Shown here in pieces: positions 1 to 64,000 of a DNA stretch of 64,000 nucleotides. The stretch is from assembly GCA_965198285.1 (NCBI GenBank), contig OZ240251.1:3445752-3509751 (forward strand). The letters are read 5' to 3'. Origin of the DNA: Chloroflexota bacterium (lineage in GTDB: Bacteria; Chloroflexota; UBA11872). How positions within the stretch are numbered: the stretch's first letter is position 1; each line of letters begins with the position of its first letter. The notes beneath the pieces are model-generated. The model worked only from the letters and a program-made list of their open reading frames with translations, did not search any database and had not been told where the DNA came from. Both the position numbers and the translations under genes were made by a program.

Positions 1-152
1 GCGCCCGGCAAACGTTTCAGCAGGCTCATCAGGTGTGCGCGTCACGGGGTCATACTCCCAACCATTGGGGGCGCTCTTTGAGACAAGAGCAAGCCAGTCC
101 TATACTCGCTGCTGCGCGAAATGCCTGTGGGCAACAGCGTTTGGGGGCAAGC

Positions 153-380
153 ATGGGTCTTTTGGATTTCCTGAAGCGTGAGAAGAAACCGACGGCCGTC
201 CGCCACACGATCAAGGTGATGCCCCGCGAGACGCTGCGAACGCTCGCCGAGCGCGAATACGGCGACCAGACCAAGTGGGAGATCATCTTCAACAAGAACA
301 AGTGGCGGTTTGAAGACGGCGACCCGAACACGATCTATCCGGGCATGGACCTGGACATTCCGGAGATCGAAGCGGACTAA
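153..380 (+). CDS. LysM domain-containing small protein
   Basis: ORF 33..380 with internal Met at 153 (MGLLDFLK...). The C-terminal ~45 aa (HTIKVMPRETLRTLAEREYGDQTKWEIIFNKNKW...PNTIYPGMDLDIP) match the LysM fold consensus (Y.V..GDTL..IA..Y.....I...N.......I.PGQ.L.IP). Confidence 0.55.
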   Translation: MGLLDFLKREKKPTAVRHTIKVMPRETLRTLAEREYGDQTKWEIIFNKNKWRFEDGDPNTIYPGMDLDIPEIEAD

Positions 381-409
381 CACCCGCGCGGGGGGCGTCT
401 GACCATCAG

Positions 410-496
410 GTGCCGAAGGTCGGGATCGAACCGACACGAGGGATGAACCTCACTGGTTTTTGAGACCAGCGCGTCTACCAGTTCCGCCACTTCGGC
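410..496 (-). tRNA. tRNA-Leu (anticodon CAA)
   Basis: Reverse complement reads GCCGAAGTGGCGGAACTGGTAGACGCGCTGGTCTCAAAACCAGTGAGG...GGTTCGATCCCGACCTTCGGCACC. The acceptor stem is 7 bp, the anticodon loop is CTCAAAA, and there is a long class II variable arm. CC is encoded, the final A is not. Confidence 0.85.
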
Positions 497-498
497 GC

Positions 499-574
499 TG
501 GCAGGAGTGGAGGGGCTCGAACCCCCGACCTACGGTTTTGGAGACCGTTGCTCTTCCAGCTGAGCTACACTCCT
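499..574 (-). tRNA. tRNA-Trp (anticodon CCA)
   Basis: Reverse complement reads AGGAGTGTAGCTCAGCTGGAAGAGCAACGGTCTCCAAAACCGTAGGTCGGGGGTTCGAGCCCCTCCACTCCTGCCA. The cloverleaf is clean, the anticodon loop is CTCCAAA, and CCA is encoded. It lies 2 nt from tRNA-Leu. Confidence 0.85.
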
Positions 575-696
575 TCACGGTTCGTACGCTAGCACAGGGG
601 AGCCGGCGGTTCCCCTCGTAAGCTGCGTGCCGTGAACAGGTCCATGGCACGCAAGTGCCGGATGCAGGCGGCCTTTCCGGATCCACCCACCCGCGC

Positions 697-1287
697 ATGA
701 CCGACCTGCCGGCCGAGCTCACGTTTCGACCCGTTGAGCCGTCCACTTGGCCTGACTTCGAGTGCCTCTTCTCGTCGCGCGGAGCACCACACTACTGCTG
801 GTGCCTGCCCTATCGGGCCACGCGCGAAGAGGCTCGGCAGCGCGACCGCGCCACGCTGAAGGCCGGCATGGCCCGGCGCATTCAACAAAGGGAACCGGTG
901 GGCCTGCTGGCCTTCGACGGCAACACCCCCATCGGGTGGTGCTCCGTCGCACCGCGTCCAACGTTTCCACGGCTCAGGACCTCCAGCGTCACGGACGCGG
1001 CCGATGCGAACGATGCCTCGGTCTGGTCCCTGACCTGCTTCTTCGTTCCGCGACGGCTCCGCGGCCGCGGGCTGGCGACACGCCTGCTGGAAGCAGCCAT
1101 CGACCGGGCGCGCACGCAGGGCGCCAGAGCCCTGGAGGCCTATCCCGTGGACCCTGAGTCGCCGAGCTATCGGTACGGCGGACTTCGGCCAATGTTCAAG
1201 GCTGCTGGCTTTAGGGAGATCGGCCGATTGGGCAAGCGGCGGTACGTCATGCGACTTGACCTGCCGGGCGACGCGGATTCGCCCTAA
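697..1287 (+). CDS. GNAT family N-acetyltransferase
   Basis: ORF 655..1287. The likely start is MTDLPAEL at 697. The acetyl-CoA binding motif RRLRGRGLATRLLEAAIDRAR (motif A, R/Q-x-x-G-x-G/A) sits in the C-terminal half. Confidence 0.6.
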   Translation: MTDLPAELTFRPVEPSTWPDFECLFSSRGAPHYCWCLPYRATREEARQRDRATLKAGMARRIQQREPVGLLAFDGNTPIGWCSVAPRPTFPRLRTSSVTDAADANDASVWSLTCFFVPRRLRGRGLATRLLEAAIDRARTQGARALEAYPVDPESPSYRYGGLRPMFKAAGFREIGRLGKRRYVMRLDLPGDADSP

Positions 1288-1294
1288 CCCGCAC

Positions 1295-2080
1295 TCACCT
1301 TCGGCGCGACGTGTACGAGTACAGGGTGCCGATCTGTTCGTATCCCACCAGCGGATACAGCATCGCCCCGGTGTGACTCGCGGCCAGCACGGCCAGTTGC
1401 GAGCCGTGCGATCGGTCGTCGCGCAGCATCCGGCACATCAGCGCTCTACCGATGCCGCGTCGCCGGTACTCGAGCTTCACGTACAGATTGGCGCACCAGG
1501 TCGCCCCGGCCACCTCGATGCTGCTCACCCAACCCACCGGATCGCCATCCACCAGGGCAGCGTACATACGCAACGGGGCGTCCGGCGTGAGGTGTTCGGG
1601 AAGGATCTGCCGCCGGCGGACCGCCGTGTTCACTTGGTTCGCCAGCGCAGGGTCTAGCACTCGCACAATCTCGGTTGGCGGCGCGAACCGCCGAATCCGT
1701 CGCAAGCGATGCACCATAATCGGCTCGGTGAACCCCAGGCGGTAGCCAAGCTCCCGGTAGCCGGAGCGCAGCGACTCATCGGACTCCCCAGCCGCACAGA
1801 TCGCGCAAATGGCGTACCGGCCACGCGTGTGCCGGCCGATAATTCGCACGACCTTCTCCGGCGCCACCCCGTGCGAGATCCACTCCTCCCGGCGATACCG
1901 CCCGCTCTTCCGCGGAGCGTCGCGCGTCACCCATAGCCCCTCCACGCGCTCGGCCAGATAGGGATGCGTGAAGCTGCGCGTGAAGCAGATCCCGTGCGCA
2001 AAAGCCTCAGGCGCCGTTTCCAGAAGGCGCTCAGCCTCTGCTTCGTGCAAGGTGCGTTTCCGCGGTACGCGAGCGAACAT
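1295..2080 (-). CDS. GNAT family acetyltransferase with extra N-terminal domain
   Basis: ORF 1295..2176. The C-terminal block VKLEYRRRGIGRALMCRML is a GNAT motif A. The start is probably the internal Met (MFARV...) at 2080, since upstream of it the ORF is Arg/Trp-rich filler. Confidence 0.5.
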   Translation of the reverse strand: MFARVPRKRTLHEAEAERLLETAPEAFAHGICFTRSFTHPYLAERVEGLWVTRDAPRKSGRYRREEWISHGVAPEKVVRIIGRHTRGRYAICAICAAGESDESLRSGYRELGYRLGFTEPIMVHRLRRIRRFAPPTEIVRVLDPALANQVNTAVRRRQILPEHLTPDAPLRMYAALVDGDPVGWVSSIEVAGATWCANLYVKLEYRRRGIGRALMCRMLRDDRSHGSQLAVLAASHTGAMLYPLVGYEQIGTLYSYTSRRR

Positions 2081-2261
2081 TCCGGGACAGCCCGAGCTTA
2101 CACGGCGGCCTTGTGGCTCCCCTTGCGCAACCCTTTTGACAACCGCCCACCGCCAGGACCGGGAGAATAAGTCCACATGTTTGAATTGGTTACTACGCTC
2201 GCGCTGCTTCGAAAAAGCGGAAGCTCGGATCGGCCTTGTCTTCCCATCTCCAGACGAACTG

Positions 2262-3170
2262 TCAGGACCGGGCCATCACACTCGTGAGTGGACCAGACTC
2301 CGACTCACCATAGGTTGAGGAAGCGGTGTACTGATAGAAGAGGTTGGTGAGCGGTTTTCGAGACTGATCGCAATAGCCCTTGTCAATGTACCGACGCAAT
2401 CTTTTCATCCGGCGGGGACCTGCCGTCTGCACCAGGTAGTCGGAATAGACTCTGTGCCCGGCCTTCATGTAGGGCAGACGTACGTCGGTTTGCCCTTCAA
2501 CAAAGCTACTATGCCATTCGGCAATTGGGTTAAAGTAGTGGATGCTGAGCATCCGACGGCCGGCCCATCCGCCGAAGGATGAGTGAAAGAGCGCGTGGCG
2601 GAACACGCATACATCACCAGGCTCACTCTCAAGCGCATAACATCCAGGAACATCGAGCGAAGTCAAGTCGTAGAGGCCGGTATGTCTTGCCTTGTCCAGG
2701 CCATCGTGAAACGGGAGATGATGGCTGCCGGGGATAACGTTCAGACAGCCGGTGTCCGCGGTAACCGGATCCAGATAGAAGGCCATATGTATGCCCGGGA
2801 AGAGAAGGCCGCCATCGCTATGCCATCGCGTATTGCCGACGAAGAGATGACCTCCTGAGCTGTGGTAGTTGCAATCCTCGCCGATGAGGCCTTCGGCAAT
2901 ATCGTTAATCCGGCGATCATCGATTAGCTGATCGAACCAGGCATCACCTTCGGTTACCGGATAGATGTGCAGACTTCTGGTGCCGTCGTATCCGGTCTCC
3001 GCCACTGCCGCGTCCATGACCCGCATGAAAGCGGCTTCTAGCTCCGCCACCTCGCTCGGCGAGAACAGCTGGCGAAAAACCTGAAAGCCCATCAATTCAA
3101 ACCAACGCTTATCGTCCTGTGTAACAAGATTGGTCGACTCGGCTGTTCTCTCGGCTGATTGGTCGGACAA
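2262..3170 (-). CDS. phytanoyl-CoA dioxygenase (PhyH) family Fe(II)/2-oxoglutarate oxygenase
   Basis: 302 aa. The HSDGG...(H-x-D) iron-binding motif and distal His are present (NTRWHSDGGLLFPGIHMAFYLD ... GDVCVFRHALFHSS), as is typical of PhyH family proteins. Confidence 0.65.
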   Translation of the reverse strand: MSDQSAERTAESTNLVTQDDKRWFELMGFQVFRQLFSPSEVAELEAAFMRVMDAAVAETGYDGTRSLHIYPVTEGDAWFDQLIDDRRINDIAEGLIGEDCNYHSSGGHLFVGNTRWHSDGGLLFPGIHMAFYLDPVTADTGCLNVIPGSHHLPFHDGLDKARHTGLYDLTSLDVPGCYALESEPGDVCVFRHALFHSSFGGWAGRRMLSIHYFNPIAEWHSSFVEGQTDVRLPYMKAGHRVYSDYLVQTAGPRRMKRLRRYIDKGYCDQSRKPLTNLFYQYTASSTYGESESGPLTSVMARS

Positions 3171-3271
3171 CCTCGCACCCCCTTCACCATGCGGGCCCCA
3201 CGCCTACACCGGTCAGATCAGGCCGAATCTCAAAACAACCGCCCGAGCCCACCATACCTTCACCAGCGGCG

Positions 3272-3391
3272 CTAGGCCGCCCGTCGATTCGCCACTCGCA
3301 CCGCCAGGACCACAAGCGTATCGGCGAGGACCTCGTACACGACGCGATAGTCGCCATTGCGCCATCAACCCACAATCTCGGCTCGCGGCTA
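3272..3391 (-). pseudogene. RelE/ParE-family toxin remnant (C-terminal 28 codons intact, in-frame stops upstream)
   Basis: Minus-strand translation ending at stop 3272..3274 gives ...(stop)WRNGDYRVVYEVLADTLVVLAVRVANRRAA(stop). This matches the conserved RelE/ParE C-terminus (GDYRiiYrv.d..l.ilrv.hR). An in-frame TGA and then TAG lie immediately upstream, and a shifted frame carries further sense-looking sequence. Confidence 0.35.
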
Positions 3392-3626
3392 TGCACCAAA
3401 CTCGCAGCCTCCCGCCCGCGCGTCGCGATCGGCCCGTCGGTGCTTGAGTTTCAGGTTGGTCGCTATGCGCCAGGCGAGGTACTTCTCCTTGGCGCCTGCG
3501 GCGGTCGGTTCAACGATGCTTGAAACCAGGCGCCGGTACACCGACAAGGTCGTCGCACGGTCGGCTGCTTCCGACGCAACAACGAGGATTGATGCGGAAA
3601 TCAGCGGTTCGCGCCGATACGCCTGC

Positions 3627-3701
3627 TGGCTCCTCGGGCAGGACTCGAACCTGCAACCCTGCGGTTAACAGCCGCACGCTCTACCATTGAGCTACCGAGG
3701 A
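3627..3701 (-). tRNA. tRNA-Asn (anticodon GUU)
   Basis: Reverse complement reads TCCTCGGTAGCTCAATGGTAGAGCGTGCGGCTGTTAACCGCAGGGTTGCAGGTTCGAGTCCTGCCCGAGGAGCCA. The anticodon loop is CTGTTAA and CCA is encoded. Confidence 0.85.
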
Positions 3702-3762
3702 ATGGCGTTCCTAGCTCAGGGCCTTGCAGCAGCGGCCCGCGTTGCGGGTGGCCGCCGTATCG

Positions 3763-3873
3763 TCAGGCGCCCGATTCGGACTCGTCGTCGACGCCCATGA
3801 GGCTCTTGGCCTTTCGAAACGCGACTGCCAGAACCCCAAGGATGACCGCGAGCATTCCCAGCTTTCGAATCAT
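3763..3873 (-). CDS. possible 36-aa single-pass membrane micro-protein
   Basis: Internal Met of ORF 3763..4029 gives MIRKLGMLAVILGVLAVAFRKAKSLMGVDDESESGA, with a hydrophobic helix and a charged tail. It sits between moeA and tRNA-Asn. No homology is recognised. Confidence 0.2.
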   Translation of the reverse strand: MIRKLGMLAVILGVLAVAFRKAKSLMGVDDESESGA

Positions 3874-4041
3874 TGGATTTTGCCTGTGGGTGATCAGAGC
3901 GATAGGGAACCCCGCGAGAATAGCAGAGACCTTTCGAGTGCCCCGCAGCTGAACCGAGCGGCGGGAGGCACGCGGACTCCAGCAACCGCAGCCCGGGTCG
4001 CCGCAGCTAGACTTGGCTGATCCCCGCACCGCGGCGCCCGC

Positions 4042-5325
4042 ATGACCGACGTGCAGACATTTCTTTCCGTGGACGACGCCCTGGAACGCATCCTGCGCGG
4101 GTTCGCTCCCCTGCCGGCGCAGAACGTTCCGCTTGAAGAGGCTCTGGGGCTGATCGCCGCCGAGGACGTGCTGGCGCGGGACAACGTGCCGGGGTTCGAC
4201 AACTCGGCGTTCGACGGCTACGCGGTCCAGGCGGCCGACCTAGCCCAGGCGTCCGAGGCAACGCCGGCGCAACTGCGGGTGGTTGACGAGATTCCAGCCG
4301 GCCGGGTGAGTCCGGTAACACTGCAACCAGGCGAAGCAGCGCGGATTATGACCGGCGCCCCGATTCCGGCAGGCGCCGACGCGGTCGTGCCGTTCGAGGA
4401 CACGGACCGGACCGACTGGGGCCACCTGGGCACGGACCCGCAGAGCGACGACACCGACCGCCGGGTGGTGGCGGTCCTCGAGCGGGCCGAGGGGGGGGAG
4501 AACGTCCGCCCCTCGGGCGGCGACATCCGAGCGGGCTCCGTCGTGGTCGCCGCGGGCCGTCGCCTGGGACCAGCGGAAATCGGGGTTCTCGGGTCGGTTG
4601 GGGTATCCACGGTCCGAGCGCACCCACGCTCCACCGCAGCCATCGTGCCCACCGGGGACGAGATCGTTGAGATCGACGCGGGCATCCGCGCCGGTCAGGT
4701 GCGCAATAGCAACGCCTGGGCGCTGGAAGCCGCCACACGTGCGCTGGGCGCCGAACCCCGGCGTCTGCCGATAACCGGCGACACGATAGAGGCGCTGCAA
4801 GCCGCTCTGGCCAGCGCCGCGGCCTCCGACGTGATCGTGACCATCGGCGGCGTGTCGATGGGCGACTACGACCTCGTCACGAACGTGCTGGGTTCCGAGG
4901 GCCGGATGGATTTCTGGCAGATCAACATGCGGCCCGGCAAGCCGCTGGCCTTCGGTCAGGTGCATGGCACGCCCGTGATCGGGCTGCCCGGCAACCCGGT
5001 GTCCAGCATGGTCTGCTTTGCACTGTTCGTACGGCCGGCCCTGCTGCGCCTTATGGGTCACCGCGATCTGACCCACCCCTCCGTGCGGGCGGTGGCTGCC
5101 GAGCGGCTGCGCAGCGCCCAGGGCAAGCGCACCTTCGTGCGCGTACAGGTGCGACGCGCCAACGGCGACCTGGTGTGCACGTCGGCGGGCGATCAAAGTT
5201 CCTACCGCATGTCGTCCCTGGTGGCAGGAAATGGTCTGGCGGTGCTGCGCGAAGGCCAAACGATCGAACCGGGCGAACCCGTTGAAGTCCTGGCTCTCGA
5301 CCCACAGGCGCTCCTCCAACTCTGA
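4042..5325 (+). CDS. moeA: molybdopterin molybdotransferase MoeA
   Basis: 427 aa. The N-terminus (LSVDDALERIL...PLEEALGLIAAEDVLA...PGFDNSAFDGYAV) and the GGVSMGDYD ... PGNPVSS blocks are the classic MoeA/gephyrin-E signatures. Confidence 0.8.
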   Translation: MTDVQTFLSVDDALERILRGFAPLPAQNVPLEEALGLIAAEDVLARDNVPGFDNSAFDGYAVQAADLAQASEATPAQLRVVDEIPAGRVSPVTLQPGEAARIMTGAPIPAGADAVVPFEDTDRTDWGHLGTDPQSDDTDRRVVAVLERAEGGENVRPSGGDIRAGSVVVAAGRRLGPAEIGVLGSVGVSTVRAHPRSTAAIVPTGDEIVEIDAGIRAGQVRNSNAWALEAATRALGAEPRRLPITGDTIEALQAALASAAASDVIVTIGGVSMGDYDLVTNVLGSEGRMDFWQINMRPGKPLAFGQVHGTPVIGLPGNPVSSMVCFALFVRPALLRLMGHRDLTHPSVRAVAAERLRSAQGKRTFVRVQVRRANGDLVCTSAGDQSSYRMSSLVAGNGLAVLREGQTIEPGEPVEVLALDPQALLQL

Positions 5326-5355
5326 CGGACAAGCGTTGATACGATGCATCCCATC

Positions 5356-5432
5356 GGGCGCGTAGCTCAGCTGGTTAGAGCGCGCGGTTCACATCCGCGA
5401 GGTCATAGGTTCGAGTCCTATCGCGCCCACCA
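5356..5432 (+). tRNA. tRNA-Val (anticodon CAC)
   Basis: GGGCGCGTAGCTCAGCTGGTTAGAGCGCGCGGTTCACATCCGCGAGGTCATAGGTTCGAGTCCTATCGCGCCCACCA. The anticodon loop is TTCACAT and CCA is encoded. Confidence 0.85.
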
Positions 5433-5649
5433 ATCTGGACGAATTGCCCGACGTGTGCTGCCACAATGAACCGCATCGGTCCGAACTGCGGAGGCGATCG
5501 GATAGCGCGTCCCCGCCGGCGCGCAAGCAGAGTTCAGCACCAGAGTCGTCGAGCTTCGGGTGTTTAACATCGACATCGAGGGTTCCTCGACGACTCATCC
5601 CGGGACGTCCGTTGCCTGCCTCAGATGGCCGTTGGCCGCCTCGCTCGGC

Positions 5650-6549
5650 CTACGCAGAGATCAGCGTCCGAACGACCTCCACGGCTCGCCCGACATCCAC
5701 CCCTACGGCCACGTTGACCGGCCCGTCACCGTAACTGGCGACGGTGAGTCCCCGCTGGTTCCCGTCCGTCACGACCGATACCTGAGCCCGCCGATACGTC
5801 AGGATGTCGGGCTCGATGGCCGCTGCCACGGCCAGCGGATCGTGTAGATAAAACTCCTGCGCGTCAGCTCGCTCTCGAAACCTATCCACCAGGATGCGGT
5901 TGGCCAGGTCGGCAGACTTGGTCGTGCCCTCAAACCACTGCGGACCGTCGCGACGGTGCATGAATGTCCGCTGGGTCACATCAAGACCAACGAGCGTGAC
6001 TGGCACCCCCGTCGTGAAGACCGCGTTTGCAGACCACGGGTCTTCATAGATGTTGAACTCCGCATGGGCTGTGACGTTCCCCGGAACCTCCACTGCCCCG
6101 CCCATGACGACGATCTCTGAGACAGCGTTCGCGATGTCCGGGCGACCGTCCAGCGCCGCGGCCACATTTGTCAGCGGCCCGAGCGCGATGACGCTCAAGC
6201 GCCCCGGTAATGTTGAAACGCGGTCGCGAATGAAATCGACTGCGTCCGCTGGATGCGGTTTCAACGTCGTGGCGGGCAAATGGACGCCCAGCCCCTCCAT
6301 GCCGTGAACGTGGTACGCATGCGTAAACGAGCCACGCGCAGGCCGGTCAGCGCCAACGGCAATTGGCACTTCACGCCACCTAGCCACATGGTCGACCAGC
6401 CGAAGCGCGTTGTTGGTCGTCTCTGCCAGGGTCGCGTTTCCGCCAACCGTTGTGATGCCCTCTATGAGCAGGTCGGGACAGTTCAGCGCCATCAGGAGCG
6501 CCAGGGCATCGTCAGTTCCGGGGTCGGTGTCAACAACCACCCTTCGCAT
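5650..6549 (-). CDS. nucleoside hydrolase (IU-NH family)
   Basis: ORF 5650..6567. The N-terminal fingerprint VVVDTDPGTDDALAL (DxDxxxDD) of inosine-uridine-preferring nucleoside hydrolases is present, so the start is probably MRRVVVD at 6549. Confidence 0.7.
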   Translation of the reverse strand: MRRVVVDTDPGTDDALALLMALNCPDLLIEGITTVGGNATLAETTNNALRLVDHVARWREVPIAVGADRPARGSFTHAYHVHGMEGLGVHLPATTLKPHPADAVDFIRDRVSTLPGRLSVIALGPLTNVAAALDGRPDIANAVSEIVVMGGAVEVPGNVTAHAEFNIYEDPWSANAVFTTGVPVTLVGLDVTQRTFMHRRDGPQWFEGTTKSADLANRILVDRFRERADAQEFYLHDPLAVAAAIEPDILTYRRAQVSVVTDGNQRGLTVASYGDGPVNVAVGVDVGRAVEVVRTLISA

Positions 6550-6755
6550 ACGCTTTACCCTCGACACGTAGCAGCGCGAGTCACACTTCTACTCTAGCTT
6601 CGAAGCGTCCTAACCTTGCTCGACGACGGGAGCCCTCGACTCGCACCAAAGAGTCGACATCAAGACCGAGTACCGGTGAGGTCACGGCTCAGTACGCTTT
6701 GGCTTACTCTGGCGTCTCCGGGCTGCCACCGGTACGCCGACCCAATAGCACCGCA

Positions 6756-6938
6756 ATGAACGACTCGATCATCGTTGGCGGCGCCGCCGCCGTGGTTGCA
6801 GCCGCGCTGGCCGCGGCGGCCAGCGTCGGGATCGGCCGCCAGACGGGCCAGCAGCACGACACCCAGGACGACTTAGCCGGACGCATGGCCCGAGACCTGA
6901 TGGTCGTCTGTGACCTGCTGGCCGACCGCTTGGCCTAA
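6756..6938 (+). CDS. small membrane protein, truncated paralog of 11324..11794
   Basis: MNDSIIVGGAAAVVAAALAAAASVGIGRQTGQQHDTQDDLAGRMARDLMVVCDLLADRLA(stop). The nucleotide sequence and protein are collinear with 11324... The TAA here replaces AAG in the paralog, and conserved but frame-shifted codons continue to about 7060. Confidence 0.3.
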   Translation: MNDSIIVGGAAAVVAAALAAAASVGIGRQTGQQHDTQDDLAGRMARDLMVVCDLLADRLA

Positions 6939-7100
6939 ACCTGGCCGGCCCGGCGTCCGGCGCCGGCGATAGCGACGCGGCGTACCACCACGTTCGCGAG
7001 TCGACCGAAACAGTCCCGCGGCAAGCCGGCGCCTCGGCCAAGACAGCGCTGGTGGCTTTGCCAGGTGCCAGAGCGGTGGATGCCCCGTGCCGGAGATCCC

Positions 7101-8342
7101 TCACAGAACGGTCTTGGGACGCTCCTTGGTCGGGTCGACGAACGGCACCCGCACCACTTGAGCGTCGACAATTCCGTCCTTGGACAGTTGGACTTTCACG
7201 CGTGTGCCACGTTGCCAATGGGAGCGCGGCATCACCGCCAGGGCAATGTTCGACTGTTGATTCGGCGACCAGAACGCGCTGGTCACGTAGCCCACGTCTG
7301 CTCCGGACTCCTCGTCGCTGACAAGGTAGAAATCCTCGTTGTACCAGGTCAGCGGCTGGCCCCCGACCTTTAGCCCAACCAGCCGCTGATTGACGCCTTC
7401 GGCCTTGATTCTGGCCAGCGCATCCTTGCCGATGAAGTTGTCCTTCTTGAGGTCCACCTGCCAGCCAAGCCGAACTTCAAATGGATTGTTCTCGATGTCC
7501 AGGTCCTGACCGTAGGACAGGATTCCAGCCTCGATTCGACGGATGTGACTTGGAGCGATCACCTGCAGGTTGAACTCTCGTCCCTGCTCCAGGATGTGCG
7601 GCCACACGTCGTCGGCATGGCGCATCGCGTCGTGCAGGTAGATTTCGAACCCGACTTCAGCGGAGAAGCCCGTGCGAGAAATCGTAACCGCATGCCCGTT
7701 CAGCGTGTCGTGGATCAGGCCGTAATACGGGATGTTCCTGATGTGGGCGCCGAACATCTTCTCCATCAGCAATGCCGACTTGGGACCTTGGATCTGGACT
7801 GGAGACACGTCAATCTCGTGAATGTCAACGTTGAATTTGGCATGGGAGTTGACACCCTGCGCCCAGAGCAACACGTCAGAGTCGGAGATACTGAACCAGA
7901 ACTCGTCGTCGGCCACTCGCAGCAGAACTGGATCGTTGATAACGCCGCCATACTGGTTGCAGAGAATCACGTAACGGGCCTGCATGGTCGGCACGCGCGT
8001 GTGGACGTCGCGGGTGATCACCATGTCCACAAAGTCCGCGGCGTCGGGACCTTTAATTCGTATCTGTCGCTCGACCGCCACGTCCCACATGCTGACGTGC
8101 TCCGTCAGGTACTTGTACTCCTCAAGCATCCCTCCATCCGCGGGCTTGATGTAGGCCCTAGGGTGGTACATGTGGTTATAGGTTGTATAGGCCCAGCATC
8201 CGGCCGCCTTTGACAGATGCCACCACGGAGACTTTCTGATTCGGGTGGAGATAAGCATCCGGGCGTCGCTGTTCCCACTTTGCCGCAGGTTAATCGGCAA
8301 TTCGCGCCGTTTGAGACCGTCGATTACGAGACTCTGAGCCAT
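7101..8342 (-). CDS. aminomethyltransferase (GcvT/DmdA family, tetrahydrofolate-dependent)
   Basis: 413 aa with the GcvT fold throughout (…RDVHTRVPTMQARYVILCNQYGGVINDPVLLRV…GYVTSAFWSPNQQSNIALAVM…). GC is about 55%, lower than neighbours, and it is followed by an AT-rich intergenic region (8343..8503). Confidence 0.65.
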   Translation of the reverse strand: MAQSLVIDGLKRRELPINLRQSGNSDARMLISTRIRKSPWWHLSKAAGCWAYTTYNHMYHPRAYIKPADGGMLEEYKYLTEHVSMWDVAVERQIRIKGPDAADFVDMVITRDVHTRVPTMQARYVILCNQYGGVINDPVLLRVADDEFWFSISDSDVLLWAQGVNSHAKFNVDIHEIDVSPVQIQGPKSALLMEKMFGAHIRNIPYYGLIHDTLNGHAVTISRTGFSAEVGFEIYLHDAMRHADDVWPHILEQGREFNLQVIAPSHIRRIEAGILSYGQDLDIENNPFEVRLGWQVDLKKDNFIGKDALARIKAEGVNQRLVGLKVGGQPLTWYNEDFYLVSDEESGADVGYVTSAFWSPNQQSNIALAVMPRSHWQRGTRVKVQLSKDGIVDAQVVRVPFVDPTKERPKTVL

Positions 8343-8503
8343 CGGACGACCTCCAGTCGTTTGGCAATTCTATTGCTTTGACATTGACGTGCTATCGACA
8401 CGCCAATGGTTGGAGAATTCAGCGTTGTCTTACCTGCAATTGTTCTTAGGATATTCATCCTTACGTCAAGTTCCACCAGTAGCTGACACTTTCGTTTTTC
8501 GAG

Positions 8504-10972
8504 TCACGCCTTCATCTTCCTGCCTTGCGGATCGAAAAGAGGCTCCTGAGCCACCGTCGCCTTGAGGCGCTCACCAAAGTACAGCACGTCAACGCTTGTC
8601 CCCGGTTCAGTATGACTCATTGGCAGATAGCCATATGCGATGCCGCAACCGATCGAGTGGCCGTAGTCGGCGCTCGTCACATAGCCCAGCACGCGGTCGC
8701 CGTCCATGATTGGTTCCTTACCCATCACGACGGCGCCTGGGTCGTCCAGCGTCATGCAACACAGCCGACGCCTCAGCCCCCGAGCTCGAATGTCTCGCAG
8801 CGCGTCCCTGCCGATGAAATCGCCCTTCCGCATCCGCACCGCGAATGCGGTACCGGCCTCATATGGGTTGAACTCGGTATGGATGTCGTTGCCCCAGAGC
8901 CGATAGCCCTTCTCGAGCCGCAGCGAGTCGAAGGCGCCGCCGCCCGCCGCGATGACGCCAAGCGGCTGGCCCGCCTCCCACAGGATGTCCCACAGCCGCA
9001 GTCCCTGCTCGACGGGCGCATAAATCTCCCAGCCGAGCTCACCGACGTATGAAATGCGCAGCGCCAGCGTGGGGACTTCAGCTATCGCTATTGGCTTCGC
9101 GGTCATGTACGGGAATCCCGCGTCGGTCACGTCGTCCTCACAGACTCGGCTCAGCAGATCGCGCGCCCTCGGTCCCCACAGGCCGACGCAGCACTGCCCC
9201 GCCGAGATGTCGACAACCGTAGCCGAGCCGTCGTCGGGCAGGTGCGCCTGGATCCAACCGAGGTCGTGGAGGCCCATCGCTCCGCCTGTGACCACCATAA
9301 AGCGCCTCGCCCCTAGGCGTGTCACCGTCAGGTCGCACTTGATCCCGCCCCAGGGTGTGAGCATGGAAGTGTAGGTGATAGTCCCGACCGGCTTGTTCAT
9401 CTCATTGGTCGTTAGACGCTGGAGCGCAGCAAGCGAACCGGGGCCGGTCACTTCGAACGTGGCGAAGGGCGTCAGGTCGAACATGGCCACGCGTTCGCGT
9501 GTGGCCACGTGCTCGGCCGCCACCGTGGGCGACCACTCGCGCGCTTCCCAGCCGTCACGGGATTCGCCCGTAACTGCAAGCTGGTCAAGTAGCCCCTCAT
9601 TCGCCTCGTACCACTGCGGACGCTCCCAACCCGCGTTCTCGAAGAAGACGGCACCCAGTTCCCGCTGCCTCGAATAGAACGGCGACAGTCGCAGATTTCG
9701 AGGGTCGGCTATCTGTTGCCGCGGATGGATGATGTCGTACACCTCGCGATACTGCTGAGCAGCTCGCGCCCGAACGTACGGGCGGCTGTAGGCGTGCGCG
9801 TGGAAACGCCGTATGTCGCACTCGCGAAGATCGGTGGTCGGCTCGCCGTTCACGATCCACTCGGCAACGGCCCTGCCGACGCCGCCACCGTGGGTGATCC
9901 ATACGGCCTGCGCCGACCAGAATCCGCGGACCTGCGGCGACTCGCCGAGGACCGGAAATCCATCGGTGGTGAACGAGAAGATGCCGTTGAACTTGCGCGT
10001 CAACTCAACGCCGTTGAGGCAGGGCAGCACCTCACCTGCCGCCGCCATCGCCTTCTCAAAGTGATGCGGCGTGAACGGCATTTCAGACGGCGAGATCGGC
10101 GCAACGTCATGGTCGAGAAGATCATTGGCGTCAACCAGCAGCGGTTCGTGCTGGTATGACCCGATGCCATAGCAGTCGCCTTCCTGCCGGAAGTACATAG
10201 CCTCATCCTGGTGGCGCAAGAGTGGCCGCGTTATCTCTTCGGTCGCGCCGGCCAGTTCCGGGAGCGGCGTGGTAACGGCGTATAGGTGCTGCATCGGCGA
10301 CAGCGGAATGGGCACGCCGGCCAGCCCGCCAACCTTTGGCGCCCAGATTCCGGTGGCGGCCACCACCAGGTCCGTATCGATGTCGCCATGGGTCGTCCGC
10401 AGCCCCTTGATCCGTCCGCGGACGACATCGAAGCCGGTAACTTTGACGTTGCCGTAGAACCTCGCGCCGTCTCGCTCCGCCTCCCGCGCCATCGCCTCGG
10501 CCGGCCTGGTCGCCTTCGTATGGATGTCGGACGGGACGTGCAACGCGCCCAATATGCGGTCGGAGAGCATTGGAATCAGACCGCGCGCTTCGTTAGGACC
10601 GATCAGATGGGCCTCCACGCCCCAACTCAAGCCGTATCCGGCCTTGCGCTTCAGATCGACGAGCCGCTCCGGTGTCCAGGCCACCTCAAGGCTGCCCACG
10701 GCCTTGGCGCATGGATCACCGTCGAGTTTCAACTGGGTCCACAAGTCCACGCTATAGCGCGCGAAGCCCGTCATGGTCTTCGACGGATTGACCTGAAACA
10801 CGAGCCCAGGGGCGTGAGACGTCGAGCCGCCGGTCTCGAACAGCGGCCCTTGCTCGACAACCACGATGTCTCGCCAGCCGAGCTTCGTCAGGTGGTACGC
10901 CACGCTGCAGCCGACGATCCCCGCGCCAATAATGGCCACCCTGGCGTGCTTTGGAAACATGATTGCGGACAC
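8504..10972 (-). CDS. dimethylglycine/sarcosine dehydrogenase-like protein (FAD oxidoreductase fused to GcvT-type aminomethyltransferase)
   Basis: 822 aa. The N-terminus has an FAD Rossmann motif (VAIIGAGIVGCSVAYHL). The C-terminal ~350 aa is a GcvT aminomethyltransferase domain. This is the architecture of dimethylglycine dehydrogenase (DMGDH) and sarcosine dehydrogenase (SARDH). Confidence 0.75.
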   Translation of the reverse strand: MSAIMFPKHARVAIIGAGIVGCSVAYHLTKLGWRDIVVVEQGPLFETGGSTSHAPGLVFQVNPSKTMTGFARYSVDLWTQLKLDGDPCAKAVGSLEVAWTPERLVDLKRKAGYGLSWGVEAHLIGPNEARGLIPMLSDRILGALHVPSDIHTKATRPAEAMAREAERDGARFYGNVKVTGFDVVRGRIKGLRTTHGDIDTDLVVAATGIWAPKVGGLAGVPIPLSPMQHLYAVTTPLPELAGATEEITRPLLRHQDEAMYFRQEGDCYGIGSYQHEPLLVDANDLLDHDVAPISPSEMPFTPHHFEKAMAAAGEVLPCLNGVELTRKFNGIFSFTTDGFPVLGESPQVRGFWSAQAVWITHGGGVGRAVAEWIVNGEPTTDLRECDIRRFHAHAYSRPYVRARAAQQYREVYDIIHPRQQIADPRNLRLSPFYSRQRELGAVFFENAGWERPQWYEANEGLLDQLAVTGESRDGWEAREWSPTVAAEHVATRERVAMFDLTPFATFEVTGPGSLAALQRLTTNEMNKPVGTITYTSMLTPWGGIKCDLTVTRLGARRFMVVTGGAMGLHDLGWIQAHLPDDGSATVVDISAGQCCVGLWGPRARDLLSRVCEDDVTDAGFPYMTAKPIAIAEVPTLALRISYVGELGWEIYAPVEQGLRLWDILWEAGQPLGVIAAGGGAFDSLRLEKGYRLWGNDIHTEFNPYEAGTAFAVRMRKGDFIGRDALRDIRARGLRRRLCCMTLDDPGAVVMGKEPIMDGDRVLGYVTSADYGHSIGCGIAYGYLPMSHTEPGTSVDVLYFGERLKATVAQEPLFDPQGRKMKA

Positions 10973-11323
10973 GTCTCCCGCGTCAGGTCATGCGTGACGA
11001 CAACCTAAGAAACCTATCATAGGCATATCAGCTATACAAGAGGCTGCATGCATAGGTTCGGAAAACAGAACTACAGTAGAAATGCAGGAAAAGTCAATGC
11101 TGATGTCTAAAGTTCAGGCAATGTTACTAACCAACCTAAAGAGCGATGCTGGTCTTCGATCCCAGCGGGCCAGTGTTGTACACCATAAGGCCAGTCTCAC
11201 ACCACATCACAACCTCAAGCCTAAGAATCCGTCGTGCGGCGTCCGACCACTCATCCCAACATCGCAGGCGTCCCTCAGCAACCCGGTGCGGCAGCTGCGC
11301 TTCGCGTCTAGAATCACGCTGCG

Positions 11324-11794
11324 ATGAACGAATCGATAATCTTGGGATTCGCCGCCTCAGCCGCTGCGGCCGCCTTGGCCGCGGCGGCCAGCGTATGGAT
11401 CGGCCGCCAGATGGGACGCCAGCGCACCAGCGAGGACGACTCAGCCGGGCGCATGGCCCGCGACCTGATGGTGGTCAGCGACCTGCTGGCCGACCGGCTG
11501 GCCAAGATCTGGCAGGCGGGAGACGGCCCGACCTCAGGCATGGGTGACAGCGACGCGGTCTACCACCACGTACGCGAATCCACCGAGACGATCCTTCGCC
11601 AGGCCGGCGCGTCGGCCAAGACCGCCCTGGCCGTCGGCGCGCTGACGGCCAAGCACGTTCGGCCTGGACCCATCGCAGGTGCCGACGGCGAACAACCGCG
11701 GCCCGGACCCGCGCGCTGGGCCGGCGACAGTCCCTCTGCGCGGCCCAATACCGCCCAGCGCGCCGGAGAGACCGAACCTCCGTCTAGTCGGTGA
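11324..11794 (+). CDS. small membrane protein (full-length paralog of 6756..6938)
   Basis: MNESIILGFAASAAAAALAAAASVWIGRQMGRQRTSEDDSAGRMARDLMVVSDLLADRLAKIWQ... It has an N-terminal TM helix and then an amphipathic segment. The true C-terminus is uncertain, because the tail is low-complexity and the ORF overlaps the next gene. Confidence 0.35.
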   Translation: MNESIILGFAASAAAAALAAAASVWIGRQMGRQRTSEDDSAGRMARDLMVVSDLLADRLAKIWQAGDGPTSGMGDSDAVYHHVRESTETILRQAGASAKTALAVGALTAKHVRPGPIAGADGEQPRPGPARWAGDSPSARPNTAQRAGETEPPSSR

Positions 11795-12920
11795 TGGCGA
11801 TTTCGTATTGAGCGATGGCGTCTTCGTTCACGCCAACGCCCAGGCCGGGACGCGTGGGAACGGGCAGATAGCCGTCGGCGTCGATACGCAGCGGCTCGTC
11901 CACGATTCCGCCCAGTTGCTGGTAGTGCTCAACGGTGCGATACGGCTCGTCCAGGATGAACTCCATGTACGGGCAGTTGGGAATGCAAACGCTCAACTGC
12001 ATGTGCGCCGCGATACCCAATCCCGTCACACCGTGATGCGGCACGAACAGCCGTCCGGCGAACTCGGCCGCCGCGGCAATCTTGCCGAATTGCGACAGCG
12101 CCTCGCAGTTGGCGCAGGTATCGGGCTGCAGGATGTCGTAAGCGCCCACCCGGATCATCTCCATGAATTCGGGCATTCCCACGTTGCCCTCGCCGCCGGC
12201 GATCGCGATGTCGGTTTCGGCCGTTAGTCGCGCGATGGCTTCGAAGTCGTGCCGCGGAAGCGGCTCCTCCAGCCAGTACACCCCCAGCTGTTCCAGCTCG
12301 CGCGCCTCCGCCAGGGCCCGCCCGTAGTCCCAGGCCGGGCGGTGGTCGCCGGACGAGCCGCCGGCCAGGTTCGCGTCCACCATGATCACCATGCGGTCGC
12401 CCACCGCGTCGCGCACCGCCGCCACCAGAGCCACGTCCTCCGCCAGCGTCGGAAACGCCGTGCGCAGCTTGATCGCCGTGAAGCCCTGCTCCAGGTAGCG
12501 CAGCGCATCCTCGGCCCGCTGCTCCGGCGTGGCCGCCACGATGGTGCTGGCATAGGCGCGCACCCGTGTCTCGCGGTAGCCCCACAGGCGGTGTAACGGC
12601 TGGCCGGCCGCCTTTCCGATGATGTCGCAGAGCGCCATGTCCACCAGGAACGACCCGGCCCGCCGCAGTACCTCGGCGTGTCGCCCCAGCGCATGCGGGT
12701 CCTGGCCGATCAGGCCCGGAGCCACCACATCGCGGATCGTAGCGCCGCTTCGCTGGTCACCAATACCCCAGCCGGTCAGCCCCTCGTCCGTCTCCACCTT
12801 CACGATCAACGCCGCGCGCGAATACTCCTTCTGGCCCGGTCGTCCCCAGGCATGGAAATACGGATGCGGATGCGGGACATCCACCAGGCGGACCGTGATA
12901 TCAGTGATCTTCATGGCCAT
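11784..12920 (-). CDS. enolase-superfamily enzyme (mandelate racemase / muconate lactonizing enzyme family)
   Basis: 378 aa. It has the TIM-barrel metal ligand pattern (…MVDAN…, LEEPL, …ILQPD…) and the N-terminal capping domain typical of the mandelate racemase / muconate lactonizing enzyme family. Confidence 0.7.
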   Translation of the reverse strand: MAMKITDITVRLVDVPHPHPYFHAWGRPGQKEYSRAALIVKVETDEGLTGWGIGDQRSGATIRDVVAPGLIGQDPHALGRHAEVLRRAGSFLVDMALCDIIGKAAGQPLHRLWGYRETRVRAYASTIVAATPEQRAEDALRYLEQGFTAIKLRTAFPTLAEDVALVAAVRDAVGDRMVIMVDANLAGGSSGDHRPAWDYGRALAEARELEQLGVYWLEEPLPRHDFEAIARLTAETDIAIAGGEGNVGMPEFMEMIRVGAYDILQPDTCANCEALSQFGKIAAAAEFAGRLFVPHHGVTGLGIAAHMQLSVCIPNCPYMEFILDEPYRTVEHYQQLGGIVDEPLRIDADGYLPVPTRPGLGVGVNEDAIAQYEIAITD

Positions 12921-12972
12921 GCCTTTACGACGGCCGGCGATCGCGATGTCTTAGGCGTTCGCCGGGAAATAC

Positions 12973-13740
12973 CTATTGCCGTAAGTGTTTCAGCGCCTCG
13001 AACTCCGCCATGCCGCCCATCGAGATATACCCCTTTTCGCTGCCCGCGCTGATGAACGTGCAGCCGGCCGCGACCCACTTCTCGACCTGCTCGACGTTGC
13101 CGGCGGCAATGCCCGGCGCCTTGCCGTGCTTCTGGCAGGCTTCGATCATGCGCATGACGGCTTCGTCGTGTTCGGCCGAGTCGCGGGCGAAGCCAATCGA
13201 GTTCGCCAGGTCGGCGGGACCCAGCCAGCAGCCGTCGATGCCGTCCACGGCCATGATGTCGTCGGCGTTCTCGATGGCTTCCTTCGATTCCAGCTGGATC
13301 GCCACAAAGGCTTGGTCGTTGAAACTGTCGATGTAGTCTGGACCGTAGACGCTGGCGCCGCCCGCGCCGTTGGAACGCCCACCGGCCGGCGGGAACCGTG
13401 AGGCAAAGGCCGCCGCCTCGGCCTGCTCAACCGTGTCCACCATCGGCACGATGATGCCCAGCGCGCCTTCGTCCAGCAGCCGCCCGATCTCGTCGTATCG
13501 GTTGACCAGGGCGCGCGCAATGGGAATCGAGCCGCCCGCGCGAACCGCCATGAACGCCAGCATGGACGAGTAGCGGTCCCAAGTGCCGTGCTGGTTATCG
13601 ATCAGCACCCAGTCGAACCCCATGCTCGCCAGCATCTCGGCCGGAAACGGGACGCCCAGGCCGCAGCCGACCCCAAGGGCAACCTTGCCCTGGTCCATTC
13701 GTTGCTTTGCCGTATTCGTAATCACGAGTTCCTGCTCCAT
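12973..13740 (-). CDS. HpcH/HpaI-family aldolase
   Basis: ORF 12973..13797. The block GKVALGVGCGLGVPFPAEMLASMGFDWVLIDNQHG matches the 2-keto-3-deoxy-acid aldolase (HpcH/HpaI) N-terminus. The start is probably the internal MEQELV. Confidence 0.6.
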   Translation of the reverse strand: MEQELVITNTAKQRMDQGKVALGVGCGLGVPFPAEMLASMGFDWVLIDNQHGTWDRYSSMLAFMAVRAGGSIPIARALVNRYDEIGRLLDEGALGIIVPMVDTVEQAEAAAFASRFPPAGGRSNGAGGASVYGPDYIDSFNDQAFVAIQLESKEAIENADDIMAVDGIDGCWLGPADLANSIGFARDSAEHDEAVMRMIEACQKHGKAPGIAAGNVEQVEKWVAAGCTFISAGSEKGYISMGGMAEFEALKHLRQ

Positions 13741-13853
13741 TCGCCGCCAAGGCTCAGTGCCGGATATGACGCTAGGCGGCAGCCGCGGCTTCGTCAATTG
13801 CCACGGCCCACATATCCGCGGACGACCGCCACGGCCACCTGTCTATCGGGAAT

Positions 13854-14519
13854 TCAGCCCCGCTTGACGCCGATCCCGACTCCGTCGCCCACCTGCACGA
13901 TCGTCGAATCAAGCTGAGGGTGATCCAGGAACGCCCGATTGAACTCCCGGATGATCGGCGTCCACTGACGCGGACGGTTCGGGTCGTCGGTCTCCATGGC
14001 CGCCTGGCCGCCCCACAGGAGATTGTCGACACAAACGACCCCGCCTGGACGCAGCCGCTCGATAACCGCCTCCAGGTACGCGGGGTAGTCGTCCTTATTC
14101 GCGTCGATGTACGCAAAGTCGAACGGTCCGGGAACGTCTGCCAGCAAGTCCAGCGCCGGGCCGCAGCGCAACTCAACTCGCTCGGCCACCCGTTCGTGCA
14201 TCAGGTGCTCGCGGGCGCGCTGAAGGATCTCGCCATCGATGTCCAGGCAGATCAAGCGGCCGTCGCGCGGCAGCGCGCCGGCGATCCAGGTCGCCGAATA
14301 CCCGAGATTGGTACCGATCTCCAGGGCCGTGCGGGCGCCGCAGGCGCGCACCAGCGTCGCAATCAGCCGCGCCGACTCGCGTTCCGTAATCGGTTCGCGG
14401 TCCTTTTCGGCCTCTCGTTCGATTCGAGCCTGCGCCCCGCTGATCGCGGGATGCACGTCGCGCAAATATGCCCAGTCACGGGCTGGTCGGTCAGGATCCT
14501 GGCGTCGGCGTGCAGACAT
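13854..14519 (-). CDS. class I SAM-dependent O-methyltransferase (family 3, caffeoyl-CoA OMT-like)
   Basis: ORF 13854..14696, with the real start likely MSARRRQD at 14519. It carries LEIGTNLGYSATWIA (motif I) and DFAYIDANKDDY…GGVVCVDNLLWGG. It abuts the downstream aldehyde dehydrogenase stop. Confidence 0.65.
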   Translation of the reverse strand: MSARRRQDPDRPARDWAYLRDVHPAISGAQARIEREAEKDREPITERESARLIATLVRACGARTALEIGTNLGYSATWIAGALPRDGRLICLDIDGEILQRAREHLMHERVAERVELRCGPALDLLADVPGPFDFAYIDANKDDYPAYLEAVIERLRPGGVVCVDNLLWGGQAAMETDDPNRPRQWTPIIREFNRAFLDHPQLDSTIVQVGDGVGIGVKRG

Positions 14520-14526
14520 TTCTGGC

Positions 14527-16017
14527 TCAGTCCCAGGGGTCGCGGCCGTCGGACGACCTCGGCCAGCGCGAGACGACGACTTTCGGATCGGTAAAGAACC
14601 GCACGGCGTCGCCGGCCTGTCCGTGCAGATCCCCAAAGAACGACGCCTTGCGCCCCGCAAACGGGAAAAACGCCATCGGGGCGGCGACCCCGACATTCAC
14701 GCCCACGTTCCCAATGTTGACGCCCGAAACGAACTCTCTCGCGGCGGGTCCGCTGCTCGTGTAGATCGAGGCGGCGTTTCCAAACGGGCTGGCCTCAATC
14801 ATGTTCATCGCCTCCCGCAGCGTTCCGACCCGCTGCAGGCTGACCACTGGACCAAACACCTCTTCCTGCGAGATCCGCATCTCCGGCGTCACCTCGTCAA
14901 CCACCGTCGGGCCGACCCAGTAGCCATTGGGCAAACCCTCGGCGGTTGCGCCGCGGCCGTCAGCCACCATCCGCGCGCCTGCTGAAGCTGCATCGTCGAG
15001 CGTAGCCAGAATTCGATCGCGAGAGTCCTGCGAAATGACCGGACCCATTCCGACGTCCGGGTCCAGCCCGTCGCCCAGGCGCAAGGCCTGCGCGGCGGCC
15101 GTCAGCCGGTCGCTGAATTCTGAGTACACGTCGTTCGCCGCCACCACCACGGATCCCGCGAGGCAGCGCTGGCCGGCGCAGCCAAACGTGGAGCCCATCA
15201 GGTTCGGAATCGCAGCGTCCAGGTTGGCATCCGGCAGCACCACCAGGTGGTTCTTGGCCCCACCCTGCGCCTGCACCCGCTTGCCATGCTGCGCGGCCAG
15301 TTCGTAGATGCGCCGCGCAACCCGCGTCGTTCCGACAAATGAGACCCCTTGCACTCGCGGATCGGCGATTAGCGCCTCGGCCGTCTCCGCCCCACCGTGC
15401 ACCAGGTTGATGACGCCGGCCGGGAAACCGGCCTCGGCAATCAGGTCCATCATCCGCGCCTGGCTCAGCGGGGTCTGCGGCGACGGCTTGATGACGTAGG
15501 TGTTCCCGGTGGCTAGCGCGTAGGGCGCGAACCAGAACGGAACCATCGACGGGAAGTTGAAGGGCCCGATCTGGACGAACACGCCCATCGGTTCACGGAT
15601 CGACGTCTCATCGATGCCCGCGGCGATGTCGGCCGAGAAGTCGCCCATTTGCAGCGTCGGAATCCCGGCCGCGACCTCGATGTTCTCCAGGGTCCGGATC
15701 AGTTCGCCGCGCGCCTCTTCCAGCGTCTTGCCGTTCTCAATGGTGATGATGCGCGACAGGTCCTCGAACTGCTCCTCGACGAGGTGATGCAGCCGGAACA
15801 GCAATCGCCCGCGCTCTACCGCCGGCGTGGCCCGCCAACTGTCGAACGCATCATGGGCGGCCTGTACCGCGTCGGCCACGTCCTCGTCCGAAGCCATCGG
15901 CGCCTCGGCGACCACGCCACCCGACGCCGGGTTCGTGACTTCCGCGGCGTCGGTACCGCGCGCCGCCGTCCATTCCCCCGCGATCCAGTTCTGGAGCGTC
16001 TCCACTTCCGCGGCCAT
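14527..16017 (-). CDS. CoA-acylating methylmalonate-semialdehyde dehydrogenase-like aldehyde dehydrogenase
   Basis: ORF 14527..16425, but the ALDH homology begins at MAAEVETLQNWIAGEW (start 16017). The NAD site FVGTTRVARRIYE and the catalytic Cys region FGCAGQRCLAG are present, and the 496-aa length fits MmsA. The upstream 136 codons of the ORF are antisense filler. Confidence 0.75.
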   Translation of the reverse strand: MAAEVETLQNWIAGEWTAARGTDAAEVTNPASGGVVAEAPMASDEDVADAVQAAHDAFDSWRATPAVERGRLLFRLHHLVEEQFEDLSRIITIENGKTLEEARGELIRTLENIEVAAGIPTLQMGDFSADIAAGIDETSIREPMGVFVQIGPFNFPSMVPFWFAPYALATGNTYVIKPSPQTPLSQARMMDLIAEAGFPAGVINLVHGGAETAEALIADPRVQGVSFVGTTRVARRIYELAAQHGKRVQAQGGAKNHLVVLPDANLDAAIPNLMGSTFGCAGQRCLAGSVVVAANDVYSEFSDRLTAAAQALRLGDGLDPDVGMGPVISQDSRDRILATLDDAASAGARMVADGRGATAEGLPNGYWVGPTVVDEVTPEMRISQEEVFGPVVSLQRVGTLREAMNMIEASPFGNAASIYTSSGPAAREFVSGVNIGNVGVNVGVAAPMAFFPFAGRKASFFGDLHGQAGDAVRFFTDPKVVVSRWPRSSDGRDPWD

Positions 16018-16108
16018 GGCGCGATCCTCCCTGCCTGAAGCCTCAAGCGACGATACGACACCAGCCCACCATGCGTAGACTGTCGCGCTTCCCCGACGGC
16101 AGAACCCC

Positions 16109-17254
16109 ATGGTCGCACTCGCGCTTTCCACCCGCGATCCGGCAACGGCGATTGGCCAGCCGGTCGACGTTTTGGACACGCCGGCATTGGTCCTGGACCT
16201 CAGAGTCGTAGAGGCCAACATCGCCCGCACGGTCGAGATCGCCCAGGCCGCCGGCGCCCGGCTGCGGCCGCACATCAAGACCCACCGAATGCTCGCGGTG
16301 GCCCAACGCCAGATCGAGGCTGGCGCACAGGGCATCTGTTGCGCCAAGACCGGTGAGGCCGAGGTCTTCGCCGACGGCGGTGTCGATGACATCTTCATCG
16401 CCAACCAGGTCGTCGGCGCGGCCAAGATGCGGCGGCTACGAGCGCTCGCCGAGCGCGTCCGGCTCGCCGTGGGCGTCGATCACCCTGAGCAGATCGACTT
16501 GCTCAGCCAGGCATTTCGCGGGGCTGATCCCCTCGACATCAGCATCGAGATCGATGTAGGCCAGCGCCGTACCGGGGTGGTGGAAGACCATGAGGCCGTC
16601 GACCTGGCCCAGCGGATCCTGGATTCGCCGGGGCTCGCCTTGCGGGGCGTCTACACCCACGAAGGCCACGATTACGCGGCGCGGGATGATTCGGACCTGG
16701 CCGTGATCGCGGACCAGGCTCAACGCCAGATGCTGGATGCGGCGCAGGCCATCCGAGACGCCACAGGGGCAGCCTGCGAGGTGAGCATGGGATCGACGCC
16801 GTCGCTGTTCGCACGCAAGTTCCATGCGGGCATCGATGAACTGCGGCCGGGTACCGCCGTCTTCAACGACGGCTCGCACGCCAACTTCCTGGGCCACACC
16901 GACTGGTGTGCGGCCACCGTGCTGGCCACCGTGGTCAACCGGCCCGCGCCCGACCGGGTGGTGGTGGACGCCGGCGCCAAGGCTCTGACCTCCGATCGTC
17001 GTGGGCCCAGCATTCTGGAAAACAGCGGCTTCGGGATGGTCGTGGGCCGCCCCGAGGCCACCATCGTGAGTCTGTCCGACGAGCACGGCGTGCTTTCGGT
17101 GCCGGACGCCGATGCCTATGCCATCGGCGAGGTAATTCAGATCATCCCCAACCACATCTGCCCCTGCGTGAATCTGTACGACCATGCCTTCGTTGCGCGT
17201 GACGGAATCGTGCGGGAAGTGTGGGAAGTCTCGGCACGCGGGCAGAGTCAGTAG
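16109..17254 (+). CDS. alanine-racemase-fold PLP enzyme (DSD1 / D-serine or D-threo-3-hydroxyaspartate dehydratase-like)
   Basis: 381 aa. The PLP lysine context LRPHIKTHRM and the C-terminal beta-domain are present. It is divergent from the aldehyde dehydrogenase. Confidence 0.6.
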   Translation: MVALALSTRDPATAIGQPVDVLDTPALVLDLRVVEANIARTVEIAQAAGARLRPHIKTHRMLAVAQRQIEAGAQGICCAKTGEAEVFADGGVDDIFIANQVVGAAKMRRLRALAERVRLAVGVDHPEQIDLLSQAFRGADPLDISIEIDVGQRRTGVVEDHEAVDLAQRILDSPGLALRGVYTHEGHDYAARDDSDLAVIADQAQRQMLDAAQAIRDATGAACEVSMGSTPSLFARKFHAGIDELRPGTAVFNDGSHANFLGHTDWCAATVLATVVNRPAPDRVVVDAGAKALTSDRRGPSILENSGFGMVVGRPEATIVSLSDEHGVLSVPDADAYAIGEVIQIIPNHICPCVNLYDHAFVARDGIVREVWEVSARGQSQ

Positions 17255-17288
17255 CCAACGCCACTCGCCCGAAGGGAACTCGAGAGTC

Positions 17289-18056
17289 ATGGGAGCTCTT
17301 GACGGTCAAGCCGCCTTGGTCACCGGCGGCGGCAGCGGGATCGGCCGGGCGGCCGCCTTGGCGCTGGCGGGCGATGGCGCCGCGGTAGCCCTGGTCGGGC
17401 GGCGGCTCGCGCTCCTGGAAGAATCCGCCGGGATGATCAAGACGGCCAGAGGCCGCGTCCTGGTTCTGCCGGCCGACGTCGCCGATGCCGACGCGGTCCG
17501 TGAGGCCGTAGCCCAGACCGAAGCCGATTTCGGCCGTCTCGACATCCTGGTCAACAACGCCGGCGCTAACACCGCGTCGCGCAGCGTGGGCACAACCAGC
17601 GCCGACGACATCGAAACGCTGATGCGGATAAACGTGACCGGGCCCCTCACCCTGTCCCAGGCCGCGTTGCCGGGAATGCTGGAACGCGGCGGTGGGGTGA
17701 TCATCACGGTGGCGTCGTACTCGGTCGTAAGCCCCGGGCCGCCTGGCGGAACGGCCTACAGCGCCTCCAAGGCGGCCGTGGTGAGCCTGATGAAATGCGT
17801 GAACGCCGAGTACCGCAACCGCGGTATCCGGGCTTGCATCATCTACCCCGGCGAGGTGAACACCGAGATGCTGGATGCCCGCCCGCTCGTACCCGACGCC
17901 ACCGCCCGCGCAACCATGAGCCACGCCGACGACCTGGCCCAGATCATCCTGCTCTGCGCCCGCATGCCGGCGCGAACGCTGGTTGAAGAGATCTACGTCC
18001 GCCCGACCCACCTGCGCAACATGCAAGCCGACATCGCAGCCGCGATGGAGTTTTAG
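17289..18056 (+). CDS. short-chain dehydrogenase/reductase (SDR), paralog 1
   Basis: ORF 17184..18056 with start MGALDGQAALVTGGGSGIGRAAA (TGxxxGIG), NNAG, and YSASKAAV (YxxxK). It is about 60% identical to 26491..27258. Confidence 0.75.
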   Translation: MGALDGQAALVTGGGSGIGRAAALALAGDGAAVALVGRRLALLEESAGMIKTARGRVLVLPADVADADAVREAVAQTEADFGRLDILVNNAGANTASRSVGTTSADDIETLMRINVTGPLTLSQAALPGMLERGGGVIITVASYSVVSPGPPGGTAYSASKAAVVSLMKCVNAEYRNRGIRACIIYPGEVNTEMLDARPLVPDATARATMSHADDLAQIILLCARMPARTLVEEIYVRPTHLRNMQADIAAAMEF

Positions 18057-18217
18057 CCGACGTCCAAACCTCTCAGCCGCAGCTGGCGCGAAGCTCCGGT
18101 CGTGGGTGAGCTTGCGTCGCGGGCGGCGCGCCGCGGCAGCGTAACGGGCGGTTGGGGGGATTGGATGGGGCTGAGGGCGTGTGCCGGGCGGCGGGATTTG
18201 GGTGGGGGTGAAGGGGG

Positions 18218-18286
18218 AGCTATCTCTCGCCAGCCGGCCCCCAGAGGGGGCCGGCTGGCGAGAGATAGCTTGGGCCGGATTTTTTT
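18218..18286 (+). terminator. 25-bp perfect inverted repeat followed by T7 run (possible intrinsic terminator for the SDR gene, or a structural repeat)
   Basis: AGCTATCTCTCGCCAGCCGGCCCCC-AGA-GGGGGCCGGCTGGCGAGAGATAGCT then TGGGCCGGATTTTTTT. The stem is unusually long, and the T-run is 9 nt from the stem, so this is not canonical. Confidence 0.35.
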
Positions 18287-18369
18287 GGCGGGTTGGCGAC
18301 GAAGGTTGGGGCTGTGAGGGGGCGGCAGGGCGGCGCTGGAAGGGCTGGGTGCGCGGACGTGGCGAGGGG

Positions 18370-18432
18370 GTGGGGTGGGGGCGTCGCGAGCGGAAGAGGC
18401 CGGTTTCAAACCGGCCCCTACGAAAGATGGGG
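18370..18432. repeat. flank repeat block A (left copy); right copy at 26049..26113
   Basis: GTGGGGTGGGGGCGTCGCGAGCGGAAGAGGCCGGTTTCAAACCGGCCCCTACGAAAGATGGGG compared with GTGGGGGGTGTTGGGCTGCGACCGGAAGAGGCCGGTTTGAAACCGGCCCGTACGAAAGAGGGGG. Both contain a GGCCGGTTT-N-AAACCGGCC hairpin. Confidence 0.6.
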
Positions 18433-18624
18433 AACAAGCGGGGGCCAGGCGTCAGGAAGGTGAGTAGGCGGATTAGGGGGGCGAGCATGGAGGGTCCGGG
18501 GGAGGGACTTGGGAAAGGGCGTCTCTAGTGTACACTGCATGGATACGAAGAGCAAGGGTGATAAGGGTAGTGAGTCATTTTGATGTCTCCATGCGGCCTG
18601 GTTGGGGGACAGACCTCGACCGGA

Positions 18625-19050
18625 GGACCCCTCACCGAATTCCGCCGGGGACGGCGGAGTCTGCCTCTCCCCTCGGAGAGGGTGAAGAGCCGGGCAGCGA
18701 CTGAGGAGCGTGGGGTGCGCTGGAGTTGGTTGCCCGGGGGACCCCTCACCGATTTCGGCCGAAGACGCCCGAATCTGCCTCTCCCCTTGGAGAGGGTGAA
18801 GAGCCGGGCAGCGACTGAGGAGCGTGGGGTGCGCTGGAGTTGGTTGCCCGGGGGGACCCCTCACCGAATTCCGCCGGGGACGGCGGAGTCTGCCTCTCCC
18901 CTCGGAGAGGGTGAAGATTGGGAGCCGCCACGTAGGACCGTGGTGGGTGCTCGGACGAGCCCTCACCGATTTCCGCCGAAGACGGCGGAATCCTTCGGCT
19001 AGCTCAGGACGGGTTCTGCCTCTCCCCCAGGCGAGGGGAGGATTGGCGGG
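18625..19050. repeat. ~114-bp tandem repeat, 3.8 copies, each unit carrying two hairpins (REP/MITE-like family)
   Basis: The unit is GGACCCCTCACCGAATTCCGCCGGGGACGGCGGAGTCTGCCTCTCCCCTCGGAGAGGGTGAAGAGCCGGGCAGCGACTGAGGAGCGTGGGGTGCGCTGGAGTTGGTTGCCCGGG. The hairpins are TTCCGCCG-NNNN-CGGCGGAA and CCTCTCC-CCTC-GGAGAGG. Related copies lie at 58.23 kb and 61.87 kb. Confidence 0.7.
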
Positions 19051-19127
19051 ATGTGGTTCGACTCGGGCCCATTCGACAGGCTCAGGGCAGGTTCTTCGAC
19101 GGACTCTGGCCCGGCTGACCATGAACG
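19048..19127. repeat. flank repeat block B (left copy); right copy at 26199..26255
   Basis: GGGATGTGGTTCGACTCGGGCC ... GGACTCTGGCCCGGCT(G/C)ACCATGAACGG is shared. The left copy has a 30-bp insertion between the two halves. Confidence 0.55.
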
Positions 19128-19329
19128 GTGGATGCGAGTACGTGGGCTCGGGTTGGTGGGGAGGTCGGGGTGACACTGGTGCGCTGGGATTGTTGGGTGC
19201 TGCTGGGTCCCGGCTGGGGACGCCGGGATGACGGGGGAAGTGCGCTCGGGATGCGGGCGTGGACGGGATGTGAGGTTGCGCTGGGTTTGATCATGGTGCT
19301 GGGTCCCGGCTGAAGACGCCGGGATGACG

Positions 19330-19455
19330 GGATGTGTTCAGTCGGTCGGGCCAATGTGTTCAGTTTTGGGGCGACTGTGTTCAGTTTTTGGCCCGATGTG
19401 TTCACTCTCCGGCCGAATGTGTTCACTTTGGCGAGGCAGGTGTTCAGTTTTCGGT
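19330..19455. repeat. iteron-like array 1: 6 x 21-22 bp direct repeats (consensus GGCCRAATGTGTTCAGTTTTNGG)
   Basis: The units start near 19331, 19354, 19376, 19396, 19417 and 19439. They are contiguous with no spacers, and the array is preceded by GACGCCGGGATGACGGG. Confidence 0.7.
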
Positions 19456-19497
19456 GGCGGGCGTTGGTTGGGGATCGGGGACGGCGGGATGACGGGG

Positions 19498-19615
19498 ATG
19501 TGTCCACTCTGTCAGGCCAATGTGTCCAGTTTTTGGCCCGATGTGTCAACTTTTCGGGCGAATGTGTCCAGTTTTTGCCGAAATGTGTCCAGTTTCCGGC
19601 CGAATGTGTGCGGTG
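19498..19615. repeat. iteron-like array 2: 6 x 21-22 bp direct repeats (variant core ATGTGTCCAGTTTT)
   Basis: The units start near 19499, 19519, 19541, 19562, 19584 and 19604. The array is preceded by GACGGCGGGATGACGGGG, so the two arrays form a higher-order duplication of about 170 bp. Confidence 0.7.
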
Positions 19616-20151
19616 AGGAAGGGAAGAGGGGAGAGCGGAGAGTAGCGAGAGGGGACAAATAGGGGACTGCCTGTGCGGGCTGGGTGCTTCGGGTGTGGTT
19701 CGACAGGCTCACCAGGGACGCAGGGTGCGCTGGGATCGATCATGGCGGTGGGTTCCCCTCCTTCGGCTAGCTCAGGACAGGCTTCGACAAGCTCAGGGAA
19801 GGCTCTCCAGGGACGCCGGGATGACGAGCGTGGTGGCAAGTGGTTGGTGGGTGGTGGGGAGTGGCTTGTGCCGAGGTCGGTTGTTGGGCTGCTGGAGTTT
19901 TGGGGCGAACCGGGGAACGGGGATGCCGGCAATGACATCACTGCCAGCAACGCGATCAGTGCGTGCGGTGCTGGCAGTGCAGGCAACGCTGGCAGGGATT
20001 CCGGAGTCGGAGAGGCAGAGGCGGACAGGGACATGTCTTAGGCGAATGTCCGAAGCAGCATGTGGTTCAATGGCTGGGGCGTACTGTCGGCATTCCCAGG
20101 TCACAGGGTCCGCGCAGCCTGGGCCATCGTGCAGGAGTCGTGTGGGACAAT

Positions 20152-20166
20152 CGTGTGCTAAGCACA
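20152..20166. promoter_or_regulatory. 15-bp palindrome GTGTGCT-A-AGCACAC 23 nt upstream of the 20189 start (candidate operator)
   Basis: Perfect 7-bp arms, with a direct repeat TCGTGTG just upstream. Confidence 0.3.
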
Positions 20167-20188
20167 CCGCGCCTAATCTCTAGGGATA

Positions 20189-21799
20189 TTGCCTGAGACT
20201 ATGGTCATTAACGATCTAAACGCACTCCTGCAAGCTAAAACTAAGATTGAAAACCTCCTCGAGAATGGTGATACGACTGAGGCTTTTGATTTTGCAGACA
20301 ATCTTTGCGCAGGATCGGGCCAAGAGTCCCTTGTGAGAAACCTGCGTGCATGCACATACGCTGACGTAGGCGAACAGAACAATCAGATCTCTCTAATCGA
20401 AGAGGCAATTCGCATTTGGCGTTCGGCCGGGGAAGAAATCACAACTCGCGAGTCGTACAACTTGGCAAGCTCTATGTTGAGCATTTGGAGTCTCTATGAA
20501 GGGCAACACGGATTTGCCGATACTTGGCTGGAACAACGCGACTATCTGCGCGATTCTAGGAAGATATTCTCAGAAATCGCTAACGACGAGGGAGCTGAAA
20601 CAGAATTCCGGTTAAAGGCGCTAACTGACGCTGGAAACTCTTACGACAATGTCGGACGGCACACGGACGCCATCGATTGCTTCGATCGTGCACTCGCGCT
20701 CGACTCTTCATTTGCAATGGCGACGGGCAATCGCGGCCTGGCCCTCCTCTACGCATCGCCTTACATGAGGGATTTTGAGCGTGAGATTGAGCTACTCGCG
20801 GCAGCAGACCTTGATCACGCGATAAGTAATTCGGAAAGCGTGCTAAAGCATGGCGGAGAGTCGGCGCTAGAGAGCTTTCGCCGGCAGCGCTCTGCAATAC
20901 CTGACTTGCCGAGTGCATCTGATGAATCTGAACCGATGCCACCTAGGTTTACCGATCCTCATTTGACCTGGTGCCTGCGCGAAGGGCTCTTTCTGCACGT
21001 AGCGCCGTGGCTGGTGGGTAGCAATGCGTCGGTTCTCGACCCAATTTTCTTCAGGCGCATAATAACGAGTCTCGGCGCAAGGGACATAACCCTCACCAAT
21101 GAGATCATTGACGCATTTAATACGATTAAGCAGGACTTTGTGTCGGCTCGCTATTTGGTGTGGGCATCGAGTGAGCCTAGCAGTCCAATCTGGACGCATG
21201 CTCAGTCGATCAGCTCGCACGTATCATTTTTGGATACTCTCGATTACGGCAGGTGGGGCGTTCGAACTGGTACTGCAATTCAGGCATTCAAGGCGGCTGT
21301 AGATGTTCTGGATAAGAGTGCGTCCTTTGCACACTTGTACTTCGGCACCAAACAGGCAGCTCGTCGTGTATCGTTTCGTAGCCTACCTTACGAGGACAGC
21401 GCACGTCGAAACGTTGCGGCAGCGTTTGAGAGTGCTTTGAACGGAAAGTCGCCTAACCGAGGGTTGTCGGCCTTAATGGATCTGAGCTACGAACTTGATG
21501 ACGAGGGATCATCGCCTCTAGCACTTAATGTAAACATGCGACACGCTGCCACGCATCGGTTCTTGACTGTTCATTCTGAGATGGCTCCGGAATCGTCGGA
21601 CTGGAGTGAGCGAATCAACTGGCGAGATCTCATCGACGAGTCTTTGTGTCAATTACGACTTGCGAGGTCTGCAATATTCTATTTAGCGCAGATGATTGAC
21701 ATGCAAGAGGATGTCAAGATTGCTACGGAAGCTGGAATGTCGGTGACCATGGCGCTGCCATATGCAAGGCTAGACACTGACTTGCTGGAGGCCGAATAG
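20189..21799 (+). CDS. TPR-repeat protein with C-terminal HEPN-like R-x4-H motif (candidate LA2681-type HEPN RNase / Abi-like protein)
   Basis: 536 aa. The N-terminal two-thirds holds several TPR-like helical pairs (for example AIDCFDRALALDSSFAMATGNRGLAL). At the C-terminus ...ALNVNMRHAATHRFLTVH... gives R-x4-H, the HEPN catalytic signature, in a predicted all-helical region. GC is about 45-50% against ~68% for the flanks, and there is a clean ATG with no overlap. Confidence 0.45.
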   Translation: MPETMVINDLNALLQAKTKIENLLENGDTTEAFDFADNLCAGSGQESLVRNLRACTYADVGEQNNQISLIEEAIRIWRSAGEEITTRESYNLASSMLSIWSLYEGQHGFADTWLEQRDYLRDSRKIFSEIANDEGAETEFRLKALTDAGNSYDNVGRHTDAIDCFDRALALDSSFAMATGNRGLALLYASPYMRDFEREIELLAAADLDHAISNSESVLKHGGESALESFRRQRSAIPDLPSASDESEPMPPRFTDPHLTWCLREGLFLHVAPWLVGSNASVLDPIFFRRIITSLGARDITLTNEIIDAFNTIKQDFVSARYLVWASSEPSSPIWTHAQSISSHVSFLDTLDYGRWGVRTGTAIQAFKAAVDVLDKSASFAHLYFGTKQAARRVSFRSLPYEDSARRNVAAAFESALNGKSPNRGLSALMDLSYELDDEGSSPLALNVNMRHAATHRFLTVHSEMAPESSDWSERINWRDLIDESLCQLRLARSAIFYLAQMIDMQEDVKIATEAGMSVTMALPYARLDTDLLEAE

Positions 21800-21840
21800 G
21801 CACCTGACTGTCGTCGTAGCACGGGCTGCTAGGACGCGAA

Positions 21841-21981
21841 GGTCTCGGGTTTGGCATTAGTGGCGGCTTGTGGTGGTTCCGAAGAGGATGATTCGCTTGG
21901 GTTTGAAGCGGTCGTGGATGAGTTGGGTGATGGCTTGGTTGGTTTCGCGGTTGAGAGGCTCTTCGACAACGCGAATTGGGG
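21841..21981 (-). pseudogene. possible remnant of a minimal nucleotidyltransferase (MNT/pol-beta NTase) N-terminus
   Basis: Minus-strand frame gives ...PIRVVEEPLNRETNQAITQLIHDRFKPKRIILFGTTTSRH(stop). The h-x-x-L-x...K-R-I-I-L-F-G segment resembles the helix plus hG[GS] start of MNT antitoxins, but it stops before the catalytic D.D. It has no start codon and overlaps the restriction-modification gene stop. Confidence 0.2.
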
Positions 21982-24900
21982 CTAGACGGCCACCTGGGCT
22001 TCGGTGTCGCCGGCGGTGAGGGCGTTCATGTAGGCGAGGATTAGGGCTTTGGTGCGGTAGTGGTTGAAGGCGGCTTGGTCCTGGCGTTGGATGATGGGGA
22101 AGGTGGAGAGGATGTAGGCCGCGTCTTCGCGGGTGAGGCCGTAGAGGTGGAAGTAGAGGGCGTCGAGGCGGGCTCGGAGGTGGCGACGTTCTTCGGGGTC
22201 CCAGGGGAAGGGTGGGCCGTGGTGGCCTAGGTCGCGGGCGAAGGGGGCCATGTCGTGGGCGGTGTAGGTGAGGCGGAGGACGTGGTGGTGGACGAGGTCG
22301 GCGGCGGTGCGGTCGCCGAAGCGGCGGTGATAGGTGGCTGGAGGAAGGACCGGGAGTTGCTCGACGGTGTACCAGGTCAAATGCTGACCCTGGACTTTCT
22401 GGCGGGCAACGAAGTCGAACGCGAACGAGTTCAGGGAGGCGAGCCAGAAGCAGGCATTTTCCTTATAAGTGGCGACGTCAGCGTCGGGCATCAGCAGCGG
22501 CAGTGTGTGACCGGCGCCTACGCGCGGAATGATTGAGGCGATGACTGCCCGGACATTCGTTGGCGAAGTTACGTCCTTGAACGCCACTGCCCAACTCAAT
22601 TCATCGGGCCACTTGATGTCTTGCTCACTAACCCAGAACTGAGGAGTCGGTAGCCAATATGGATCGCCGTGCTCTTCGGCTGTGGCCGGTCTTGGCTGGG
22701 CGGGTCGGTGGAGATTCTTCCGGTTGACAACCACGCTGGCGGCGCGGTGGTCAAACGCCTGTGTCATTTTCCCCTCATAGAGAGGGACGTAATGATCAGC
22801 GCCACGCTTCCAACGATTGGCTTGGACGGGGTAGAAGCCCTCTTCCTGCAGTTCGGACGTGGTTCGGAAAAGGTGAGATGAATTGGCCATGTCCAGCATG
22901 CGGACGTAGCGGACGGGCCAAGCGCGGCGTTCGTCGTCGCCTGAACGGTCCACCAGGACAGGATGGTCCTGGTAGATACGGCGAGTGATGTCGGCGTCGC
23001 GGCGGGTGCGGAAGACGGGGGCGGTGCCGGTGTTGGGGTTGACGCGGGCGAAGTCGTCGGGGCTGAGGGTAAAGGCTCGGTCAGGGTCGGTGATGGTGGT
23101 GTCAGGCAGGAAGAAGCCGCAGCGGGTCTCGGGGAACGTGCGCCCGGGTCCGCCGATGATGAGGGCGCAGAACTTGAAGCGGGAGTCGATGTCGGGGAAG
23201 AAAGGCGGCAATTCGGTTCCGAGGCGACGGTTTTCGAAGTCAAAGATTCCGGCGACGCGGCCGGTGGTGGAGACGGACTGGAAGAAGCGGGCGGCGGTGC
23301 GGTCGGCGTAGATGCCGGAGGGGGTGAGCAGGCCGACGAGGCCGTTGGGTTTGACGAGGCGCAGGGAGCGTTCGACAAAGAGGGAGTAGAGGTTGATGTC
23401 GCCACCGCCCAACAACGGGTAGTGGCCGGAGGCGCGGATGACCTGGCCGAGGCGGTCGGCGCGGGCCTTGGCCTTGTCGAAGGCCACGGCCAATGGAGCG
23501 CCATGTTCGCGCAGGCGCTTGATGCCTTCGTGGCGGGCGGCGGCAGTGGCGGCACGGGCGAGATCTGGGTCCCTGGTGGCAAACCACTCGACTTCCTGGA
23601 GCTTGATGCGGTCCCAAGGGGGATTGCCGATGACAGCGTCGAAGCCGCCCTCGGGGGTTTGGTTTTGCCAGTGACGCCAGACGCCGGGGAAGGCGGCTTC
23701 CCAGTGGAGGAAGGATTCCTGGTCGGCTACAGAGTGGGCCTCGGCCAGGCGCTCGCGAAAAGCGGTTGAACGATTGTGCGCTCGGTCGCCCGGCGGACGC
23801 GCCAACTGCTCGTAAGCGCGGCTGGCGTCGGCCCCCAGCGTCTCGGCTATTGGCGCTTCGAATACGGCACGCTGGCGGACCTTGAGGCCGGCGGTGAGCC
23901 AGCGGAGGCCGGTGAGGGTGTCGAGGAAGCTGCGGAGGTCGGCAGTGGCGGACTCGACGGCCTGGAAGAGCGACTGGGACTGGTGGACTTCCGACACGTC
24001 GGCATCGGAGAGCTGTTCGATCCGGCGCATGCCCTGGGCGGCGTTCTCGATGCCTTGCAGCGCGCTGGACACGAACATGGGCACGTCCAGCCGCTGCAAG
24101 TCCGCCGTGGCGTCGGCGCTGTGCAGCCCCAGCAACGAATCTCCGCAGCGTAAATGGTGATCCAAGAACGATAGGGGCGCGCCGACCGTGAAGCTATGGA
24201 GCCAGAGGGAGACCTTTGCAAGTTCGACGGTGAGCGAGTTCTTGTCCACCCCGTAGATGCAGCGCTTGAGCACCAAGCGGCGGATGATGGCCTGGTCGCT
24301 CAACTGGGTCTCGTAGACCTTCCAGCCGGACGCGTGAGCGCGATGCAGGATGTCAGAGCGAATGGCGGCGATACGGTCAAGCAAGGGCGAGTGGTAAGGG
24401 TCGTCTTCGGGCAGCCAGTCGGGGATGGCGGGGACGAACTCAATCAGGTCGGCGACATAGTCGGTCAGGAAATCAACGGCGGTGACTAGGAAATGGCCGC
24501 TGCCCATCGCCGGGTCCAGCACCTTGAGATCGAGCACGGCCTGGGCGGGGTCCAGGCGGGCTAGCTCGGCGCGGCGCTCGGCTTTGGGGCGGCGGTCGCC
24601 CTTCAATTCCTTGGCCCGGGCCTCGAAGGCGTCCAGGCGTTCCTCGATGAGCGGCTTGAGGGTCTGGTCGACTATGAGGTCCACGAGATCCTGCGGGGTG
24701 TAGAAGCTGCCGCTGTCCTTGCGGGCGTAGGGGTTGGGGCGGACCGTCACCGCCCCCTGAGCGTCCAGCACCGGTTCCTGTTCCAGCAGACGTTCGTAGA
24801 TGGATCCGAGTTGCTGGACGGACATGTCGCGGTAGTTGACGTAGCGGCGCTGGCCGTCGGTTTGGGTGTGGCTGAGGTCGTAGATGATGTCGGCGATGAC

Positions 24901-26004
24901 GTTGTCAGAGACGCGGACCCTGCCAAGAAGTTTGGAGGCGTCCTCGGCAAACAGGCCGCCGTTGTAGGGCGGCAGGCCGACGTCCGGATCTCCCTGATCA
25001 ATCTGCCGGAAGAGTTCCTTCAGGTGATTCCAGTAGCTGGCAGCTGTGTCCGAGAAGGTGTCGTTGCGGGCTTTGCGCTCGGCTACGTCGTCGCGTACAC
25101 GCTTGCGGAGGCCGTAGTCGTCGTAGGCGGCGTCGTTAACGGGCAGGAGGCCGCGGTCTTCGGCGTAGAGGACGAAGAGCAGGCGGTAGAGAAAGATGAG
25201 GGCGGCTTCGCGGATTGCGGGCATGGGCCGGTCGGTGGCATCGGCCAGGGCCTGGAGGAGGCGGGGAAAGACGCGCTGGAAGACGACGCCGGCGAGGCTC
25301 TGGGCGACGCGCTGTTCGTAACGACGGCCCTGGTCTAGAGCGGTCTCCAGGAAGGTGACGGCGGCGCCGGGGCGGCGCAGGAAGGCGGAGCGGCGAAAGA
25401 GAAGGTGGAAGGTGCGGAGGGCGTCCTGGTCGTCGGCTTGGAGGAGGGCCTGGAGGTCGGCTTCGTAGTAGGCGGTGGCGCGGGGGCGAGTTTTCTGGTC
25501 GTAGAGACGCCAGACGGCACCGTTGGTGAGGATCCCCCAGCGGAGGTCGCCGTCGGTGACGGTTTCGGCTTCGCGGAGGTAGCGAAGGATCTGGGCGTGG
25601 GGTGAGGAGGCCTGGAGTCCCTTGCCGGAGCCGCGGGTGTCGAGGGGACGACGGAAGCGTTTGAGCTCGGCGACGGCGAGGGCTTCGAGGAATGAGCTGG
25701 CGTTGGAACCGGTGGCGCGGGTCTTGGCCTGGGCGTCGGGGAAGAGGAGCAGGTCGGGGATATTTTCGCCGCCGCTGGTCGTCTGCTGGGAGAGGTCGTC
25801 GGTCCAGCCGAGGAGTTGGAGCAGGGGACGAATGAGGTCCTGCTCGGTCTGAGTCTCGTTGGGGTTGTGGGCGGTGGGGAAGTCCTGGAAGAGGCGGCGG
25901 GCTTCGTCACGGAAGGTGTTGTAGGCGCGGCGCTGGGTTTGGCGCTCGGGGGTTTGGCGGATGCCGTCGGTGAGGAAGTACTGGGTGAATAGGTGGCCGG
26001 GCAT
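21982..26004 (-). CDS. Type IIG (MmeI-like) restriction-modification enzyme: PD-ExK nuclease + gamma-class N6-adenine methyltransferase + target-recognition region
   Basis: 1340 aa. The N-terminus ENIPDLLLFPD...LAVAELKRF resembles the MmeI-family D...ExK nuclease core. Motif I is VLDPAMGSGHFLV (about aa 515) and motif IV is GNPPW (about aa 790), in gamma order. A C-terminal ~550 aa region ends with an Eco57I/MmeI-like tail (YVPLYEGKM.QAFDHR ... LYGL...YIL.TFPI). No separate methylase gene is nearby. Confidence 0.7.
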   Translation of the reverse strand: MPGHLFTQYFLTDGIRQTPERQTQRRAYNTFRDEARRLFQDFPTAHNPNETQTEQDLIRPLLQLLGWTDDLSQQTTSGGENIPDLLLFPDAQAKTRATGSNASSFLEALAVAELKRFRRPLDTRGSGKGLQASSPHAQILRYLREAETVTDGDLRWGILTNGAVWRLYDQKTRPRATAYYEADLQALLQADDQDALRTFHLLFRRSAFLRRPGAAVTFLETALDQGRRYEQRVAQSLAGVVFQRVFPRLLQALADATDRPMPAIREAALIFLYRLLFVLYAEDRGLLPVNDAAYDDYGLRKRVRDDVAERKARNDTFSDTAASYWNHLKELFRQIDQGDPDVGLPPYNGGLFAEDASKLLGRVRVSDNVIADIIYDLSHTQTDGQRRYVNYRDMSVQQLGSIYERLLEQEPVLDAQGAVTVRPNPYARKDSGSFYTPQDLVDLIVDQTLKPLIEERLDAFEARAKELKGDRRPKAERRAELARLDPAQAVLDLKVLDPAMGSGHFLVTAVDFLTDYVADLIEFVPAIPDWLPEDDPYHSPLLDRIAAIRSDILHRAHASGWKVYETQLSDQAIIRRLVLKRCIYGVDKNSLTVELAKVSLWLHSFTVGAPLSFLDHHLRCGDSLLGLHSADATADLQRLDVPMFVSSALQGIENAAQGMRRIEQLSDADVSEVHQSQSLFQAVESATADLRSFLDTLTGLRWLTAGLKVRQRAVFEAPIAETLGADASRAYEQLARPPGDRAHNRSTAFRERLAEAHSVADQESFLHWEAAFPGVWRHWQNQTPEGGFDAVIGNPPWDRIKLQEVEWFATRDPDLARAATAAARHEGIKRLREHGAPLAVAFDKAKARADRLGQVIRASGHYPLLGGGDINLYSLFVERSLRLVKPNGLVGLLTPSGIYADRTAARFFQSVSTTGRVAGIFDFENRRLGTELPPFFPDIDSRFKFCALIIGGPGRTFPETRCGFFLPDTTITDPDRAFTLSPDDFARVNPNTGTAPVFRTRRDADITRRIYQDHPVLVDRSGDDERRAWPVRYVRMLDMANSSHLFRTTSELQEEGFYPVQANRWKRGADHYVPLYEGKMTQAFDHRAASVVVNRKNLHRPAQPRPATAEEHGDPYWLPTPQFWVSEQDIKWPDELSWAVAFKDVTSPTNVRAVIASIIPRVGAGHTLPLLMPDADVATYKENACFWLASLNSFAFDFVARQKVQGQHLTWYTVEQLPVLPPATYHRRFGDRTAADLVHHHVLRLTYTAHDMAPFARDLGHHGPPFPWDPEERRHLRARLDALYFHLYGLTREDAAYILSTFPIIQRQDQAAFNHYRTKALILAYMNALTAGDTEAQVAV

Positions 26005-26490
26005 TAGAGAAGGACGTTTTCGGTACGGGGAAGCATCGCATGTTTGGGGGTGGGGGGTGTTGGGCTGCGACCGGAAGAGGCCGGTTTGAAACCGGCCCGT
26101 ACGAAAGAGGGGGCGGGGACGGCGGGGGCGTCACGACCGGAAGGTGGGGGGCGGGTTCTCCGAGGGACGCCGGGGCGGCTCACCACGAACGGGGGGCTGG
26201 GGATGTGGTTCGACTCGGGCCGCCGAGGGACTCTGGCCCGGCTCACCATGAACGGATAGAGAAGACGGGCGGGTCGGGGGCAACGGCCCTGCGAAGGGCA
26301 GGACGGGAGGGCGCGGGGTGGGGCAAAGCGTCTGGATTGACCGAAGCGCCGTGGGCCGTAGATGACATGATGGGTGTGGTCGAGTCACGCAGAGATACGG
26401 TGAGCGACGTCGGGACGGGGCGGACGGGTCGCCGTAACTCAATGTGACCCAATACTGAGAATCCAGCAGCCGCGAAGGGCAGGTGCGCCG

Positions 26491-27258
26491 ATGAAACAGC
26501 TGAATGGTCAAGTCGCGTTGGTGACCGGCGCCGGAACCGGTATCGGTCGCGCCAGCGCAATTGCGCTGGCCCGCGAAGGAGCGGCGGTGACGCTGGTTGG
26601 GCGGCGTCAGTCCTTGCTCGATGAGACTGCGGCCACGATTCGAGGTGCGGGCGGCACGGCGCTGGCTCTCCCGGCCGACATCACCGATCCCGAAGCCGCG
26701 CGGGCCGTGGTGGCGAAAACCGAGTCCGAGTTCGGGCGTCTGGACGTCCTGGTTAACAACGCCGGCGGCGGCAGCCGGTCACGCAGCGTGCGAACGATCG
26801 AAGCAGACGATTTCGAGGGCGTGCAGCGGCTGAACGTGACGGCCCCGATGGTGCTCACGCAGGCGGCGCTGCCGGGGATGCTGGACCGTGGGACCGGCAC
26901 CGTCATCACCATTTCGTCGTACGCCGCCGTCACTGCCGGCCCGATGGCCGGCGTGGCCTATGGCGCCGCGAAGGCGGCCGTGGCGAGCGTGATGAAGAGC
27001 GTCAACAACGAACTCCGCAGCCACGGCCTGCGGGCCTGCACGATTTTCCCGGGCGAAGTGGACACCCCGATCCTGGAACGCCGCAAGCTGGTCCCGGACG
27101 CTGCGGCGCGCGCCACGATGATGCAGTCCGAAGACCTGGCCGAAATCGTCCGCCTCTGCGCCTGCCTGCCCGGCCGCACGCTGATTGAAGAGGTCTACGT
27201 GCGACCGACCCACCTGCGCGACCTGAGCGCCGACACCGAGGCGGCGCTAGAGACCTAG
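26491..27258 (+). CDS. short-chain dehydrogenase/reductase (SDR), paralog 2
   Basis: 255 aa. It has TGAGTGIGRA, NNAG, and YGAAKAAV, and is collinear with SDR paralog 1 over its full length. Confidence 0.75.
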   Translation: MKQLNGQVALVTGAGTGIGRASAIALAREGAAVTLVGRRQSLLDETAATIRGAGGTALALPADITDPEAARAVVAKTESEFGRLDVLVNNAGGGSRSRSVRTIEADDFEGVQRLNVTAPMVLTQAALPGMLDRGTGTVITISSYAAVTAGPMAGVAYGAAKAAVASVMKSVNNELRSHGLRACTIFPGEVDTPILERRKLVPDAAARATMMQSEDLAEIVRLCACLPGRTLIEEVYVRPTHLRDLSADTEAALET

Positions 27259-28004
27259 CGCCCGACCTTCCCCAGGAAGTCCTTCGCGCCCTCGGCTATC
27301 CAGGCGTTCAGTCCGGTCGTCACGAAGCCGACGCCCATGTCAACGTAGCGTTCAACGTTGGCGGAGGTGACCAGCGTTCCGGCGTGGCGGCCTGAGGCCA
27401 CGATGGTTGCCAGCGCCTGGTCGATCACTGCCTGCACCTCGGGGTGCGTGGAGTCCATGTGACCGAGGCTTTGCCCCAGGTCGCCGGGCGCGACGTAGAA
27501 GATGTCCACGCCTTCGACTTGAAGGATCTCGTCCAGGTTGTTCACGGCCAGGATGTCCTCGATCAGGATGATCGCCAGGCACTCGTCGTTGGCCCGCTCC
27601 AGGAAGTCCGAGACCCCGTAACCCTGGCGGGAGGTCATCATGCCCCGTTTACCGATCGGAAAGAATTTTGACGCGTCGGCTACCGCCTGGGCCTGGTCGC
27701 GTGTGTCCACGTGCGGCACGCAGACGCCTTGAGCGCCGAGGTCCAGCACGCGGTAGATGGGCCCGTAGCGATTCTCGTTGACGCGCACGATGGAGGTCAT
27801 GCCCCAGAGGTCGGCAGCGCGACTCATGTCGGGGATGTCCCGGTAGTCCAGCGGTCCGTGCTCGCCTTCCAGCCACACGGAGTCGAACCCCAGCGGCCCC
27901 AGCCACTCGATGAGGTCCGCCGTCATCCCGGTGCCCATCACACCCGTAGCCAGTTCACCGGCGGCCAGTTTGTGCTTCACTCGGTTCGGTCGCATTGAAG
28001 GCAT
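27255..28004 (-). CDS. HpcH/HpaI-family aldolase, paralog 2
   Basis: 249 aa. The block GELATGVMGTGMTADLIEWLGPLGFDSVWLEGEHG matches the HpcH/HpaI N-terminus. It is convergent with SDR paralog 2, with a 4-nt overlap. Confidence 0.6.
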   Translation of the reverse strand: MPSMRPNRVKHKLAAGELATGVMGTGMTADLIEWLGPLGFDSVWLEGEHGPLDYRDIPDMSRAADLWGMTSIVRVNENRYGPIYRVLDLGAQGVCVPHVDTRDQAQAVADASKFFPIGKRGMMTSRQGYGVSDFLERANDECLAIILIEDILAVNNLDEILQVEGVDIFYVAPGDLGQSLGHMDSTHPEVQAVIDQALATIVASGRHAGTLVTSANVERYVDMGVGFVTTGLNAWIAEGAKDFLGKVGR

Positions 28005-28144
28005 TTGTCGAGTCCAATGTCAGCGCACGCGCGCAGTGTGACCGACCGCTCCGCAACCTGCCAGCCAGACACGACTCAAACGGCCCCAACGACAGCCGGC
28101 CGAATGGCGTAGGCTCACGCGCTCACGTCCCTTCGGTGACCGCC

Positions 28145-29608
28145 ATGCCCGAGCGCAAGCCGCACATTCTGATGCTGATCAACGATGAGCACCGCCCCGA
28201 CGTCATGCCGGCGGAGGGCAACCCGCATATCCGCACGCCGACGCTGGATTGGTTGATCGACGGGGGCTTCTACTTCCGCAACGCCTACACGCCGTCGCCC
28301 ATCTGCGTGCCGGCGCGGCAGAGTTTCCTGTCCGGCCTCTACCCGCGGAACTGCGGCTGCGTGAATTTCGGCGACGCGATGCCGAGCGAAGTGCTGACGA
28401 TTCCAGGGCACCTTTCGCGCTACGGCTATACCACCTGCGCCGCCGGCAAGATGCACTTCGTGGGGCCGGACCAGATGCACGGCTGGCACCAGCGCATCGG
28501 GCGCGACATCGTGGGCCGTAACGGCTACGAGCCGGCCGACGACTCCGAGCACCAAGCCCTGATCGAGCGCGATCCCGGCACCGGCTCCTGGCCGGACAAG
28601 GTGAAGCAGGAAGTCAGGTACGCGCGCGCCGGACGCGGGCACTGGCTGCAGCACGACCGCTATTCGGTGGACGGCGCGCTGATGTACCTGGATGAGCACT
28701 TCGTCAATGAGCCCTACGACCGCACCAACCCCAGCCCGCTGCTGATGGCGGTAAGCCTGTGGTCGCCGCACTACCCATACCAATGCCCTGACGACCTGTT
28801 CGCCTACTACTTGCGCCGGGTCAAGCCTTACGAGGAGGACGTGCCGGAGCACTTCGAGTGTCCGGACTTCTTCAAGGTGGAGGTGGGCAAAGACGTGACC
28901 TACCGCGAAGCCCACCGCGCCACGGCGGCGTATTACGGGATGATCGAGTGGATGGACGCGCAGTTCGCCCGGGTGATCGACAAGCTGCGCGAATTGGACG
29001 TGCTGGACGACTTTGCCATCGTGTTCCTGTCCGATCACGGCGAGATGCTGGGGCAGAAGGGCCTGTGGGAGAAGCAGCAGTACTTCGAGGGTTCGGCGCG
29101 CGTGCCGTTCGCCGTCCGCTGGCCGCAGCGGCACCCGCGGGGCGGCGCCACGATCCAGCGCAACGTCTCGCTGGTGGACCTCTTCCCCACACTCTGCGAC
29201 ATCGCCAACGTGCCGATTCCGGAAGGACTGGATGGACGCTCGGTTGCGCCGCTGCTGGAGGGCCGGGACGCGAACTGGCCGGATGACGTCTATAGCGAGC
29301 TCTGGGCCGTGCACAACGGGCCCTCCGTGATGGTGAAGCACGGCGACATGAAGCTCTTCCGCTTCGACGGCCACGAAGGCACCCCCGGACTGGGTCCGGA
29401 TTGCCCGGAGCAGCTATTTGACCTGGCGCGCGATCCCGACGAGACGGTGAATCTGATCGATCATCCGGACTACGCGGACCGCCTGGCCGATTTGCGCGCC
29501 CGCTTGGATGCGCTGCCGGACCCGCGGCTGAAAGACAGCGAGAACCGGTTCGTGGGCACGGAACGGACACCCTTCGTCGCGCCCCTAAGGAGACGCCCCA
29601 CGGGGTAA
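28145..29608 (+). CDS. sulfatase (arylsulfatase/choline-sulfatase family)
   Basis: ORF 27995..29608 with the true start at MPERKPHILM (28145). The sulfatase signature CVPARQSFLSG (C-x-P-x-R, the formylglycine site) is present, along with a GKMH metal-binding block. Confidence 0.75.
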   Translation: MPERKPHILMLINDEHRPDVMPAEGNPHIRTPTLDWLIDGGFYFRNAYTPSPICVPARQSFLSGLYPRNCGCVNFGDAMPSEVLTIPGHLSRYGYTTCAAGKMHFVGPDQMHGWHQRIGRDIVGRNGYEPADDSEHQALIERDPGTGSWPDKVKQEVRYARAGRGHWLQHDRYSVDGALMYLDEHFVNEPYDRTNPSPLLMAVSLWSPHYPYQCPDDLFAYYLRRVKPYEEDVPEHFECPDFFKVEVGKDVTYREAHRATAAYYGMIEWMDAQFARVIDKLRELDVLDDFAIVFLSDHGEMLGQKGLWEKQQYFEGSARVPFAVRWPQRHPRGGATIQRNVSLVDLFPTLCDIANVPIPEGLDGRSVAPLLEGRDANWPDDVYSELWAVHNGPSVMVKHGDMKLFRFDGHEGTPGLGPDCPEQLFDLARDPDETVNLIDHPDYADRLADLRARLDALPDPRLKDSENRFVGTERTPFVAPLRRRPTG

Positions 29609-29695
29609 TCGACCAATCTCGGACATCGGCATCCCAGCGGTCTGAGCGCCTGTTGCGCGCGGAGCGGCGGCTGCCTACCGTGACCGGGTGCGGGC

Positions 29696-30742
29696 GTGCG
29701 ACGCGTCAGGTGGAGGCAAGCCGTGGGTAGCGAAACCAATCTGCAAGTGGTGCTGGCGCGGCGGCCGGTCGGAGTTCCGGTGGTCGAGGACTTTTCGCTG
29801 GTGGAGTCGCCTGTCCCGGAACCTGGAGTTGGCGAGGCGGTGGTTCGCACAGAGTTCGTCTCGGTGGACCCGTACATGCGCGGTCGCCTCTGGGAGCAGC
29901 CGCAGCGTGGGGACGCCGTCGCGATTGGCCAGGTGATGATCGGCGAAGGCGTGGGCGGGGTCGTCGCGTCGGGCGATTCGAGCCTACCCGTGGGCGAAAC
30001 CGTGCGCGGATACTTTGGGTGGCAACAGTACGCGGCCGCCTCAACGGACGAACTGGAACGCATCGACCGCCAGGCCGCGCCCCTATCCACCGCCCTGGGC
30101 GTGCTGGGCATGCCGGGCTTAACCGCTTACTACGGCTTGTTGGAGGTCGGTCAGCCTCGAGCGGGCGAGACCGTGGTGGTTACCGGGGCAGCCGGCGCCG
30201 TGGGCAGTGCCGTCGGTCAGATCGCCAAGATTCAGGGCTGCCGCGTGGTCGGTATCTGCGGCACCGACGCCAAGTGCGCGCACATTGTCAACGACCTCGG
30301 CTTCGACGCCGCCGTCAATTACCGCACGAAGTCGCTGGACGACGACCTAGCCAAGGCCTGCCCTGACGGGATCGACGTGATCTTCGAGAACGTGGGCGGC
30401 GAGATCCTTGAAGCCATGTTGCGGCAGATCAACCTGCACGCCCGCATCGCCCTCTGCGGCGCAATCGCCCAGTACCACACCGCCGACCCGCCGCTGGTTC
30501 CGCCGCATTCGCGAACTCTGCACCGCCGTCGGGCGCGCATGCAGGGCTTCCTTGTGAACGACTTCGCCGACCAGGACGACGAGGCCATGGCCGCCTTAAC
30601 CGAATGGGTGACGAGCGGCCAGATCGTCTACCGCGAAAGCATCGTGGACGGGCTGGAAAACGCCGCCGCGGCGTTCGTGGGTCTCTTCAGCGGCGCCAAC
30701 ACCGGCAAGCAGCTGGTTCGGGTACGGGCTGAGTCGAAGTAG
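29696..30742 (+). CDS. NADP-dependent oxidoreductase, MDR superfamily (YncB/PTGR-like)
   Basis: 348 aa with GTG starts at 29696 and 29723. The cofactor motif VTGAAGAVGSAVGQIAKIQG is present, and there are no zinc ligands. Confidence 0.7.
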   Translation: MRRVRWRQAVGSETNLQVVLARRPVGVPVVEDFSLVESPVPEPGVGEAVVRTEFVSVDPYMRGRLWEQPQRGDAVAIGQVMIGEGVGGVVASGDSSLPVGETVRGYFGWQQYAAASTDELERIDRQAAPLSTALGVLGMPGLTAYYGLLEVGQPRAGETVVVTGAAGAVGSAVGQIAKIQGCRVVGICGTDAKCAHIVNDLGFDAAVNYRTKSLDDDLAKACPDGIDVIFENVGGEILEAMLRQINLHARIALCGAIAQYHTADPPLVPPHSRTLHRRRARMQGFLVNDFADQDDEAMAALTEWVTSGQIVYRESIVDGLENAAAAFVGLFSGANTGKQLVRVRAESK

Positions 30743-30754
30743 TCGGAGCCGGAG

Positions 30755-31030
30755 TTAGCGGCGGTACACCTCGCGCCGGTGGCTCACTCGCACCACTGTG
30801 ACCGTCACGATCTGTTGGGCGATGGTGTACAGCACGCGTAAGTCACCGACGCGCATGCGCCAGATGTCGTGTCCGCCTTTGAGCTTCTCAACGCCCGGCG
30901 GTCTCGGGTTACGTGCCAGCGCCTCAATGCGTTCGCCGACGCGCCGTTGTTCCCGGCGTGGCAGCTTTCGCAGATCCCGTGCGCCCTGCGAGGTGAACTC
31001 GATTCGGTACTCACCCACGGAAATGTACAT
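30755..31030 (-). CDS. RelE/ParE-family type II toxin
   Basis: 91 aa: MYISVGEYRIEFTSQGARDLRKL...GGHDIWRMRVGDLRVLYTIAQQIVTVTVVRVSHRREVY. This is the canonical RelE/ParE layout. Confidence 0.7.
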   Translation of the reverse strand: MYISVGEYRIEFTSQGARDLRKLPRREQRRVGERIEALARNPRPPGVEKLKGGHDIWRMRVGDLRVLYTIAQQIVTVTVVRVSHRREVYRR

Positions 31031-31185
31031 ATTCTACTAGACGCACCTTGGACACTTAAGCCACAATGTCCCTGGTCTGGACGATTCCGTGCCTTCGAAA
31101 GGGGCGCAGCAACGTCCGTCGGCTATCGCGGTGAGGATATGCCACGGTTGTTCAGGAAAACACTCGTGGCGTGGAGGAGGTTCGG

Positions 31186-31440
31186 ATGGCTACCGACAGC
31201 GGCATGACGATCACGGAAGCGCGCGACTTGCTGGGGCAGTTGGTGGGCCGCGTCCAGTACGGGCACGAGCGCATTGTGCTCACGCGTCATGGGCGGCCGG
31301 CGGCCGCGCTGGTGCCGATGGATGATCACGAGGCCCTGGAACGGCTCGAGGACGAGATCGACTTGGCCGACGCGCTGGCCGCGCTGCGCGAGCCGGGGCG
31401 TGTCTCGTGGGCGGATCTGAAGGCCGAGCTCAAGCTCTAG
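31186..31440 (+). CDS. Phd/YefM-family antitoxin
   Basis: ORF 31171..31440: MTITEARDLLGQLVGRVQYGHERIVLTRHGRPAAALVPMDDHEALERLEDEIDLADAL. This is the classic Phd/YefM fold. It is transcribed divergently from the RelE gene, with a 155-bp gap. Confidence 0.65.
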   Translation: MATDSGMTITEARDLLGQLVGRVQYGHERIVLTRHGRPAAALVPMDDHEALERLEDEIDLADALAALREPGRVSWADLKAELKL

Positions 31441-31483
31441 GCACGAACGAACCGCAGCGGTTTTGCCGTAGGAGCCCCGCGCC

Positions 31484-33046
31484 ATGAAGCAGCGTCACGT
31501 CAACACGACGGACATCGGCAGCGCCATCCGGGCGGGCTGCCGGACGATGGCCAGCGTGTTCAACGCGGACGACAACGACATTCCCTTTTTTGGTTCGCAG
31601 GTCTGGCCGGACCCGCACCTGGCATTCACTTCGGTGCATTCGGAATCGCACGTCCCCGGCCGTCACCTCAACGCGTTACTGACCGCGGAGTCCCTGGGGT
31701 TCCCGATCGATCAGGAGGCTGTCGAGAAGCACGCTCGGGCCGCATTCTTCTCGTACGGCGGTCCGCTGCCTCTGCCGCTGAACCGCGAGCGGATTGACGG
31801 ACCGCTGGAGAATTTTCGCCCGCATAACGTGCGCGAAGGATTCCACGCGCTCTACGCGCTGGCGCGCTTTCGCGACTCCTCACAAGCGCGAGAGGTAGCC
31901 GAAGCCAGCATTGCGACGATTCGCCGGCTCTGGGATCCCGGCCGGGGCTGGACCGAGGATCGGATCGCCGCCGAGCACGGGATCAACTTCCACCACCAGG
32001 GCACGTTCATCACGGGGCTGGGTCGGGCCATCGGTCCTCTGGTCAAGTACTACCGCGCAACGGGGTACGGACCAGCCCTGGAGCTGGCCATCCTGATGAA
32101 GGAAAAGGCCGTCACGGATTACTTCCTGACCGACGGCAGCTACGACACGGATCGGTTTGGCGATCACACGCACTCCACCACCTGCGTCATGTCGTCGCTG
32201 GCCCAGCTGGCCGACCTGCTCAATGATGGGCCGCTGATGGAGCGCGTCAGGTCGTTTTACACAAGCGGCCTGTGGGAAATCCGCGACCAGTTGGGCTGGG
32301 TGATCGAAAGCAGCGCGCCGGACGCCCCGCCGGAACGCGGCGAAGCCAACAACACCGGCGACATCCTGGAGACCGCCCTCATCCTGGGCCGCTGGGGCTA
32401 CGCCGAGGCCTACGACGATGCCGAGCGCATCCTGCGCGGCCATCTGTTGCCCAGCCAGCTGCGGGACGTGTCCTGGATCGCCGAGCCGCCCAACCCAGCT
32501 GGTGACGACGGACGCCACGACGTGGCCCGGCGGCATTGGGGCGCCTACGGGTTCCCGGCGCCCTACGGTCACCGACCGGTTGGGTTGCCGCGGGTGGCGT
32601 TCAACATGGATATCGTCGGCGGTGCCGTGGCCTCGCTGTGCGAGGCGTACCGCGATGCGACCCGCCATGACGCGACGGGGCATTGGGTCAACCTGCTGTT
32701 CGACCAGCAGACCGACGCGATCAAGGTCGAGTCGCCCTACACCGGCGATGGCCTCGGCGTCACCCTGAAACGACCGGGGCCGCTGTTCGTACGCATTCCG
32801 GCCTGGGCAGATGCGGCCGGCGTGGCCGTGCGCGGCTTTCCCGCACCGCCGCGGCGGACGGAACGCTATCTGCTGCTGGCAAGGCCGCCGGTGGGTCGGC
32901 GCCTCAGCTTCACGCTCGATCCGCCGGCGAACGAATTGCTGCTGCGCCATCGGACGCACGACATCCGGGTACGCCTGCGCGGGGACGAAGTGACGGCGAT
33001 GGACAACTTCGGCCAGAAGCTGACCTTTTTCGACCCAATCCTCTGA
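31484..33046 (+). CDS. hypothetical protein, possibly (alpha/alpha)6-barrel glycoside-hydrolase-like
   Basis: 520 aa with well-behaved codon usage and no recognisable catalytic motif. The family assignment is a guess. Confidence 0.35.
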   Translation: MKQRHVNTTDIGSAIRAGCRTMASVFNADDNDIPFFGSQVWPDPHLAFTSVHSESHVPGRHLNALLTAESLGFPIDQEAVEKHARAAFFSYGGPLPLPLNRERIDGPLENFRPHNVREGFHALYALARFRDSSQAREVAEASIATIRRLWDPGRGWTEDRIAAEHGINFHHQGTFITGLGRAIGPLVKYYRATGYGPALELAILMKEKAVTDYFLTDGSYDTDRFGDHTHSTTCVMSSLAQLADLLNDGPLMERVRSFYTSGLWEIRDQLGWVIESSAPDAPPERGEANNTGDILETALILGRWGYAEAYDDAERILRGHLLPSQLRDVSWIAEPPNPAGDDGRHDVARRHWGAYGFPAPYGHRPVGLPRVAFNMDIVGGAVASLCEAYRDATRHDATGHWVNLLFDQQTDAIKVESPYTGDGLGVTLKRPGPLFVRIPAWADAAGVAVRGFPAPPRRTERYLLLARPPVGRRLSFTLDPPANELLLRHRTHDIRVRLRGDEVTAMDNFGQKLTFFDPIL

Positions 33047-33070
33047 CGGACGGCGCGCGCCGACGGGAGG

Positions 33071-33775
33071 CTAGGGCATCGGCGTCAGCGGGACCCCAAG
33101 CCATTCGGACGCGCCAGCGAAAAGCGCCTCGGCTCGCGGGTCGTCCCCATCCATCTGCCTGATCAACCGTCGCCAGTCGGGCATGTCGGCGCCCTGGGCC
33201 GGGCAGAAGCGCGGAATGTCCAACACGCGCATCTTGTACCAATTGAGTTCAAGCGACCAACTCATGGCTTCAACCGCCGGCGCCTGCAGGTCGAAGCCGC
33301 CTGAGTCCCCCCACGGTGCATAGGGCCCGCGGTCGGTCACGGGCGCCAATAGCGACAGTCCGGCTGTCGTTGGGTTAGCTGTCGTCGAGCCAGATTCGAT
33401 GGGGCGAATCTCAACCCAGCTGCCCAAAGGTAGCCACTGGTGCGCCACGCCGAAGGACCGCTGCGGGTCGAGCACGGCCCATGCGTGGTTGGCCTCCGGG
33501 TCGCAGCGCCAGCCCCAGGCCGTACGAAACCCGTAGTAGCCCACACAACGACCGTTGACTACGTGCCCGCAATCCCAGTCCGAGGGCGGGCCGTAGCCCG
33601 ACGCCCTCACTGTCTGCCACCTGCCAACCCCGTCGCCATCCAGGCGCGACCCATCCGATGTTGGAACGACCAAGTCCGGTGGTCCAGCCGCCGCAACGAC
33701 ATGGGAAAAGCAGACAAGGCTGAGGGCGGCGGTCACAAGGCCGAGCAGACCCCGCCGCTGAAAGTTGAGAGTCAA
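33071..33775 (-). CDS. secreted RlpA-like double-psi beta-barrel domain protein
   Basis: 234 aa with an N-terminal signal peptide (LLGLVTAALSLVCFSHVVAAA). The C-terminal block VTDRGPY...FDLQAPA resembles the RlpA/expansin DPBB motif. Confidence 0.45.
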   Translation of the reverse strand: MTLNFQRRGLLGLVTAALSLVCFSHVVAAAGPPDLVVPTSDGSRLDGDGVGRWQTVRASGYGPPSDWDCGHVVNGRCVGYYGFRTAWGWRCDPEANHAWAVLDPQRSFGVAHQWLPLGSWVEIRPIESGSTTANPTTAGLSLLAPVTDRGPYAPWGDSGGFDLQAPAVEAMSWSLELNWYKMRVLDIPRFCPAQGADMPDWRRLIRQMDGDDPRAEALFAGASEWLGVPLTPMP

Positions 33776-34049
33776 GGGCGCGGCGCGCTAGCTGCCGCTT
33801 TCTCCGTTCGAACAGCCCGAGTCACGGCTCGGCAGAGCTACTGCCGCCGCGTCCTCCCAGACCCCCGGGCGCTTGGCCCCGAAGTCTGCCCCACGAGTAC
33901 CGGCTTGCCAACGATTTTTTTGGTAAGGCGGAAGTTACTCAAAGCACGTCAAACGGGCCTGTCCAGCACCTGCCACCGGCTGGATACGGGTACGGATGGC
34001 CATGTGCGTGGCTAAGCCTGGCCACGAGACAGATCTCCTCACGTTCGCG

Positions 34050-35123
34050 TCACATGTCCTGGATCGGCAGCACGACACGGTCGCCTCCGCGTGCCTGGGA
34101 CTGCAAGGCGGCCAGCATGATCTCCAGCGACCTGCGAGCCTCTCGACCGCCGGAGGATGGAGCGCCGCCATTGCGAATGAGACTCGCGAGTTCCGAAACG
34201 CAACCAGCAAACCATCCGTGCGTGTGTTGAACCCGATCCAGCGGCTCCGTGAGCAGGCGCTGGTTGCCGATGTCGATCGTGATCGAGATTTCGTCGCCGG
34301 GAAACGTCCGGCCTCGGATACATCCCTTCTCACCGTAGATTTCGATGTCAAACACCTGCGGCATCGTTTTGCACATGTTCCAGAAGGCACGCGCGCCGTT
34401 CTCGAATTCGATCAGCACGCTCAGCGCAGGATCGGTGCTGGGATCATGTCCGCCGTCGCCTGCATACCGTGGTCCATACAGCTCAAGGCCCGGCTCGGGA
34501 ACGGCATAAACCGCAGAGGGCCGCGCGGCGGCAAACCACACAATGCTGTCGCATATATGCGTGCCGGTCCGAAACAGCATTGCCCGAGGCCCGCCCTGAC
34601 TGGCCACGATGCGCTGTACCTCGCCGATCGTCCCTTCACCGATCAGCTGCGCAACCTGCAACCACGGTGACATCCATCGACGTGTGTGGTTGACGAGCAG
34701 CGGGATACCCGCGGCTTCGGTCGCGGCAATCATGCGGTCGGCGTCGGCCAGCGTGGTCGCGATCGGCTTTTCGCAGAGGATGCCTCGAACACCCGACTCG
34801 GCGGCATCAACCACGACTTGGGCATGCGCGTCGTCGCTGGTTACGACACTGACGATGTCCAGATTCTCCGCGGCCAGCATTTCGCGATGGTCGCGGTATA
34901 CGCGGAGATCCGGCAAAACGTCAGACCACTGCTTCTTGAACTCCGCGCTTCGTTCGGGCCGGAGGTCGCAGCCCGCGACGAGTTCCGTGTCCCGGACCCA
35001 GTAGTAAGCAGCGGCGTGAGACACCGGCAGGCGGACGCCCATCCCAGGCTCGATGGCCACTCCGGGCAAGCGCGCAGCAATCCCCGACAGGCCAACAATC
35101 CCCGCGCGCAACGTATCTGCCAT
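34050..35123 (-). CDS. Gfo/Idh/MocA family oxidoreductase
   Basis: 357 aa. The N-terminal Rossmann segment AGIVGLSGIA and the EKP motif (ILCEKPIAT) are present. Confidence 0.7.
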   Translation of the reverse strand: MADTLRAGIVGLSGIAARLPGVAIEPGMGVRLPVSHAAAYYWVRDTELVAGCDLRPERSAEFKKQWSDVLPDLRVYRDHREMLAAENLDIVSVVTSDDAHAQVVVDAAESGVRGILCEKPIATTLADADRMIAATEAAGIPLLVNHTRRWMSPWLQVAQLIGEGTIGEVQRIVASQGGPRAMLFRTGTHICDSIVWFAAARPSAVYAVPEPGLELYGPRYAGDGGHDPSTDPALSVLIEFENGARAFWNMCKTMPQVFDIEIYGEKGCIRGRTFPGDEISITIDIGNQRLLTEPLDRVQHTHGWFAGCVSELASLIRNGGAPSSGGREARRSLEIMLAALQSQARGGDRVVLPIQDM

Positions 35124-35268
35124 TCAGCCCCTTCGACAGCCGCCGCTACCGCCAGACGTCCGCATCGACCTCAGTTTGCCCAAGCTACCCGGACTGCGGC
35201 GAACCGGTCAGCTGTCTGAAGGTCAACCGGATGGCGCTACCACCAGGTGTGGACGGACGACGTGGCGC

Positions 35269-36135
35269 CTATTCGTGTCCCCGTTCCGTCGATGTCTCCG
35301 CCGGGGAGCTAGGCGTGTTCGCTCGACGGCTCCAGCGGCGGAAGCCGATCCAGAGATGGACCAGGATCAGCAGGAGAAGTGCCGCCAGCACGATCGCGCC
35401 CCCAGCAGACACATCCGCATAAAACGCAACCGTGAGTCCCGCCAGGGCGCTGAGTATGCCGGCCACGACAGCTGCGGCCATTGCCGCCCGCAAGCCGCGC
35501 GCGGCGCGCAGTCCAACCAGAACCGGAATGACCAGCATGGCGCCAATTAGAAGCACGCCCACGACCCGCATGGACATCGTGATGGTCGCGCCGGTCAGCA
35601 CCGCCAACGCCAGATTGAGTCGGTCAGTGCGGACGCCGCTGACCTTCGCGAGGTCGTCATCGAAGGCAATCTGCGCCAGATCGATGAAAAACACGCTGAC
35701 GAAAAGCACCACAACGACCGTGAGCCCTGCCAGCAGCCACAGATCAACTGGAGCAACGCTTAGGATGGAGCCAAACAGAAACGAGAAAAGGTCGACAGTG
35801 AATCCGCCGGCGAAGCCAATAACGACGATGGCGAATGCCAGAGCCCCATACAAGACCACGGCCATGGCTACGTCACCCGGCAGCCGGCCGCGCGCCCGAA
35901 GTTGCTCCACCAGAATCGCTCCGATGGTTGCGGCCAGCAGCGCAAACAGCGACGGCAGAAACTTGGTCGCCATTCCGATTGCAACCCCCATGAGGGCCAC
36001 GTGCGCCAGCGTCTCGGCAATGAGCGAATAACGCCGGAGCACGATAAACGTACCCAGCACGGGCGCCAGAATTCCCACCAACGCACCGCCGGCCAGGGCA
36101 CGCAACATGAACTCGTACTGCAGGATGGCCGGCAT
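35269..36135 (-). CDS. znuB: metal (zinc/manganese) ABC transporter permease
   Basis: 288 aa with 8-9 TM helices, in the ZnuB/MntB/TroC family. It is the last gene of the zur-znuACB operon. Confidence 0.7.
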   Translation of the reverse strand: MPAILQYEFMLRALAGGALVGILAPVLGTFIVLRRYSLIAETLAHVALMGVAIGMATKFLPSLFALLAATIGAILVEQLRARGRLPGDVAMAVVLYGALAFAIVVIGFAGGFTVDLFSFLFGSILSVAPVDLWLLAGLTVVVVLFVSVFFIDLAQIAFDDDLAKVSGVRTDRLNLALAVLTGATITMSMRVVGVLLIGAMLVIPVLVGLRAARGLRAAMAAAVVAGILSALAGLTVAFYADVSAGGAIVLAALLLLILVHLWIGFRRWSRRANTPSSPAETSTERGHE

Positions 36136-36137
36136 GC

Positions 36138-36938
36138 CTAGCGGTGCTGGTGCAGCACACCCTCAAATTCGTGGCCAGCGTCGTGGACCAGCACATCCAC
36201 CGGCACGCCGTACAGGGTGGACATCTCGTCGAGGGTGAGTTCGTGGGGCTGGCCGTGGAGAACCAGCCGGCGATCCAAGCACGCCAGCGTGGTGGCCTCG
36301 CGCAGCATCGCGCCGATGTCGTGCGACACGATCACAGTGGCCATGCCGCGGTCGCGGTTGATGTTGTGGAGCAACGCGTACAGTTGCTCCTCGCCGGAGA
36401 CGTCTATGCCGGCCGCCGGTTCGTCCAGAATCAGCAAATCCGGATTCCGCACCAGCGCGCGCGCCAGCAGGACCCGCTGCTGCTGACCGACGGATAGCTC
36501 AGAGAGACGCCTGGAGCGAAAGGCCGACATGCCAGCGACCTCCAGAGCGTCCAACACTTCGCTTCGTTCGGAACGGCGAAACAGGCCGAACGGCGAAACG
36601 CCGCGATAGGTGCCGTGCGCCACGACCTCTGCCACGGTGGCGGGAAAGTCCCGCCAAGCGCCGGCAACAACCTGCGGCGTGTAGCCCACACGCCCCCAAT
36701 CGTTGAAGCGATTCACGTCGCGTCCGAACAACCGCACACGCCCCGAATCCGGCTGCAGCAGTCCCAGGGCCAGCTTGATCAACGTGCTCTTGCCGCCGCC
36801 GTTGGGCCCCAGAATGGCCGCCAGTTCGCCGTAGTGAATACAGAGCGAGACATCCTCAACCGCCGGTACTGAGCCATACGCAAAGCTCACGTGCTCCCAC
36901 TCGACTACGCTCGGTGACGTGGGTTCGGTCATGCGCAC
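36138..36938 (-). CDS. znuC: metal ABC transporter ATP-binding protein
   Basis: The Walker A motif GPNGGGKST, the ABC signature LSVGQQQRVLLARAL, and the Walker B motif LLILDEP are present. The start is a GTG at 36938 or the ATG at 36932. Confidence 0.7.
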   Translation of the reverse strand: MRMTEPTSPSVVEWEHVSFAYGSVPAVEDVSLCIHYGELAAILGPNGGGKSTLIKLALGLLQPDSGRVRLFGRDVNRFNDWGRVGYTPQVVAGAWRDFPATVAEVVAHGTYRGVSPFGLFRRSERSEVLDALEVAGMSAFRSRRLSELSVGQQQRVLLARALVRNPDLLILDEPAAGIDVSGEEQLYALLHNINRDRGMATVIVSHDIGAMLREATTLACLDRRLVLHGQPHELTLDEMSTLYGVPVDVLVHDAGHEFEGVLHQHR

Positions 36939-37951
36939 TCCAGGGCCAGCTTGAGACTGGCCAGATTGTTGCGCATGAGGCCGAAGTAATCGCCATGCGC
37001 TTCCAGTTCGGCCTCGGTGACGCTCCCGATGGCATGGAACGGGATGAGTTCAATCCCGGCCTCGCTGGCGACCGTCTGCTCGAGGCCGCCGCTTAGCACC
37101 GGTTCCACCAGCACGTACCCAAGCCCCAGCTCGGTTACCCGATCCGTGATTTCCGCCAATTGCCGCGGCGACGGCTCCGTCTCAGGCGACAACCCGGTAA
37201 TGGGAAGTTGCTCCGCGCCATAGCGAGCCGCCAGGTACGCGTAGGCCGCGTGCGACGTCACAAAGTGATCGTGCTTGCAATTGGCCAGGGCCTCCGTGAA
37301 CTCCGCGTGCAGCCTGTTCAGTTCATCGATGACCGCGGCGGCAGTGGCGCGGTAGGCGTCGGCGTTGTTGGCGTCAACCTCGATCAGGGCGTCGCGGATC
37401 CGCTCCACCTGTGTGACGGCCAGCACGGGATCGAGCCACATGTGCGGATCAAGTTCCTCGCCGTGATGCTCGCCTTCCTCCTCGTGCTCTTCGCTTTCGC
37501 CTTCGTGTCCTTCACCATCCTCGTCGTGATGCTCGCCTTCGGCGTGCCCTTCTTCTTCGCCTCCGTGGTCGTGCGCAAGCCCTTCCACCGCCTGGGACTC
37601 ATCCGCCGCCTCGACGACGACTTGCTCGGCGCTGTCGTCCAGCGCTTCAAGGGCACGCTCCAGCCAGGGCTCAAGCTCAAGCCCGTTCATCACAACGAGA
37701 TCCGCCGATCCAATCGTCCGCAGGTCCGAGGCCGTCGGCTCAAATCCATGCGCTTCCACGCCCGGCCCGACCAGAACGCTCACCGTTGCCAGATCGCCGC
37801 CGATTTGCTCCGCGAAGTAGCCCAGGGGGTAGATGCTGGCTACGACGGAGAGTCGTCCGTCGTCGTCATCACTCTCCCCGCAGGCGGCAGCCGCCATCAA
37901 CGCGACCGCGAGAACGCTCGCGAACGCAATGAATCTGATATTCCATCTCAT
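36929..37951 (-). CDS. znuA: zinc ABC transporter substrate-binding lipoprotein with His/Glu/Asp-rich loop
   Basis: ORF 36929..37990 with the start at MRWNIRFIAFASVLAVALMAAAACG (lipobox). The HDHGGEEEGHAEGEHHDEDGEGHEGESEEHEEEGEHHGEE loop is typical of ZnuA. Confidence 0.7.
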   Translation of the reverse strand: MRWNIRFIAFASVLAVALMAAAACGESDDDDGRLSVVASIYPLGYFAEQIGGDLATVSVLVGPGVEAHGFEPTASDLRTIGSADLVVMNGLELEPWLERALEALDDSAEQVVVEAADESQAVEGLAHDHGGEEEGHAEGEHHDEDGEGHEGESEEHEEEGEHHGEELDPHMWLDPVLAVTQVERIRDALIEVDANNADAYRATAAAVIDELNRLHAEFTEALANCKHDHFVTSHAAYAYLAARYGAEQLPITGLSPETEPSPRQLAEITDRVTELGLGYVLVEPVLSGGLEQTVASEAGIELIPFHAIGSVTEAELEAHGDYFGLMRNNLASLKLALECA

Positions 37952-37955
37952 AACG

Positions 37956-38420
37956 TTACGCTCCCAGGACTGTCGCCGACCTGCCAGCAACCGGCGTCTC
38001 GTGCGGCAGACAGCGAAGACAGGTCACGTACAACTCAACCCTGTGCCCAAGAACCCGGCCAGGGATCTCGTCGGCCATCTCACAGAACAGCCGCTCCAGC
38101 GCCGGACTGCGGAACTCCTCGACCGTTTCGCACGACGAACAGATCAGATGGTGGTGATGCCAGGAGTGGTCAAAGGCGTACCGGGGCGAACCATCGGGAA
38201 GCATGGTCTTGCAGAGGACGCCCGCGTCGGAAAGCAGCTTGAGGGTCCGGTAGACCGTGGCGCGCCCGACGTCCGGGAGCTCCTCGTTCACCGCCTCGGC
38301 GCTGAAGGAGCCCTGCTTGCCGGCCAGCAGGCGCGCCACCCTGCGCCGGGGGCCGGTCACCCGACAGCCCAGCTCCGCTAGCAAGGCGTCAACACGATCG
38401 TCAACGGTCACTGTCATCAT
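37956..38420 (-). CDS. zur: Fur-family transcriptional regulator (zinc uptake regulator Zur)
   Basis: ORF 37956..38483 with the start at MMTVTVDDRVDALL. The DNA-binding helix RATVYRTLKLL, the HHHLIC...C metal sites, and a CxxC pair at the C-terminus are present. Confidence 0.65.
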   Translation of the reverse strand: MMTVTVDDRVDALLAELGCRVTGPRRRVARLLAGKQGSFSAEAVNEELPDVGRATVYRTLKLLSDAGVLCKTMLPDGSPRYAFDHSWHHHHLICSSCETVEEFRSPALERLFCEMADEIPGRVLGHRVELYVTCLRCLPHETPVAGRSATVLGA

Positions 38421-38424
38421 TATT

Positions 38425-38462
38425 TGATACTTCGTATCAACTAGAGTGATATGAAGTATCAC
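38425..38462. promoter_or_regulatory. two AT-rich palindromes immediately upstream of zur (candidate Zur boxes)
   Basis: TGATAC-TTC-GTATCA at 38425..38439 and GTGATA-TGAAG-TATCAC at 38446..38462. Both lie in an AT-rich stretch abutting the zur start codon. Confidence 0.4.
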
Positions 38463-38621
38463 AATCGGACGGCTCGGGCGCAAGGCTAAGCGGCACAGGC
38501 GTCAGCTACGGTCGTTGGGCGACCGCTCCACGCGGACCTCAGGTTTTGGGCATCCGTCGGCGCCGGCCGCCTGTAGGTCTAACGTGTGCGCCCCTGGATC
38601 TGGGGTCAACGGTGGGTCTGC

Positions 38622-38697
38622 GGCACGCCCGGAGGGATTCGAACCCCCGACCCCTGGTTCCGAAGACCAGTGCTCTATTCCGCTGAGCTACGGGCGC
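38622..38697 (-). tRNA. tRNA-Arg (anticodon UCG)
   Basis: Reverse complement reads GCGCCCGTAGCTCAGCGGAATAGAGCACTGGTCTTCGGAACCAGGGGTCGGGGGTTCGAATCCCTCCGGGCGTGCC. The anticodon loop is CTTCGGA, there is a G1:U72 wobble, and CC is encoded. Confidence 0.8.
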
Positions 38698-38887
38698 GTG
38701 TGCCGCCGAGTCTAGCGGCCTGACACGCCAGGCACGGCCCTCAACCCACGCGGTGCCCGGCTCAAACGACCTTCGCGGAACGACAGGACGCGCGGCCGCT
38801 TCGAGGCGGTGCTCGTTCGCTGTTGGCGGTTCGACATGCGCACCGCAGACCGAGGCGTGCCCCGACCAGCCATGAGCTAAAGGAGGA

Positions 38888-39304
38888 CTACGCCTCCAGT
38901 CGGGCCTTGATTGCGTTCATCCAGGCCTCCCAACGGGCGGCAAAGATCTGATCGATATCACGGCGGTCGCCGCGCAAGGCACCGAAGCCGGACTGAATAA
39001 CGTCAACGCGGCAGCCGCCATCTTCACCGAAAAAGTCGAAAGACAGCACGCTGGGCCAGTTCTGCACCATGCGCCAGGTGAGCCGCACGCCGCGGTCGTG
39101 TTCTCCAATGCGGCCGATAGCCGGCCCCAGTTCCGGGTCACGGAACCCGATACGCCCGCCGGAGCCTGGCGCGAGGCGCAGGCGTTGCAGCGGCGTGAGG
39201 CATTCGGACAGGATGTCCTGATCGACGAGCGCGTCGAAGACGGCCTCTGGCTCGGCGGCGATGACGTAGGTCTGTTCGACGATGATGGACCGTCGGTCGG
39301 CCAT
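38888..39304 (-). CDS. SRPBCC (Bet v1-like / AHSA1) superfamily protein
   Basis: 138 aa. The pattern (IAAEPEAVFDALVD... then a beta-rich middle and a C-terminal helix) resembles activator-of-Hsp90-ATPase-homolog/polyketide-cyclase-like proteins. Confidence 0.5.
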   Translation of the reverse strand: MADRRSIIVEQTYVIAAEPEAVFDALVDQDILSECLTPLQRLRLAPGSGGRIGFRDPELGPAIGRIGEHDRGVRLTWRMVQNWPSVLSFDFFGEDGGCRVDVIQSGFGALRGDRRDIDQIFAARWEAWMNAIKARLEA

Positions 39305-39367
39305 GGATCCCCCTCAACTGGTCCTGAACAACGGGCCCCAACGGCGCACTGTACAACGGATGGCGGG

Positions 39368-39634
39368 TTATGGGCGCGCGGCGTCCCACAGCGCCCGCAG
39401 AATACGCTCGGCTTCGTCCGCGTGCTCGGCCCGTACGATCAGGCGGTGTTGGATGCCATCGCCCATAAAGCTGGCGGGCAGGGCCGGAGCGGCGCGGGCA
39501 GGGACGCCGTGGTCGCCTAGCAGGTTCACCCAGAGATCCGCCACGGCGCGCGTAGGGGCCGTGCGAATGACGCGTTCGCTCGACGGTTCACCCAGCAGCC
39601 AGCGGCGTAGACGTGTCAGCCAGAGCGGAGCCAT
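39368..39634 (-). CDS. small DUF2007-like protein (putative signal transducing protein fold)
   Basis: ORF 39368..39664. The segment RAVADLWVNLLGDHGVPA...FMGDGIQHRLIVRAEHADEAERIL matches the about 70-aa DUF2007 pattern. The start is uncertain. Confidence 0.3.
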   Translation of the reverse strand: MAPLWLTRLRRWLLGEPSSERVIRTAPTRAVADLWVNLLGDHGVPARAAPALPASFMGDGIQHRLIVRAEHADEAERILRALWDAARP

Positions 39635-39705
39635 CAGGAATCGGCGGGACTGTCGGCCAACCACAGCCTAGCGGTTCGGGGGTGCGTTGCCGCGAGCCGA
39701 GATGG

Positions 39706-41457
39706 CTAGCCGGCCGGGACGTCTTCAGGGGGAACGCCGGTCTCCCCGGCGGACGGCCCGCCGACCTGTGGTGGCGCCTCGGGCGGCGAAGACTCGGCCT
39801 GGTGGCCGGGCATCAGGAAACCGGATCCGTTGCGAATGGCGGCAAAGTCGCGCCAGGTCCAGACCGCGGGATCGACCGCGGCGCCGGCGACGTGCACTTC
39901 CCAATGCAGGTGCGGCCCGGTTGAGCGGCCGCTCGACCCAACGGCGCCAATCGCCTGTCCGGGCGTGACCTCTTGTCCGGCGACGACGTCAATGCGGTCC
40001 AGATGAACCACGGCCGAGTACACGCCGAAGCCATGATCCAGAACCACACTGTTGCCGCGGATCGCCAGCGGTCCGGCCCAGGCGACCCGTCCGGCGGCTG
40101 GCGCCGCCACCAGCGCGCCCAGCGGCGCCGCCAGGTCCGCGCCTTCGTGCAGATAGGGGATGGCGCCCGGATGAAAAACGCGCCGCTGTCCATACGGCGA
40201 CGTGGCAGTCCCGCTGGCCGGTATACCGAAGACCCCAGTCCACAGCGGCGGTCCACTGAGGCGGTCGACCAGGGTCTGAACGAACGCCCGCTCGTCCGCC
40301 GCCGTCAGCGGGTCTAACAAGTGAGCGATGTCCTTATCGACGGTGAGTTCAATCGACTGAAACGTCCCGGCGGCAACCTGGAACTCATGCCCCTGCGTCA
40401 GCCCCCCGACATCCACCCTGAGCTGCCGCGGGCCGGTTTGGGCCTCGGCAGACAGGCCGACCAGCGCGTGCCAGGCGCCGTCTGAACAGGCCAGCGGCAA
40501 AGACCTACCGTCAAGGTTCAGCCGAACGTCGGGCCGGCCGCTGGCTAGTTCAACCAGAACCGTGGCGCCCTGCACCACAGGTGACTGGCCCAGGGTCAGC
40601 TCCAGGTCGACGGGCGCGGCGGCGGCGGGCGGCGCCGGAGTGACGGCCACGTCAGGAAACAGTCCCGCCTCCCGCGCTATTGTGCCGCTGTTGGCAAAGA
40701 TCACCTCGCCGGCCCGCGCCCACGGAGTGTCCGTGGTCCACTGTTGCAGCACCACGCGCTGTGCCCGCAGCACGCGCACGGCGCCGAAGTCCTGATACGC
40801 GATGGGGAGGCCGAAGCGGGTCAACCAGTTGGGCGCGGCCAGAAACTCCGCCCGGATGTCTGGATTGGCGTCCAGCAGCGCCAGGTGGTTCGCAGTAATG
40901 ACATCGAACGGCTGGCCGGCGTCGGCGGGCAGCGCCTGGTGCGGGGGAACCTGCCGGAACGCTTGGAGCCAGGCATCGAATCCGGCGTGGTGCAAGCCGT
41001 CGAGCGTGTTGGCCGCGTTGGCGCGGTCCGCGCCCAGGTCCCACTGCAAGACCATTTTCTGGAATGCCTGAACGGTAAAGCCGTGTTGCTGGAATCGCTG
41101 CGAGATGGGGTATCCGACGACAGGTATCCCACCCAGGTCCTGGAAGGTGGACCAGAAGCGGGCGTCGGCGTCATCCCATACCGGGAAGCCGATGCCGTGG
41201 CCGCCAGTCTGGGTGTAGAACCAACCGCCAGGAATAGCGAAATCCGGGGCGCAGGCGGCCGAAAACTCGCCCTGATGTTCATCGGCTCGGGCCACGCCGA
41301 CCAGCAGGCAGCACAGGAGAACCCCAATAGCCGAGGCACCGAGGACACGGCGAGTCAGCAACTGGGCCACGGAGGGCAGCCTAGCATCGAGTTGGCACGT
41401 ATGATTTTCCGACTGACCAACGCAGGGATGCACCGCGCGTGACGTGTCGGTGCGCAA
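39706..41457 (-). CDS. secreted M23-family (LytM) peptidase with N-terminal domain shared with the protein at 58428..60713
   Basis: The C-terminus has the HxxxD ... HLHWEV M23 motifs (YLHEGADLAAP...GPHLHWEVHVAG). There is a signal-like segment VLGASAIGVLLCCLLVGVARA. The start is uncertain, with an alternative GTG near 41361. The middle 200 aa align with 58428..60713. Confidence 0.65.
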   Translation of the reverse strand: MRTDTSRAVHPCVGQSENHTCQLDARLPSVAQLLTRRVLGASAIGVLLCCLLVGVARADEHQGEFSAACAPDFAIPGGWFYTQTGGHGIGFPVWDDADARFWSTFQDLGGIPVVGYPISQRFQQHGFTVQAFQKMVLQWDLGADRANAANTLDGLHHAGFDAWLQAFRQVPPHQALPADAGQPFDVITANHLALLDANPDIRAEFLAAPNWLTRFGLPIAYQDFGAVRVLRAQRVVLQQWTTDTPWARAGEVIFANSGTIAREAGLFPDVAVTPAPPAAAAPVDLELTLGQSPVVQGATVLVELASGRPDVRLNLDGRSLPLACSDGAWHALVGLSAEAQTGPRQLRVDVGGLTQGHEFQVAAGTFQSIELTVDKDIAHLLDPLTAADERAFVQTLVDRLSGPPLWTGVFGIPASGTATSPYGQRRVFHPGAIPYLHEGADLAAPLGALVAAPAAGRVAWAGPLAIRGNSVVLDHGFGVYSAVVHLDRIDVVAGQEVTPGQAIGAVGSSGRSTGPHLHWEVHVAGAAVDPAVWTWRDFAAIRNGSGFLMPGHQAESSPPEAPPQVGGPSAGETGVPPEDVPAG

Positions 41458-43216
41458 GAATCAACCCGCCCACACCCAGGACTTGACTACGCCCATGCCC
41501 ACGAATCGCCCTCTCGCTCCCCGCCGTCCCAGTTGGGCGCAGCCGCTGACCAGCATGGGTCGGCGACGCTTCCTCAGTTTCGCCGGAGCCGCAGGCGCTT
41601 GGCTGGCGGCCGGCGCAGGCCCGGCATTGGCGTCGCCTGACACGGGTGCGGCCGAGACGAATGGCGAGGGAGGAACCAATAGTGGGACCTCTTGGTGGGT
41701 GAATGACGTTCCCACGATCGACGGGATGGCGGCGCGAATCCGCGACACGCTGTCCGCCACCTCCCGCGAGCTGACGTGGCACGGGCGCGCCATCCAGGGC
41801 AATTCGGCCGGCAGTCTGTACGCACCGATCTTCGTGCGCGACATGGCGACCATTCAGCCAGCGCTGCCGTACTTTCTCCCGAAGTCCTACATGCAAACCC
41901 CTGTGGAAGGCTTCCTCGCCTCGCAGGACCGATTTGCGACCTTGAACGGCGCGGTGGCCGCCACCCTAAACGCGCAAGGCGAGGTGGACAAAGCCACAGT
42001 GGTCAGCGACGAAGAATCCAGCGCTGTACACGCCGCTTTCGCCTATTACCGGGCGCACGGCGGCGCGGACTGGCTGGACAGCCAAGTGGAAGGACGCCGT
42101 GTGATCGACCGCCTGGGTAACGCGCTGGACTACCTGTGGCAGACACGCCGCTGGGGCGACGGCAGCCTCCTGTTTCGCGGCCACACAACAGACTGGGGCG
42201 ACGTCAAGCGCAGCACGGGCGCGGAGCCGACCGATCTGGAGTCGGGGGACGAGCTGACGCTGTCGCCCTTCGACCAGGCGTGGCACTACCGGGCGCTCTA
42301 CGACTACGCGGCCATGCTGGACGCCATGGGCCAGCCCGCCGATGCCGGGGTCCAGCGTGCGCGCGCGGCGCAGGTGCGCACGGAAGCGAACGCCGCACTC
42401 TGGCAGCCCGACCGCGGGCACTACCGCGTGCATGCGCACGCCACGGACTGGACCGACCCGTTTGACGAAGACGCGATCGTGCCCATCAGCAGCGTGCTGT
42501 CAATCTTTGCCGGTTTAGCCTCGCCCGAGCAGGTTGCGCCGATCTTCGGCGCGGCAGCGCGGGCGGAAGCCGCCGCAGGCACCAATCGCGCCGGGTTGAC
42601 GCTCTCACCGCCCTATCCGGACGACTTCTTCGAGAGCCGCCGCATGGCTGGCGGGGAATACCAAAACGGCGCGGTGTGGGACTGGTGGGGCGGCCTGCAA
42701 ATCGTCAGCGAGTTCGAACATGGCCACGCCGATCGGGGAATCGACCATCTTGACGCGGTCGCACGGGCCTGGGAGTCCGCAAATGGCGTGCATGAGTGGT
42801 TCCACATCCCCAGCCAGACCGGACAGGGGTCATCCAAGTTCGCCGGCGCCGCGGGCACCATGGCCCAGGCGGTGATTCGCGGGCTTTTCGGCGTGGATGT
42901 CGCAAGCGACCACTACCGGGTGACCTGCCGGCTGGGCGACCGCAGCGGCGGGCTGCGGGCCATGCGGCCGGAAGGAGGCGAGATTGAGGTTGTGCAGACC
43001 GCCTATCCGGCGTTCATCTTCCTGGACATCAGGGCTGACACAGGAACCAGCGGCCGCGCGGCACTGCGTCTCCCCAAGAGCTGGGGCAGCATCATCGTGT
43101 TCGTCGACGGGCGAGTGACGGAGGCTACGCGCTGGCAGGCGGGGAACGACGAATACGTAGGAACCTGGGCGATCGGCCCGGGGACCCACTCGATCATCGT
43201 GGCGAAGGTGGCGTGA
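41444..43216 (+). CDS. Tat-secreted (alpha/alpha)6-barrel glycoside-hydrolase-like protein
   Basis: The twin-arginine signal MGRRRFLSFAGAAGAWLAAGAGPALA is present, and the real start is probably MPTNRP at 41495 or MGRRRF at 41555. The family is not pinned down. Confidence 0.45.
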   Translation: MSVRKNQPAHTQDLTTPMPTNRPLAPRRPSWAQPLTSMGRRRFLSFAGAAGAWLAAGAGPALASPDTGAAETNGEGGTNSGTSWWVNDVPTIDGMAARIRDTLSATSRELTWHGRAIQGNSAGSLYAPIFVRDMATIQPALPYFLPKSYMQTPVEGFLASQDRFATLNGAVAATLNAQGEVDKATVVSDEESSAVHAAFAYYRAHGGADWLDSQVEGRRVIDRLGNALDYLWQTRRWGDGSLLFRGHTTDWGDVKRSTGAEPTDLESGDELTLSPFDQAWHYRALYDYAAMLDAMGQPADAGVQRARAAQVRTEANAALWQPDRGHYRVHAHATDWTDPFDEDAIVPISSVLSIFAGLASPEQVAPIFGAAARAEAAAGTNRAGLTLSPPYPDDFFESRRMAGGEYQNGAVWDWWGGLQIVSEFEHGHADRGIDHLDAVARAWESANGVHEWFHIPSQTGQGSSKFAGAAGTMAQAVIRGLFGVDVASDHYRVTCRLGDRSGGLRAMRPEGGEIEVVQTAYPAFIFLDIRADTGTSGRAALRLPKSWGSIIVFVDGRVTEATRWQAGNDEYVGTWAIGPGTHSIIVAKVA

Positions 43217-43379
43217 GCGCCGCCGTGCTGGCCTGACGGGAGCCGCACGCACGCTCTCGCGAGGCCGCCGCATCCTGGGTAGGCGGGTTCGCCCGATCGT
43301 CTGGTGGGCTTGCGCACGGGCACGCGCACTGGAAATCCCTCCCCAGCGCAGCCTGGCCGGGATCGAACAGCACCGCTGG

Positions 43380-44237
43380 TTGCGCGTGCCGGCGCGAACG
43401 GCGGAACGGTTTGGCCAAGGCAACCTGCCCACCTTTGCCGCGGCGATTAGCTATCAATTTGTGATCTCGCTCTTTCCCCTGCTGGCCGTCGTCATGGTTG
43501 GAGTGTCCTTCTTCGTGGAACCCGAAGCGCTGGCCGCACAAATCTTGGAGGTCGCCGGCTTCATCGCGCCGCACTCGGAATCGTTGCTGGGTAGGACAGT
43601 CCAGTCAGTAACCGACCTGCGCGGCCAGGTCGGCGTCGTGTCGCTGCTTGGCCTGCTTTGGACTGGCTCGTACATTTTCGCGGCGCTGCGCCGCGGCCTT
43701 GACGTGGCCGTGGGCGCTCAACAGCGTCGAACGTACCTGCAGAGCCGGCTGGTCGACCTGGGTGTCGGCGCAATGACCGCAGCGATGCTGGCCGTCTCCT
43801 TGACACTCACGGCGGGGCTCACCCTCCTGCAACAGACCGAGATCTTGGGGGCCGACAGCCCCTTTGCCACGCTTGGTGTGCTACTCCGGCTGCTGACGGT
43901 GATTTTTCCGGTGGTGATGACGACGGGGATCTTCGCGCTGCTTTTCGGCGTGCTTCCTGCGCAGCCGCTTCCTCGACGGCCGGCGCTGCTGGCCGGTGCG
44001 CTGGCGGCGGTGCTGTTCGAAGTTGGTAAGAACGTGTTCGTGTGGTACGTAGCCAGCTTCGGCAACTTCAATGCGGTGTATGGCCCGTTGGCGACCATTG
44101 TCGTGCTGCTGCTGTGGCTGTACTACAGCAGCCTAATCGTGCTCGGCGCCGCAGCCTTCGGATCGGAGTTGGTGCGGTCATCTCGAATAGGAGCGGGGGA
44201 GAACGTCCCACCTTCCGGGTCCGAAGCGACAAGCTAG
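43380..44237 (+). CDS. YihY/BrkB (virulence factor BrkB / RNase BN-like) family membrane protein
   Basis: 285 aa with 6 TM helices. The N-terminal block AAAISYQFVISLFPLLAVV matches the family. Confidence 0.6.
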   Translation: MRVPARTAERFGQGNLPTFAAAISYQFVISLFPLLAVVMVGVSFFVEPEALAAQILEVAGFIAPHSESLLGRTVQSVTDLRGQVGVVSLLGLLWTGSYIFAALRRGLDVAVGAQQRRTYLQSRLVDLGVGAMTAAMLAVSLTLTAGLTLLQQTEILGADSPFATLGVLLRLLTVIFPVVMTTGIFALLFGVLPAQPLPRRPALLAGALAAVLFEVGKNVFVWYVASFGNFNAVYGPLATIVVLLLWLYYSSLIVLGAAAFGSELVRSSRIGAGENVPPSGSEATS

Positions 44238-44538
44238 GGAATTCCCCCTCGCGCAGCGTCCGCCTTGCATGTAAAGGTTTGATGCTGGCGTCGGTTGACC
44301 GACGTTGCGCGCCATTGGTACCGTCCGCTCCGCAGTTGCGGCGCATGTGGGGAGTCACGCCTATCGAGGATGTCCAGGCAAGACGGGCCGGCCGGGTGGC
44401 CGTGCCCGCTCTTCGGTGAGAAACGGCTTTCGCCGAACAGTTCTGTTCCCGCCGGACCGTCGGTTCGTTGCCGACGGTCGAAGAGCCAGCGGCCTAACGC
44501 GCGTCGCGGCTCAATGAGAGAGACGAAGGAGTGAGTTC

Positions 44539-45642
44539 ATGGCTAGCGTCACCCTTGACCGCGTGACCAAGCGCTTTGGCGAGGTCACCGCCGTGCAGGA
44601 CGTATCGATTGAAGTCGAGGACCGCGAGTTCCTCGTGCTGGTCGGCCCGTCCGGGTGCGGAAAGTCCACTACCCTCCGCCTGATTGCCGGCCTCGAAGAG
44701 TTGAGCGACGGCAACATCTACATCGGCGACGACCTGGTCAACGACATTGCGCCCAAGGACCGGGACATCGCGATGGTGTTCCAGAGCTACGCGCTCTATC
44801 CGCACATGAGCGTGTACGACAACCTGTCGTTCGGGCTGCGTCTGCGGCACACCCCGCGCAAGGAGATTGAGCGCCGGGTGCAGGAAGCCGCAGAGATGCT
44901 GAACATCGCCGAGCTGCTGGACCGAAAGCCAAAGGCCCTGTCCGGCGGTCAGCGCCAGCGTGTGGCGCTCGGTCGCGCCGTGGTTCGCGACCCGGCGGTC
45001 TTCCTGATGGACGAGCCGCTCTCCAACCTGGACGCCAAGCTGCGCGTGCAAACGCGCGCCGAGCTGATCCGGCTGCACGAGCGCCTGCAGGCCACCGTGA
45101 TCTACGTGACCCACGACCAGATGGAAGCCATGACGATGGGCAGCCGCATCGCCGTGCTGCGCGACGGCGTGCTCCAGCAGATCGGCCCGCCGCAGGTAGT
45201 CTATGAGGAGCCGGAAAACATGTTCGTTGCCGGCTTCATCGGCAGCCCGGCCATGAACTTCTTCGACGCGCGTCTGGTTGGCACGGCGGACGACATGTAC
45301 ATCCAGACCGAGTCCTTCAAGGTCCCGGTGCCGCCCGACAAGCGCGCCCCATACGTCGGTCACCTGAATCAGGACGTGGTTTTCGGCATCCGGCCGGAGG
45401 ACATCTTCGACCCGAACTACAAGCCGGACCAGATTCCAACCGACGCCACGATTAAGTCGGACGTGGACGTCACCGAGCCGCTGGGCAGCGAGGTCTACCT
45501 CTACATGCTCGCCGGCGACGAGTCCTACATCGCCCGCGTGGACCCGCGAACGACCGCTCACATCGGCGACGAGTTCGACCTGGTGCTGGACATGAGCAAC
45601 ATGCAGCTCTTCGACCGCGCCACCCAGGAAGCCATCCGCTAA
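44539..45642 (+). CDS. sugar ABC transporter ATP-binding protein (MalK/UgpC family)
   Basis: The Walker A motif GPSGCGKST, the signature LSGGQRQRVALGRA, and the Walker B motif VFLMDEPLSNLD are present, plus the C-terminal regulatory domain. There are no cognate permease genes adjacent. Confidence 0.8.
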   Translation: MASVTLDRVTKRFGEVTAVQDVSIEVEDREFLVLVGPSGCGKSTTLRLIAGLEELSDGNIYIGDDLVNDIAPKDRDIAMVFQSYALYPHMSVYDNLSFGLRLRHTPRKEIERRVQEAAEMLNIAELLDRKPKALSGGQRQRVALGRAVVRDPAVFLMDEPLSNLDAKLRVQTRAELIRLHERLQATVIYVTHDQMEAMTMGSRIAVLRDGVLQQIGPPQVVYEEPENMFVAGFIGSPAMNFFDARLVGTADDMYIQTESFKVPVPPDKRAPYVGHLNQDVVFGIRPEDIFDPNYKPDQIPTDATIKSDVDVTEPLGSEVYLYMLAGDESYIARVDPRTTAHIGDEFDLVLDMSNMQLFDRATQEAIR

Positions 45643-45682
45643 GGACCGGCAGAGCCTGCAATGCCGCCACTTGGCGGCGAGC

Positions 45683-45719
45683 AGAGCGGGGGGACGGTCT
45701 TGAGCCGTCCCCCCGCTCT
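45683..45719 (+). terminator. 15-bp perfect stem-loop downstream of the ABC ATPase gene
   Basis: AGAGCGGGGGGACGG-TCTTGAG-CCGTCCCCCCGCTCT. The trailing U-tract is weak (GAATTTAGGG). Confidence 0.4.
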
Positions 45720-45907
45720 GAATTTAGGGTTCATATGGCGCTGCGAGACTTACTCCCCGGGGCCTGACTCATCGAAGACGGCACAGGCCTTGGCGCTCAT
45801 TCAACGTCCCCACGTCCCGCGGTCTGCACACCATTCGCGATAACGGCGGCGCCGCTTGAGAATCGCCGATTCCGACACGCCACGCATACCAGACGATCTC
45901 TCTGACG

Positions 45908-48127
45908 TTGCTCAACAACCCTGACACTCAACCGGCACTCATGCGCAATCGCGCGACGACAATCTGCTGGGTCGGATTGAGCGCTCTTGCGAGCGGATGG
46001 ATCGGCGCCGTCTTGGTAGGCGGCCCGATCGGATTAGGCGCTCCTACCTTGGAAGCCCTGACTGCGGGCGGCGTGATGGCCGCGATCGTCGCGCTCCTCG
46101 CCCGGCACGCCGCGCCCGCCAGCCGGCGCATGTTCGCCACGGTGTATCTGCTGACGTCGCTGCCGCTCATCGGCGTGGCTGTCGCGATGTACTTGAGCGA
46201 CCAGTTGGTGCACCTCATGACACGGTCCAGCGCGCTGGGCTGGGTACTTGTCGCGACCTTTCCTCTGCTCGCCGCCATCGCCGCAAAGCGCACGGGAGGA
46301 TCCCAGCGGGGCGCTGACATCGCGTTTGGTTGCACCGTAGGCGTTGCGGCGGCAGCTCTGATTCACGTGGCGGCCGCCGATACCTTGACTTTCGACCTCC
46401 GTTGGGCACTAGTGGGGAGCATCGTCGGAGTTGTCGTGGTCGGCGGAATCGCGCTGGCGTTGCCACAGCCGGCACCGCGCACGCCATTGGGAACGACCTG
46501 GCGCACCGCGCCCTGCGCCGCCGCTTGGGTCATGGCAGTCATCACCGCCGTTCCTGCCGCTCCCCGACACGAACTCTCCACATCCGCCGGCGCCCAGGTT
46601 CTGGCTGTGACGATCGCTGGCGGTCTGCTGCTGACGGCATTTGCCTTTTGGTACGGAGAACGCGGTGCGACGTCCCAACCTGCGTGGGCGGTATTTCGGT
46701 TAGGGATGCACCGGTTCGCTCCAAGGATTGCCACCCTCGCGCTGTTCCTCGTCGGCGGACTCCAGGCTGCGTCGTACTCCGAGGTCACGATTGACGACCT
46801 GGGTCAGTTTTGGATAGCAGCGGACATGTTGGCGACCGAGAGGACCTTTCCGATTGGGATGCACAGGGCGGGTCTGCCGGGCCTGCCACTTCTGCTTGTT
46901 GCGGCGTTCGCCGCCCTTGGGCGGACATATCCGGCCGCATTGGCGCCGATGTTCCTCGCAAACATCCTGCTCCCATGGTTGATCTATCGGGCAGCCTTGG
47001 CAGCAGGCGCCAGTCGTCTGGCTGCGTTCGCAGTTGCTGTTCTTGCCGTCGTACTTCCGGTGATTCAAATATATAGCCTCGGCGCGGCCGATCCCGACGC
47101 AGTATTCATTGCCCTGCTCGCTGCCGCGGTCTGGGCATTTAGCCACGTACTCCGGACGCGCAGACCGCGCCAGTCAACGTTAGTACTCGGGTTTCTCGCC
47201 GGCGCGCTAGCCATTACACGCCCAGAAGGACCCCTTTACGGCGGACTATTGCTGCTCGGCACGTTGGTCGCGACTCGATCTGTATGGGCGATAGTTGGGT
47301 GCTACATAGGCAGCGCTATCGCGGCACCTGTTGTAGCACTTAGCCTAGCCAATCTCGGTAGACCTTGGCCAACATTCGGCCCTGAGCTCTCGCTCGCCAA
47401 CATTGCGGAGAACGCGAGAGTAGTTGGTGGTATCACCGCACCAAAGGTGGCACGCGTCTTACTCCTCAACGACCTAAGGTTTGCCACTCTGCTCGCAGCG
47501 GTCCTAGCTCTATCGGTCGTCGGATCAGCACACCTCGCTAAGAGTCAGCGGGCATTTATCGTCTTGCCTGTGGCCGCTGCTACGAACGTCGTCGTGAAGC
47601 TGAGCATTAGTACTTACGGGGTGCCTCTCCGCTCCGACTTCCCACCGGAATTTGTGCGGCATATTGCCTACCCGATGCCGGTTTTTGCTGTGCTTATTGC
47701 GGTGGGGGTATCGGTTCTAGCCACGCTGACCACAGCTCGTGGCACAACGGTAGGCAAACTTGGTCAGTGTGTTGGGATCACAGCGGCCGTGTATCTTGTA
47801 GCTGGCAGCCTCTATATCCTTGGTACGCCCGAAGAGTTTCATCACGGAAACCAGAGCGGCAGCCTGCTCGCCGACAACATCTACGTCAACGCACCAGAAC
47901 TCTGGCTGAACCCTTTTGACCTCCCCGGCCGCGAATGGGATTTCTTCGAATACCGCGACCGACTGTTTGCCTGGTACGCGCCGTTTGACAACCACAGCGA
48001 TACGGCCGGCATGGCTTATCAGACCCTCACCGGTGCGGTGGCGGCAATGGGATTTGCTGCCTTGCTTGCGGCGGCGCCAAACCGCCGTTCATACCCGGCA
48101 CCTCGGGACGATGGCACGGAAGCCTGA
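45908..48127 (+). CDS. polytopic membrane protein, GT-C-like (putative polysaccharide glycosyltransferase/polymerase)
   Basis: 739 aa with more than 12 predicted TM helices. There is an acidic DD motif (EVTIDDLGQFW) in an early loop. The 3' half (about 47150-47900) is visibly lower in GC. Confidence 0.4.
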   Translation: MLNNPDTQPALMRNRATTICWVGLSALASGWIGAVLVGGPIGLGAPTLEALTAGGVMAAIVALLARHAAPASRRMFATVYLLTSLPLIGVAVAMYLSDQLVHLMTRSSALGWVLVATFPLLAAIAAKRTGGSQRGADIAFGCTVGVAAAALIHVAAADTLTFDLRWALVGSIVGVVVVGGIALALPQPAPRTPLGTTWRTAPCAAAWVMAVITAVPAAPRHELSTSAGAQVLAVTIAGGLLLTAFAFWYGERGATSQPAWAVFRLGMHRFAPRIATLALFLVGGLQAASYSEVTIDDLGQFWIAADMLATERTFPIGMHRAGLPGLPLLLVAAFAALGRTYPAALAPMFLANILLPWLIYRAALAAGASRLAAFAVAVLAVVLPVIQIYSLGAADPDAVFIALLAAAVWAFSHVLRTRRPRQSTLVLGFLAGALAITRPEGPLYGGLLLLGTLVATRSVWAIVGCYIGSAIAAPVVALSLANLGRPWPTFGPELSLANIAENARVVGGITAPKVARVLLLNDLRFATLLAAVLALSVVGSAHLAKSQRAFIVLPVAAATNVVVKLSISTYGVPLRSDFPPEFVRHIAYPMPVFAVLIAVGVSVLATLTTARGTTVGKLGQCVGITAAVYLVAGSLYILGTPEEFHHGNQSGSLLADNIYVNAPELWLNPFDLPGREWDFFEYRDRLFAWYAPFDNHSDTAGMAYQTLTGAVAAMGFAALLAAAPNRRSYPAPRDDGTEA

Positions 48128-48210
48128 TGGATCGCGCCATCCCCACTTAGGCAAGCTGCGTCCGCCGTGGGCTAGCGCCGCCGCCGCAGTAGGCCTGGTC
48201 GGCGCAATAG

Positions 48211-49452
48211 TTGAGGGGTCCCTGGAGTCGGCTAGTCACGCATGCGGCAAGTGCGCCGTTTCCTATTCTGAGAGCCTTGGTCAGGCTGCCTTGGCAATCT
48301 GAGGTGCCCGTGGCGCGAGTTGGGCTGAATGCGTTGGTACTGCGGACGGATTCGTCGTACCGCAATGCGGGACTGAGCCGCTATACGACGAATCTCGTAG
48401 AAGCGGTGCTGGCGCAGCCGAGCGAGCATGACTTCACGCTCTTCCTGAACGAGCAGGTGCGAGCGCTGCCGTTCAGCCCGGGGCGGCCCGTACGGGTACT
48501 GCGGACTCGGGCGCCCACGTCGCGCACGAGTATCCGGGTGCTGTGGGAGCACCTGCTGGCTCCCTGGCACATTGGCGCGGCGCGGCTGGAGGTTGTTCAC
48601 TCAATGCTGAACGTCGTCCCGCTAGCGGCCCCGACGCGCCACGTGGTGACGGTGCATGACCTGTCGTTCATGCGAACGCCGGGGGCGCACCCGACGCACC
48701 GCCGTTGGTATCTGACAGCCGCCACTTGGCTCTCGGCCCGGCGCGCGCGGACGGTGCTGGCGGACTCGCACGCGACGAAAGACGACGTGGTTGAGTTGTT
48801 GGGCGCTGACCCGGCCCGGGTACACGTGGTGTACCCGGGAAGCGAGGCGGCGTTTCATCCCCGCTCGGAAGCCCAAGTACAGGCGTTTCGGCACAACAAT
48901 GCGCTGGTTCGGCCGTTTGTTCTGTTTGTAGGCACGCTGGAGCCTCGCAAGAACGTGGATGTATTGGTGCGCGCGTTTGCCGTGGCGGCGCGGGACGGCT
49001 TTGCCGGCGACCTGGTGCTGGCCGGCGGCAGCGGCTGGGCGACCGAGGCTATCGACGCTGCGTTGGCCGACAGCCCAGTGCGCGACCGGATTCGGCGCAT
49101 CGGTTATGTTAAGCAGGAAGACCTGCCGTACTGGTACTGTGCAGCCGATCTGGTCGTGTACCCCTCCAGCTACGAGGGCTTTGGCATCCCGGTGCTGGAA
49201 GCAATGGCCAGCGGAACTCCGGTCGTCACCTCAAACCGGTCGTCGCTACCGGAAGTCGCTGGCGACGCGGCGCTAACGGTGGACCCGCGCGACATCCCGC
49301 AACTGGCAACCGCGATGACCGCAGTGCTGGCGTCGCCCGAACGGCGCGCGGCGATGCGTGAACGCGGACTGGCACAGGCCCGACGCTTTGACTGGACGGT
49401 GGCCGCCGAGCAATGTCTCAACGTTTATCAACGCGCACTCGACCTGCGCTGA
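48211..49452 (+). CDS. glycosyltransferase family 4
   Basis: The C-terminal GT4 signature EGFGIPVLEAMASGTPVVTSN (E-x7-E) is present. The start may be downstream of the annotated Met. Confidence 0.7.
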   Translation: MRGPWSRLVTHAASAPFPILRALVRLPWQSEVPVARVGLNALVLRTDSSYRNAGLSRYTTNLVEAVLAQPSEHDFTLFLNEQVRALPFSPGRPVRVLRTRAPTSRTSIRVLWEHLLAPWHIGAARLEVVHSMLNVVPLAAPTRHVVTVHDLSFMRTPGAHPTHRRWYLTAATWLSARRARTVLADSHATKDDVVELLGADPARVHVVYPGSEAAFHPRSEAQVQAFRHNNALVRPFVLFVGTLEPRKNVDVLVRAFAVAARDGFAGDLVLAGGSGWATEAIDAALADSPVRDRIRRIGYVKQEDLPYWYCAADLVVYPSSYEGFGIPVLEAMASGTPVVTSNRSSLPEVAGDAALTVDPRDIPQLATAMTAVLASPERRAAMRERGLAQARRFDWTVAAEQCLNVYQRALDLR

Positions 49453-49475
49453 CTTCCGAATCCGGGCCCAGGCCG

Positions 49476-50951
49476 ATGCCGGCGACGACGCCGAGCCTGC
49501 GCCCGGTGGTTCGACGACGCCATCACCACGCCGCGTGGCGTTTTCTGGCCTCACCCCGGGTGTTGGCGATTGGGGACCTGGCGTTGCTGTTTGGCGCGTT
49601 CCTGCTGGCGTATACGGCCCGCTACACGTGGCGCTTGGGTCCGGCACTGAACGAGTTTCAGTTCACGCCGCTGGACGCCTACTGGGTGGTAGCCGGGCTC
49701 TTCATTCCTGTCACCCTGCTCAGCTTCGCCGGACTGGGCCGCTACCAGCCGCGCCGCGCCAGCTCGTTGCTGGACGACATTGCCCGAATTGCGGTGGGAG
49801 CGCTGATCGGCACGGCGGCCGTAATCGTGGTGTTCTTCGTCTCACGTCCGGTTTTCTTTTCACGACTGATGTTTCTATATCTGGGCGCACTTGGCCTGGG
49901 ATTTGCCGCTCTCTGGGTGCTCGTGCGACGCCTGGGCTTGGGTCTGCTGCGCCGGGCCGGCTACGACAACCAACGCATCCTGGTGGTGGGCGGCGGCGCG
50001 GTGGCCAAGTTTCTGATGCAGCAACTCACGGCCAATCGCAGTCTGGGGAACCGGGTTATCGGCTTCTTGGACTCGAACGGCAACGGAGCGAGCGCCGCGT
50101 TCGGTCGCTTCGCGCGGCTGGGCTGCGTGGACGACCTGGCCGCGGTTATTGAAGCCGAGCAGGTGGACGCGGTCTACGCCGCCCTGCCGTCCAGCGTGCA
50201 GCACGAACTCGGCCCCGTGATCGAGCGCTGCCGTCGGGAGGGCGTGCAATTTCGGGTCGTGCCCGACCTGCTGGAGGCGCAGTTTGGGCGCATCGACATT
50301 CACCCAGTGGCCGGGATTCCGCTTGTGACACTGCGGGAACCGGAGATCACCGGGTTTCGCTACCTGCAGAAACGCGCACTGGACGTGGCGGTGAGCCTGC
50401 TGTCGCTGCTGCTGACCGCGCCGTTGTGGGTGGTAGTGGGGCTGGCCATCCGGCTGGACTCCCCTGGGCCAGTACTGTTTCGCCAGACGCGCATCGGTCG
50501 CGACGGACAGTCGTTCCGCGTGTTCAAGTTCCGGTCGATGGTGCAAGACGCGGAGGCGCGCAAGCACGAACTGTTTGAAGATGAGACGCATCCGCTGCTC
50601 TTCAAAGAAGCCGACGACGAGCGCCGCACGCGCGTGGGCCGGCTCCTGCGGCGACTGAGCGTCGACGAGCTACCGCAACTGCTGAACGTGCTGCTGGGAC
50701 ACATGAGCCTGGTTGGCCCGCGGGCGCAGGTGCCCGACGAAGTGGCTCAGTACGACACCTGGGCACGTCACCGCCTGCGCGTGTTGCCGGGATTGACTGG
50801 CCTGTGGCAAGTCAGCGGCCGCAGTGACCTGGGCTTTGACGAGATGGTAATGCTGGACACGTTTTACGTGTCCAACTGGTCCCTGGGTCTGGACCTGCGC
50901 ATCCTCCTGCAGACGATTCCGACTGTCCTGAGCGGACGTGGCGCGTATTGA
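49476..50951 (+). CDS. exopolysaccharide polyprenyl-phosphate glycosyl-1-phosphate transferase (WbaP/CpsE bacterial sugar transferase family)
   Basis: ORF 49413..50951. It has N-terminal TM helices and a central NAD-like domain. The C-terminal Bac_transf block RPGLTGLWQVSGRSDL...YVSNWSL is present. Confidence 0.75.
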   Translation: MPATTPSLRPVVRRRHHHAAWRFLASPRVLAIGDLALLFGAFLLAYTARYTWRLGPALNEFQFTPLDAYWVVAGLFIPVTLLSFAGLGRYQPRRASSLLDDIARIAVGALIGTAAVIVVFFVSRPVFFSRLMFLYLGALGLGFAALWVLVRRLGLGLLRRAGYDNQRILVVGGGAVAKFLMQQLTANRSLGNRVIGFLDSNGNGASAAFGRFARLGCVDDLAAVIEAEQVDAVYAALPSSVQHELGPVIERCRREGVQFRVVPDLLEAQFGRIDIHPVAGIPLVTLREPEITGFRYLQKRALDVAVSLLSLLLTAPLWVVVGLAIRLDSPGPVLFRQTRIGRDGQSFRVFKFRSMVQDAEARKHELFEDETHPLLFKEADDERRTRVGRLLRRLSVDELPQLLNVLLGHMSLVGPRAQVPDEVAQYDTWARHRLRVLPGLTGLWQVSGRSDLGFDEMVMLDTFYVSNWSLGLDLRILLQTIPTVLSGRGAY

Positions 50952-52089
50952 TCCAGATCTCGAAACCGTGACGCAGCCCCGCACGGCGCTGGTTCACGAC
51001 TGGCTGAACCAGCAGGGCGGGGCCGAAAACGTGCTGGCGGAAATGCACCACATGTTCCCGTCGGCTCCGGTCTACACCTCGTTCTACGAGCCTGCGCTGG
51101 TCGACCCGGCCTTTCGGCGGGTTGACATCCGCCCTACCTGGCTTCAGCGATTGCCGTTGTGGCGAACCAACCACCAGGCGCTCCTCCCGTTCTACCCGCT
51201 CGCATTCGGCACCCTGCGGATTCCCGACGCGGATCTCGTACTCAGCAACTGCAGCGCATTCTGCAAGGGCGTGGGTACGACGCCCGGCGCGGTGCACGTG
51301 TGCTATTGCCTCACACCAACACGCTTCTTGTGGATGCCCGACACCTATCTGGCCGGCGAACGGGCGCCCGTCTGGTCACGCCTGCTGCTGCCGCCGTTGC
51401 TGGCCTGGGCGCGCCGCTGGGACCGCCGGGCGGCGCGACGTGTCACGAAGTTCCTCGCCATTTCGACGGCCGTGGCCGAGCGCATCCGGCACTTCTACGG
51501 CCGTTCGTCCCGCGTCGTGCACCCGCCCGTGGACTTGGACCGCTTCCGACCGACGACCGAGGTTCACGACGCGTTCCTGATCGTGTCGCGCCTCATTCCC
51601 TACAAGCGAATCGATCTGGCGGTTCGCACGTGCACCGAGCTGGGCCTGCCGCTGCGAATCGTGGGGGCCGGACGCGCCGAAGCCGACCTGCGGGCGCTAG
51701 CGGGGCCAACGATCAGGTTTCTTGGTAGGCTGCCCGACCGCGACGTGAGCGAGGAAATGGCCCGCTGCCGGGCGTTTCTGTTCCCGGGTGACGAGGACTT
51801 CGGCATCACACCGGTGGAAGCCCAAGCGGCCGGCCGGCCCGTCGTGGCCTACGGCTCAGGCGGGGCGCTGGATACGGTGATCGACGGCACAACAGGCATT
51901 CTCTTTGGCGAGCAGACTGTCGCCTCGCTTGGCGCCGCACTACGGAGGGTGCAGACCACGACCTTCGATACGGACGCTCTTGTGGCCAACGCCGGCCGAT
52001 TTAGCCGCGAGAACTTTCGGCGCGCCTTGCTGGAGGCGATCAACGACTGCCTGCGCGCACACGGCCGACCACCGGTCTCGGCAGCCTGA
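50938..52089 (+). CDS. glycosyltransferase family 4
   Basis: The N-terminus ALVHDWLNQQGGAENVL matches the GT4 N-domain, and the C-terminus has FPGDEDFGITPVEAQAAGRPVVA (E-x7-E). Confidence 0.65.
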   Translation: MARIDPDLETVTQPRTALVHDWLNQQGGAENVLAEMHHMFPSAPVYTSFYEPALVDPAFRRVDIRPTWLQRLPLWRTNHQALLPFYPLAFGTLRIPDADLVLSNCSAFCKGVGTTPGAVHVCYCLTPTRFLWMPDTYLAGERAPVWSRLLLPPLLAWARRWDRRAARRVTKFLAISTAVAERIRHFYGRSSRVVHPPVDLDRFRPTTEVHDAFLIVSRLIPYKRIDLAVRTCTELGLPLRIVGAGRAEADLRALAGPTIRFLGRLPDRDVSEEMARCRAFLFPGDEDFGITPVEAQAAGRPVVAYGSGGALDTVIDGTTGILFGEQTVASLGAALRRVQTTTFDTDALVANAGRFSRENFRRALLEAINDCLRAHGRPPVSAA

Positions 52090-52757
52090 TGTCGGCGGAA
52101 AGGGTCGGTCGGATTCTGGGCCGTTGGTGGTGGTTCATCGCCGCCGTGACGGTCGCCACACTGGTGGGGTCGCTTTTCTGGCAAGCCTACGGTCCGGTGA
52201 ACTACGAGGCTGAAGCCGAGTTGCTGCTGGTGCTGGAACTGCCACCGGACAGCGAGGACCGCCAGTTCGGGATCGAGAACAGCCGGGCGCAAGCCTCGTC
52301 AGTCGTGATTGAGGATCTCGTCCGGCTGGCGCGAGGTCGCAGCCTGCTGCGCGAGGTCGTGGAGGCCGTGGCCGAGGATGGCGTCGCGGTTGATCTGGAA
52401 GTACTGGCCAGGACGATTGACGTATTCCCGCTGGCGCGCGGACTTCGGATCGAACTGAGTTGGGGGGATCGGCATGCTCAGACGATCATCGACGCCGCAG
52501 TCGAACTATTGGTAGAAGATCAGACCCGGCTGTACCCCAGCCTGAGTGAACTGGGAACGCTGCGCCTGATCGATAAGACGGACGAAGCCAGCCGGCCGCG
52601 CCTGGTGCTGGTTGTCCTAAATGCCGCCCTGGCGACGCTGACGGCGGTGTTGGCAGCGGTGTTGATCGTGCTGGTGGTGGACTGGCGGGTGAATCGGTTG
52701 TTTGCGGACGATGTTCCCGACCTGCTGGACACAACGGTGATTGGAACCGTGCGGTGA
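52089..52757 (+). CDS. Wzz-like polysaccharide chain-length determinant (PCP) protein 1
   Basis: 222 aa with an N-terminal TM helix (WWWFIAAVTVATLVGSLFW), a periplasmic coiled region, and a C-terminal TM helix (LVLVVLNAALATLTAVLAAVLIVLVV). Confidence 0.5.
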   Translation: MSAERVGRILGRWWWFIAAVTVATLVGSLFWQAYGPVNYEAEAELLLVLELPPDSEDRQFGIENSRAQASSVVIEDLVRLARGRSLLREVVEAVAEDGVAVDLEVLARTIDVFPLARGLRIELSWGDRHAQTIIDAAVELLVEDQTRLYPSLSELGTLRLIDKTDEASRPRLVLVVLNAALATLTAVLAAVLIVLVVDWRVNRLFADDVPDLLDTTVIGTVR

Positions 52758-53362
52758 GCGCGCCGAACCCGTCCCCGCCAGCACAACCGCCGCTGCGCCT
52801 CTATCTGGTTGGTGGCGCGGTGGCGGCCATCGTCGCCGCCGTGATCGCGCTGGTGGTCGTGCTGGTGGCAACTCCGGTCTACCGCGCGTCGACAAACGTG
52901 TCGATCCGCCCGCGGATTGCCGACCTAGGAGCCGCCGAGGCGTCGGCGCGGCTGATTCGCAACTATGCCGCCTGGGTGGATTCGGAGGCCTACGCCGCGC
53001 GGCTGCCGGAGGCGGAGCGCGGGGGACTGTCCGACGGGGAGATCGTCCGCAATGTGCGTACGAACGGGGATGGCGACCGGCTGATGGTGACGATTCAGTC
53101 CGAAGATTCCAACGCGGCGAGGGCCGCCGCGACGGTGAACGGGCTGGCGGCGTTACTGGTAGCGGATGTTGCGACGCCTGAGCGACTCAATGATCCCGAG
53201 CGTGGACTTGAGGTGGCCGTGATCGACGCGGCGCGGCCGGCGGGGGCACCAGTGTGGCCGCGGGCCGAGGTGGCGCTGCCTATTGCCGCCGTGCTGGGCG
53301 TCGTGCTGGGCGTCGCGGCGATCTGGCTGGTCTGGCCGCTTACGCGAGTGTCCCGTGGCTGA
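52754..53362 (+). CDS. Wzz-like polysaccharide chain-length determinant (PCP) protein 2
   Basis: 202 aa with the same TM ... PVYRASTNVSIRP ... TM topology. It overlaps the previous stop by 4 nt. Confidence 0.5.
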   Translation: MSAPNPSPPAQPPLRLYLVGGAVAAIVAAVIALVVVLVATPVYRASTNVSIRPRIADLGAAEASARLIRNYAAWVDSEAYAARLPEAERGGLSDGEIVRNVRTNGDGDRLMVTIQSEDSNAARAAATVNGLAALLVADVATPERLNDPERGLEVAVIDAARPAGAPVWPRAEVALPIAAVLGVVLGVAAIWLVWPLTRVSRG

Positions 53363-53918
53363 TCCGCGGATCCTGGCGGAGCTGCCTTCCGGTGAGGCTC
53401 TGGCCGATGGCTTTGTCGAGTTGCGCGCCAACGTGCTGGTGGCGATGGGTGAACGGGCGCATGCCGTCGTTACGGTTACCAGCCCGCATACCGGGGAGCC
53501 ACGGCGGCATGTGGCGGCGCAGCTGGCGGCGGCGCTGGCACAGACAGGGCGGCGGGTGCTGCTGGTTGACGCCGATGTCGACGGCACGGTCAGCGACGGT
53601 GAGTCAGAGGCGCAAACAGTGCCTGACCGTCTTTCCGTTATGACCGCTGAGGCCGTGCGGGCTGGTGATGCGGCGCTGCTTTCGGGAACTGCCTTTCTGG
53701 ACTGGGTGCGGGCCGAGGCCGAAGAACATGATCTGGTGATTGTGGCGGGGCCGCCGTTGTTGGACGTGCCGGATGGGCGAGCACTGGCGGCGGTGGCGGA
53801 CGGCGTGCTGCTGACGGTGGTGCATGCGCGGTCCAACCGGGACGACGCGATTCGAGCGCGCGGGATCCTGCGCGAGGCCGGCGCGAACCTGCTGGGGGCA
53901 GTGGTCGTCGAAGGCTAG
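53355..53918 (+). CDS. BY-kinase-like ATPase (CpsD/CapB/Wzc C-domain-like) with degenerate Walker A
   Basis: Probable GTG start at 53355 (VADPRIL...). It has the MinD/ParA-like fold, with VTVTSPHTGEPRRHVAAQLAAALAQ in place of the P-loop GxxGxGK[ST]. The Walker B-like motif VLLVDADVDG is present, but there is no C-terminal Tyr cluster. Confidence 0.45.
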   Translation: MADPRILAELPSGEALADGFVELRANVLVAMGERAHAVVTVTSPHTGEPRRHVAAQLAAALAQTGRRVLLVDADVDGTVSDGESEAQTVPDRLSVMTAEAVRAGDAALLSGTAFLDWVRAEAEEHDLVIVAGPPLLDVPDGRALAAVADGVLLTVVHARSNRDDAIRARGILREAGANLLGAVVVEG

Positions 53919-54934
53919 TCCCGGCGGGATGGTCCCACGTTGCGTGTGGTGGGCTCGCCGGCCGCGAGGAGGCGTTGGTAGGCCTCGAACGTGGCGGTGT
54001 TCGGCCCGGTCATCAGACCCTCGGGCAGGTCGGCTTCCAGGGCGGCGACGGCGGCGTCCACCTCTGCCGGGGTTCGGAATCCGATCAGGGCGGTTGAGAT
54101 GGCCGGCTCGTCCAGGACCCAGCGCAGCGCCAGTTGCGGCGTTGTGAGGCCGACTTGCTCGGCGGCGGCGGTGACTTCGTCGACGGCCTCGAGGGTCTCG
54201 GGCAGGTAGTCGGGATGGAAGAGGGGGAGGCCGAATGCGTCGCCGGCTTTTCGCCAGTCGCCTTCTTCGAACCGGTGGTCGGGTTTGAAGGCGCCGGTGA
54301 GGACGCCGTGGGCGAGGGAGCCGTAGGCCATGACGCCGATGCCGTTGGCGGCGCAGTAGGGAATGATTTCGTCAGCGTGGCGGCGGTCCAGCATGTGGTA
54401 GCCGACCTGGTTGGCCACGATTGGCGAGACGGCGAGGGCTTCGTCCATGAGGGCGGTGGAGAAGTTGGAGACGCCGACGTGGCCGATCTTGCCCTCGGCC
54501 TTGAGGTCTTCCATGGCGCGCATGGTTTCGTCCATGGGGGTTTCGTAGTCGGGCCAGTGGATGAGGTAGACGTTGATGTGGTCGGCGCCGAGGACCTTGA
54601 GGCTGAACTCGCACTGGGCCTTGATGGTCTCGGCGCGTCCATCGCGCAGGAAGACATCGGGGTCGTCGGGACTTGGGACGATGCCGGTCTTGGTGACGAC
54701 GACGATGTCGTCCCAGTGGCCCTGGAGGGCGTTGCCCATGAGGGATTCGGAGGTGCCGAGGCCGTAGGCGACGGCGGTGTCGAAGAGGGTGACGCCGAGG
54801 TCAAGGGCGCGGCCGATGGCGGCGGTGGCCTGGTCGTTGTCGATGGAGCCGTAGCGGGCGCCGCCCATGGGCCAGCCGCCGAAGCCGAGGGCGGAAACCT
54901 CGGGGCCGGTGTCGCCGAGTTGGCGGTATTGCAT
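53915..54934 (-). CDS. aldo/keto reductase
   Basis: ORF 53915..55369, with AKR homology starting at MQYRQLGDTGPEVSALGFGGW (54934). It has the Asp-Tyr-Lys-His tetrad context and the C-terminal IPGT/ALIG blocks. The upstream 145 codons are filler. Confidence 0.75.
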   Translation of the reverse strand: MQYRQLGDTGPEVSALGFGGWPMGGARYGSIDNDQATAAIGRALDLGVTLFDTAVAYGLGTSESLMGNALQGHWDDIVVVTKTGIVPSPDDPDVFLRDGRAETIKAQCEFSLKVLGADHINVYLIHWPDYETPMDETMRAMEDLKAEGKIGHVGVSNFSTALMDEALAVSPIVANQVGYHMLDRRHADEIIPYCAANGIGVMAYGSLAHGVLTGAFKPDHRFEEGDWRKAGDAFGLPLFHPDYLPETLEAVDEVTAAAEQVGLTTPQLALRWVLDEPAISTALIGFRTPAEVDAAVAALEADLPEGLMTGPNTATFEAYQRLLAAGEPTTRNVGPSRRD

Positions 54935-55017
54935 GGTTGGGGTTCCTTGGCGGGGTGTTGCCGCACTATGGCGGGGCGGGGTTTCGGAGTCAATCGGCGA
55001 GCGGTTTGTGCGCACGT

Positions 55018-55041
55018 AAGAGTTTTTTCCAAAAAACTCTT
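55018..55041. promoter_or_regulatory. perfect 24-bp AT-rich palindrome about 85 nt upstream of the AKR start (candidate operator)
   Basis: AAGAGTTTTTT-CC-AAAAAACTCTT. It sits in an otherwise G-rich, roughly 70% GC region. Confidence 0.35.
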
Positions 55042-55723
55042 GAGGGCGGGGGGCGTCGGATTTGGGCTGAAACGGGGCGGTTGTAGGGGCGTTCTGGAGC
55101 GGCTGAGTCGGGCAGGCCGGGGTGGGGGGCACGGGCTGACGGGGCGCGGCGTCGTGCCGGAGGTGTTGGTTGCCTCCGGGCCCCGGCCGGGGACGCCAGG
55201 AAGACGGGCGGAGGGCGACGGGGCGGTCGGCCACCCGACGGCGCGACCGGTCCGGCGCCCGGGTGCCGGGATCGGGGAATCGGGGTTGCGTGGTCATGGG
55301 GCCTATGGTACTCTTTCTGAGTACCGATGGCAAGTGACAAGTGAATGGCGTGGGGCGCCGGTTTCGCACCCGACACGGGGCCGGCCCAGATTGAGGGTCC
55401 GCCGGGCTGTGGGCGATGGGCTCAGCGCGGGTAGGAGCCCGGGTTCGGTCTGTGGTGCGCCTTGATTGGGGATCGGGCGCGGCAAGAGGGCCGGATTCCC
55501 CATTCGATCAGCTCAGGGAAGGCTCTTCGAGAGGCTCAGGCCAGGCTCTCGGCTCCGCTGCGCTGCGCTCGGAGTCTTGTGTTGGCCGTCAGGGTCCGGG
55601 AGCCCGGTACAGCGACCGCATATGCTTCGGCCACGACGTTGAGCCCCGAACACGCATACTCGACCCAGGCCGGAAGGCCACCGGGAGCCGAGATCGCCTC
55701 TAGACTGGGCGTGGATCTGAACG

Positions 55724-56938
55724 TTGAATGCGAGGCTGCCGTTGCCTGAATCCCGGTCGCCCGTGGTGGTGATCTGCGCCGACGGCACAGAGCCAGCCTA
55801 CGTGGACGCGGCGATCGACCATGGGTGCATGCCCACGCTGGCCCGCTTCCAACGTGAGGGCGCGTATCACCTGGTCCCGGCGGCGATTCCATCGTTCACC
55901 AACCCCAACAACATGACCATCGTCACCGGCCGGCCGCCCGCCGCGCACGGCATTTCCGGCAACTACTTTTACGACGCCAAGCGCGAGGCGGAAGTGATGA
56001 TGGACCACCCGCGCTTCTTGCGCTGCGAGTCTTTGTTCGCCCGGTACAGCCAGGAAGGCCGCCGCGTGGCGGCTATCACGGCCAAGGACAAGCTGCGCAC
56101 CATGCTGGCCACAGGCTGGCGCGGCATCTGCTTCTCCGGCGAGTTGGCGCACGAGACAACCGAGCAGGAGCATGGCATTGCGGGTGTCACCCGGCGCATG
56201 GGCCGGGACAACCCCGACATTTACTCAGGCCGCATGAGCGACTTCGTGATGGCCGGCGGCGTCTACCTCGTGCGCGAGCGACTGGCTGACCTGCTCTATC
56301 TATCGCTCACGGATTTCGTGCAGCACACCCATGCGCCCGGCTCGCCCGAGGCCGACGCCTTCTACACGTCGCTCGACCACCGCCTGGCCGAGCTCGACGC
56401 GCTGGGGGCCGTGATCCTGCTGACCGCCGACCACGGCATGAATGACAAATGCCATCCCGACGGCACGCCCAACATTGTCTACCTGGAAACGCTGCTGGAC
56501 GGGGCGGTGCCCGGGCCGTTCCGGGTGGTGCTGCCGGTGACCGATCCGCACGTGACGCACCACGCCGGCCTCGGGTCGTTTGCCACCGTCCATCTGCCGC
56601 CCGATCAGGTGGATGCGGCCATCCGGCGTCTGCGCGACGACGCGCGCATCGACGAGGCCCTGCCCCGCGCCGAAGCCGCAAGAAAGTACGAGCTGCCGGG
56701 CGACCGCATCGGCGACATCGTTCTGCTCAGCGATCGCGGCTCCGTCCTGGGCCGAGCGCCCGGCGCACACGATCTATCGGTCCTGAGCGCCTCCCGCCTG
56801 CGCTCCCACGGCGGCCTGCACGAAGTAACCGTGCCCTTCGCGTCGAATCGCCGGCTGACACCTGAGGTCGAAGCGCGAGCGGCCACACTGCGCAACGCCG
56901 ACGCCTTCCCTATCGCAATGGACGGGCTGCAGATCTAG
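55724..56938 (+). CDS. alkaline-phosphatase-superfamily hydrolase (phosphonoacetate hydrolase PhnA / nucleotide pyrophosphatase-like)
   Basis: 404 aa with a TTG start in the ORF track. It has the metal-site blocks VVICADGTEP, ...TADHGM..., and HGG. Confidence 0.55.
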   Translation: MNARLPLPESRSPVVVICADGTEPAYVDAAIDHGCMPTLARFQREGAYHLVPAAIPSFTNPNNMTIVTGRPPAAHGISGNYFYDAKREAEVMMDHPRFLRCESLFARYSQEGRRVAAITAKDKLRTMLATGWRGICFSGELAHETTEQEHGIAGVTRRMGRDNPDIYSGRMSDFVMAGGVYLVRERLADLLYLSLTDFVQHTHAPGSPEADAFYTSLDHRLAELDALGAVILLTADHGMNDKCHPDGTPNIVYLETLLDGAVPGPFRVVLPVTDPHVTHHAGLGSFATVHLPPDQVDAAIRRLRDDARIDEALPRAEAARKYELPGDRIGDIVLLSDRGSVLGRAPGAHDLSVLSASRLRSHGGLHEVTVPFASNRRLTPEVEARAATLRNADAFPIAMDGLQI

Positions 56939-56989
56939 GCGAGCGTTCACCGCATGCGGCCGTGCGGCGGCCATGGCACTCTCGACTGA

Positions 56990-58260
<1,271 letters not shown>

Positions 58261-58427
58261 CCAGATTGAGTCCGGGGCCGGTTATTCCTCCCCTGGCAAG
58301 AGGCGAAGCGCGGCGCAGTCCATAAGTGCTCGCCATGGCCACACCGTTGCCGGCGTGCGGGATTGGAACTCGTCTCATTCGGCGCATGAATAGCTGACAC
58401 AACTCTTATACTTGCCGGGGACTCTAC

Positions 58428-60713
58428 ATGGTCCCTCGGCAAAGTGTGGACGCCGTGCGGGTAGTGAGGCGGCTGTTCATCACCGCGCTGGTTGGCGTGC
58501 TGCTCGCGGCGTTGACGCCGTCGGTGGGCGCGGTGGGGTGCGGCGGGATTGACTTAGAGGGCGGGTGCCTGTTCACCGTGACCGGCGGCGATACGCCGGA
58601 CCCGGATGACGGGTTTGCGGTGACGAATGCCGACGACGTGCCGCTTTGGGACTTTGTGCAGGCGCGCGACCTGGACGCGCTGGGCTATCCGATCAGCCAG
58701 CGTTGGACGGACGGGCCGTTCACGCTGCAGGCGTTTCAGAAGGTGATCCTGCAGTGGGACCCGGGCGAGCGGCGGATGAACTTCTACAACACGCTGGACG
58801 CACTGGCGAACCGCTATCCCGAGGTCGCGCTGCCGTTCGTGCCGGTCCACCAGGTGCTGGAAATGGATGCCGGCGCGGACTTTAGGACGGTGACGCGGAA
58901 CCACCTGGCGTTGCTGGAGGAGAACCCGGCGATCAAGGCGCGGTTCCTGGCGGAGCCGGACTGGTTGAACCTGTACGGGTTGCCCATCCGGTACGAGGAG
59001 CGGGCGGTCGAGGGGAACCCGCAAGGGGTGCAGTTGCTGCGCACGCAGCGGACGGTGTTCGCGGTGTGGAACGTGCCGGCGCCGGGGACGACGATCGGGC
59101 AGGTGCTGCTGCAGAACGTGCCGGACCAGGTGAAGAAGCTGCGCGACGTCATCGTTCCGGATTACGTGAAGCGGCCCGTCCGGGAAATCGACGATATCGA
59201 CACCGAAGTGGCTGCGGCCATCGACGCGTTGCCGTGGACGACGGATGGCGTGAGTCCCCTGGAGCGGGCTGCCATCCAGCGCCTGGTACGCATTGCGCAA
59301 CACTTCCCCGACCTGTTTTGGTATCTCGTCGGCGAGATGGAGCTGTTCGCGAGTGTCCTCTCTACCGTCACCAAGCCACTCCACAGTCCGCTGACCGCGA
59401 CCATCCCGGACAGTCTTGACGTGGTCTTTGACATTGCCAGCCTCCCGTGGATCCGGGACGGCCTCACAGATCTCGAGGACCTGACCGCACGGACGCTGTA
59501 CGACAGCGCCTTCGGGTGGCCCGTGACCATTGCGGCCCTCTTGCAACGGGATTGGCTGCACGATGGCCTCAGCCACGATGAACAGGGCGTTCTTGATGAA
59601 ATGTACAGAACCGTACTTTCAGACTCGCCGTATGCCAATAACCGGCAAGAGAGTGATCACCTCGTGGCACGACTTGTCGCGATGCCATTTATGGATACAA
59701 TTGAGGGTTTTGAGGGGGACATATTTTATAGCTTGCGCCGAGTGTACGGCATCGGATACGACACACCGGAACATCTCGACGCTACCGAAGGTATCGTGTC
59801 ATATATAGGCTCAAAAGGTGGCCTTACGGATGACCACGCTCTCATCCTCATGATTCACGGCAGGGATCAGCAATATGAAGACAGCATTACGGATCCCCAC
59901 GATCCTCGGCAATTCGACCAATATCTTGTCGATCCCGCGAGTCGAGGGATAACGATAGAGCGTCGCCAGATTTCGCTACCGGTGTCTGGTCCAACGCAAC
60001 TGATCGTGCTACGGGACGTACCGGTATCCGCGCAGACCATGGATGTCTTTGAGGAAGCCGTTCGTGCCGTCGAGCAGATCATGGGGGTGCCATTTCCGAC
60101 GAAGAACATCGGCGTTAGAATAACACCGCGCTCTGGAAGTAGTGGGGGGACACCGTTTATTACGGTGGGCGGCAGGCACTTTCCAACTGGAGAGATAAAC
60201 CTCCGTCTGCGATCAGTTTTTGTGCACGAATTAGGGCATCAGTTTTGGAACGGGTCAGCGGATTGGATTGACGAGGGCGCCGCGATGTTCCTCCAAGTAC
60301 GATCCGGGACCATGACCTTAGATGAATTGGAGTGGAGGCGCACTCACTGTGAAGTGAACAGGCTGGCCGACCTTCATTCCATTTGGCCAAGATGGACCGA
60401 CTGTCCATACTCGCTTGGAGCTAGTTTATTTGTTGATCTTTACGATGCGTTAGGACACTCTGAGTTTCAGAGGAGATTTAGCAAACTGTATCAAATGGTC
60501 CGTACCCTTGGTAATAAATACTACAAATACAGTATTGGCAATGTATGGGGTAGCGTAGCCCGCTATTGCTTCAGTTGCGGCTGTGACTATTGCGGCGGAG
60601 AGGATCCCTCGGTCTACCATGTTCGGCGTGCCTTCGTCGATGAGAGCGATCCGGCGACAGCGGCGACGGCCAACCACATCATTTGGCACTGGTACTACGA
60701 TCGGGGTCAGTAA
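58428..60713 (+). CDS. secreted zinc metalloprotease (HExxH), N-terminal domain shared with the M23 peptidase gene
   Basis: 761 aa with a signal-like N-terminus. Residues about 50-250 align with 39706..41457 (YPISQRW..FTLQAFQKVILQWD..NHLALLEENP...). The C-terminus has HELGHQF...WIDEGAAMF, an HExxH plus downstream Glu (gluzincin-like). The 3' half has about 50% GC against about 66% for the 5' half. Confidence 0.55.
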   Translation: MVPRQSVDAVRVVRRLFITALVGVLLAALTPSVGAVGCGGIDLEGGCLFTVTGGDTPDPDDGFAVTNADDVPLWDFVQARDLDALGYPISQRWTDGPFTLQAFQKVILQWDPGERRMNFYNTLDALANRYPEVALPFVPVHQVLEMDAGADFRTVTRNHLALLEENPAIKARFLAEPDWLNLYGLPIRYEERAVEGNPQGVQLLRTQRTVFAVWNVPAPGTTIGQVLLQNVPDQVKKLRDVIVPDYVKRPVREIDDIDTEVAAAIDALPWTTDGVSPLERAAIQRLVRIAQHFPDLFWYLVGEMELFASVLSTVTKPLHSPLTATIPDSLDVVFDIASLPWIRDGLTDLEDLTARTLYDSAFGWPVTIAALLQRDWLHDGLSHDEQGVLDEMYRTVLSDSPYANNRQESDHLVARLVAMPFMDTIEGFEGDIFYSLRRVYGIGYDTPEHLDATEGIVSYIGSKGGLTDDHALILMIHGRDQQYEDSITDPHDPRQFDQYLVDPASRGITIERRQISLPVSGPTQLIVLRDVPVSAQTMDVFEEAVRAVEQIMGVPFPTKNIGVRITPRSGSSGGTPFITVGGRHFPTGEINLRLRSVFVHELGHQFWNGSADWIDEGAAMFLQVRSGTMTLDELEWRRTHCEVNRLADLHSIWPRWTDCPYSLGASLFVDLYDALGHSEFQRRFSKLYQMVRTLGNKYYKYSIGNVWGSVARYCFSCGCDYCGGEDPSVYHVRRAFVDESDPATAATANHIIWHWYYDRGQ

Positions 60714-60940
60714 GTCGTGGCGAACGTCGGGGCCGGCGCCACCGCGACTCAGCGCTCTCGGGCAGGCCGCGGGGAGAGGGTTAGCAGCGGCGTCTCCTAG
60801 AACAGTCTCACACCGCCGACCGCTGCTCCCCCTCAGGCAAGGGGGCCAAAGACGACGATTCGCTCCCGAGGCAAGGAAGCTTATGCGCGTGTTTCAGCTC
60901 CCGAGGTCGGGCTGGAGCTGGCTTCGGTTGGAATTGTCCT

Positions 60941-61819
60941 TTACGCCGTGACAGGGACTTCGAGGAAGTCCTTGCCGAGGGTGATGGGGCCGGGGAAGTT
61001 GGCGTGGGCTTCGGCGAGCATGGCGGACTTGCGTTCGGTGTCGTCGGCGGTGTCGCCGAGGTGGACGAGGACGAGCTGCTTGACGCCGGCCTGGGCGGCG
61101 ATGCGGGCCGCGCCGGCGGCGCCGGTGCAGCTGGTGGCGATCTCGGGCCAGGTGTCGATGTCGTCCTGGAGGTCCATGGCCATGTGCACGAGCAGGTCGG
61201 CGTCGCGGGCGAAGTCGGCCAAGGCCGGTAACGGCCTGGTGTCGCCTGAGATGACGACGGAGGCCGACGGGGTCTGGATGCGATACGACAGCGAGGTGAG
61301 GTAGGGCTGGACGTGGCGGGCGGGGCCGGTGGTGATCGTCCAGAGGTCGCTAAGGACGGAGTCGCCCTCTTCAAGTTCGCGCACGTTCAGGGCGGGAAGC
61401 GTGCGGGGCATGGGTCCGCCGCGTAGCTGGTGGATGCGCTGGCTGAGGGGGTGGCGGGTGCGCGCTTGGAGGTCGGGGCCGTAGACGCCTTCGGAGCCGA
61501 AGAGCAGCTCGACGATGCGGCGCAGCGGGGGCGGTCCGTAGACGGAGAGGGCATCGCCGGCGCCCGCGCCCTGGTCCCAGCGCGCCATGACGAAGTGACC
61601 AAAGTCGGCCATGTGGTCGAAGTGGTGGTGGGTGAAGAAGAGCTGGTCGATTTCCAGGGGGTCGATTGGCGATGCGAAGAGGTTCATGGCGGAGCCGGGT
61701 CCGAGGTCGAAGATTGCGCCGGCGCCATCGGAAATAACCGCGATGGACTGGCCGGCGCGATGGGCGCGCGGGGTTGGGTTGCCGGTACCGAGGAGGACGA
61801 GGCGCAGGTCGGTGCTCAT
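60941..61819 (-). CDS. MBL-fold metallo-hydrolase (RNase Z / beta-lactamase-like)
   Basis: 292 aa. It has the HxHxDH motif FTHHHFDHMADFGH and downstream His/Asp ligands. Confidence 0.7.
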   Translation of the reverse strand: MSTDLRLVLLGTGNPTPRAHRAGQSIAVISDGAGAIFDLGPGSAMNLFASPIDPLEIDQLFFTHHHFDHMADFGHFVMARWDQGAGAGDALSVYGPPPLRRIVELLFGSEGVYGPDLQARTRHPLSQRIHQLRGGPMPRTLPALNVRELEEGDSVLSDLWTITTGPARHVQPYLTSLSYRIQTPSASVVISGDTRPLPALADFARDADLLVHMAMDLQDDIDTWPEIATSCTGAAGAARIAAQAGVKQLVLVHLGDTADDTERKSAMLAEAHANFPGPITLGKDFLEVPVTA

Positions 61820-61867
61820 GGCGTGTCAGATGTGGAGACCATTGCGAAACCCGCGGGTAGGTTGCCC

Positions 61868-61920
61868 GGAAGACCCTCACCCCGACCCTCTCCCAGAGGG
61901 AGAGGGAGTAAGAGCCGCCA
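61868..61920. repeat. solitary copy of the hairpin repeat family seen at 18.6-19.05 kb
   Basis: GACCCTCACCCCGACCCTCTCCC-AGA-GGGAGAGGGAGTAAGAGCCGCCAC. It has a 9-bp perfect stem and is collinear with the GACCCCTCACC...CCTCTCCCCTCGGAGAGGGTGAAGAGCCGG unit. Confidence 0.5.
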
Positions 61921-61955
61921 CACCTTCAAGGTCGAGGAAGCGTTATGCAAAGGTC

Positions 61956-62549
61956 TCATGTGGGGAAGCGGAGGCCGAATTCGCGGCCGGAGTCTTCGAG
62001 CCAGGCGGCGACGTAGGGGGCGAAGCTGCGGCGGACGAGGATGTCGATGGTGGGCGCGGCGTCGACGGCCACGAGCAGCGCCTGGGCGCGGGCCAGCAGG
62101 GTCTGGACGCAGGCGCCGGGTGGGAAGGTCGATGGATCGAGATTGAGCGCGCAGCCGCGGGCAAGGACGGCGCAGGTGGCAGGGCCGCGCAGGCGGATGA
62201 CGGTCTGGCCGGCGCTTATGTCAACCACGGAGGCGAATCGGCCGGTCAGTGCAGCTTGTAACTCGGCAACTACGGCGTTGGGCTCGTTTTGATCGGCGAG
62301 CAGGAGCCACTCGTCGGGTCCGAGCCAGATGGCCAGCAGTCCATCGCCCTGGGCGGTGGTGTTGGGCGTAAGCGGCAGGGCGACACCGAGCACCCGTCGG
62401 ACGGAATCAAGCGCTTCGACGTCGTTAGGGTCAATTCGCAGGTTGACGTGGGTGAGGAAGGGGCGTTCGAAGAGTCGGCAGTTCGGTCGAGGCGTGTCAG
62501 CCGCGTGAACGGAGCCGAGCGGTGAGCGGCGCTGTGCGCGGTTAGACAT
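61956..62549 (-). CDS. soxG: sarcosine oxidase gamma subunit
   Basis: 197 aa. The pattern VDISAGQTVIRLRGP ... and its overall length match SoxG. It is immediately downstream of soxA. Confidence 0.65.
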   Translation of the reverse strand: MSNRAQRRSPLGSVHAADTPRPNCRLFERPFLTHVNLRIDPNDVEALDSVRRVLGVALPLTPNTTAQGDGLLAIWLGPDEWLLLADQNEPNAVVAELQAALTGRFASVVDISAGQTVIRLRGPATCAVLARGCALNLDPSTFPPGACVQTLLARAQALLVAVDAAPTIDILVRRSFAPYVAAWLEDSGREFGLRFPT

Positions 62550-64000
62550 GCTGGCGGGCGCCTTCGGGGTCGTAGAAGACGGGGTTGCAGCTGCGGGCGG
62601 GGAGCCAGTGTTCGTCGTCGAGGGTGGCTACGTAGAGGCGCTCGCCGAGGGCGGCGCGGCCGCCGGCGACCATGGCGAGGGCGATGGAGCGGCCAAGGAC
62701 AGGGCTGAAGTAGCTGGAGGTGACGTGGCCGCGCATGGGTAGGGGGCGCTGATGGCTCGGCGCGTCCACCACGTGGCCGCCTTCGGGCAAGACCTGGTCG
62801 GGGTCGTCGGTGAGCAGGCCTACGAGTTGCTTGCGGTCGGGGCGAACGGAATCGGGGCGGCTGAGGGAGCGTTTGCCGAGGAAGTCCTTGCGTCGAGAGA
62901 GCAGGCGTCCCAGGCCGACATCGACGGGCGTGACCGAGCCGTCGGTTTCCTGGCCGACGATGATGAAGCCCTTTTCGGCGCGCAAGACGTGCATGGTCTC
63001 GGTGCCATAGGGCGTTATGCCAAACGGCCGGCCGGCGTCGACCAGCGCCTTCCAGACGTGCAAAGCCCGGTCGGCGGCGATGTTGATTTCGTAGGAGAGT
63101 TCGCCGCTGAAGCTGACGCGGAACACGCGAGCGGGGATTCCGGCAACCGTCCCCTGGCGGAAGTTCATGAAGGGGAAGTCGTCGCGGCCGAGCGGGATGT
63201 CGGTGCCCGCGGCATCCAGCACGTCGCGGCTGCGTGGGCCGGCCAGGGCGATATTGGACCACTGTTCCGAGACGGAGGTCAGGTAGACGCGTAGGTCCGG
63301 CCACTCGGTCTGTAGCCACTGTTCGATCCAGGCCAGCACGGTAGCTGCATTGGAGGTGCTGGTGAACATGAGGTAGCGCTGGTCGTCGAGGCGAGCGGTC
63401 ACGCCGTCGTCGAGGATCATGCCGTCTTCGCCGAGCATGAGGCCGTAGCGGCAACGGCCGGGGCGGAGGCGCTTCCAGGCATTTGTGGAGACGCGGTCGA
63501 GAAACTCGCCGGCGTCGGGGCCGGTGATCTCGATCTTGCCGAGGGTGGAGTAGTCGAGGATGCCGACGCGGTTGCGGACGGCCAGGCACTCGCGGGCGAC
63601 GGCTTCGTGCATGGATTCGCCGGGGTGGGGGTAGTACCAGGCACGACGCCACTGGCCGACGTTCTCGAAGCGCGCGCCGGCGGCTTCGTGCCATGCCTGC
63701 ATGGGGGTCACACGGACAGGGTCGGCCAGGGGTCCGATGTGGCGTCCGGCGATGGAACCGAGGGATACGGGGGTGTAGGCCGGCCGATAGCGCGGGGTGC
63801 CCACGGAGGCCGGATCCTGGCCGAGCAGCTCCGCGATGACGCCGGTGGCGAGCGAATTAGCGAGCTTGCCCTGATCGGGCCCCATGCCGAGGGTGGTGTA
63901 GCGCTTGATGTGCTCGATGGATTCGAAGCCTTCGCGGAGGGAAAGGCGAAGGTCGTCGATGGTGACGTCTTCGTGCAGGTCGACGAATTGCGGCTTGATA
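62542..64000 (-). CDS. soxA: sarcosine oxidase alpha subunit, 3' portion (gene continues beyond window end)
   Basis: The ORF track starts at Met 63885, but the minus-strand frame stays open to position 64000 (...IKPQFVDLHEDVTIDDLRLSLREGFESIEHIKRYTTLGMGPDQGK...). The YTTLGMGPDQGK motif and the C-terminal GcvT-like domain identify SoxA, with the N-terminal FAD/NAD domains off-window. Confidence 0.75.
   Translation of the reverse strand, partial: IKPQFVDLHEDVTIDDLRLSLREGFESIEHIKRYTTLGMGPDQGKLANSLATGVIAELLGQDPASVGTPRYRPAYTPVSLGSIAGRHIGPLADPVRVTPMQAWHEAAGARFENVGQWRRAWYYPHPGESMHEAVARECLAVRNRVGILDYSTLGKIEITGPDAGEFLDRVSTNAWKRLRPGRCRYGLMLGEDGMILDDGVTARLDDQRYLMFTSTSNAATVLAWIEQWLQTEWPDLRVYLTSVSEQWSNIALAGPRSRDVLDAAGTDIPLGRDDFPFMNFRQGTVAGIPARVFRVSFSGELSYEINIAADRALHVWKALVDAGRPFGITPYGTETMHVLRAEKGFIIVGQETDGSVTPVDVGLGRLLSRRKDFLGKRSLSRPDSVRPDRKQLVGLLTDDPDQVLPEGGHVVDAPSHQRPLPMRGHVTSSYFSPVLGRSIALAMVAGGRAALGERLYVATLDDEHWLPARSCNPVFYDPEGARQHV

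Follow-up and report, generated by a model that had tools for sequence, protein, structure and literature searches.

A TPR-HEPN gene of the LA2681-like family, a candidate defence effector, adjoins a predicted Type IIG restriction-modification gene in Chloroflexota

The window analysed here, a 64-kb stretch of DNA, carries two convergent genes whose stop codons lie 182 nt apart. The first, on the forward strand at 20201-21799 (stop codon included), codes for a TPR protein with an LA2681-type HEPN domain; the second, on the reverse strand at 21982-26004, codes for an intact Type IIG restriction-modification (R-M) enzyme of the Eco57I/MmeI type. The pair is flanked by metabolic genes, which encode short-chain dehydrogenases, an aldolase and a sulfatase. 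An earlier note on this DNA had given the HEPN gene product as 536 aa. The open reading frame behind that figure (20189-21799, forward strand) is real and yields 536 aa when translated from TTG 20189, but the probable start codon is ATG 20201, for a protein of 532 aa. Indeed, an identical public protein (P0001) has 532 aa, homologues measure 530-537 aa, and protein-level conservation of the four codons between TTG 20189 and ATG 20201 is absent in a closely related locus (L031). Substitutions relative to another close locus, L001, number 101, 67 and 222 at the three codon positions of the HEPN gene and 35, 37 and 38 in its upstream leader; this third-position excess shows that the gene is under purifying selection. 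Scanning of 19600-22100 for sigma-70 promoters and terminators gave counts not above those in shuffled sequence.

The N-terminal part of the protein (aa 1-235; 20201-20905, forward strand) is a TPR-like alpha-superhelix, in which an AF2 model with a pLDDT of 89 places about five helix pairs across residues 6-231. A Foldseek search with the full-length model returned matches to TPR proteins only (probability 1.0), a family profile matches consensus TPR proteins, and a PDB sequence search likewise yields TPR matches only. Pfam contributes a single sub-threshold TPR match at aa 140-171, and four polar residues of the region (N146, D149, R153 and N177) are invariant among the aligned homologues.

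The C-terminal domain is a genuine HEPN domain of the LA2681-like type. On the Pfam model PF18733 (HEPN_LA2681), whose cutoff is 27 bits, the whole protein scores 105.5 bits (E=3e-30), and residues 300-500 align to profile positions 8-202 of 204. Its core (aa 293-510; 21077-21730, forward strand) consists of helix 1 (293-324), helix 2 (354-381), an insert, helix 3 (439-452), a beta-hairpin (454-473) and helix 4 (474-510). The catalytic R-x4-H motif, R447-H-A-A-T-H452 (21539-21556, forward strand), closes helix 3; it lies within NMRHAATHRF, encoded at 21533-21562, with R447 at 21539-21541 and H452 at 21554-21556. All 39 close homologues keep R447 and 38 of them keep H452, the histidine being missing in locus L032, and 90 of 92 family representatives have Arg and His at both motif columns (family consensus R-[NH]-A-[AS]-T-H-R-F). 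[quoted passage not shown] The assignment proposed from the letters alone in the earlier note, TPR-like helix pairs followed by a C-terminal HEPN domain with R-x4-H in the arrangement of the LA2681-like family, is thus borne out by the profile search that the note had suggested. On the structural side, the AF2 helix topology agrees with the HEPN definition; a Foldseek search with the C-terminal model found no significant match.

The convergent neighbour, already taken for a Type IIG enzyme in the earlier note, is indeed a predicted Type IIG enzyme of 1340 aa that would combine nuclease and N6-adenine methyltransferase in one chain, with its catalytic motifs intact. Eco57I (70 bits) and N6_Mtase (29.5 bits) exceed the Pfam cutoffs, MmeI_hel, MmeI_Mtase and MmeI_N fall below theirs, and the PADLOC model REase_MTase_IIG scores 226.6 bits. 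The nuclease motif PD..ExK (D84, E113, K115), methyltransferase motif I (DPAMGSGHF, aa 497-505) and motif IV (NPPW, aa 794-797) are invariant in an alignment of five orthologues. The protein matched no PDB chain in a phmmer search by sequence (E up to 0.001). Its best PADLOC score is for DrmMI (316.6 bits), over the methyltransferase core only; a DISARM identity was rejected because the partner genes drmA, drmB and drmC, or drmD and drmE, are absent alongside. The 182-nt spacer contains a degenerate gene relic (21824-21976, reverse strand), the former 5' part of a gene for an MNT (nucleotidyltransferase antitoxin). It was detected by a DNA match and by tblastn, has 47% identity over 51 aa to the MNT protein of locus L003 (E=2e-15) and contains an in-frame stop.

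Upstream of the HEPN gene is a non-coding, G-rich leader of 2.1 kb (18057-20200), parts of which are conserved upstream of the closest HEPN genes (L001 and L031), most strongly in the last ~270 nt, a putative promoter-proximal block. The leader contains two arrays on the forward strand (19332-19454 and 19498-19609), each of 5-6 direct 21-nt repeats with the core ATGTGTYCAGTTTT and a variable 7-nt spacer. A conserved 14-nt core with a variable spacer, repeated at exactly two helical turns, is the pattern of putative DNA-binding iterons. Same-strand arrays of this kind precede the HEPN gene in the window, L001 and L031, and the rest of the 64-kb window and about 115 other loci have none. An Rfam search of 17500-27000 gave only sub-threshold whalefall-1 matches, located in 114-nt repeats. 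An open reading frame at 19695-20183 (forward strand), apparently conserved with L001, was considered as a small partner gene and dismissed, having no codon-position bias and indels whose lengths are not divisible by three. We likewise considered the direct repeats at 18366-19128 and 26047-26255 as att sites of a 7.7-kb island. This reading is an over-interpretation, because related short elements are scattered: they lie at 55499-55547 in the window, L001 and L002 have several in intergenic sequence, and L002 and L032 have them even within the IIG open reading frame; the repeats behave like dispersed REP/MITE-like elements.

The HEPN gene differs from its surroundings in base composition. Its GC content is 51.5%, compared with 66% in the flanks, its GC3 is 0.54 compared with 0.82 for the IIG gene, and the drop matches the boundaries of its open reading frame. 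A difference of about 20 points had been put forward as a sign of separate acquisition; the drop is real, but it amounts to 14.5 points. Moreover, in all eight loci examined a HEPN gene of 49-53% GC stands beside an IIG gene of 64-68% GC, through divergence of the HEPN proteins to 45% identity. Recurring in this way, low GC is a stable property of the gene rather than proof of recent acquisition, which weakens the argument drawn from it. The compositional gap is therefore either old and maintained or renewed by allele replacement.

To place the protein in its family we turned to its homologues, which form a set of 1,431 cluster representatives in 1.84 billion proteins. Among the best 150 of these 1,431 representatives TPR plus HEPN is, judging from protein length (mostly ~500-545 aa) and the position of the HEPN domain (about residues 250-530), the dominant architecture. 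Close relatives are already labelled 'LA2681 family HEPN domain-containing protein' by NCBI, and the window protein is a typical member that adds no new protein type. Table 1 of the survey by Anantharaman, Makarova, Burroughs, Koonin and Aravind (2013, PMC3710099) lists LA2681 with 'Yes' for the Rx4-6H motif and with fusion to, or an operon with, TPR repeats. That in-silico survey was the only paper in which a literature search met the name 'LA2681'; PF18733, HEPN_LA2681 and LA2681-like gave no match, and the search found no experimental study. The HEPN protein matches no PADLOC model at E up to 1 and no NCBIfam model; it has no relatives in the viral contigs searched, and one weak match in the phage records.

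Relatives of the gene reside in variable, mobile and defence-rich genome regions. Neighbours at the Pfam-annotated loci include PIN/PhdYeFM, Schlafen/AlbA_2, DUF5677, MNT-HEPN, HigB, a RES toxin, a DUF4011-MTES_1575 helicase and IS elements. Further homologues sit with Mrr, in an integrase/relaxase element, or on plasmids with ABC-3C, DUF4917 and polymorphic toxins; some members sit at the margins of integrative or conjugative elements, and others are plasmid-borne in Brucella, Alteromonas, Rhodococcus and Vibrio. Copies are disrupted in L012, L013, L023 and L028, and together with the loss of the histidine in L032 this is a pattern of apparent turnover typical of toxin or defence genes. Across 24 HEPN loci we could find no conserved neighbour except the lineage-specific IIG gene; nor did we find a conserved cognate antitoxin gene or any evident antitoxin or immunity gene.

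The earlier note had further proposed that the HEPN and IIG genes may form a two-gene defence module, and had asked for a survey of gene neighbourhoods. The survey did find recurrent linkage. IIG orthologues with 64-82% identity lie tail-to-tail with an LA2681 gene at six Chloroflexota loci (the window, L002, L003, L030, L031 and L032) with six different flanks, and IIG remnants accompany an intact HEPN gene at two more, as a truncated IIG gene in L011 and as a 114-nt relic in L001. In L002 the IIG protein is 71-82% identical to window-type IIG proteins and the HEPN protein only 45-49%, an apparent allele replacement of the HEPN gene. In this one Chloroflexota lineage, then, the two genes have remained neighbours and travelled as a pair. 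The module part of the proposal fares less well. Convergent orientation makes the genes separate transcription units, not an operon, and other genes are tolerated in between: L003 has an MNT-HEPN toxin-antitoxin pair there, and L030 a gene for 262 aa. Of 80 metagenomic loci with more distant IIG orthologues none has the HEPN gene, and 52 of these loci have at least 1.5 kb of downstream sequence; conversely, about 21 HEPN homologue loci have no IIG gene, and in cultured bacteria the plasmid-borne family members lack an R-M neighbour. The slot 3' of IIG orthologues is itself variable, holding AAA_21/AAA_15, Mrr, MORC-like ATPase, FRG-TPR, HNH, HD or PIN genes. Neither gene, in short, appears to need the other.

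We propose, with moderate confidence, that the HEPN gene encodes an autonomous defence effector, a TPR sensor joined to a HEPN RNase, occupying a defence-island slot beside an R-M gene. Its autonomy is supported by the lack of any other conserved neighbour at the 24 loci, the intact gene in L011 and L001, and its absence from all 80 IIG orthologue loci. On this proposal a single gene would suffice for conflict or defence. By analogy with other HEPN proteins the C-terminal domain would be a metal-independent endoribonuclease, and formation of a homodimer would join two R-x4-H motifs into an active RNase. The TPR domain might serve as sensor or auto-inhibitor, binding a protein ligand that either comes from the phage or is a host protein changed by infection; this binding would license RNA cleavage. 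Cleavage would probably hit tRNA, rRNA or mRNA and lead to growth arrest or abortive infection. The HEPN gene would thus fill the variable accessory slot at the 3' end of the Type IIG gene, enzyme and toxin giving layered defence at the DNA and RNA levels by co-location, with no obligatory complex.

Three other readings compete with this one, and the most substantial concerns the IIG enzyme. That the HEPN gene has stayed beside one IIG lineage while its own sequence diverged deeply could point to real functional coupling. In a coupled module resembling PrrC-EcoprrI, the TPR domain would dock on the Type IIG enzyme and keep the HEPN RNase latent, and a phage that inhibits or overwhelms restriction would release it as a second line. 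TPR domains mediate protein-protein contacts, the six tail-to-tail loci with their different flanks and the remnants at two others are what such a module might leave, and adjacency has outlasted both HEPN divergence to 45% identity and the apparent replacement in L002. Many HEPN clades are linked to R-M systems according to PMC3710099, but LA2681 is missing from the clades that this survey names as R-M-linked. The module is further opposed by convergent transcription, by the intervening genes tolerated in L003 and L030, by HEPN genes that stay intact after IIG truncation or loss, by the empty IIG orthologue loci and the HEPN loci without IIG (the plasmid members included), and by a slot that is generically variable; we regard it as unlikely. 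The stricter version, in which the TPR-HEPN protein is the dedicated partner of an MmeI-like Type IIG enzyme, monitors either the enzyme or an enzyme-bound anti-restriction factor from a phage, and frees the RNase when restriction fails, we hold to be quite unlikely. If true, it would be a 'guard' like PrrC assembled from wholly different components, and it would account for a tail-to-tail arrangement that persists while HEPN alleles turn over and the pair moves to at least six genomic sites.

The protein might instead have no defence role, serving a mobile island as a toxin for addiction or stabilisation, or acting as a non-catalytic HEPN protein that binds RNA or protein in regulation. Members at the edges of integrative and conjugative elements and on plasmids would suit this reading, as would the absence of a matching PADLOC model and of an experimental defence phenotype, and PMC3710099 does count non-catalytic binders among the HEPN families. 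According to the same survey such families typically lose the catalytic Arg and His, which in LA2681 proteins are nearly invariant; a conserved cognate antitoxin gene is lacking, and defence genes, not plasmid maintenance genes, dominate the neighbourhoods, so that we judge a role outside defence improbable. The repeat arrays raise a different idea: transcribed from 19332-19609 they might yield a repeat RNA acting as antidote to the HEPN RNase, in the way that ToxI neutralises ToxN in type III toxin-antitoxin systems. What draws attention to it is that such arrays, each of 5-6 repeats, precede the HEPN gene on its own strand in three genomes and occur nowhere else examined. The arrays are missing, however, upstream of the intact HEPN genes of L030, L002, L003, L011 and all other homologues, they lie 300-870 nt from the start codon rather than immediately upstream, their core and spacer resemble iterons and not RNA antitoxin units, no Rfam family matches, and the toxin does not have the ToxN/AbiQ fold. 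We give this idea hardly any chance.

For the LA2681 family, the analysis confirms catalytic motif, fold topology and TPR fusion as family-wide features. Since its members occur in defence and mobile settings without a fixed partner, the family offers good single-gene candidates for phage-defence assays. HEPN nucleases that guard an R-M enzyme are so far known mainly from PrrC, and the one lineage with durable Type IIG pairing offers a natural system in which to look for independent evolution of such guarding. If the coupling is true, the guard concept extends to Type IIG enzymes and TPR sensors; if it is false, the pairing is ordinary co-location in a defence island.

Compared with known systems, the neighbour shares with Eco57I/MmeI-type Type IIG (IIL) enzymes a single chain with an N-terminal PD..ExK motif, a gamma-class N6-adenine methyltransferase and a C-terminal region. 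The window protein shares with the LA2681-like HEPN family its HMM match, R-x4-H motif, TPR fusion and typical length of 532 aa, and in itself shows no difference from that family; beyond what the 2013 survey (PMC3710099) lists for LA2681, the locus adds the durable tail-to-tail Type IIG linkage, the persistently low GC and a conserved repeat-bearing leader. HepT of the MNT-HEPN (MntA/HepT) system has only ~130 aa and is neutralised by AMPylation by its cognate MNT, whereas the window protein has 532 aa with TPR, and an intact MNT partner is absent at the window, where the 51-codon relic with its in-frame stop is all that remains. Type III toxin-antitoxin systems of the ToxIN kind carry a repeat array directly upstream of every toxin, unlike the lineage-limited, distant arrays described here. 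Closer in logic are ApeA and the CBS-HEPN system DS-11 (PMC13092281), which also combine an N-terminal sensor or regulatory domain with a C-terminal HEPN domain in one gene and have no antitoxin; the sensor here is TPR, and outside the HEPN core there is no sequence relationship. Finally, the window resembles PrrC-EcoprrI and RloC, HEPN anticodon nucleases tied to R-M systems, in placing a HEPN RNase gene beside an R-M gene, which suggests a layered logic of DNA-level and then RNA-level defence. PrrC and RloC have an N-terminal ABC-ATPase where the window protein has a TPR superhelix, its Pfam matches being TPR and HEPN_LA2681 only. The prrC gene is co-directional inside the hsd operon and its product is kept latent through the R-M complex, whereas the window genes are convergent, the window-type HEPN gene outlasts loss of its IIG neighbour, and most relatives of either gene live without the other.

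The TPR-HEPN protein encoded in the window is a typical representative of a known family that has so far been defined by computation only; within the literature searched, the family is mentioned in one paper only, a 2013 survey (PMC3710099). A Pfam HMM search of the protein, the kind of check suggested in the earlier note, found HEPN_LA2681 (PF18733) on residues 300-500, with E=3e-30 and 105.5 bits against a Pfam cutoff of 27, covering profile positions 8-202 of 204. We retrieved 73 relatives carrying PF18733, some of which are named 'LA2681 family HEPN domain-containing protein' at NCBI. The R-x4-H motif lies in the decapeptide NMRHAATHRF (translation of 21533-21562, forward strand), and in the alignment of relatives R447 is present in 39/39 sequences and H452 in 38/39. 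Searching 1.84 billion proteins with a profile of the C-terminal domain yielded 1,431 cluster representatives. The best 150 of these 1,431 are mostly about 500-545 aa long with the HEPN domain at about 250-530, and an alignment of 92 long representatives shows both R and H in 90 (consensus R-[NH]-A-[AS]-T-H-R-F).

The AlphaFold2 model, built on the family alignment (pLDDT 89, pTM 0.89), predicts some five helix pairs across residues 6-231 and, after a disordered linker, a C-terminal part in which two long helices (293-324 and 354-381) are followed by an insert, a helix (439-452) that closes with the motif, a beta-hairpin and a further helix (474-510). In the HEPN definition (PMC3710099), helix 3 ends with the motif, helices 2 and 3 are separated by an insert, and helix 2 carries an acidic residue; the predicted layout agrees with it, the acidic residue being D371. 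Pfam places a single TPR, below threshold, at residues 140-171, and in fold and profile searches the N-terminal half resembles solved TPR proteins. Foldseek gave no significant match for the C-terminal model, so that the LA2681 HEPN assignment rests chiefly on the HMM match, the motif and the motif's position, with fold searches consistent but weak. The earlier identification of an LA2681-type HEPN protein, with the score far over the cutoff and R-x4-H conserved at its canonical position, was thus correct, and the proposed fusion of TPRs to a C-terminal HEPN domain also holds. In the TPR region the polar residues N146, D149, R153 and N177 are invariant among aligned relatives, which suggests a specific, conserved ligand.

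The open reading frame at 20189..21799 (forward strand) was confirmed, and its translation is free of stops. The start is probably ATG 20201, for a product of 532 aa: public data contain an identical protein of this length, homologues measure 530-537 aa, and the four codons from TTG 20189 to ATG 20201 show no conservation in L031, one of the compared loci. Relative to the orthologue in L001, substitutions number 101/67/222 at codon positions 1/2/3, indicating that the gene is truly coding and evolves under purifying selection. Several copies elsewhere look decayed. The L032 homologue (P0005) reads RNAATNRL and has lost the catalytic His, the L031 gene (7870-9467) is frameshifted after about 44 codons, possibly through a long-read assembly error, and copies are split or truncated in four further loci (L012, L013, L023, L028).

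The gene had been described as about 20 GC points below its neighbours, and this was taken to imply separate acquisition. The measured gap is 14.5 points (51.5% against 66% in the flanks), GC3 is 0.54 against 0.82 in the convergent Type IIG neighbour, and the drop matches the ends of the ORF. In all eight loci with a IIG gene or its remnant (the window, L001, L002, L003, L011 and L030-L032), the HEPN gene has 49-53% GC and GC3 of 0.50-0.57, and the adjacent Eco57I-type gene 64-68% and 0.79-0.87. In unlinked Chloroflexota loci the HEPN gene has 49-55% GC, and several Actinomycetota homologues have host-like GC. A gap that is kept across 45-77% protein identity does not count as evidence of recent acquisition in this genome; it suggests either selection (for example for low toxin expression) or recurrent allele replacement from a lower-GC pool.

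A 2.1-kb non-coding, strongly G-rich leader (18057-20200; GC skew about +0.3) separates the HEPN gene from a short-chain dehydrogenase (SDR) gene. L001 and L031 share conserved blocks of this leader, among them a nearly invariant one of about 60 nt right before the HEPN start codon, and its substitutions lack codon periodicity. The leader carries 21-nt direct-repeat arrays of 5-6 units each (19332-19454 and 19498-19609, forward strand) in which the core ATGTGTYCAGTTTT alternates with a variable 7-nt spacer rich in G/C; a hairpin motif that ends in GGGATGACGGG precedes each array. Three genomes (that of the window, L001 at 9578-9697, and L031 at 6937-7015 and 7219-7339) have such arrays, on the same strand and upstream of the closest HEPN genes; none was found in the rest of the window or in about 115 further loci. 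Their two-helical-turn spacing suggests putative iteron-like protein-binding sites. A perfect 25-nt inverted repeat followed by seven T's (18218-18270), with a comparable structure conserved at L031 6590-6650, probably serves the SDR gene (17184-18056) as its intrinsic terminator.

The leader also contains a 114-nt (38-codon) tandem repeat (18620-18962), with weak, sub-threshold Rfam whalefall-1 matches on the minus strand. Related units occur inside the IIG ORF in L002 (13582-14521), L032 (about 11877-11931) and L003 (about 14246-14556), at a linker corresponding to window IIG residues 735-748; the frame is kept and the protein grows from 1340 to up to 1719 aa. In behaviour these units resemble REP/MITE-like elements that an inter-domain linker tolerates. 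The HEPN-IIG pair is flanked on both sides by direct repeats (18366-18432 / 26047-26113 and 19048-19128 / 26161-26255), which include a 67-nt unit with the palindrome GGCCGGTTTCAAACCGGCC and an exact 22-mer. We considered them as att sites and rejected this, since related copies lie at window 55499-55547 and at several sites in L001, L002, L031 and L032, and a nature as dispersed intergenic repeats is probable. Paralogous HpcH/HpaI aldolase genes (12973-13797 / 27255-28004) and SDR genes (17184-18056 / 26491-27258, with a 94-nt stretch 73% identical) lie on both sides of the island.

The neighbouring gene (21982..26004, reverse strand) converges on the HEPN gene, with 182 nt between the two stop codons. 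Its 1340-aa product matches Eco57I (70 bits) and N6_Mtase (29.5 bits) over Pfam cutoffs, the MmeI helicase-spacer, MTase and N-terminal domains below threshold, and PADLOC REase_MTase_IIG at 227 bits. Its top PADLOC score, DrmMI, is limited to the methyltransferase core; DISARM genes are absent nearby and the flanks are metabolic, so a DISARM reading was rejected. With D84, E113-x-K115, DPAMGSGHF and NPPW invariant across five orthologues, the protein appears to be a solitary Type IIG enzyme that is still intact. Upstream of the LA2681 gene, L002 (8046-8100), L030 (3564-3978) and L032 (7358-7609) carry duplicated fragments of the IIG 3' end. In L003 such a fragment (11673-11847) lies just downstream of the LA2681 gene, ahead of an intact nucleotidyltransferase antitoxin (MNT) and HEPN (PF05168) pair. 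These fragments point to repeated recombination or insertion at the IIG 3' end. The equivalent site in the window, the 182-nt spacer, holds an MNT relic of the first ~51 codons with an in-frame stop (21824-21976, reverse strand). All this marks the 3' end of the IIG gene as an accessory slot with active recombination.

The earlier note had also proposed a two-gene defence module. Surveying HEPN homologue contexts in annotated contigs and 24 genome loci, we found IIG orthologues (64-82% identity) tail-to-tail with the LA2681 gene in six loci (the window, L002, L003, L030, L031 and L032), all with different flanking genes. This recurrence bears out the adjacency, but not a fixed module. The HEPN gene is intact in L011, where the IIG gene is reduced to its C-terminal third beside an SNF2 helicase and a DUF1156 methylase, and in L001, where a 114-nt relic remains plus an unrelated 778-aa Eco57I-type methylase. 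The remaining Chloroflexota/Dehalococcoidia loci and all Actinomycetota loci examined lack the IIG gene and any other conserved partner. Scanning metagenome contigs with the IIG alignment gave 80 full-length orthologues (45-64% identity), 52 with at least 1.5 kb of downstream sequence, and none of the 80 loci held an LA2681 relative; their downstream slot holds AAA_21/AAA_15 ATPases, Mrr, MORC-like ATPases, an FRG-TPR protein, HNH, HD, PIN, integrases and a C5 methylase. IIG-linked HEPN proteins fall in deep branches (67-77% identity within the window-type group; L002, L003 and L011 at 45-51% to it), the L002 IIG protein is as close to the window-type IIG proteins (71-82% identity) as these are to one another, and a neighbour-joining tree nests unlinked HEPN genes among linked ones. 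The linkage is thus old or repeatedly renewed, yet dispensable for both partners: a lineage-specific, non-obligate association within a defence-island slot, in which the HEPN gene resides among defence and mobile genes with no fixed partner. Elsewhere in the family, on a Brucella abortus S19 plasmid (NZ_CP107074.1; 4819-7422 of that locus), a DUF4917 gene ends 19 nt before a same-strand LA2681 HEPN gene, near an ABC-three-component system and a relaxase; a DUF4917 protein was also seen once in Actinomycetota neighbourhoods, and DUF4917 may be a recurrent partner in other parts of the family.

The main rival reading is that the HEPN protein guards the IIG enzyme in the manner of PrrC, an anticodon nuclease kept latent by its partner restriction-modification complex. 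The durable adjacency speaks for such coupling, but we consider it unlikely given the convergent orientation, the intervening genes tolerated between the two, the survival of the HEPN gene after IIG loss and its absence beside the metagenome orthologues. We favour the non-obligate association, in which the HEPN protein would act by itself. By analogy with established HEPN biology, the HEPN domain would be a metal-independent RNase, activated when dimerisation juxtaposes two R-x4-H motifs; the TPRs may serve as protein-ligand sensor or auto-inhibitor; and infection would lead to RNA cleavage and growth arrest.

Follow-up and report, generated by a model that had tools for sequence, protein, structure and literature searches.

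The closest studied relative of the gene described here is BBE02, encoded on lp25 of Borrelia burgdorferi. BBE02 and BBQ67 (lp56) are each one polypeptide with no separate methylase, and both limit transformation by restriction (PMC4466376). Methylation by BBE02 and BBQ67 falls on one strand, at GNAAYG and CGRKA, reaches about 100% of sites, and affects the Borrelia transcriptome (bioRxiv 10.1101/375352); for BBE02, experiments support a bifunctional enzyme placing m6A on one strand (bioRxiv 10.1101/375352; PMC4466376). The MmeI family (MmeI, NmeAIII, and others) has the same general plan, with a PD-ExK nuclease, a helical arm, a gamma-class m6A methylase, and a C-terminal recognition domain in a solitary protein that lacks a second methylase. 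One-strand methylation and cleavage about 20 nt away from the recognition site are further marks of this family. Its authors define membership by a BLAST E below 1e-20 with whole-length similarity, and the published size range is 908-1184 aa (PMC2731913). In class 1 DISARM, drmMI lies beside drmA (helicase), drmB (DUF1998), drmC (PLD), and drmD (SNF2).

The window, meaning the whole 64,000-nucleotide stretch of Chloroflexota DNA that was analysed, carries a nuclease-methylase-recognition fusion gene. It is a new member of the known, large family to which BBE02 and BBQ67 belong. The original prediction was of a solitary, MmeI-like Type IIG enzyme, about 400 residues longer than canonical family members. 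Its features are as follows.

21982..26004, minus strand: nuclease-methylase-recognition fusion gene (ORF, translation, coding signature, homologs)
21982-21984, minus strand: stop codon of the fusion gene
25435..26004, minus strand: predicted N-terminal PD-(D/E)xK nuclease domain, about aa 1-190 (invariant residues, predicted secondary structure, sub-threshold Pfam)
25753-25755, minus strand: codon of catalytic D84
25660-25668, minus strand: codons of E113-L-K115
24730..25434, minus strand: helical spacer ("arm") from nuclease to methylase, about aa 191-425 (model, Pfam MmeI_hel, PADLOC)
23005..24729, minus strand: gamma-class N6-adenine DNA methylase domain, about aa 426-1000 (Pfam, PADLOC, invariant motifs)
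within the methylase domain, minus strand: motif X, GSFYTP, aa 432-437
24484-24522, minus strand: motif I, VLDPAMGSGHFLV, aa 495-507 (DPAMGSG, 497-503)
23614-23628, minus strand: motif IV, GNPPW, aa 793-797 (NPPW, 794-797)
23725..24447, minus strand: helical insertion between motifs I and IV, about aa 520-760 (arithmetic on MmeI landmarks, PMC2582602)
23725-23844, minus strand: variable linker at the end of the insertion, aa 721-760 (entropy peak)
22405..23004, minus strand: TaqI-like target-recognition domain, about aa 1001-1200 (AF2 model, Foldseek, Pfam TaqI_C in relatives)
22405-22737, minus strand: hypervariable segment of about 110 aa, aa 1090-1200 (sequence types across loci)
21985..22404, minus strand: C-terminal helical bundle, aa 1201-1340 (model, conservation, collinearity with BBE02)
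26073..26108, no strand assigned: 5'-leader element of 36 nt, 69-104 nt upstream of the ATG (copy count in the window)
18392-18427: second copy of the 36-nt element, in the same orientation, on the far side of the island

The window's ORFs and translation give a frame of 1340 codons that starts with ATG on the minus strand; the original prediction named no strand. Its GC content at the three codon positions is 0.69/0.45/0.82, as a genuine gene would show in a window of 65% GC. It has over 5,900 homologs, the best 120 of them full length; close members carry the NCBI name "restriction endonuclease". Residues 1-1340 align, free of frameshifts and truncations, to dozens of homologs that are 1336-1419 aa long. 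The predicted gene is real and intact, and not a pseudogene.

As predicted, the N-terminus has the PD-ExK nuclease motif: the translation reads I-P-D84-L-L-L-F and then A-E113-L-K115. D84, E113, and K115, together with D497-G503 of motif I and N794-W797 of motif IV, are unchanged across 93 full-length homologs. The triad and both motifs are also unchanged in more divergent proteins, down to 23% identity, which include plasmid-borne homologs from cultured Pannonibacter (49%) and Celeribacter (47%) as well as the Borrelia lp25 protein. Secondary structure is predicted as a helix (50-64), three strands (70-72, 85-87, 110-114), a helix (135-150), and two strands (156-160, 164-169), with pLDDT in these blocks mostly 60-90. 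Pfam MmeI_N and HSDR_N fall on this domain in 12/13 and 10/13 members, both below threshold, and a profile of the N-terminus finds 2327 cluster representatives. A 1200-aa structure model (pLDDT 58.6) was too poor for a fold search; the predicted nuclease fold rests on motif conservation, secondary-structure prediction, and the sub-threshold Pfam matches.

The arm that follows is all-helical in the model (pLDDT about 60-89). Pfam MmeI_hel matches it at 270-352 in 13/13 members (E 1e-4, under the cut-off), and residues 130-510 align to the PADLOC Type IIG and DrmMI models. A Type ISP enzyme like LlaGI or LlaBIII was considered and rejected: the helicase-like ATPase motor that such enzymes have between nuclease and methylase is absent in Pfam, NCBIfam, and PADLOC scans, and the gap between nuclease and methylase is entirely helical. 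LlaBIII appears only as a marginal fold match (E 0.05).

In the methylase domain, motif I stands ahead of motif IV in the translation, the gamma-class order that had been proposed. The Eco57I module (PF07669) matches significantly at 582-803 (E 3.4e-19) and N6_Mtase at E 6e-7; the Eco57I-type similarity foreseen in the original prediction lies in the centre of the protein rather than in a tail. In PADLOC, the methylase core matches DrmMI (9.2e-95) and REase_MTase_IIG (1.1e-67). The variable linker that ends the insertion between motifs I and IV carries long low-complexity inserts in three relatives (P0002, P0008, P0040).

The AF2 model of aa 860-1340 (pLDDT 79.6, pTM 0.83) finds CamA, M.BseCI, and M.TaqI in Foldseek at E 2.5e-8 to 3e-6, along with BrxX/PglX, BpuSI, and MmeI. 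In this model, the last 481 aa fold as the C-terminal half of the methylase, then a TaqI-like recognition domain (PF12950), then a helical bundle, and the additional domain that had been suggested was not found there. The fold matches include DNA-bound structures of gamma-class methylases that have TaqI-type recognition domains. CamA, M.BseCI, and M.TaqI differ in having no N-terminal nuclease or arm. Pfam does not detect TaqI_C in the protein itself, but distant members have a significant match at the collinear position (P0224, E 2.8e-14). Within the recognition domain, residues 1090-1200 fall into 70 sequence types (at 85% identity) in 80 loci, while the surrounding scaffold is conserved. 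Changing specificity would be expected to produce such variation. The C-terminal bundle is helical (pLDDT about 87-97), strongly conserved, and runs collinear with the BBE02 type as far as residue 1329.

How, then, does the protein relate to BBE02 and to MmeI? In BLASTP, the 1271-aa Borrelia N40 lp25 protein aligns to fusion residues 42-1329 over its residues 45-1265 (E 6e-84). The PD, ExK, "GILxNGxVWRLYD", motif I, and GNPPW elements are aligned, and the size and the spacing from motif I to motif IV are similar. In contrast, identity is 21%, the organisms and habitats are different, and the recognition segments show no sequence relationship; genetic and methylome evidence backs the Borrelia enzymes, whereas ours is known from its sequence. 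Complete relatives gathered with the N-terminal profile are 1312-1415 aa long, so 1340 aa is normal for this very large family. The protein is therefore not an oversized MmeI, and its size calls for no special explanation in a gene typical of a family whose sequenced members run into the thousands. The claim of an oversized enzyme matters little as first stated.

The 421 residues by which it does exceed MmeI, placed against the MmeI landmarks published in PMC2582602, are distributed as +177 between motifs I and IV, +87 in the spacer, +108 after motif IV, and 49 scattered. The largest block thus lies inside the methylase, and not, as proposed, between nuclease and methylase or at the C-terminus; the BBE02 type has the same spacing here. 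Motif I and motif IV are 298 residues apart, compared to 121 in MmeI, and D is separated from ExK by 29 residues, compared to 10 (both PMC2582602).

These numbers bear on the idea that the gene is a true MmeI-family (Type IIL) member enlarged by insertions. The domain order is identical, and the N-terminal PD-ExK motif, the gamma-class motif order, and the lack of a flanking methylase are all MmeI-family traits. MmeI_N, MmeI_hel, and MmeI_Mtase match weakly but consistently in 12-13/13 members, MmeI_Mtase rises above the cut-off in three distant relatives, and MmeI is among the fold matches of the C-terminal part. Yet every MmeI domain score in the protein is under its gathering cut-off (15.9, 23.4, and 18.4 bits for MmeI_N, MmeI_hel, and MmeI_Mtase against 27), MmeI_TRD and MmeI_C are not detected by Pfam, and MmeI itself (5HR4) does not appear in PDB sequence or profile searches. 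In these indirect tests, the whole-length similarity by which the family is defined was not detected, and 1340 aa lies above the published size range. Enlarged MmeI is accordingly a very improbable description, and "MmeI-like" does not stand as a family assignment. A slightly better candidate, though still a poor one, is an orphaned or distantly partnered class 1 DISARM methylase of the DrmMI type, which would mark self DNA for a helicase/nuclease complex and not cut. The top PADLOC match is to DrmMI (PDLC02643, E 9.2e-95) rather than to a Type IIG model, the profile is of similar length (1347), several further DrmMI models match, and DrmMI, too, methylates just one strand, at the asymmetric site ACACAG. 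However, the best match stretch covers only residues 410-797, the methylase core. DrmA, DrmB, DrmC, and DrmD are absent within about 13 kb and from the 80 related loci, and because the PD-ExK triad is invariant, it points to a nuclease activity of the protein's own.

The surroundings of the gene speak to the remaining alternatives. We found no DNA methylase, specificity subunit, helicase, or DISARM or BREX partner within about 13 kb on either side, in agreement with the predicted solitary setting. The neighbours in the window are metabolic genes without PADLOC matches, and no neighbour of the fusion gene is conserved across 81 loci. A solitary gene among metabolic genes could be an orphan adenine methylase in function, with a nuclease domain that has lost its activity or taken on another role; an epigenetic regulator is one example, and the effect of BBE02 and BBQ67 on the Borrelia transcriptome speaks for this idea. 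It is unlikely, if less so than the two readings above: none of the catalytic residues D, E, and K varies among the 93 close members or the divergent ones, defence enzymes and not regulators typically diversify their recognition segment as rapidly as this, and toxin-antitoxin and defence genes adjoin family genes in many loci. As for a BREX PglX-type methylase, PglX/BrxX provides the sole PDB sequence matches (around motif I) and recurs among the structures that the C-terminal half resembles in fold. But the protein scores 18-36 bits with the NCBIfam BREX models, whose cut-offs are 400-900, the PADLOC PglX match is marginal (E 1.7e-7 over 27 residues, motif I only), BREX partner genes are missing from the same flanks, and there is an N-terminal PD-ExK motif. 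With the family cut-offs failed and the partners absent, a PglX identity is effectively refuted.

We conclude that the gene very probably encodes a stand-alone Type IIG single-chain restriction-modification enzyme of the BBE02/BBQ67 family, acting as outlined below. The original prediction of a single polypeptide with an N-terminal PD-ExK motif, a gamma-order N6-adenine methylase, and a C-terminal recognition region was right; the invariant triad and the central motifs X, I, and IV in one chain are what characterises Type IIG, a class whose nuclease activity depends on AdoMet or is stimulated by it. Taking BBE02/BBQ67 and MmeI as models, we infer the recognition sequence, methylated strand, and cut position of the fusion enzyme. 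Its one recognition domain would read a short asymmetric site, and the methylase, using S-adenosyl-methionine, would mark one adenine on one strand at host sites. Held by the arm at a fixed distance from the site, the nuclease would cut unmarked incoming DNA. Changes in the hypervariable segment would create new specificities, which would explain why a genome in this lineage can carry at least two paralogs; one contig holds two paralogs (L003 and L007).

The family is large and apparently uncharacterised beyond Borrelia. Because its recognition segment is so diverse (70 types in 80 genomes), it could yield new Type IIG specificities, an idea made testable by the cultured, plasmid-borne homologs in Pannonibacter, Celeribacter, and Sinorhizobium. 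Close homologs occur in MAGs across many phyla which, judging by names and taxa, are marine sponge symbionts. This fits the published finding that restriction-modification genes are enriched in sponge symbionts and laterally exchanged among them (PMC8163846).

The 36-nt element in the 5' leader has at its centre a 19-bp palindrome, GGCCGGTTTGAAACCGGCC. The window contains two copies and no more, where chance would give 0, and the related locus L003 has the same pair, upstream and downstream of the gene. The element could serve as an operator, or be a repeat element.

We also observed that 16/80 related loci contain 1-4 extra copies of the gene's last 70-490 nt downstream of it. Without exception, these displaced copies lie on the same strand, and they match the 3' end of the gene itself at 70-99% identity. 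Between the gene and the copies lies toxin-antitoxin or defence cargo (HEPN-MNT, HigBA-like, SIR2-like, and AbiEii-like genes), and we noticed no recombinase in the inserted segments that we looked at. In the window, a HEPN-TPR gene of low GC content lies directly 3' of the fusion gene; it could have arrived by 3'-end insertion, although no duplicated 3' end survives there. One speculative and rather doubtful explanation is that the conserved 3' end is an attachment site or recombination hot spot that gathers small toxin-antitoxin and defence cassettes. If so, a growing defence island would also have the restriction gene as its anchor, built up by a route of insertion not yet described. The displaced 3'-end copies and their defence cargo merit a separate study.

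The open reading frame lies at 21982-26004 on the minus strand, exactly where the original prediction had placed it, with an ATG start and 1340 codons for amino acids; its GC content by codon position (0.69/0.45/0.82) indicates that it is coding. All of the motifs that had been read from the sequence were found:

IPD84LLLF and AE113LK115: PD-ExK nuclease motifs
residues 495-507: motif I, VLDPAMGSGHFLV
residues 793-797: motif IV, GNPPW

Motif I lies ahead of motif IV, the gamma-class order that had been claimed. D84, E113, K115, DPAMGSG, and NPPW show no variation across 93 homologs and are also constant in a divergent set with identity down to 23%. We rejected an 81-codon ORF over the start codon (26004-26249) as a gene; its codon-position GC is flat, it is proline-rich, and it has no protein-level conservation beyond partial matches in two close loci, L003 and L007, where the nucleotide leader of the restriction gene itself is conserved.

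A 1271-residue protein from lp25 of Borrelia burgdorferi N40, taken to be BBE02 judging by its plasmid and position, aligns with residues 42-1329 (E 6e-84), with PD, ExK, GILxNGxVWRLYD, motif I, and GNPPW in register. The Borrelia genes bbe02 and bbq67 restrict transformation (PMC4466376), and they methylate GNAAYG and CGRKA on one strand at ~100% of sites (bioRxiv 10.1101/375352). These data are the experimental anchor of the mechanism, which we infer by analogy for the protein in the window. The gene is a further member of an already known kind of enzyme: the reading of it as a solitary Type IIG enzyme with a PD-ExK nuclease holds, whereas the anomalous size and the location proposed for the extra residues do not.

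More than 5,900 relatives emerged from a database search with the 1340-residue protein. The top 120 of these are 1296-1719 aa long and mostly match over their full length at 64-86% identity; the gene is therefore intact, not a pseudogene, and of typical length. A profile of the N-terminus (aa 1-210), run against 1.84 billion cluster representatives, found 2327 of them, and all complete ones among the best 150 are 1312-1415 aa. Relative to its own family, then, the protein is not unusually large.

To place the 421 residues by which it exceeds MmeI, we counted by interval against the landmarks published for MmeI (D70, E80, and K82; motifs X, I, and IV at 312, 359, and 480; 919 aa; PMC2582602).

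Residues gained relative to MmeI, by interval
Ahead of the catalytic D: +14
Between D and K: +19
Between K and motif X, the helical arm: +87
Between motifs X and I: +16
Between motifs I and IV: +177
Beyond motif IV: +108

The original prediction had put the extra sequence between nuclease and methylase and in the C-terminal region, but the biggest block falls within the methylase domain, between motifs I and IV. The Borrelia lp25 homolog shares this layout, with D87, E124, and K126 followed by motif I at D506 and motif IV at N767.

Pfam matched Eco57I at residues 582-803 (E 3.4e-19) and also N6_Mtase. MmeI_N, MmeI_hel, MmeI_Mtase, and HSDR_N fall below threshold in this protein, and weak matches to them repeat in 10-13 of 13 family members. 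Among solved structures, sequence relatedness was limited to motif I. A model of residues 1-1200 has low overall confidence (pLDDT 58.6, pTM 0.38), with ~560 usable N-terminal residues; it is too poor for a fold search, and Foldseek gave meaningless matches alone (E at least 0.26). Residues 1-200, where block pLDDT is mostly 60-90, are predicted to form a helix (50-64), three strands (70-72, 85-87, 110-114), a second helix (135-150), and two further strands (156-160, 164-169). D84 falls where the second strand begins, and the third strand carries ExK; as modeled, this matches the PD-(D/E)xK arrangement reported for MmeI. A separate model of residues 860-1340 is usable (pLDDT 79.6, pTM 0.83) and matches CamA, M.BseCI, M.TaqI, BrxX/PglX, BpuSI, and MmeI. 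By this model, the segment corresponds to the C-terminal half of a gamma methylase, then a TaqI-type recognition domain, then a helical bundle. In distant family members, Pfam TaqI_C scores significantly at the corresponding position. The additional domain that had been suspected in the extra sequence does not appear.

Assignment to DISARM, BREX, or Type ISP was also weighed. The top PADLOC model is DrmMI (9e-95), mainly over residues 410-797, followed by Type IIG models (1e-67); the PglX match is marginal, and scores for the NCBIfam BREX models are well under their cut-offs, so the BREX alternative raised with the original prediction was not borne out. We rejected all three assignments because their defining partners or domains are missing. 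The genes within ~13 kb are mostly metabolic:

GCV_T/DAO oxidase, enolase-superfamily protein, HpcH aldolases
small-molecule O-methyltransferase, aldehyde dehydrogenase, two short-chain dehydrogenases
sulfatase, alcohol dehydrogenase, others

None of these neighbors has a PADLOC match, and the description of the Type IIG gene as solitary stands. When ORFs were clustered across the 80 related loci (L001-L080) and the window, no neighbor was kept in more than 11 loci; the commonest are an AAA ATPase with a 1377-aa NTPase (9-11 loci). In six Dehalococcoidia loci (L014, L016, L025, L027, L029, L062), a Fic gene lies directly downstream (~14053-15123). Accessory genes often adjoin homologs, cultured and uncultured, and none is universal: on Pannonibacter plasmid p.BB_2 (L081), the next gene downstream (11069-12184) belongs to the phospholipase D family, and Celeribacter plasmid pP73C (L082) has a Fic gene upstream of its homolog and an overlapping gene for an ATP-binding protein downstream (5735-6856 and 11059-13062).

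Cultured homologs are found on plasmids of Pannonibacter, Sinorhizobium, Celeribacter, Pukyongiella, Tabrizicola, and Novosphingobium, with 47-49% identity and 95-100% query coverage; the proteins of Pannonibacter phragmitetus BB and Celeribacter indicus P73 are WP_119396906.1 and WP_043872322.1. The 80 best loci (59-80% identity) come from MAGs of Chloroflexota, Dehalococcoidia, Latescibacterota, Nitrospirales, Acidobacteriota, Spirochaetia, Binatia, Rhodothermales, Entotheonella, and others, which we infer from bin names and the taxon list to be marine sponge symbionts. Restriction-modification genes are enriched in and laterally transferred among such symbionts (PMC8163846). Across loci, gene GC broadly tracks flank GC, arguing that most family copies are not very recent arrivals.

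The family has two variable regions, a linker (aa 721-760) and a segment within the recognition domain (aa 1090-1200). The latter falls into 70 types (at 85% identity) among the 80 loci, and its identity trails that of the remainder of the protein by 30 points or more in 1379 of 3160 pairs. Such diversity is what would be expected of changing specificity; it contradicts, on both counts, a single specificity common to co-resident symbionts of different phyla, a community 'password'. The copies at L003 and L007 are two paralogs on a single contig. In relatives, the linker holds low-complexity inserts that can reach several hundred residues. P0002, P0008, P0040, and other homologous proteins have long repetitive inserts at query aa ~737-745 (window ~23770-23795), in the linker between motifs I and IV, with repeats such as 'SLSLEGEGWGEGGSQPQ' and 'TVRGEPPRSPS'. 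An element in the gene's 5' leader (window 26140-26290) also matches within the gene of L001 (12347-12383). Together, these inserts and this match suggest that the linker tolerates in-frame insertion of small repeat elements.

At third codon positions, the restriction gene has 63% C versus 20% G (skew -0.52), with neighboring genes near 0, and the C bias continues into flanking non-coding DNA (18.0-26.5 kb). The bias recurs in two ordinary metabolic genes at other places in the window, one for an aldo-keto reductase and one for a protein with a metallo-beta-lactamase fold:

53915-55369, minus strand: C-biased metabolic gene
60941-61819, minus strand: C-biased metabolic gene

Among homologs, the bias is confined to the closest Chloroflexota subclade and Caldilineaceae (L001-L007, L063, L077), and we rejected it as a family trait. 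A replication origin at the GC-skew change near 18 kb was also rejected, the strong skew being local (18-26.5 kb).

The gene sits in an island of ~8.4 kb (~18.06-26.49 kb) that holds a repeat region, a HEPN-TPR gene, and the restriction gene:

17184-18056 and 26491-27258, both plus strand: short-chain dehydrogenase paralogs at the island edges (59% identity over 211 aligned aa)
18218-18270: perfect 25-nt inverted repeat
18392-18427 and 26073-26108, same orientation: copies of a 36-nt element
18620-18917: 114-nt tandem repeat, 2.6 copies
19332-19454 and 19498-19609: two 21-nt tandem arrays
20189-21799, plus strand: HEPN-TPR gene

The HEPN-TPR gene encodes 536 aa with TPR repeats and a LA2681-like HEPN domain (E 3e-30). 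It and the restriction gene converge, with 182 nt between it and the restriction-gene stop. At 53% GC, compared to ~65% in the surroundings, it was probably acquired separately; it lies beside the restriction gene in none of the 80 related loci and has no PADLOC match. The repeat region (18100-20180) is ~2 kb of non-coding DNA, G-rich on the plus strand and dense with repeats, of which those listed above are a part; short pieces of it recur near homologs in L003, L006, and L007. For the 114-nt repeats, Rfam gave whalefall-1 alone, below threshold (21.5-24 bits; gathering score 37). A degraded second copy of the restriction gene was sought in 16400-20200 and is not there; neither a tRNA near the island nor any promoter or terminator consensus was found.

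The window contains exactly two copies of the 36-nt element, which is built around the 19-bp palindrome GGCCGGTTTSAAACCGGCC; 0 copies are expected. The near copy is 69-104 nt upstream of the restriction-gene ATG; the far copy is 7.7 kb off, past the HEPN gene and the repeat region. L003 has a matching arrangement (9906-9924 and 17158-17176), and the far copies of the window and L003 are more alike than far and near copies are. The element could serve as an operator, mark an island boundary, or be a repeat element.

In 16 of the 80 related loci (L003, L008, L021, L024, L031, L033, L037, L046, L047, L049, L050, L056, L063, L065, L069, L077), the last 70-490 nt of the gene recur as 1-4 additional copies outside it; a search of the window found no such copies. 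They are always on the same strand as the gene and almost always downstream, mostly with 70-99% nucleotide identity to the resident 3' end; the L047 copy is detectable at the protein level only. L063 has four (14854-15207, 15864-16025, 17140-17278, 20570-20671). The DNA between copies carries small toxin-antitoxin or defense cargo, named here from reading the sequences rather than from Pfam scans:

L063, L049: HEPN-MNT pairs
L008: HigBA-like pair
L021, L069: SIR2-like genes
L069: AbiEii-like gene
L077: ImmA-type peptidase
L047: TcmP/Gp37-like pair

The arrangement resembles the outcome of repeated insertion at the conserved 3' end of the gene, or of replacement that extends to it.

Follow-up and report, generated by a model that had tools for sequence, protein, structure and literature searches.

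The window, that is the whole stretch of DNA that was analysed (64,000 nt), carries two peptidase genes whose products share a domain of 215 aa, one on the plus strand encoding a protein with an HExxH motif and one on the minus strand encoding an M23 peptidase (Table 1). Both open reading frames had been proposed by the initial annotation and were confirmed. The HExxH gene is directly adjoined upstream by an IS110 transposase. The N-terminus of its product is hydrophobic, with a mean Kyte-Doolittle value of 2.55 for the top 15-mer (a heuristic measure), and is followed by the shared domain, which is of the sponge-Chloroflexota subtype and has the conserved pair of cysteines (Cys38/Cys47). Further downstream are a helical region with at least four repeats of the motif '(P)W/F-x-x-D-G...E' and a predicted catalytic domain, which contains the one HExxH motif of the 761-aa protein and ends in a Cys-rich tail. 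Taken as a whole, the best explanation of the gene, which we hold to be reasonably likely, is that its product is exported and is composed of a signal peptide or anchor, the 215-aa domain, a region of helical repeats and, lastly, a remote M1-like domain of the zinc metallopeptidase kind. In the following, the 215-aa domain is also referred to as the module and the part joined to it as the cargo. Within the cargo, a hypervariable patch contains 14 amino-acid changes relative to the closest of the orthologs compared (L001). Mutagenesis by a diversity-generating (DGR-type) system was rejected as its origin, since the changes in the patch involve all bases; neither a DGR template nor a further copy of the cargo was found in the window.

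Table 1. Features of the two genes that carry the shared domain (positions in the window).
Feature	Position	Strand	Details
HExxH protein gene	58428..60713	+	761 aa
Signal peptide or membrane anchor (predicted)	58428..58532	+	aa 1-35, hydrophobic core 'RRLFITALVGVLLAAL'; hydropathy heuristic
Shared domain of the HExxH protein	58533..59177	+	aa 36-250; sponge-Chloroflexota subtype; GC3 ~0.9
Alpha-helical repeat region	59178..59945	+	aa 251-506
M1-like gluzincin catalytic domain (predicted)	59946..60713	+	aa 507-761 and stop codon; GC3 0.40-0.64
Hypervariable patch	60117..60215	+	aa 564-596, on strands just before HExxH
Zinc-binding motif (predicted)	60225..60278	+	HELGH aa 600-604 ... WIDEG aa 613-617
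M23 peptidase gene	39706..41457	-	583 aa; bears the second copy of the shared domain
Shared domain of the M23 protein	40630..41253	-	~aa 69-276; general Chloroflexota subtype; 'GGWFYTQTGG' start
Peptidase_M23 catalytic domain	39868..40152	-	aa 436-530; HEGAD and HLH motifs

The gene on the minus strand encodes a bona fide M23 protein: its product matches Pfam PF01551 with 95.7 bits (cut-off 28.7), and both zinc-ligand motifs of the family are present, HxxxD as HEGAD (aa 437-441) and HxH as HLH (aa 516-518). Short relatives of the M23 type (217-279 aa) were rejected as genuine stand-alone modules and are probably frameshift artefacts, being split open reading frames on long-read contigs of 2x and 10x coverage.

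The similarity over about 200 aa between the HExxH and M23 proteins, which had been noticed in the initial annotation, was reproduced by BLASTP with 39% identity over 233 columns (E 3e-38; aa 12-230 of the HExxH protein aligned with aa 34-256 of the M23 protein), and a tblastn search found no third copy in the window. As proposed there, the segment is a discrete, unassigned domain joined to different catalytic domains, M23 by its Pfam match in one protein and a predicted M1-like domain in the other. It has no match in Pfam, NCBIfam or the PDB sequences, and the check for a known peptidoglycan-binding family also returned nothing; LysM, SH3b, PG_binding, SPOR, SLH and CW_binding gave no match up to E 10 with 20 diverse domain sequences and up to E 1 with full proteins. 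Neither an account of the domain nor any of the MAG accessions turned up in the literature that was searched, and the domain is an undescribed family that is limited to Chloroflexota as far as sampled. The AF2 model (pLDDT 92.7, pTM 0.87) shows a compact, mixed alpha/beta fold, and the invariant residues, many of them polar or aromatic, include Y52, Q69, N86, D89, R170, Q172 and R173. The unit motif 'LG[YF]P...G..Q.FQ..LQW.P' occurs twice in the domain. An internal duplication is no more than a suggestion: the two halves align in register, but with E 0.009 and low probability.

Clustered at 50% identity, the family comprises 1,947 clusters with E<=1e-3, of which 693 reach E<=1e-30, and all named carriers belong to Chloroflexota or Dehalococcoidia. 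Among 131 representatives the domain is N-terminal in 108, C-terminal in 19 and internal in four; an N-terminal hydrophobic segment is present in 110, and in most cases the domain directly follows the predicted signal peptide. Its fusion partners are extraordinarily varied: the 96 proteins with partner domains cover at least 74 Pfam families, among them Amidase_3, S11, GH5, GH18, GH99, GH113, Trypsin_2, LRR, PD40, SH3_3, CAP, sulfatase and Kelch domains as well as cytochrome c.

The cargo of the HExxH protein is predicted to be a remote M1-like zinc peptidase. Pfam M1 (PF01433) scores the protein at 11.4 bits (E 0.24), under the cut-off of 27.7, and among 35 family members weak matches to M1 were found in just three and weak matches to BSP (PF04450) in nine. 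A Foldseek search of the AF2 model, whose catalytic region has a pLDDT of ~85-95, against the PDB returned 32 M1 chains at E<=1e-3 with ~240-270 aligned columns, the best being 6a8z (E 3e-6), and the cargo model has the thermolysin-like fold of M1 catalytic domains. This fold would be shared with M1 enzymes (PF01433; gluzincins of clan MA(E)) such as the two-domain protein of Deinococcus radiodurans (6a8z) and ERAP1. The layout of MA(E) gluzincins is likewise present, with HExxH on a predicted helix (H592-607) and the glutamate ligand on a second one (H612-626), and the context 'W..EG.A' of this third-ligand glutamate resembles 'WLNEGFA' of M1. By contrast, 11 residues separate the second histidine from the glutamate of WIDEG, compared with 18 in canonical M1 (HExxH-x18-E), and the N-terminal beta domain of M1 and the ERAP-type C-terminal domain are both missing; in their place the protein carries a helical repeat region of its own. 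Neither the window protein nor any of the 110 long members contains the GxMEN exopeptidase motif, and therefore aminopeptidase activity is not expected. HExxH...WxxEG is intact in 87 of the 110 long members, and HExxH has been lost in about 22% of members. MAGs that are apparently sponge-associated, judging by isolate names, carry at least ten module-bearing genes of this M1-like family per genome.

A further feature of the HExxH gene is a drop in GC content, which the initial annotation had placed in its 3' part and which was borne out here: GC in 200-nt windows is 0.62-0.70 up to ~59.5 kb and 0.44-0.57 over 59.6-60.6 kb. The drop lies at synonymous sites and third codon positions. GC3 amounts to 0.84-0.96 for codons 1-250, 0.70-0.80 for codons 251-400 and 0.40-0.64 for codons 401-761, with mostly 0.75-0.86 in the other open reading frames of the window, while GC1 and GC2 are nearly flat until the last ~100 codons. 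Amino-acid composition was rejected as the source of the drop, because it occurs mainly in GC3. The gene contains no tandem repeats, and amino-acid entropy is higher in the low-GC part than in either of the other two regions; therefore low complexity is not the cause, and the claim of a mosaic withstood this check. The junction at ~59.55 kb, for which a domain boundary had been considered, does not coincide with the boundary of the shared domain: this domain ends at codon 250 (59.18 kb), and the sharp GC3 step at codon ~386 (59583, ~59.58 kb) falls inside the helical middle region. Across the family, the main step in both GC3 and conservation is found at codon ~245, and a gradual fall to codon ~390 comes after it.

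Several observations could suggest that the 3' 1.1 kb, i.e. the catalytic half, stems from a foreign donor of lower GC content through a recent replacement or fusion, as the initial annotation had proposed. GC3 in the 3' part is far under the baseline of the window, GC1 and the amino-acid composition near the 3' end are also shifted toward AT-rich codons, the IS110 transposase lies directly upstream, and strain-level recombination tracts run across the HExxH gene. This origin is nevertheless highly improbable; the mosaic is long-standing and shared across the family, and does not point to a recent fusion. The same GC3 profile is seen in the orthologs L001, L002 and L003 (94, 72 and 56% identity, respectively), which lie in different genomic contexts, and the mosaic recurs in 43 family genes of more than 25 genomes, all with about 63-69% GC, where GC3 has a median of 0.88 in the module, compared with 0.63-0.64 in cargo of the M1-like kind and 0.78 in cargo of other kinds. 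Moreover, the three-part architecture is kept down to ~36% identity. Neither a relative of lower GC content nor a cargo without the module came to light: a word-indexed profile search, which returned only 15 family members, contained no cargo that lacks the module or resides in a lower-GC host, and a metagenome scan with a closer profile found nothing of either kind. Compared with L001, the 3' half is about as divergent as the flanks, and the unusual feature is the high identity of the 5' half. That this identity of nearly 100% arose by a domain-specific event was in turn rejected, since a three-way comparison revealed alternating recombination tracts throughout the region, the neighbouring gene included.

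The two parts of the gene differ strongly in their evolution. In a set of 90 full-length members, the mean identity to the query is 74% for the module and 35-37% for the remainder of the protein, and dN/dS is 0-0.29 for the module and 0.4-1.0 for the cargo, compared with 0.13-0.17 for the flanking MBL gene. Codons 351-761 show 49 GC-to-AT and 33 AT-to-GC changes. Where modules are attached to unrelated cargo, those of the same genome share 82.2% identity and those of different genomes 77.3%. The mosaic probably reflects two modes of evolution in a single gene. Strong purifying selection acts on the module, which is apparently homogenised in part across the numerous paralogs of each genome, and a GC bias associated with recombination may lift its GC3 (~0.88) above the background. 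The M1-like cargo evolves fast, selection on it being relaxed or diversifying; it shows a net flux from GC to AT, and its GC3 (~0.63) is under the background. That recombination goes along with higher GC3 has been documented in bacteria (Lassalle et al., 2015, PMC4450053), and as in that study the more conserved, apparently homogenised part has a GC3 above the background; unlike there, the contrast is seen inside individual genes that belong to a multigene family, and the remaining half is below the background. Gene conversion could not be distinguished by a lower synonymous divergence within genomes at matched amino-acid identity, a comparison confounded by saturation at the GC3 of ~0.9. Relaxed constraint after the loss of catalysis was rejected as the cause of the low GC3, since intact and degenerate members do not differ. 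The low GC3 of the cargo is only partly explained. That selection keeps it low, for example through AT-ending codons that lower or pace the translation of a potentially harmful secreted protease, would accord with its stability across the family whatever the state of the active site and with the lack of any tracking of conservation within the cargo, but we find this doubtful compared with drift under AT-biased mutation, since the GC-to-AT excess and the high dN/dS suit a mutational explanation at least equally.

With respect to function, the varied partners and the position after the signal peptide fit an anchoring or targeting module, and therefore this part of the idea of a shared targeting or wall-binding module in the initial annotation is supported, whereas for wall binding no known peptidoglycan-binding family matches. 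Judging from these fusions, the shared domain is probably a promiscuous extracytoplasmic module for anchoring or targeting, i.e. for tethering proteins to the surface. It would tether or target its cargo to a common partner in the cell envelope, for which a glycan of the wall or surface is the likeliest candidate, so that the M23 enzyme and the M1-like peptidase would both act at the cell surface. The domain could also be read as a sorting tag for a dedicated export or attachment machinery rather than a surface binder, comparable to the C-terminal domains of T9SS or to sortase and PEP-CTERM signals. Its terminal position in 127 of 131 proteins, together with the signal peptide, the extreme diversity of the cargo and a conservation exceeding that of any cargo would be in line with such a role, and the greater similarity of modules within one genome is expected if one machine must accept all of them. 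However, the domain, with its 215 aa, its compact fold of mixed alpha/beta type and its numerous polar and aromatic residues that are invariant, is far larger than known tags and may be placed N- or C-terminally, and no conserved machinery gene was seen beside the inspected loci, so that we consider a sorting tag unlikely. Less likely still is an enzyme or a regulatory pro-domain, to which the many invariant polar residues and the fact that both carriers in the window are peptidases might point; the domain matches no catalytic family, and partners that are not enzymes (LRR, Kelch, PD40, cytochrome c) alongside dozens of unrelated enzyme classes fit a pro-domain poorly.

Returning to the surface-tethering module, a broader scheme can be put forward tentatively, as one possibility. 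In it the module would be a phylum-wide, structurally new envelope anchor of Chloroflexota for a phylum-specific polymer, kept uniform in each genome by concerted evolution, and the cargo would represent fast-diversifying surface peptidases and pseudo-peptidases with which sponge symbionts interact with host matrix or peptides. If true, the module would fill the role that is held elsewhere by SLH, LysM or LGFP. The cell envelopes of Chloroflexota are unusual and poorly characterised, and we know of no account of how these bacteria retain their exoproteins. A domain with ~2,000 clusters, whose carriers include wall hydrolases, glycosidases, cytochromes and proteins with binding repeats, provides a handle on this retention, and could help to find the envelope polymer that is recognised and to predict the surface proteome of the phylum. 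The unannotated, fast-evolving M1-like family may matter for the processing of host protein by symbionts; a large survey of sponge MAGs reported no collagenases (PMC8163846). As a methodological caution, a sharp GC3 step within a gene can be ancient and family-wide and need not indicate recent transfer.

Like SLH, LysM, SH3b and LGFP of monoderms, the shared domain is a terminal module of secreted proteins that is combined with many unrelated cargos, wall hydrolases among them. Characterised M23 enzymes, i.e. wall endopeptidases of the LytM/MepM type, typically contain LysM, SH3b or coiled-coil regions, whereas the M23 protein of the window has the new domain as its N-terminal region. The unit motif of the domain presumably resembles the LGFP repeat, and this resemblance was used as a lead. 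The repeat is known from Corynebacterium MytA/PS1 (PF08310, PDB 6swz), and 6swz is the top Foldseek match of the shared-domain model, yet with a TM-score of 0.28. The LGFP Pfam model stays below threshold, reaching E 0.046 in one of 20 domain sequences and E 0.0075 in one of 35 full-length proteins, and a profile of the repeated unit matched no PDB sequence, so that membership in the LGFP family is unconfirmed. The architectures also differ: proteins of the LGFP type carry a tandem array of short repeats, whereas the shared domain forms a single unit of 215 aa with a helical insert.

The HExxH metalloprotease gene and the M23 peptidase gene are both present as initially annotated, and their products share a segment with 39% identity over 233 columns (E 3e-38), in which aa 12-230 of the HExxH protein correspond to aa 34-256 of the M23 protein. 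This ~215-aa module (aa 36-250 of the HExxH protein) has no further copy in the window by tblastn. The product of 39706..41457 is a genuine M23 peptidase (PF01551, 95.7 bits; HEGAD and HLH both found), and the HExxH protein carries HELGH once only, at aa 600-604. A twin-arginine pair directly precedes the hydrophobic core in both module proteins (VVRRLFITAL and LTRRVLGASAI, at 58428-58532 and 41300-41360, respectively), so that their export by Tat is conceivable; NCBIfam gave no Tat-signal match in them. In two close relatives the M23 gene is split into a module ORF and a following M23 ORF that adjoin or overlap (loci L078, 4001-5705, and L079, 4001-5547), which are probably frameshift errors rather than true gene fission, since long-read coverage of these contigs is 2x and 10x.

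Coordinates of the features in the window and in the HExxH protein
Feature	Position	Strand	Length	Remarks
HExxH gene	58428..60713	+	761 aa	
M23 peptidase gene	39706..41457	-	583 aa	
IS110-family transposase gene	57268..58206			Pfam DEDD_Tnp_IS110 and Transposase_20
TPR + HEPN_LA2681 protein gene	20189..21799			in low-GC patch
Eco57I/MmeI-like type IIG restriction-modification gene	21982..26004		1,340 aa	adjoins TPR/HEPN_LA2681 gene
Alpha-helical repeat region	aa ~254-506			repeated '(P)W/F-x-x-D-G...E' motifs; AF2 model

A profile search run exhaustively over 1.84 billion representatives gave 1,947 module clusters at E<=1e-3, of which 693 reach E<=1e-30. Among the 131 best new representatives, the module sits at the N-terminus of 108 and at the C-terminus of 19, and lies internally in 4; 110 of the 131 have an N-terminal hydrophobic segment. 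A Pfam scan (96 of the 131) gave 74 distinct partner families, each in at most four proteins and including Amidase_3, Peptidase_S11, GH5, GH18, GH99, GH113, Trypsin_2, LRR, PD40, Kelch, SH3_3, CAP and sulfatase; fusions to cytochrome c were seen as well. All named module-bearing proteins are annotated "hypothetical protein" and come from MAGs of Chloroflexota, Dehalococcoidia or Thermomicrobiales. This distribution and partner signature point to a promiscuous module for targeting or anchoring outside the cytoplasm, which supports in general form the targeting or wall-binding role first proposed and extends it to a large, undescribed Chloroflexota domain family that would be a new member of the class of surface-anchoring modules.

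The initial annotation also took a GC drop within the HExxH gene as a sign that the catalytic half was recently replaced or fused, with a junction at ~59.55 kb. The drop is real and lies at synonymous sites: GC at third codon positions (GC3) runs at 0.84-0.96 through codon 250, at 0.70-0.80 over codons 251-400 and at 0.40-0.64 from codon 401 to codon 761, with little change in GC1 and GC2 up to the last ~100 codons. Because GC3 of the remaining window ORFs is mostly 0.75-0.86, the 5' part lies slightly above the background and the 3' part far below it. Low complexity is excluded as the cause, since no tandem repeats were found in the gene and amino-acid entropy is highest in its low-GC part. 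The same profile is seen in orthologs at 94% (L001), 72% (L002) and 56% (L003) identity, the latter two lying in different genomic contexts. Across loci, the module has a median GC3 of 0.88, M1-like cargo (the part fused to the module) one of 0.63-0.64, with active site intact or degenerate alike, and other cargo types carrying this module one of 0.78, about background. Averaged over 37 family genes, GC3 steps at codon ~245 from 0.87 down to ~0.72, which coincides exactly with a drop in conservation from ~0.75 to ~0.4, and then falls gradually to ~0.6 by codon ~390. In the sub-lineage of the window gene a higher-GC3 block reaches codon ~386 (59.58 kb), and the end of this block is the step that the initial annotation placed at ~59.55 kb. 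Since orthologs and family genes have the mosaic in common, recent replacement or fusion is refuted.

The window matches L001 and L004, the loci of two relatives, from 58230 onward only; upstream of the break the window has the IS110 transposase, and L001 and L004 a transketolase-like gene. The break falls exactly at a perfect hairpin (TTCCGGCG-AAGA-CGCCGGAA, 58239-58258), ~30 nt past the transposase gene end. Window and L001 are 99.7% identical over 58230-59500, 76-98% in the 3' half of the gene and 76-93% in downstream genes. In a three-way comparison, near-identity tracts alternate (window with L001 at 58.4-59.1 kb, window with L004 at 61.0-61.3 kb, and L001 and L004 as the closest pair at 59.5-60.7 kb), which is ordinary strain-level homologous recombination without a tie to the domain boundary. 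Elsewhere in the window, a low-GC patch at 20189-26004 (GC 0.53, GC3 0.54) resembles a small defence islet; no other stretch of the window is as clear a candidate for foreign DNA. The PMT_2-type glycosyltransferase gene (45908-48127, 739 aa) shows another intragenic composition shift, with GC3 lowered to 0.66 and low GC between 47 and 48 kb.

A full-length search returned 290 relatives; the three-module architecture is retained to ~36% identity. All 74 loci of a reference-genome scan belong to MAGs of Chloroflexota, and the isolate names of these MAGs (RHO, COS, CO36386 etc.) suggest marine-sponge metagenomes (cf. Robbins et al. 2021, PMC8163846). Among 90 full-length members, mean identity to the query is 74% for the module, 35% for the helical region and 37% for the catalytic region; in the 35-sequence alignment A2, ~85 columns of the module are invariant, against ~10 in the other 510 residues. 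Counting the fetched loci alone, a genome can have as many as 10 module genes, and these often stand in tandem arrays of two or three (L003, 10040-21349; L020, 1335-8211; L049, 1656-11175); within an array, amino-acid identity is 88-93% between modules and 26-60% between cargo. In the comparison with close relatives, dN/dS (Nei-Gojobori) is 0-0.29 in the module, 0.5-0.8 across the helical region and 0.4-1.0 across the catalytic region, and the flanking MBL gene has 0.13-0.17; the module is clearly under strong purifying selection.

Modules with unrelated cargo are 82.2% identical within a genome versus 77.3% between genomes (the pairs being non-independent), which suggests paralog gene conversion or co-adaptation to one genome-specific partner. 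In bacteria higher GC3 goes with recombination (PMC4450053), and a rise of this kind could account for module GC3 above background. However, synonymous mismatch at matched amino-acid identity does not differ between pairs from one genome and pairs from two, and at GC3 ~0.9 synonymous sites become saturated early, so that gene conversion of the module is not demonstrated. The cargo may have drifted toward an AT-richer mutational equilibrium, which would fit both its high dN/dS and a surplus of GC-to-AT changes (49) over AT-to-GC ones (33). Its low GC3 is only partly explained, since within the cargo GC3 does not track conservation (rho 0.32, not significant) or depend on active-site integrity, and narrow searches found neither a lower-GC donor nor module-less cargo.

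A full-length AF2 model of the HExxH protein built from A2 is confident over aa 255-761 (pLDDT mostly 75-96) and places a beta-sheet-plus-helices domain after the helical region. Of the 110 long members, 87 keep HExxH...WxxEG intact and the others have a degenerate version of it, so that the family includes probable pseudo-peptidases: about one fifth have lost the HExxH zinc ligands (P0047, P0050, P0053, P0062, P0063, P0084, P0105, P0116 and P0119) and keep the remaining fold and the N-terminal module. A hypervariable patch, aa 564-596 (60117-60215), has 76% nucleotide identity and 14 amino-acid changes versus relatives otherwise 92-94% identical; the changes involve all bases, which rules out a DGR-like origin. 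The patch lies on the strands directly preceding HExxH, where M1 enzymes have their substrate-binding strand, and may set substrate specificity. In Foldseek the last domain matches M1 aminopeptidase catalytic domains (best 6a8z, E 3e-6; also ERAP1, ERAP2, IRAP and tricorn F3) at 15-19% identity across ~240-270 columns, and WIDEGAAMF is the counterpart of the third-ligand motif WLNEGFA of M1. By contrast, the Pfam M1 score is 11.4 bits, below the 27.7 cut-off, the second His and the Glu are 11 residues apart instead of 18, and GxMEN is missing in 110/110 long members. M1 membership is rejected on these grounds, and the protein, probably an endopeptidase, is assigned to a new family of gluzincins whose core is M1-like.
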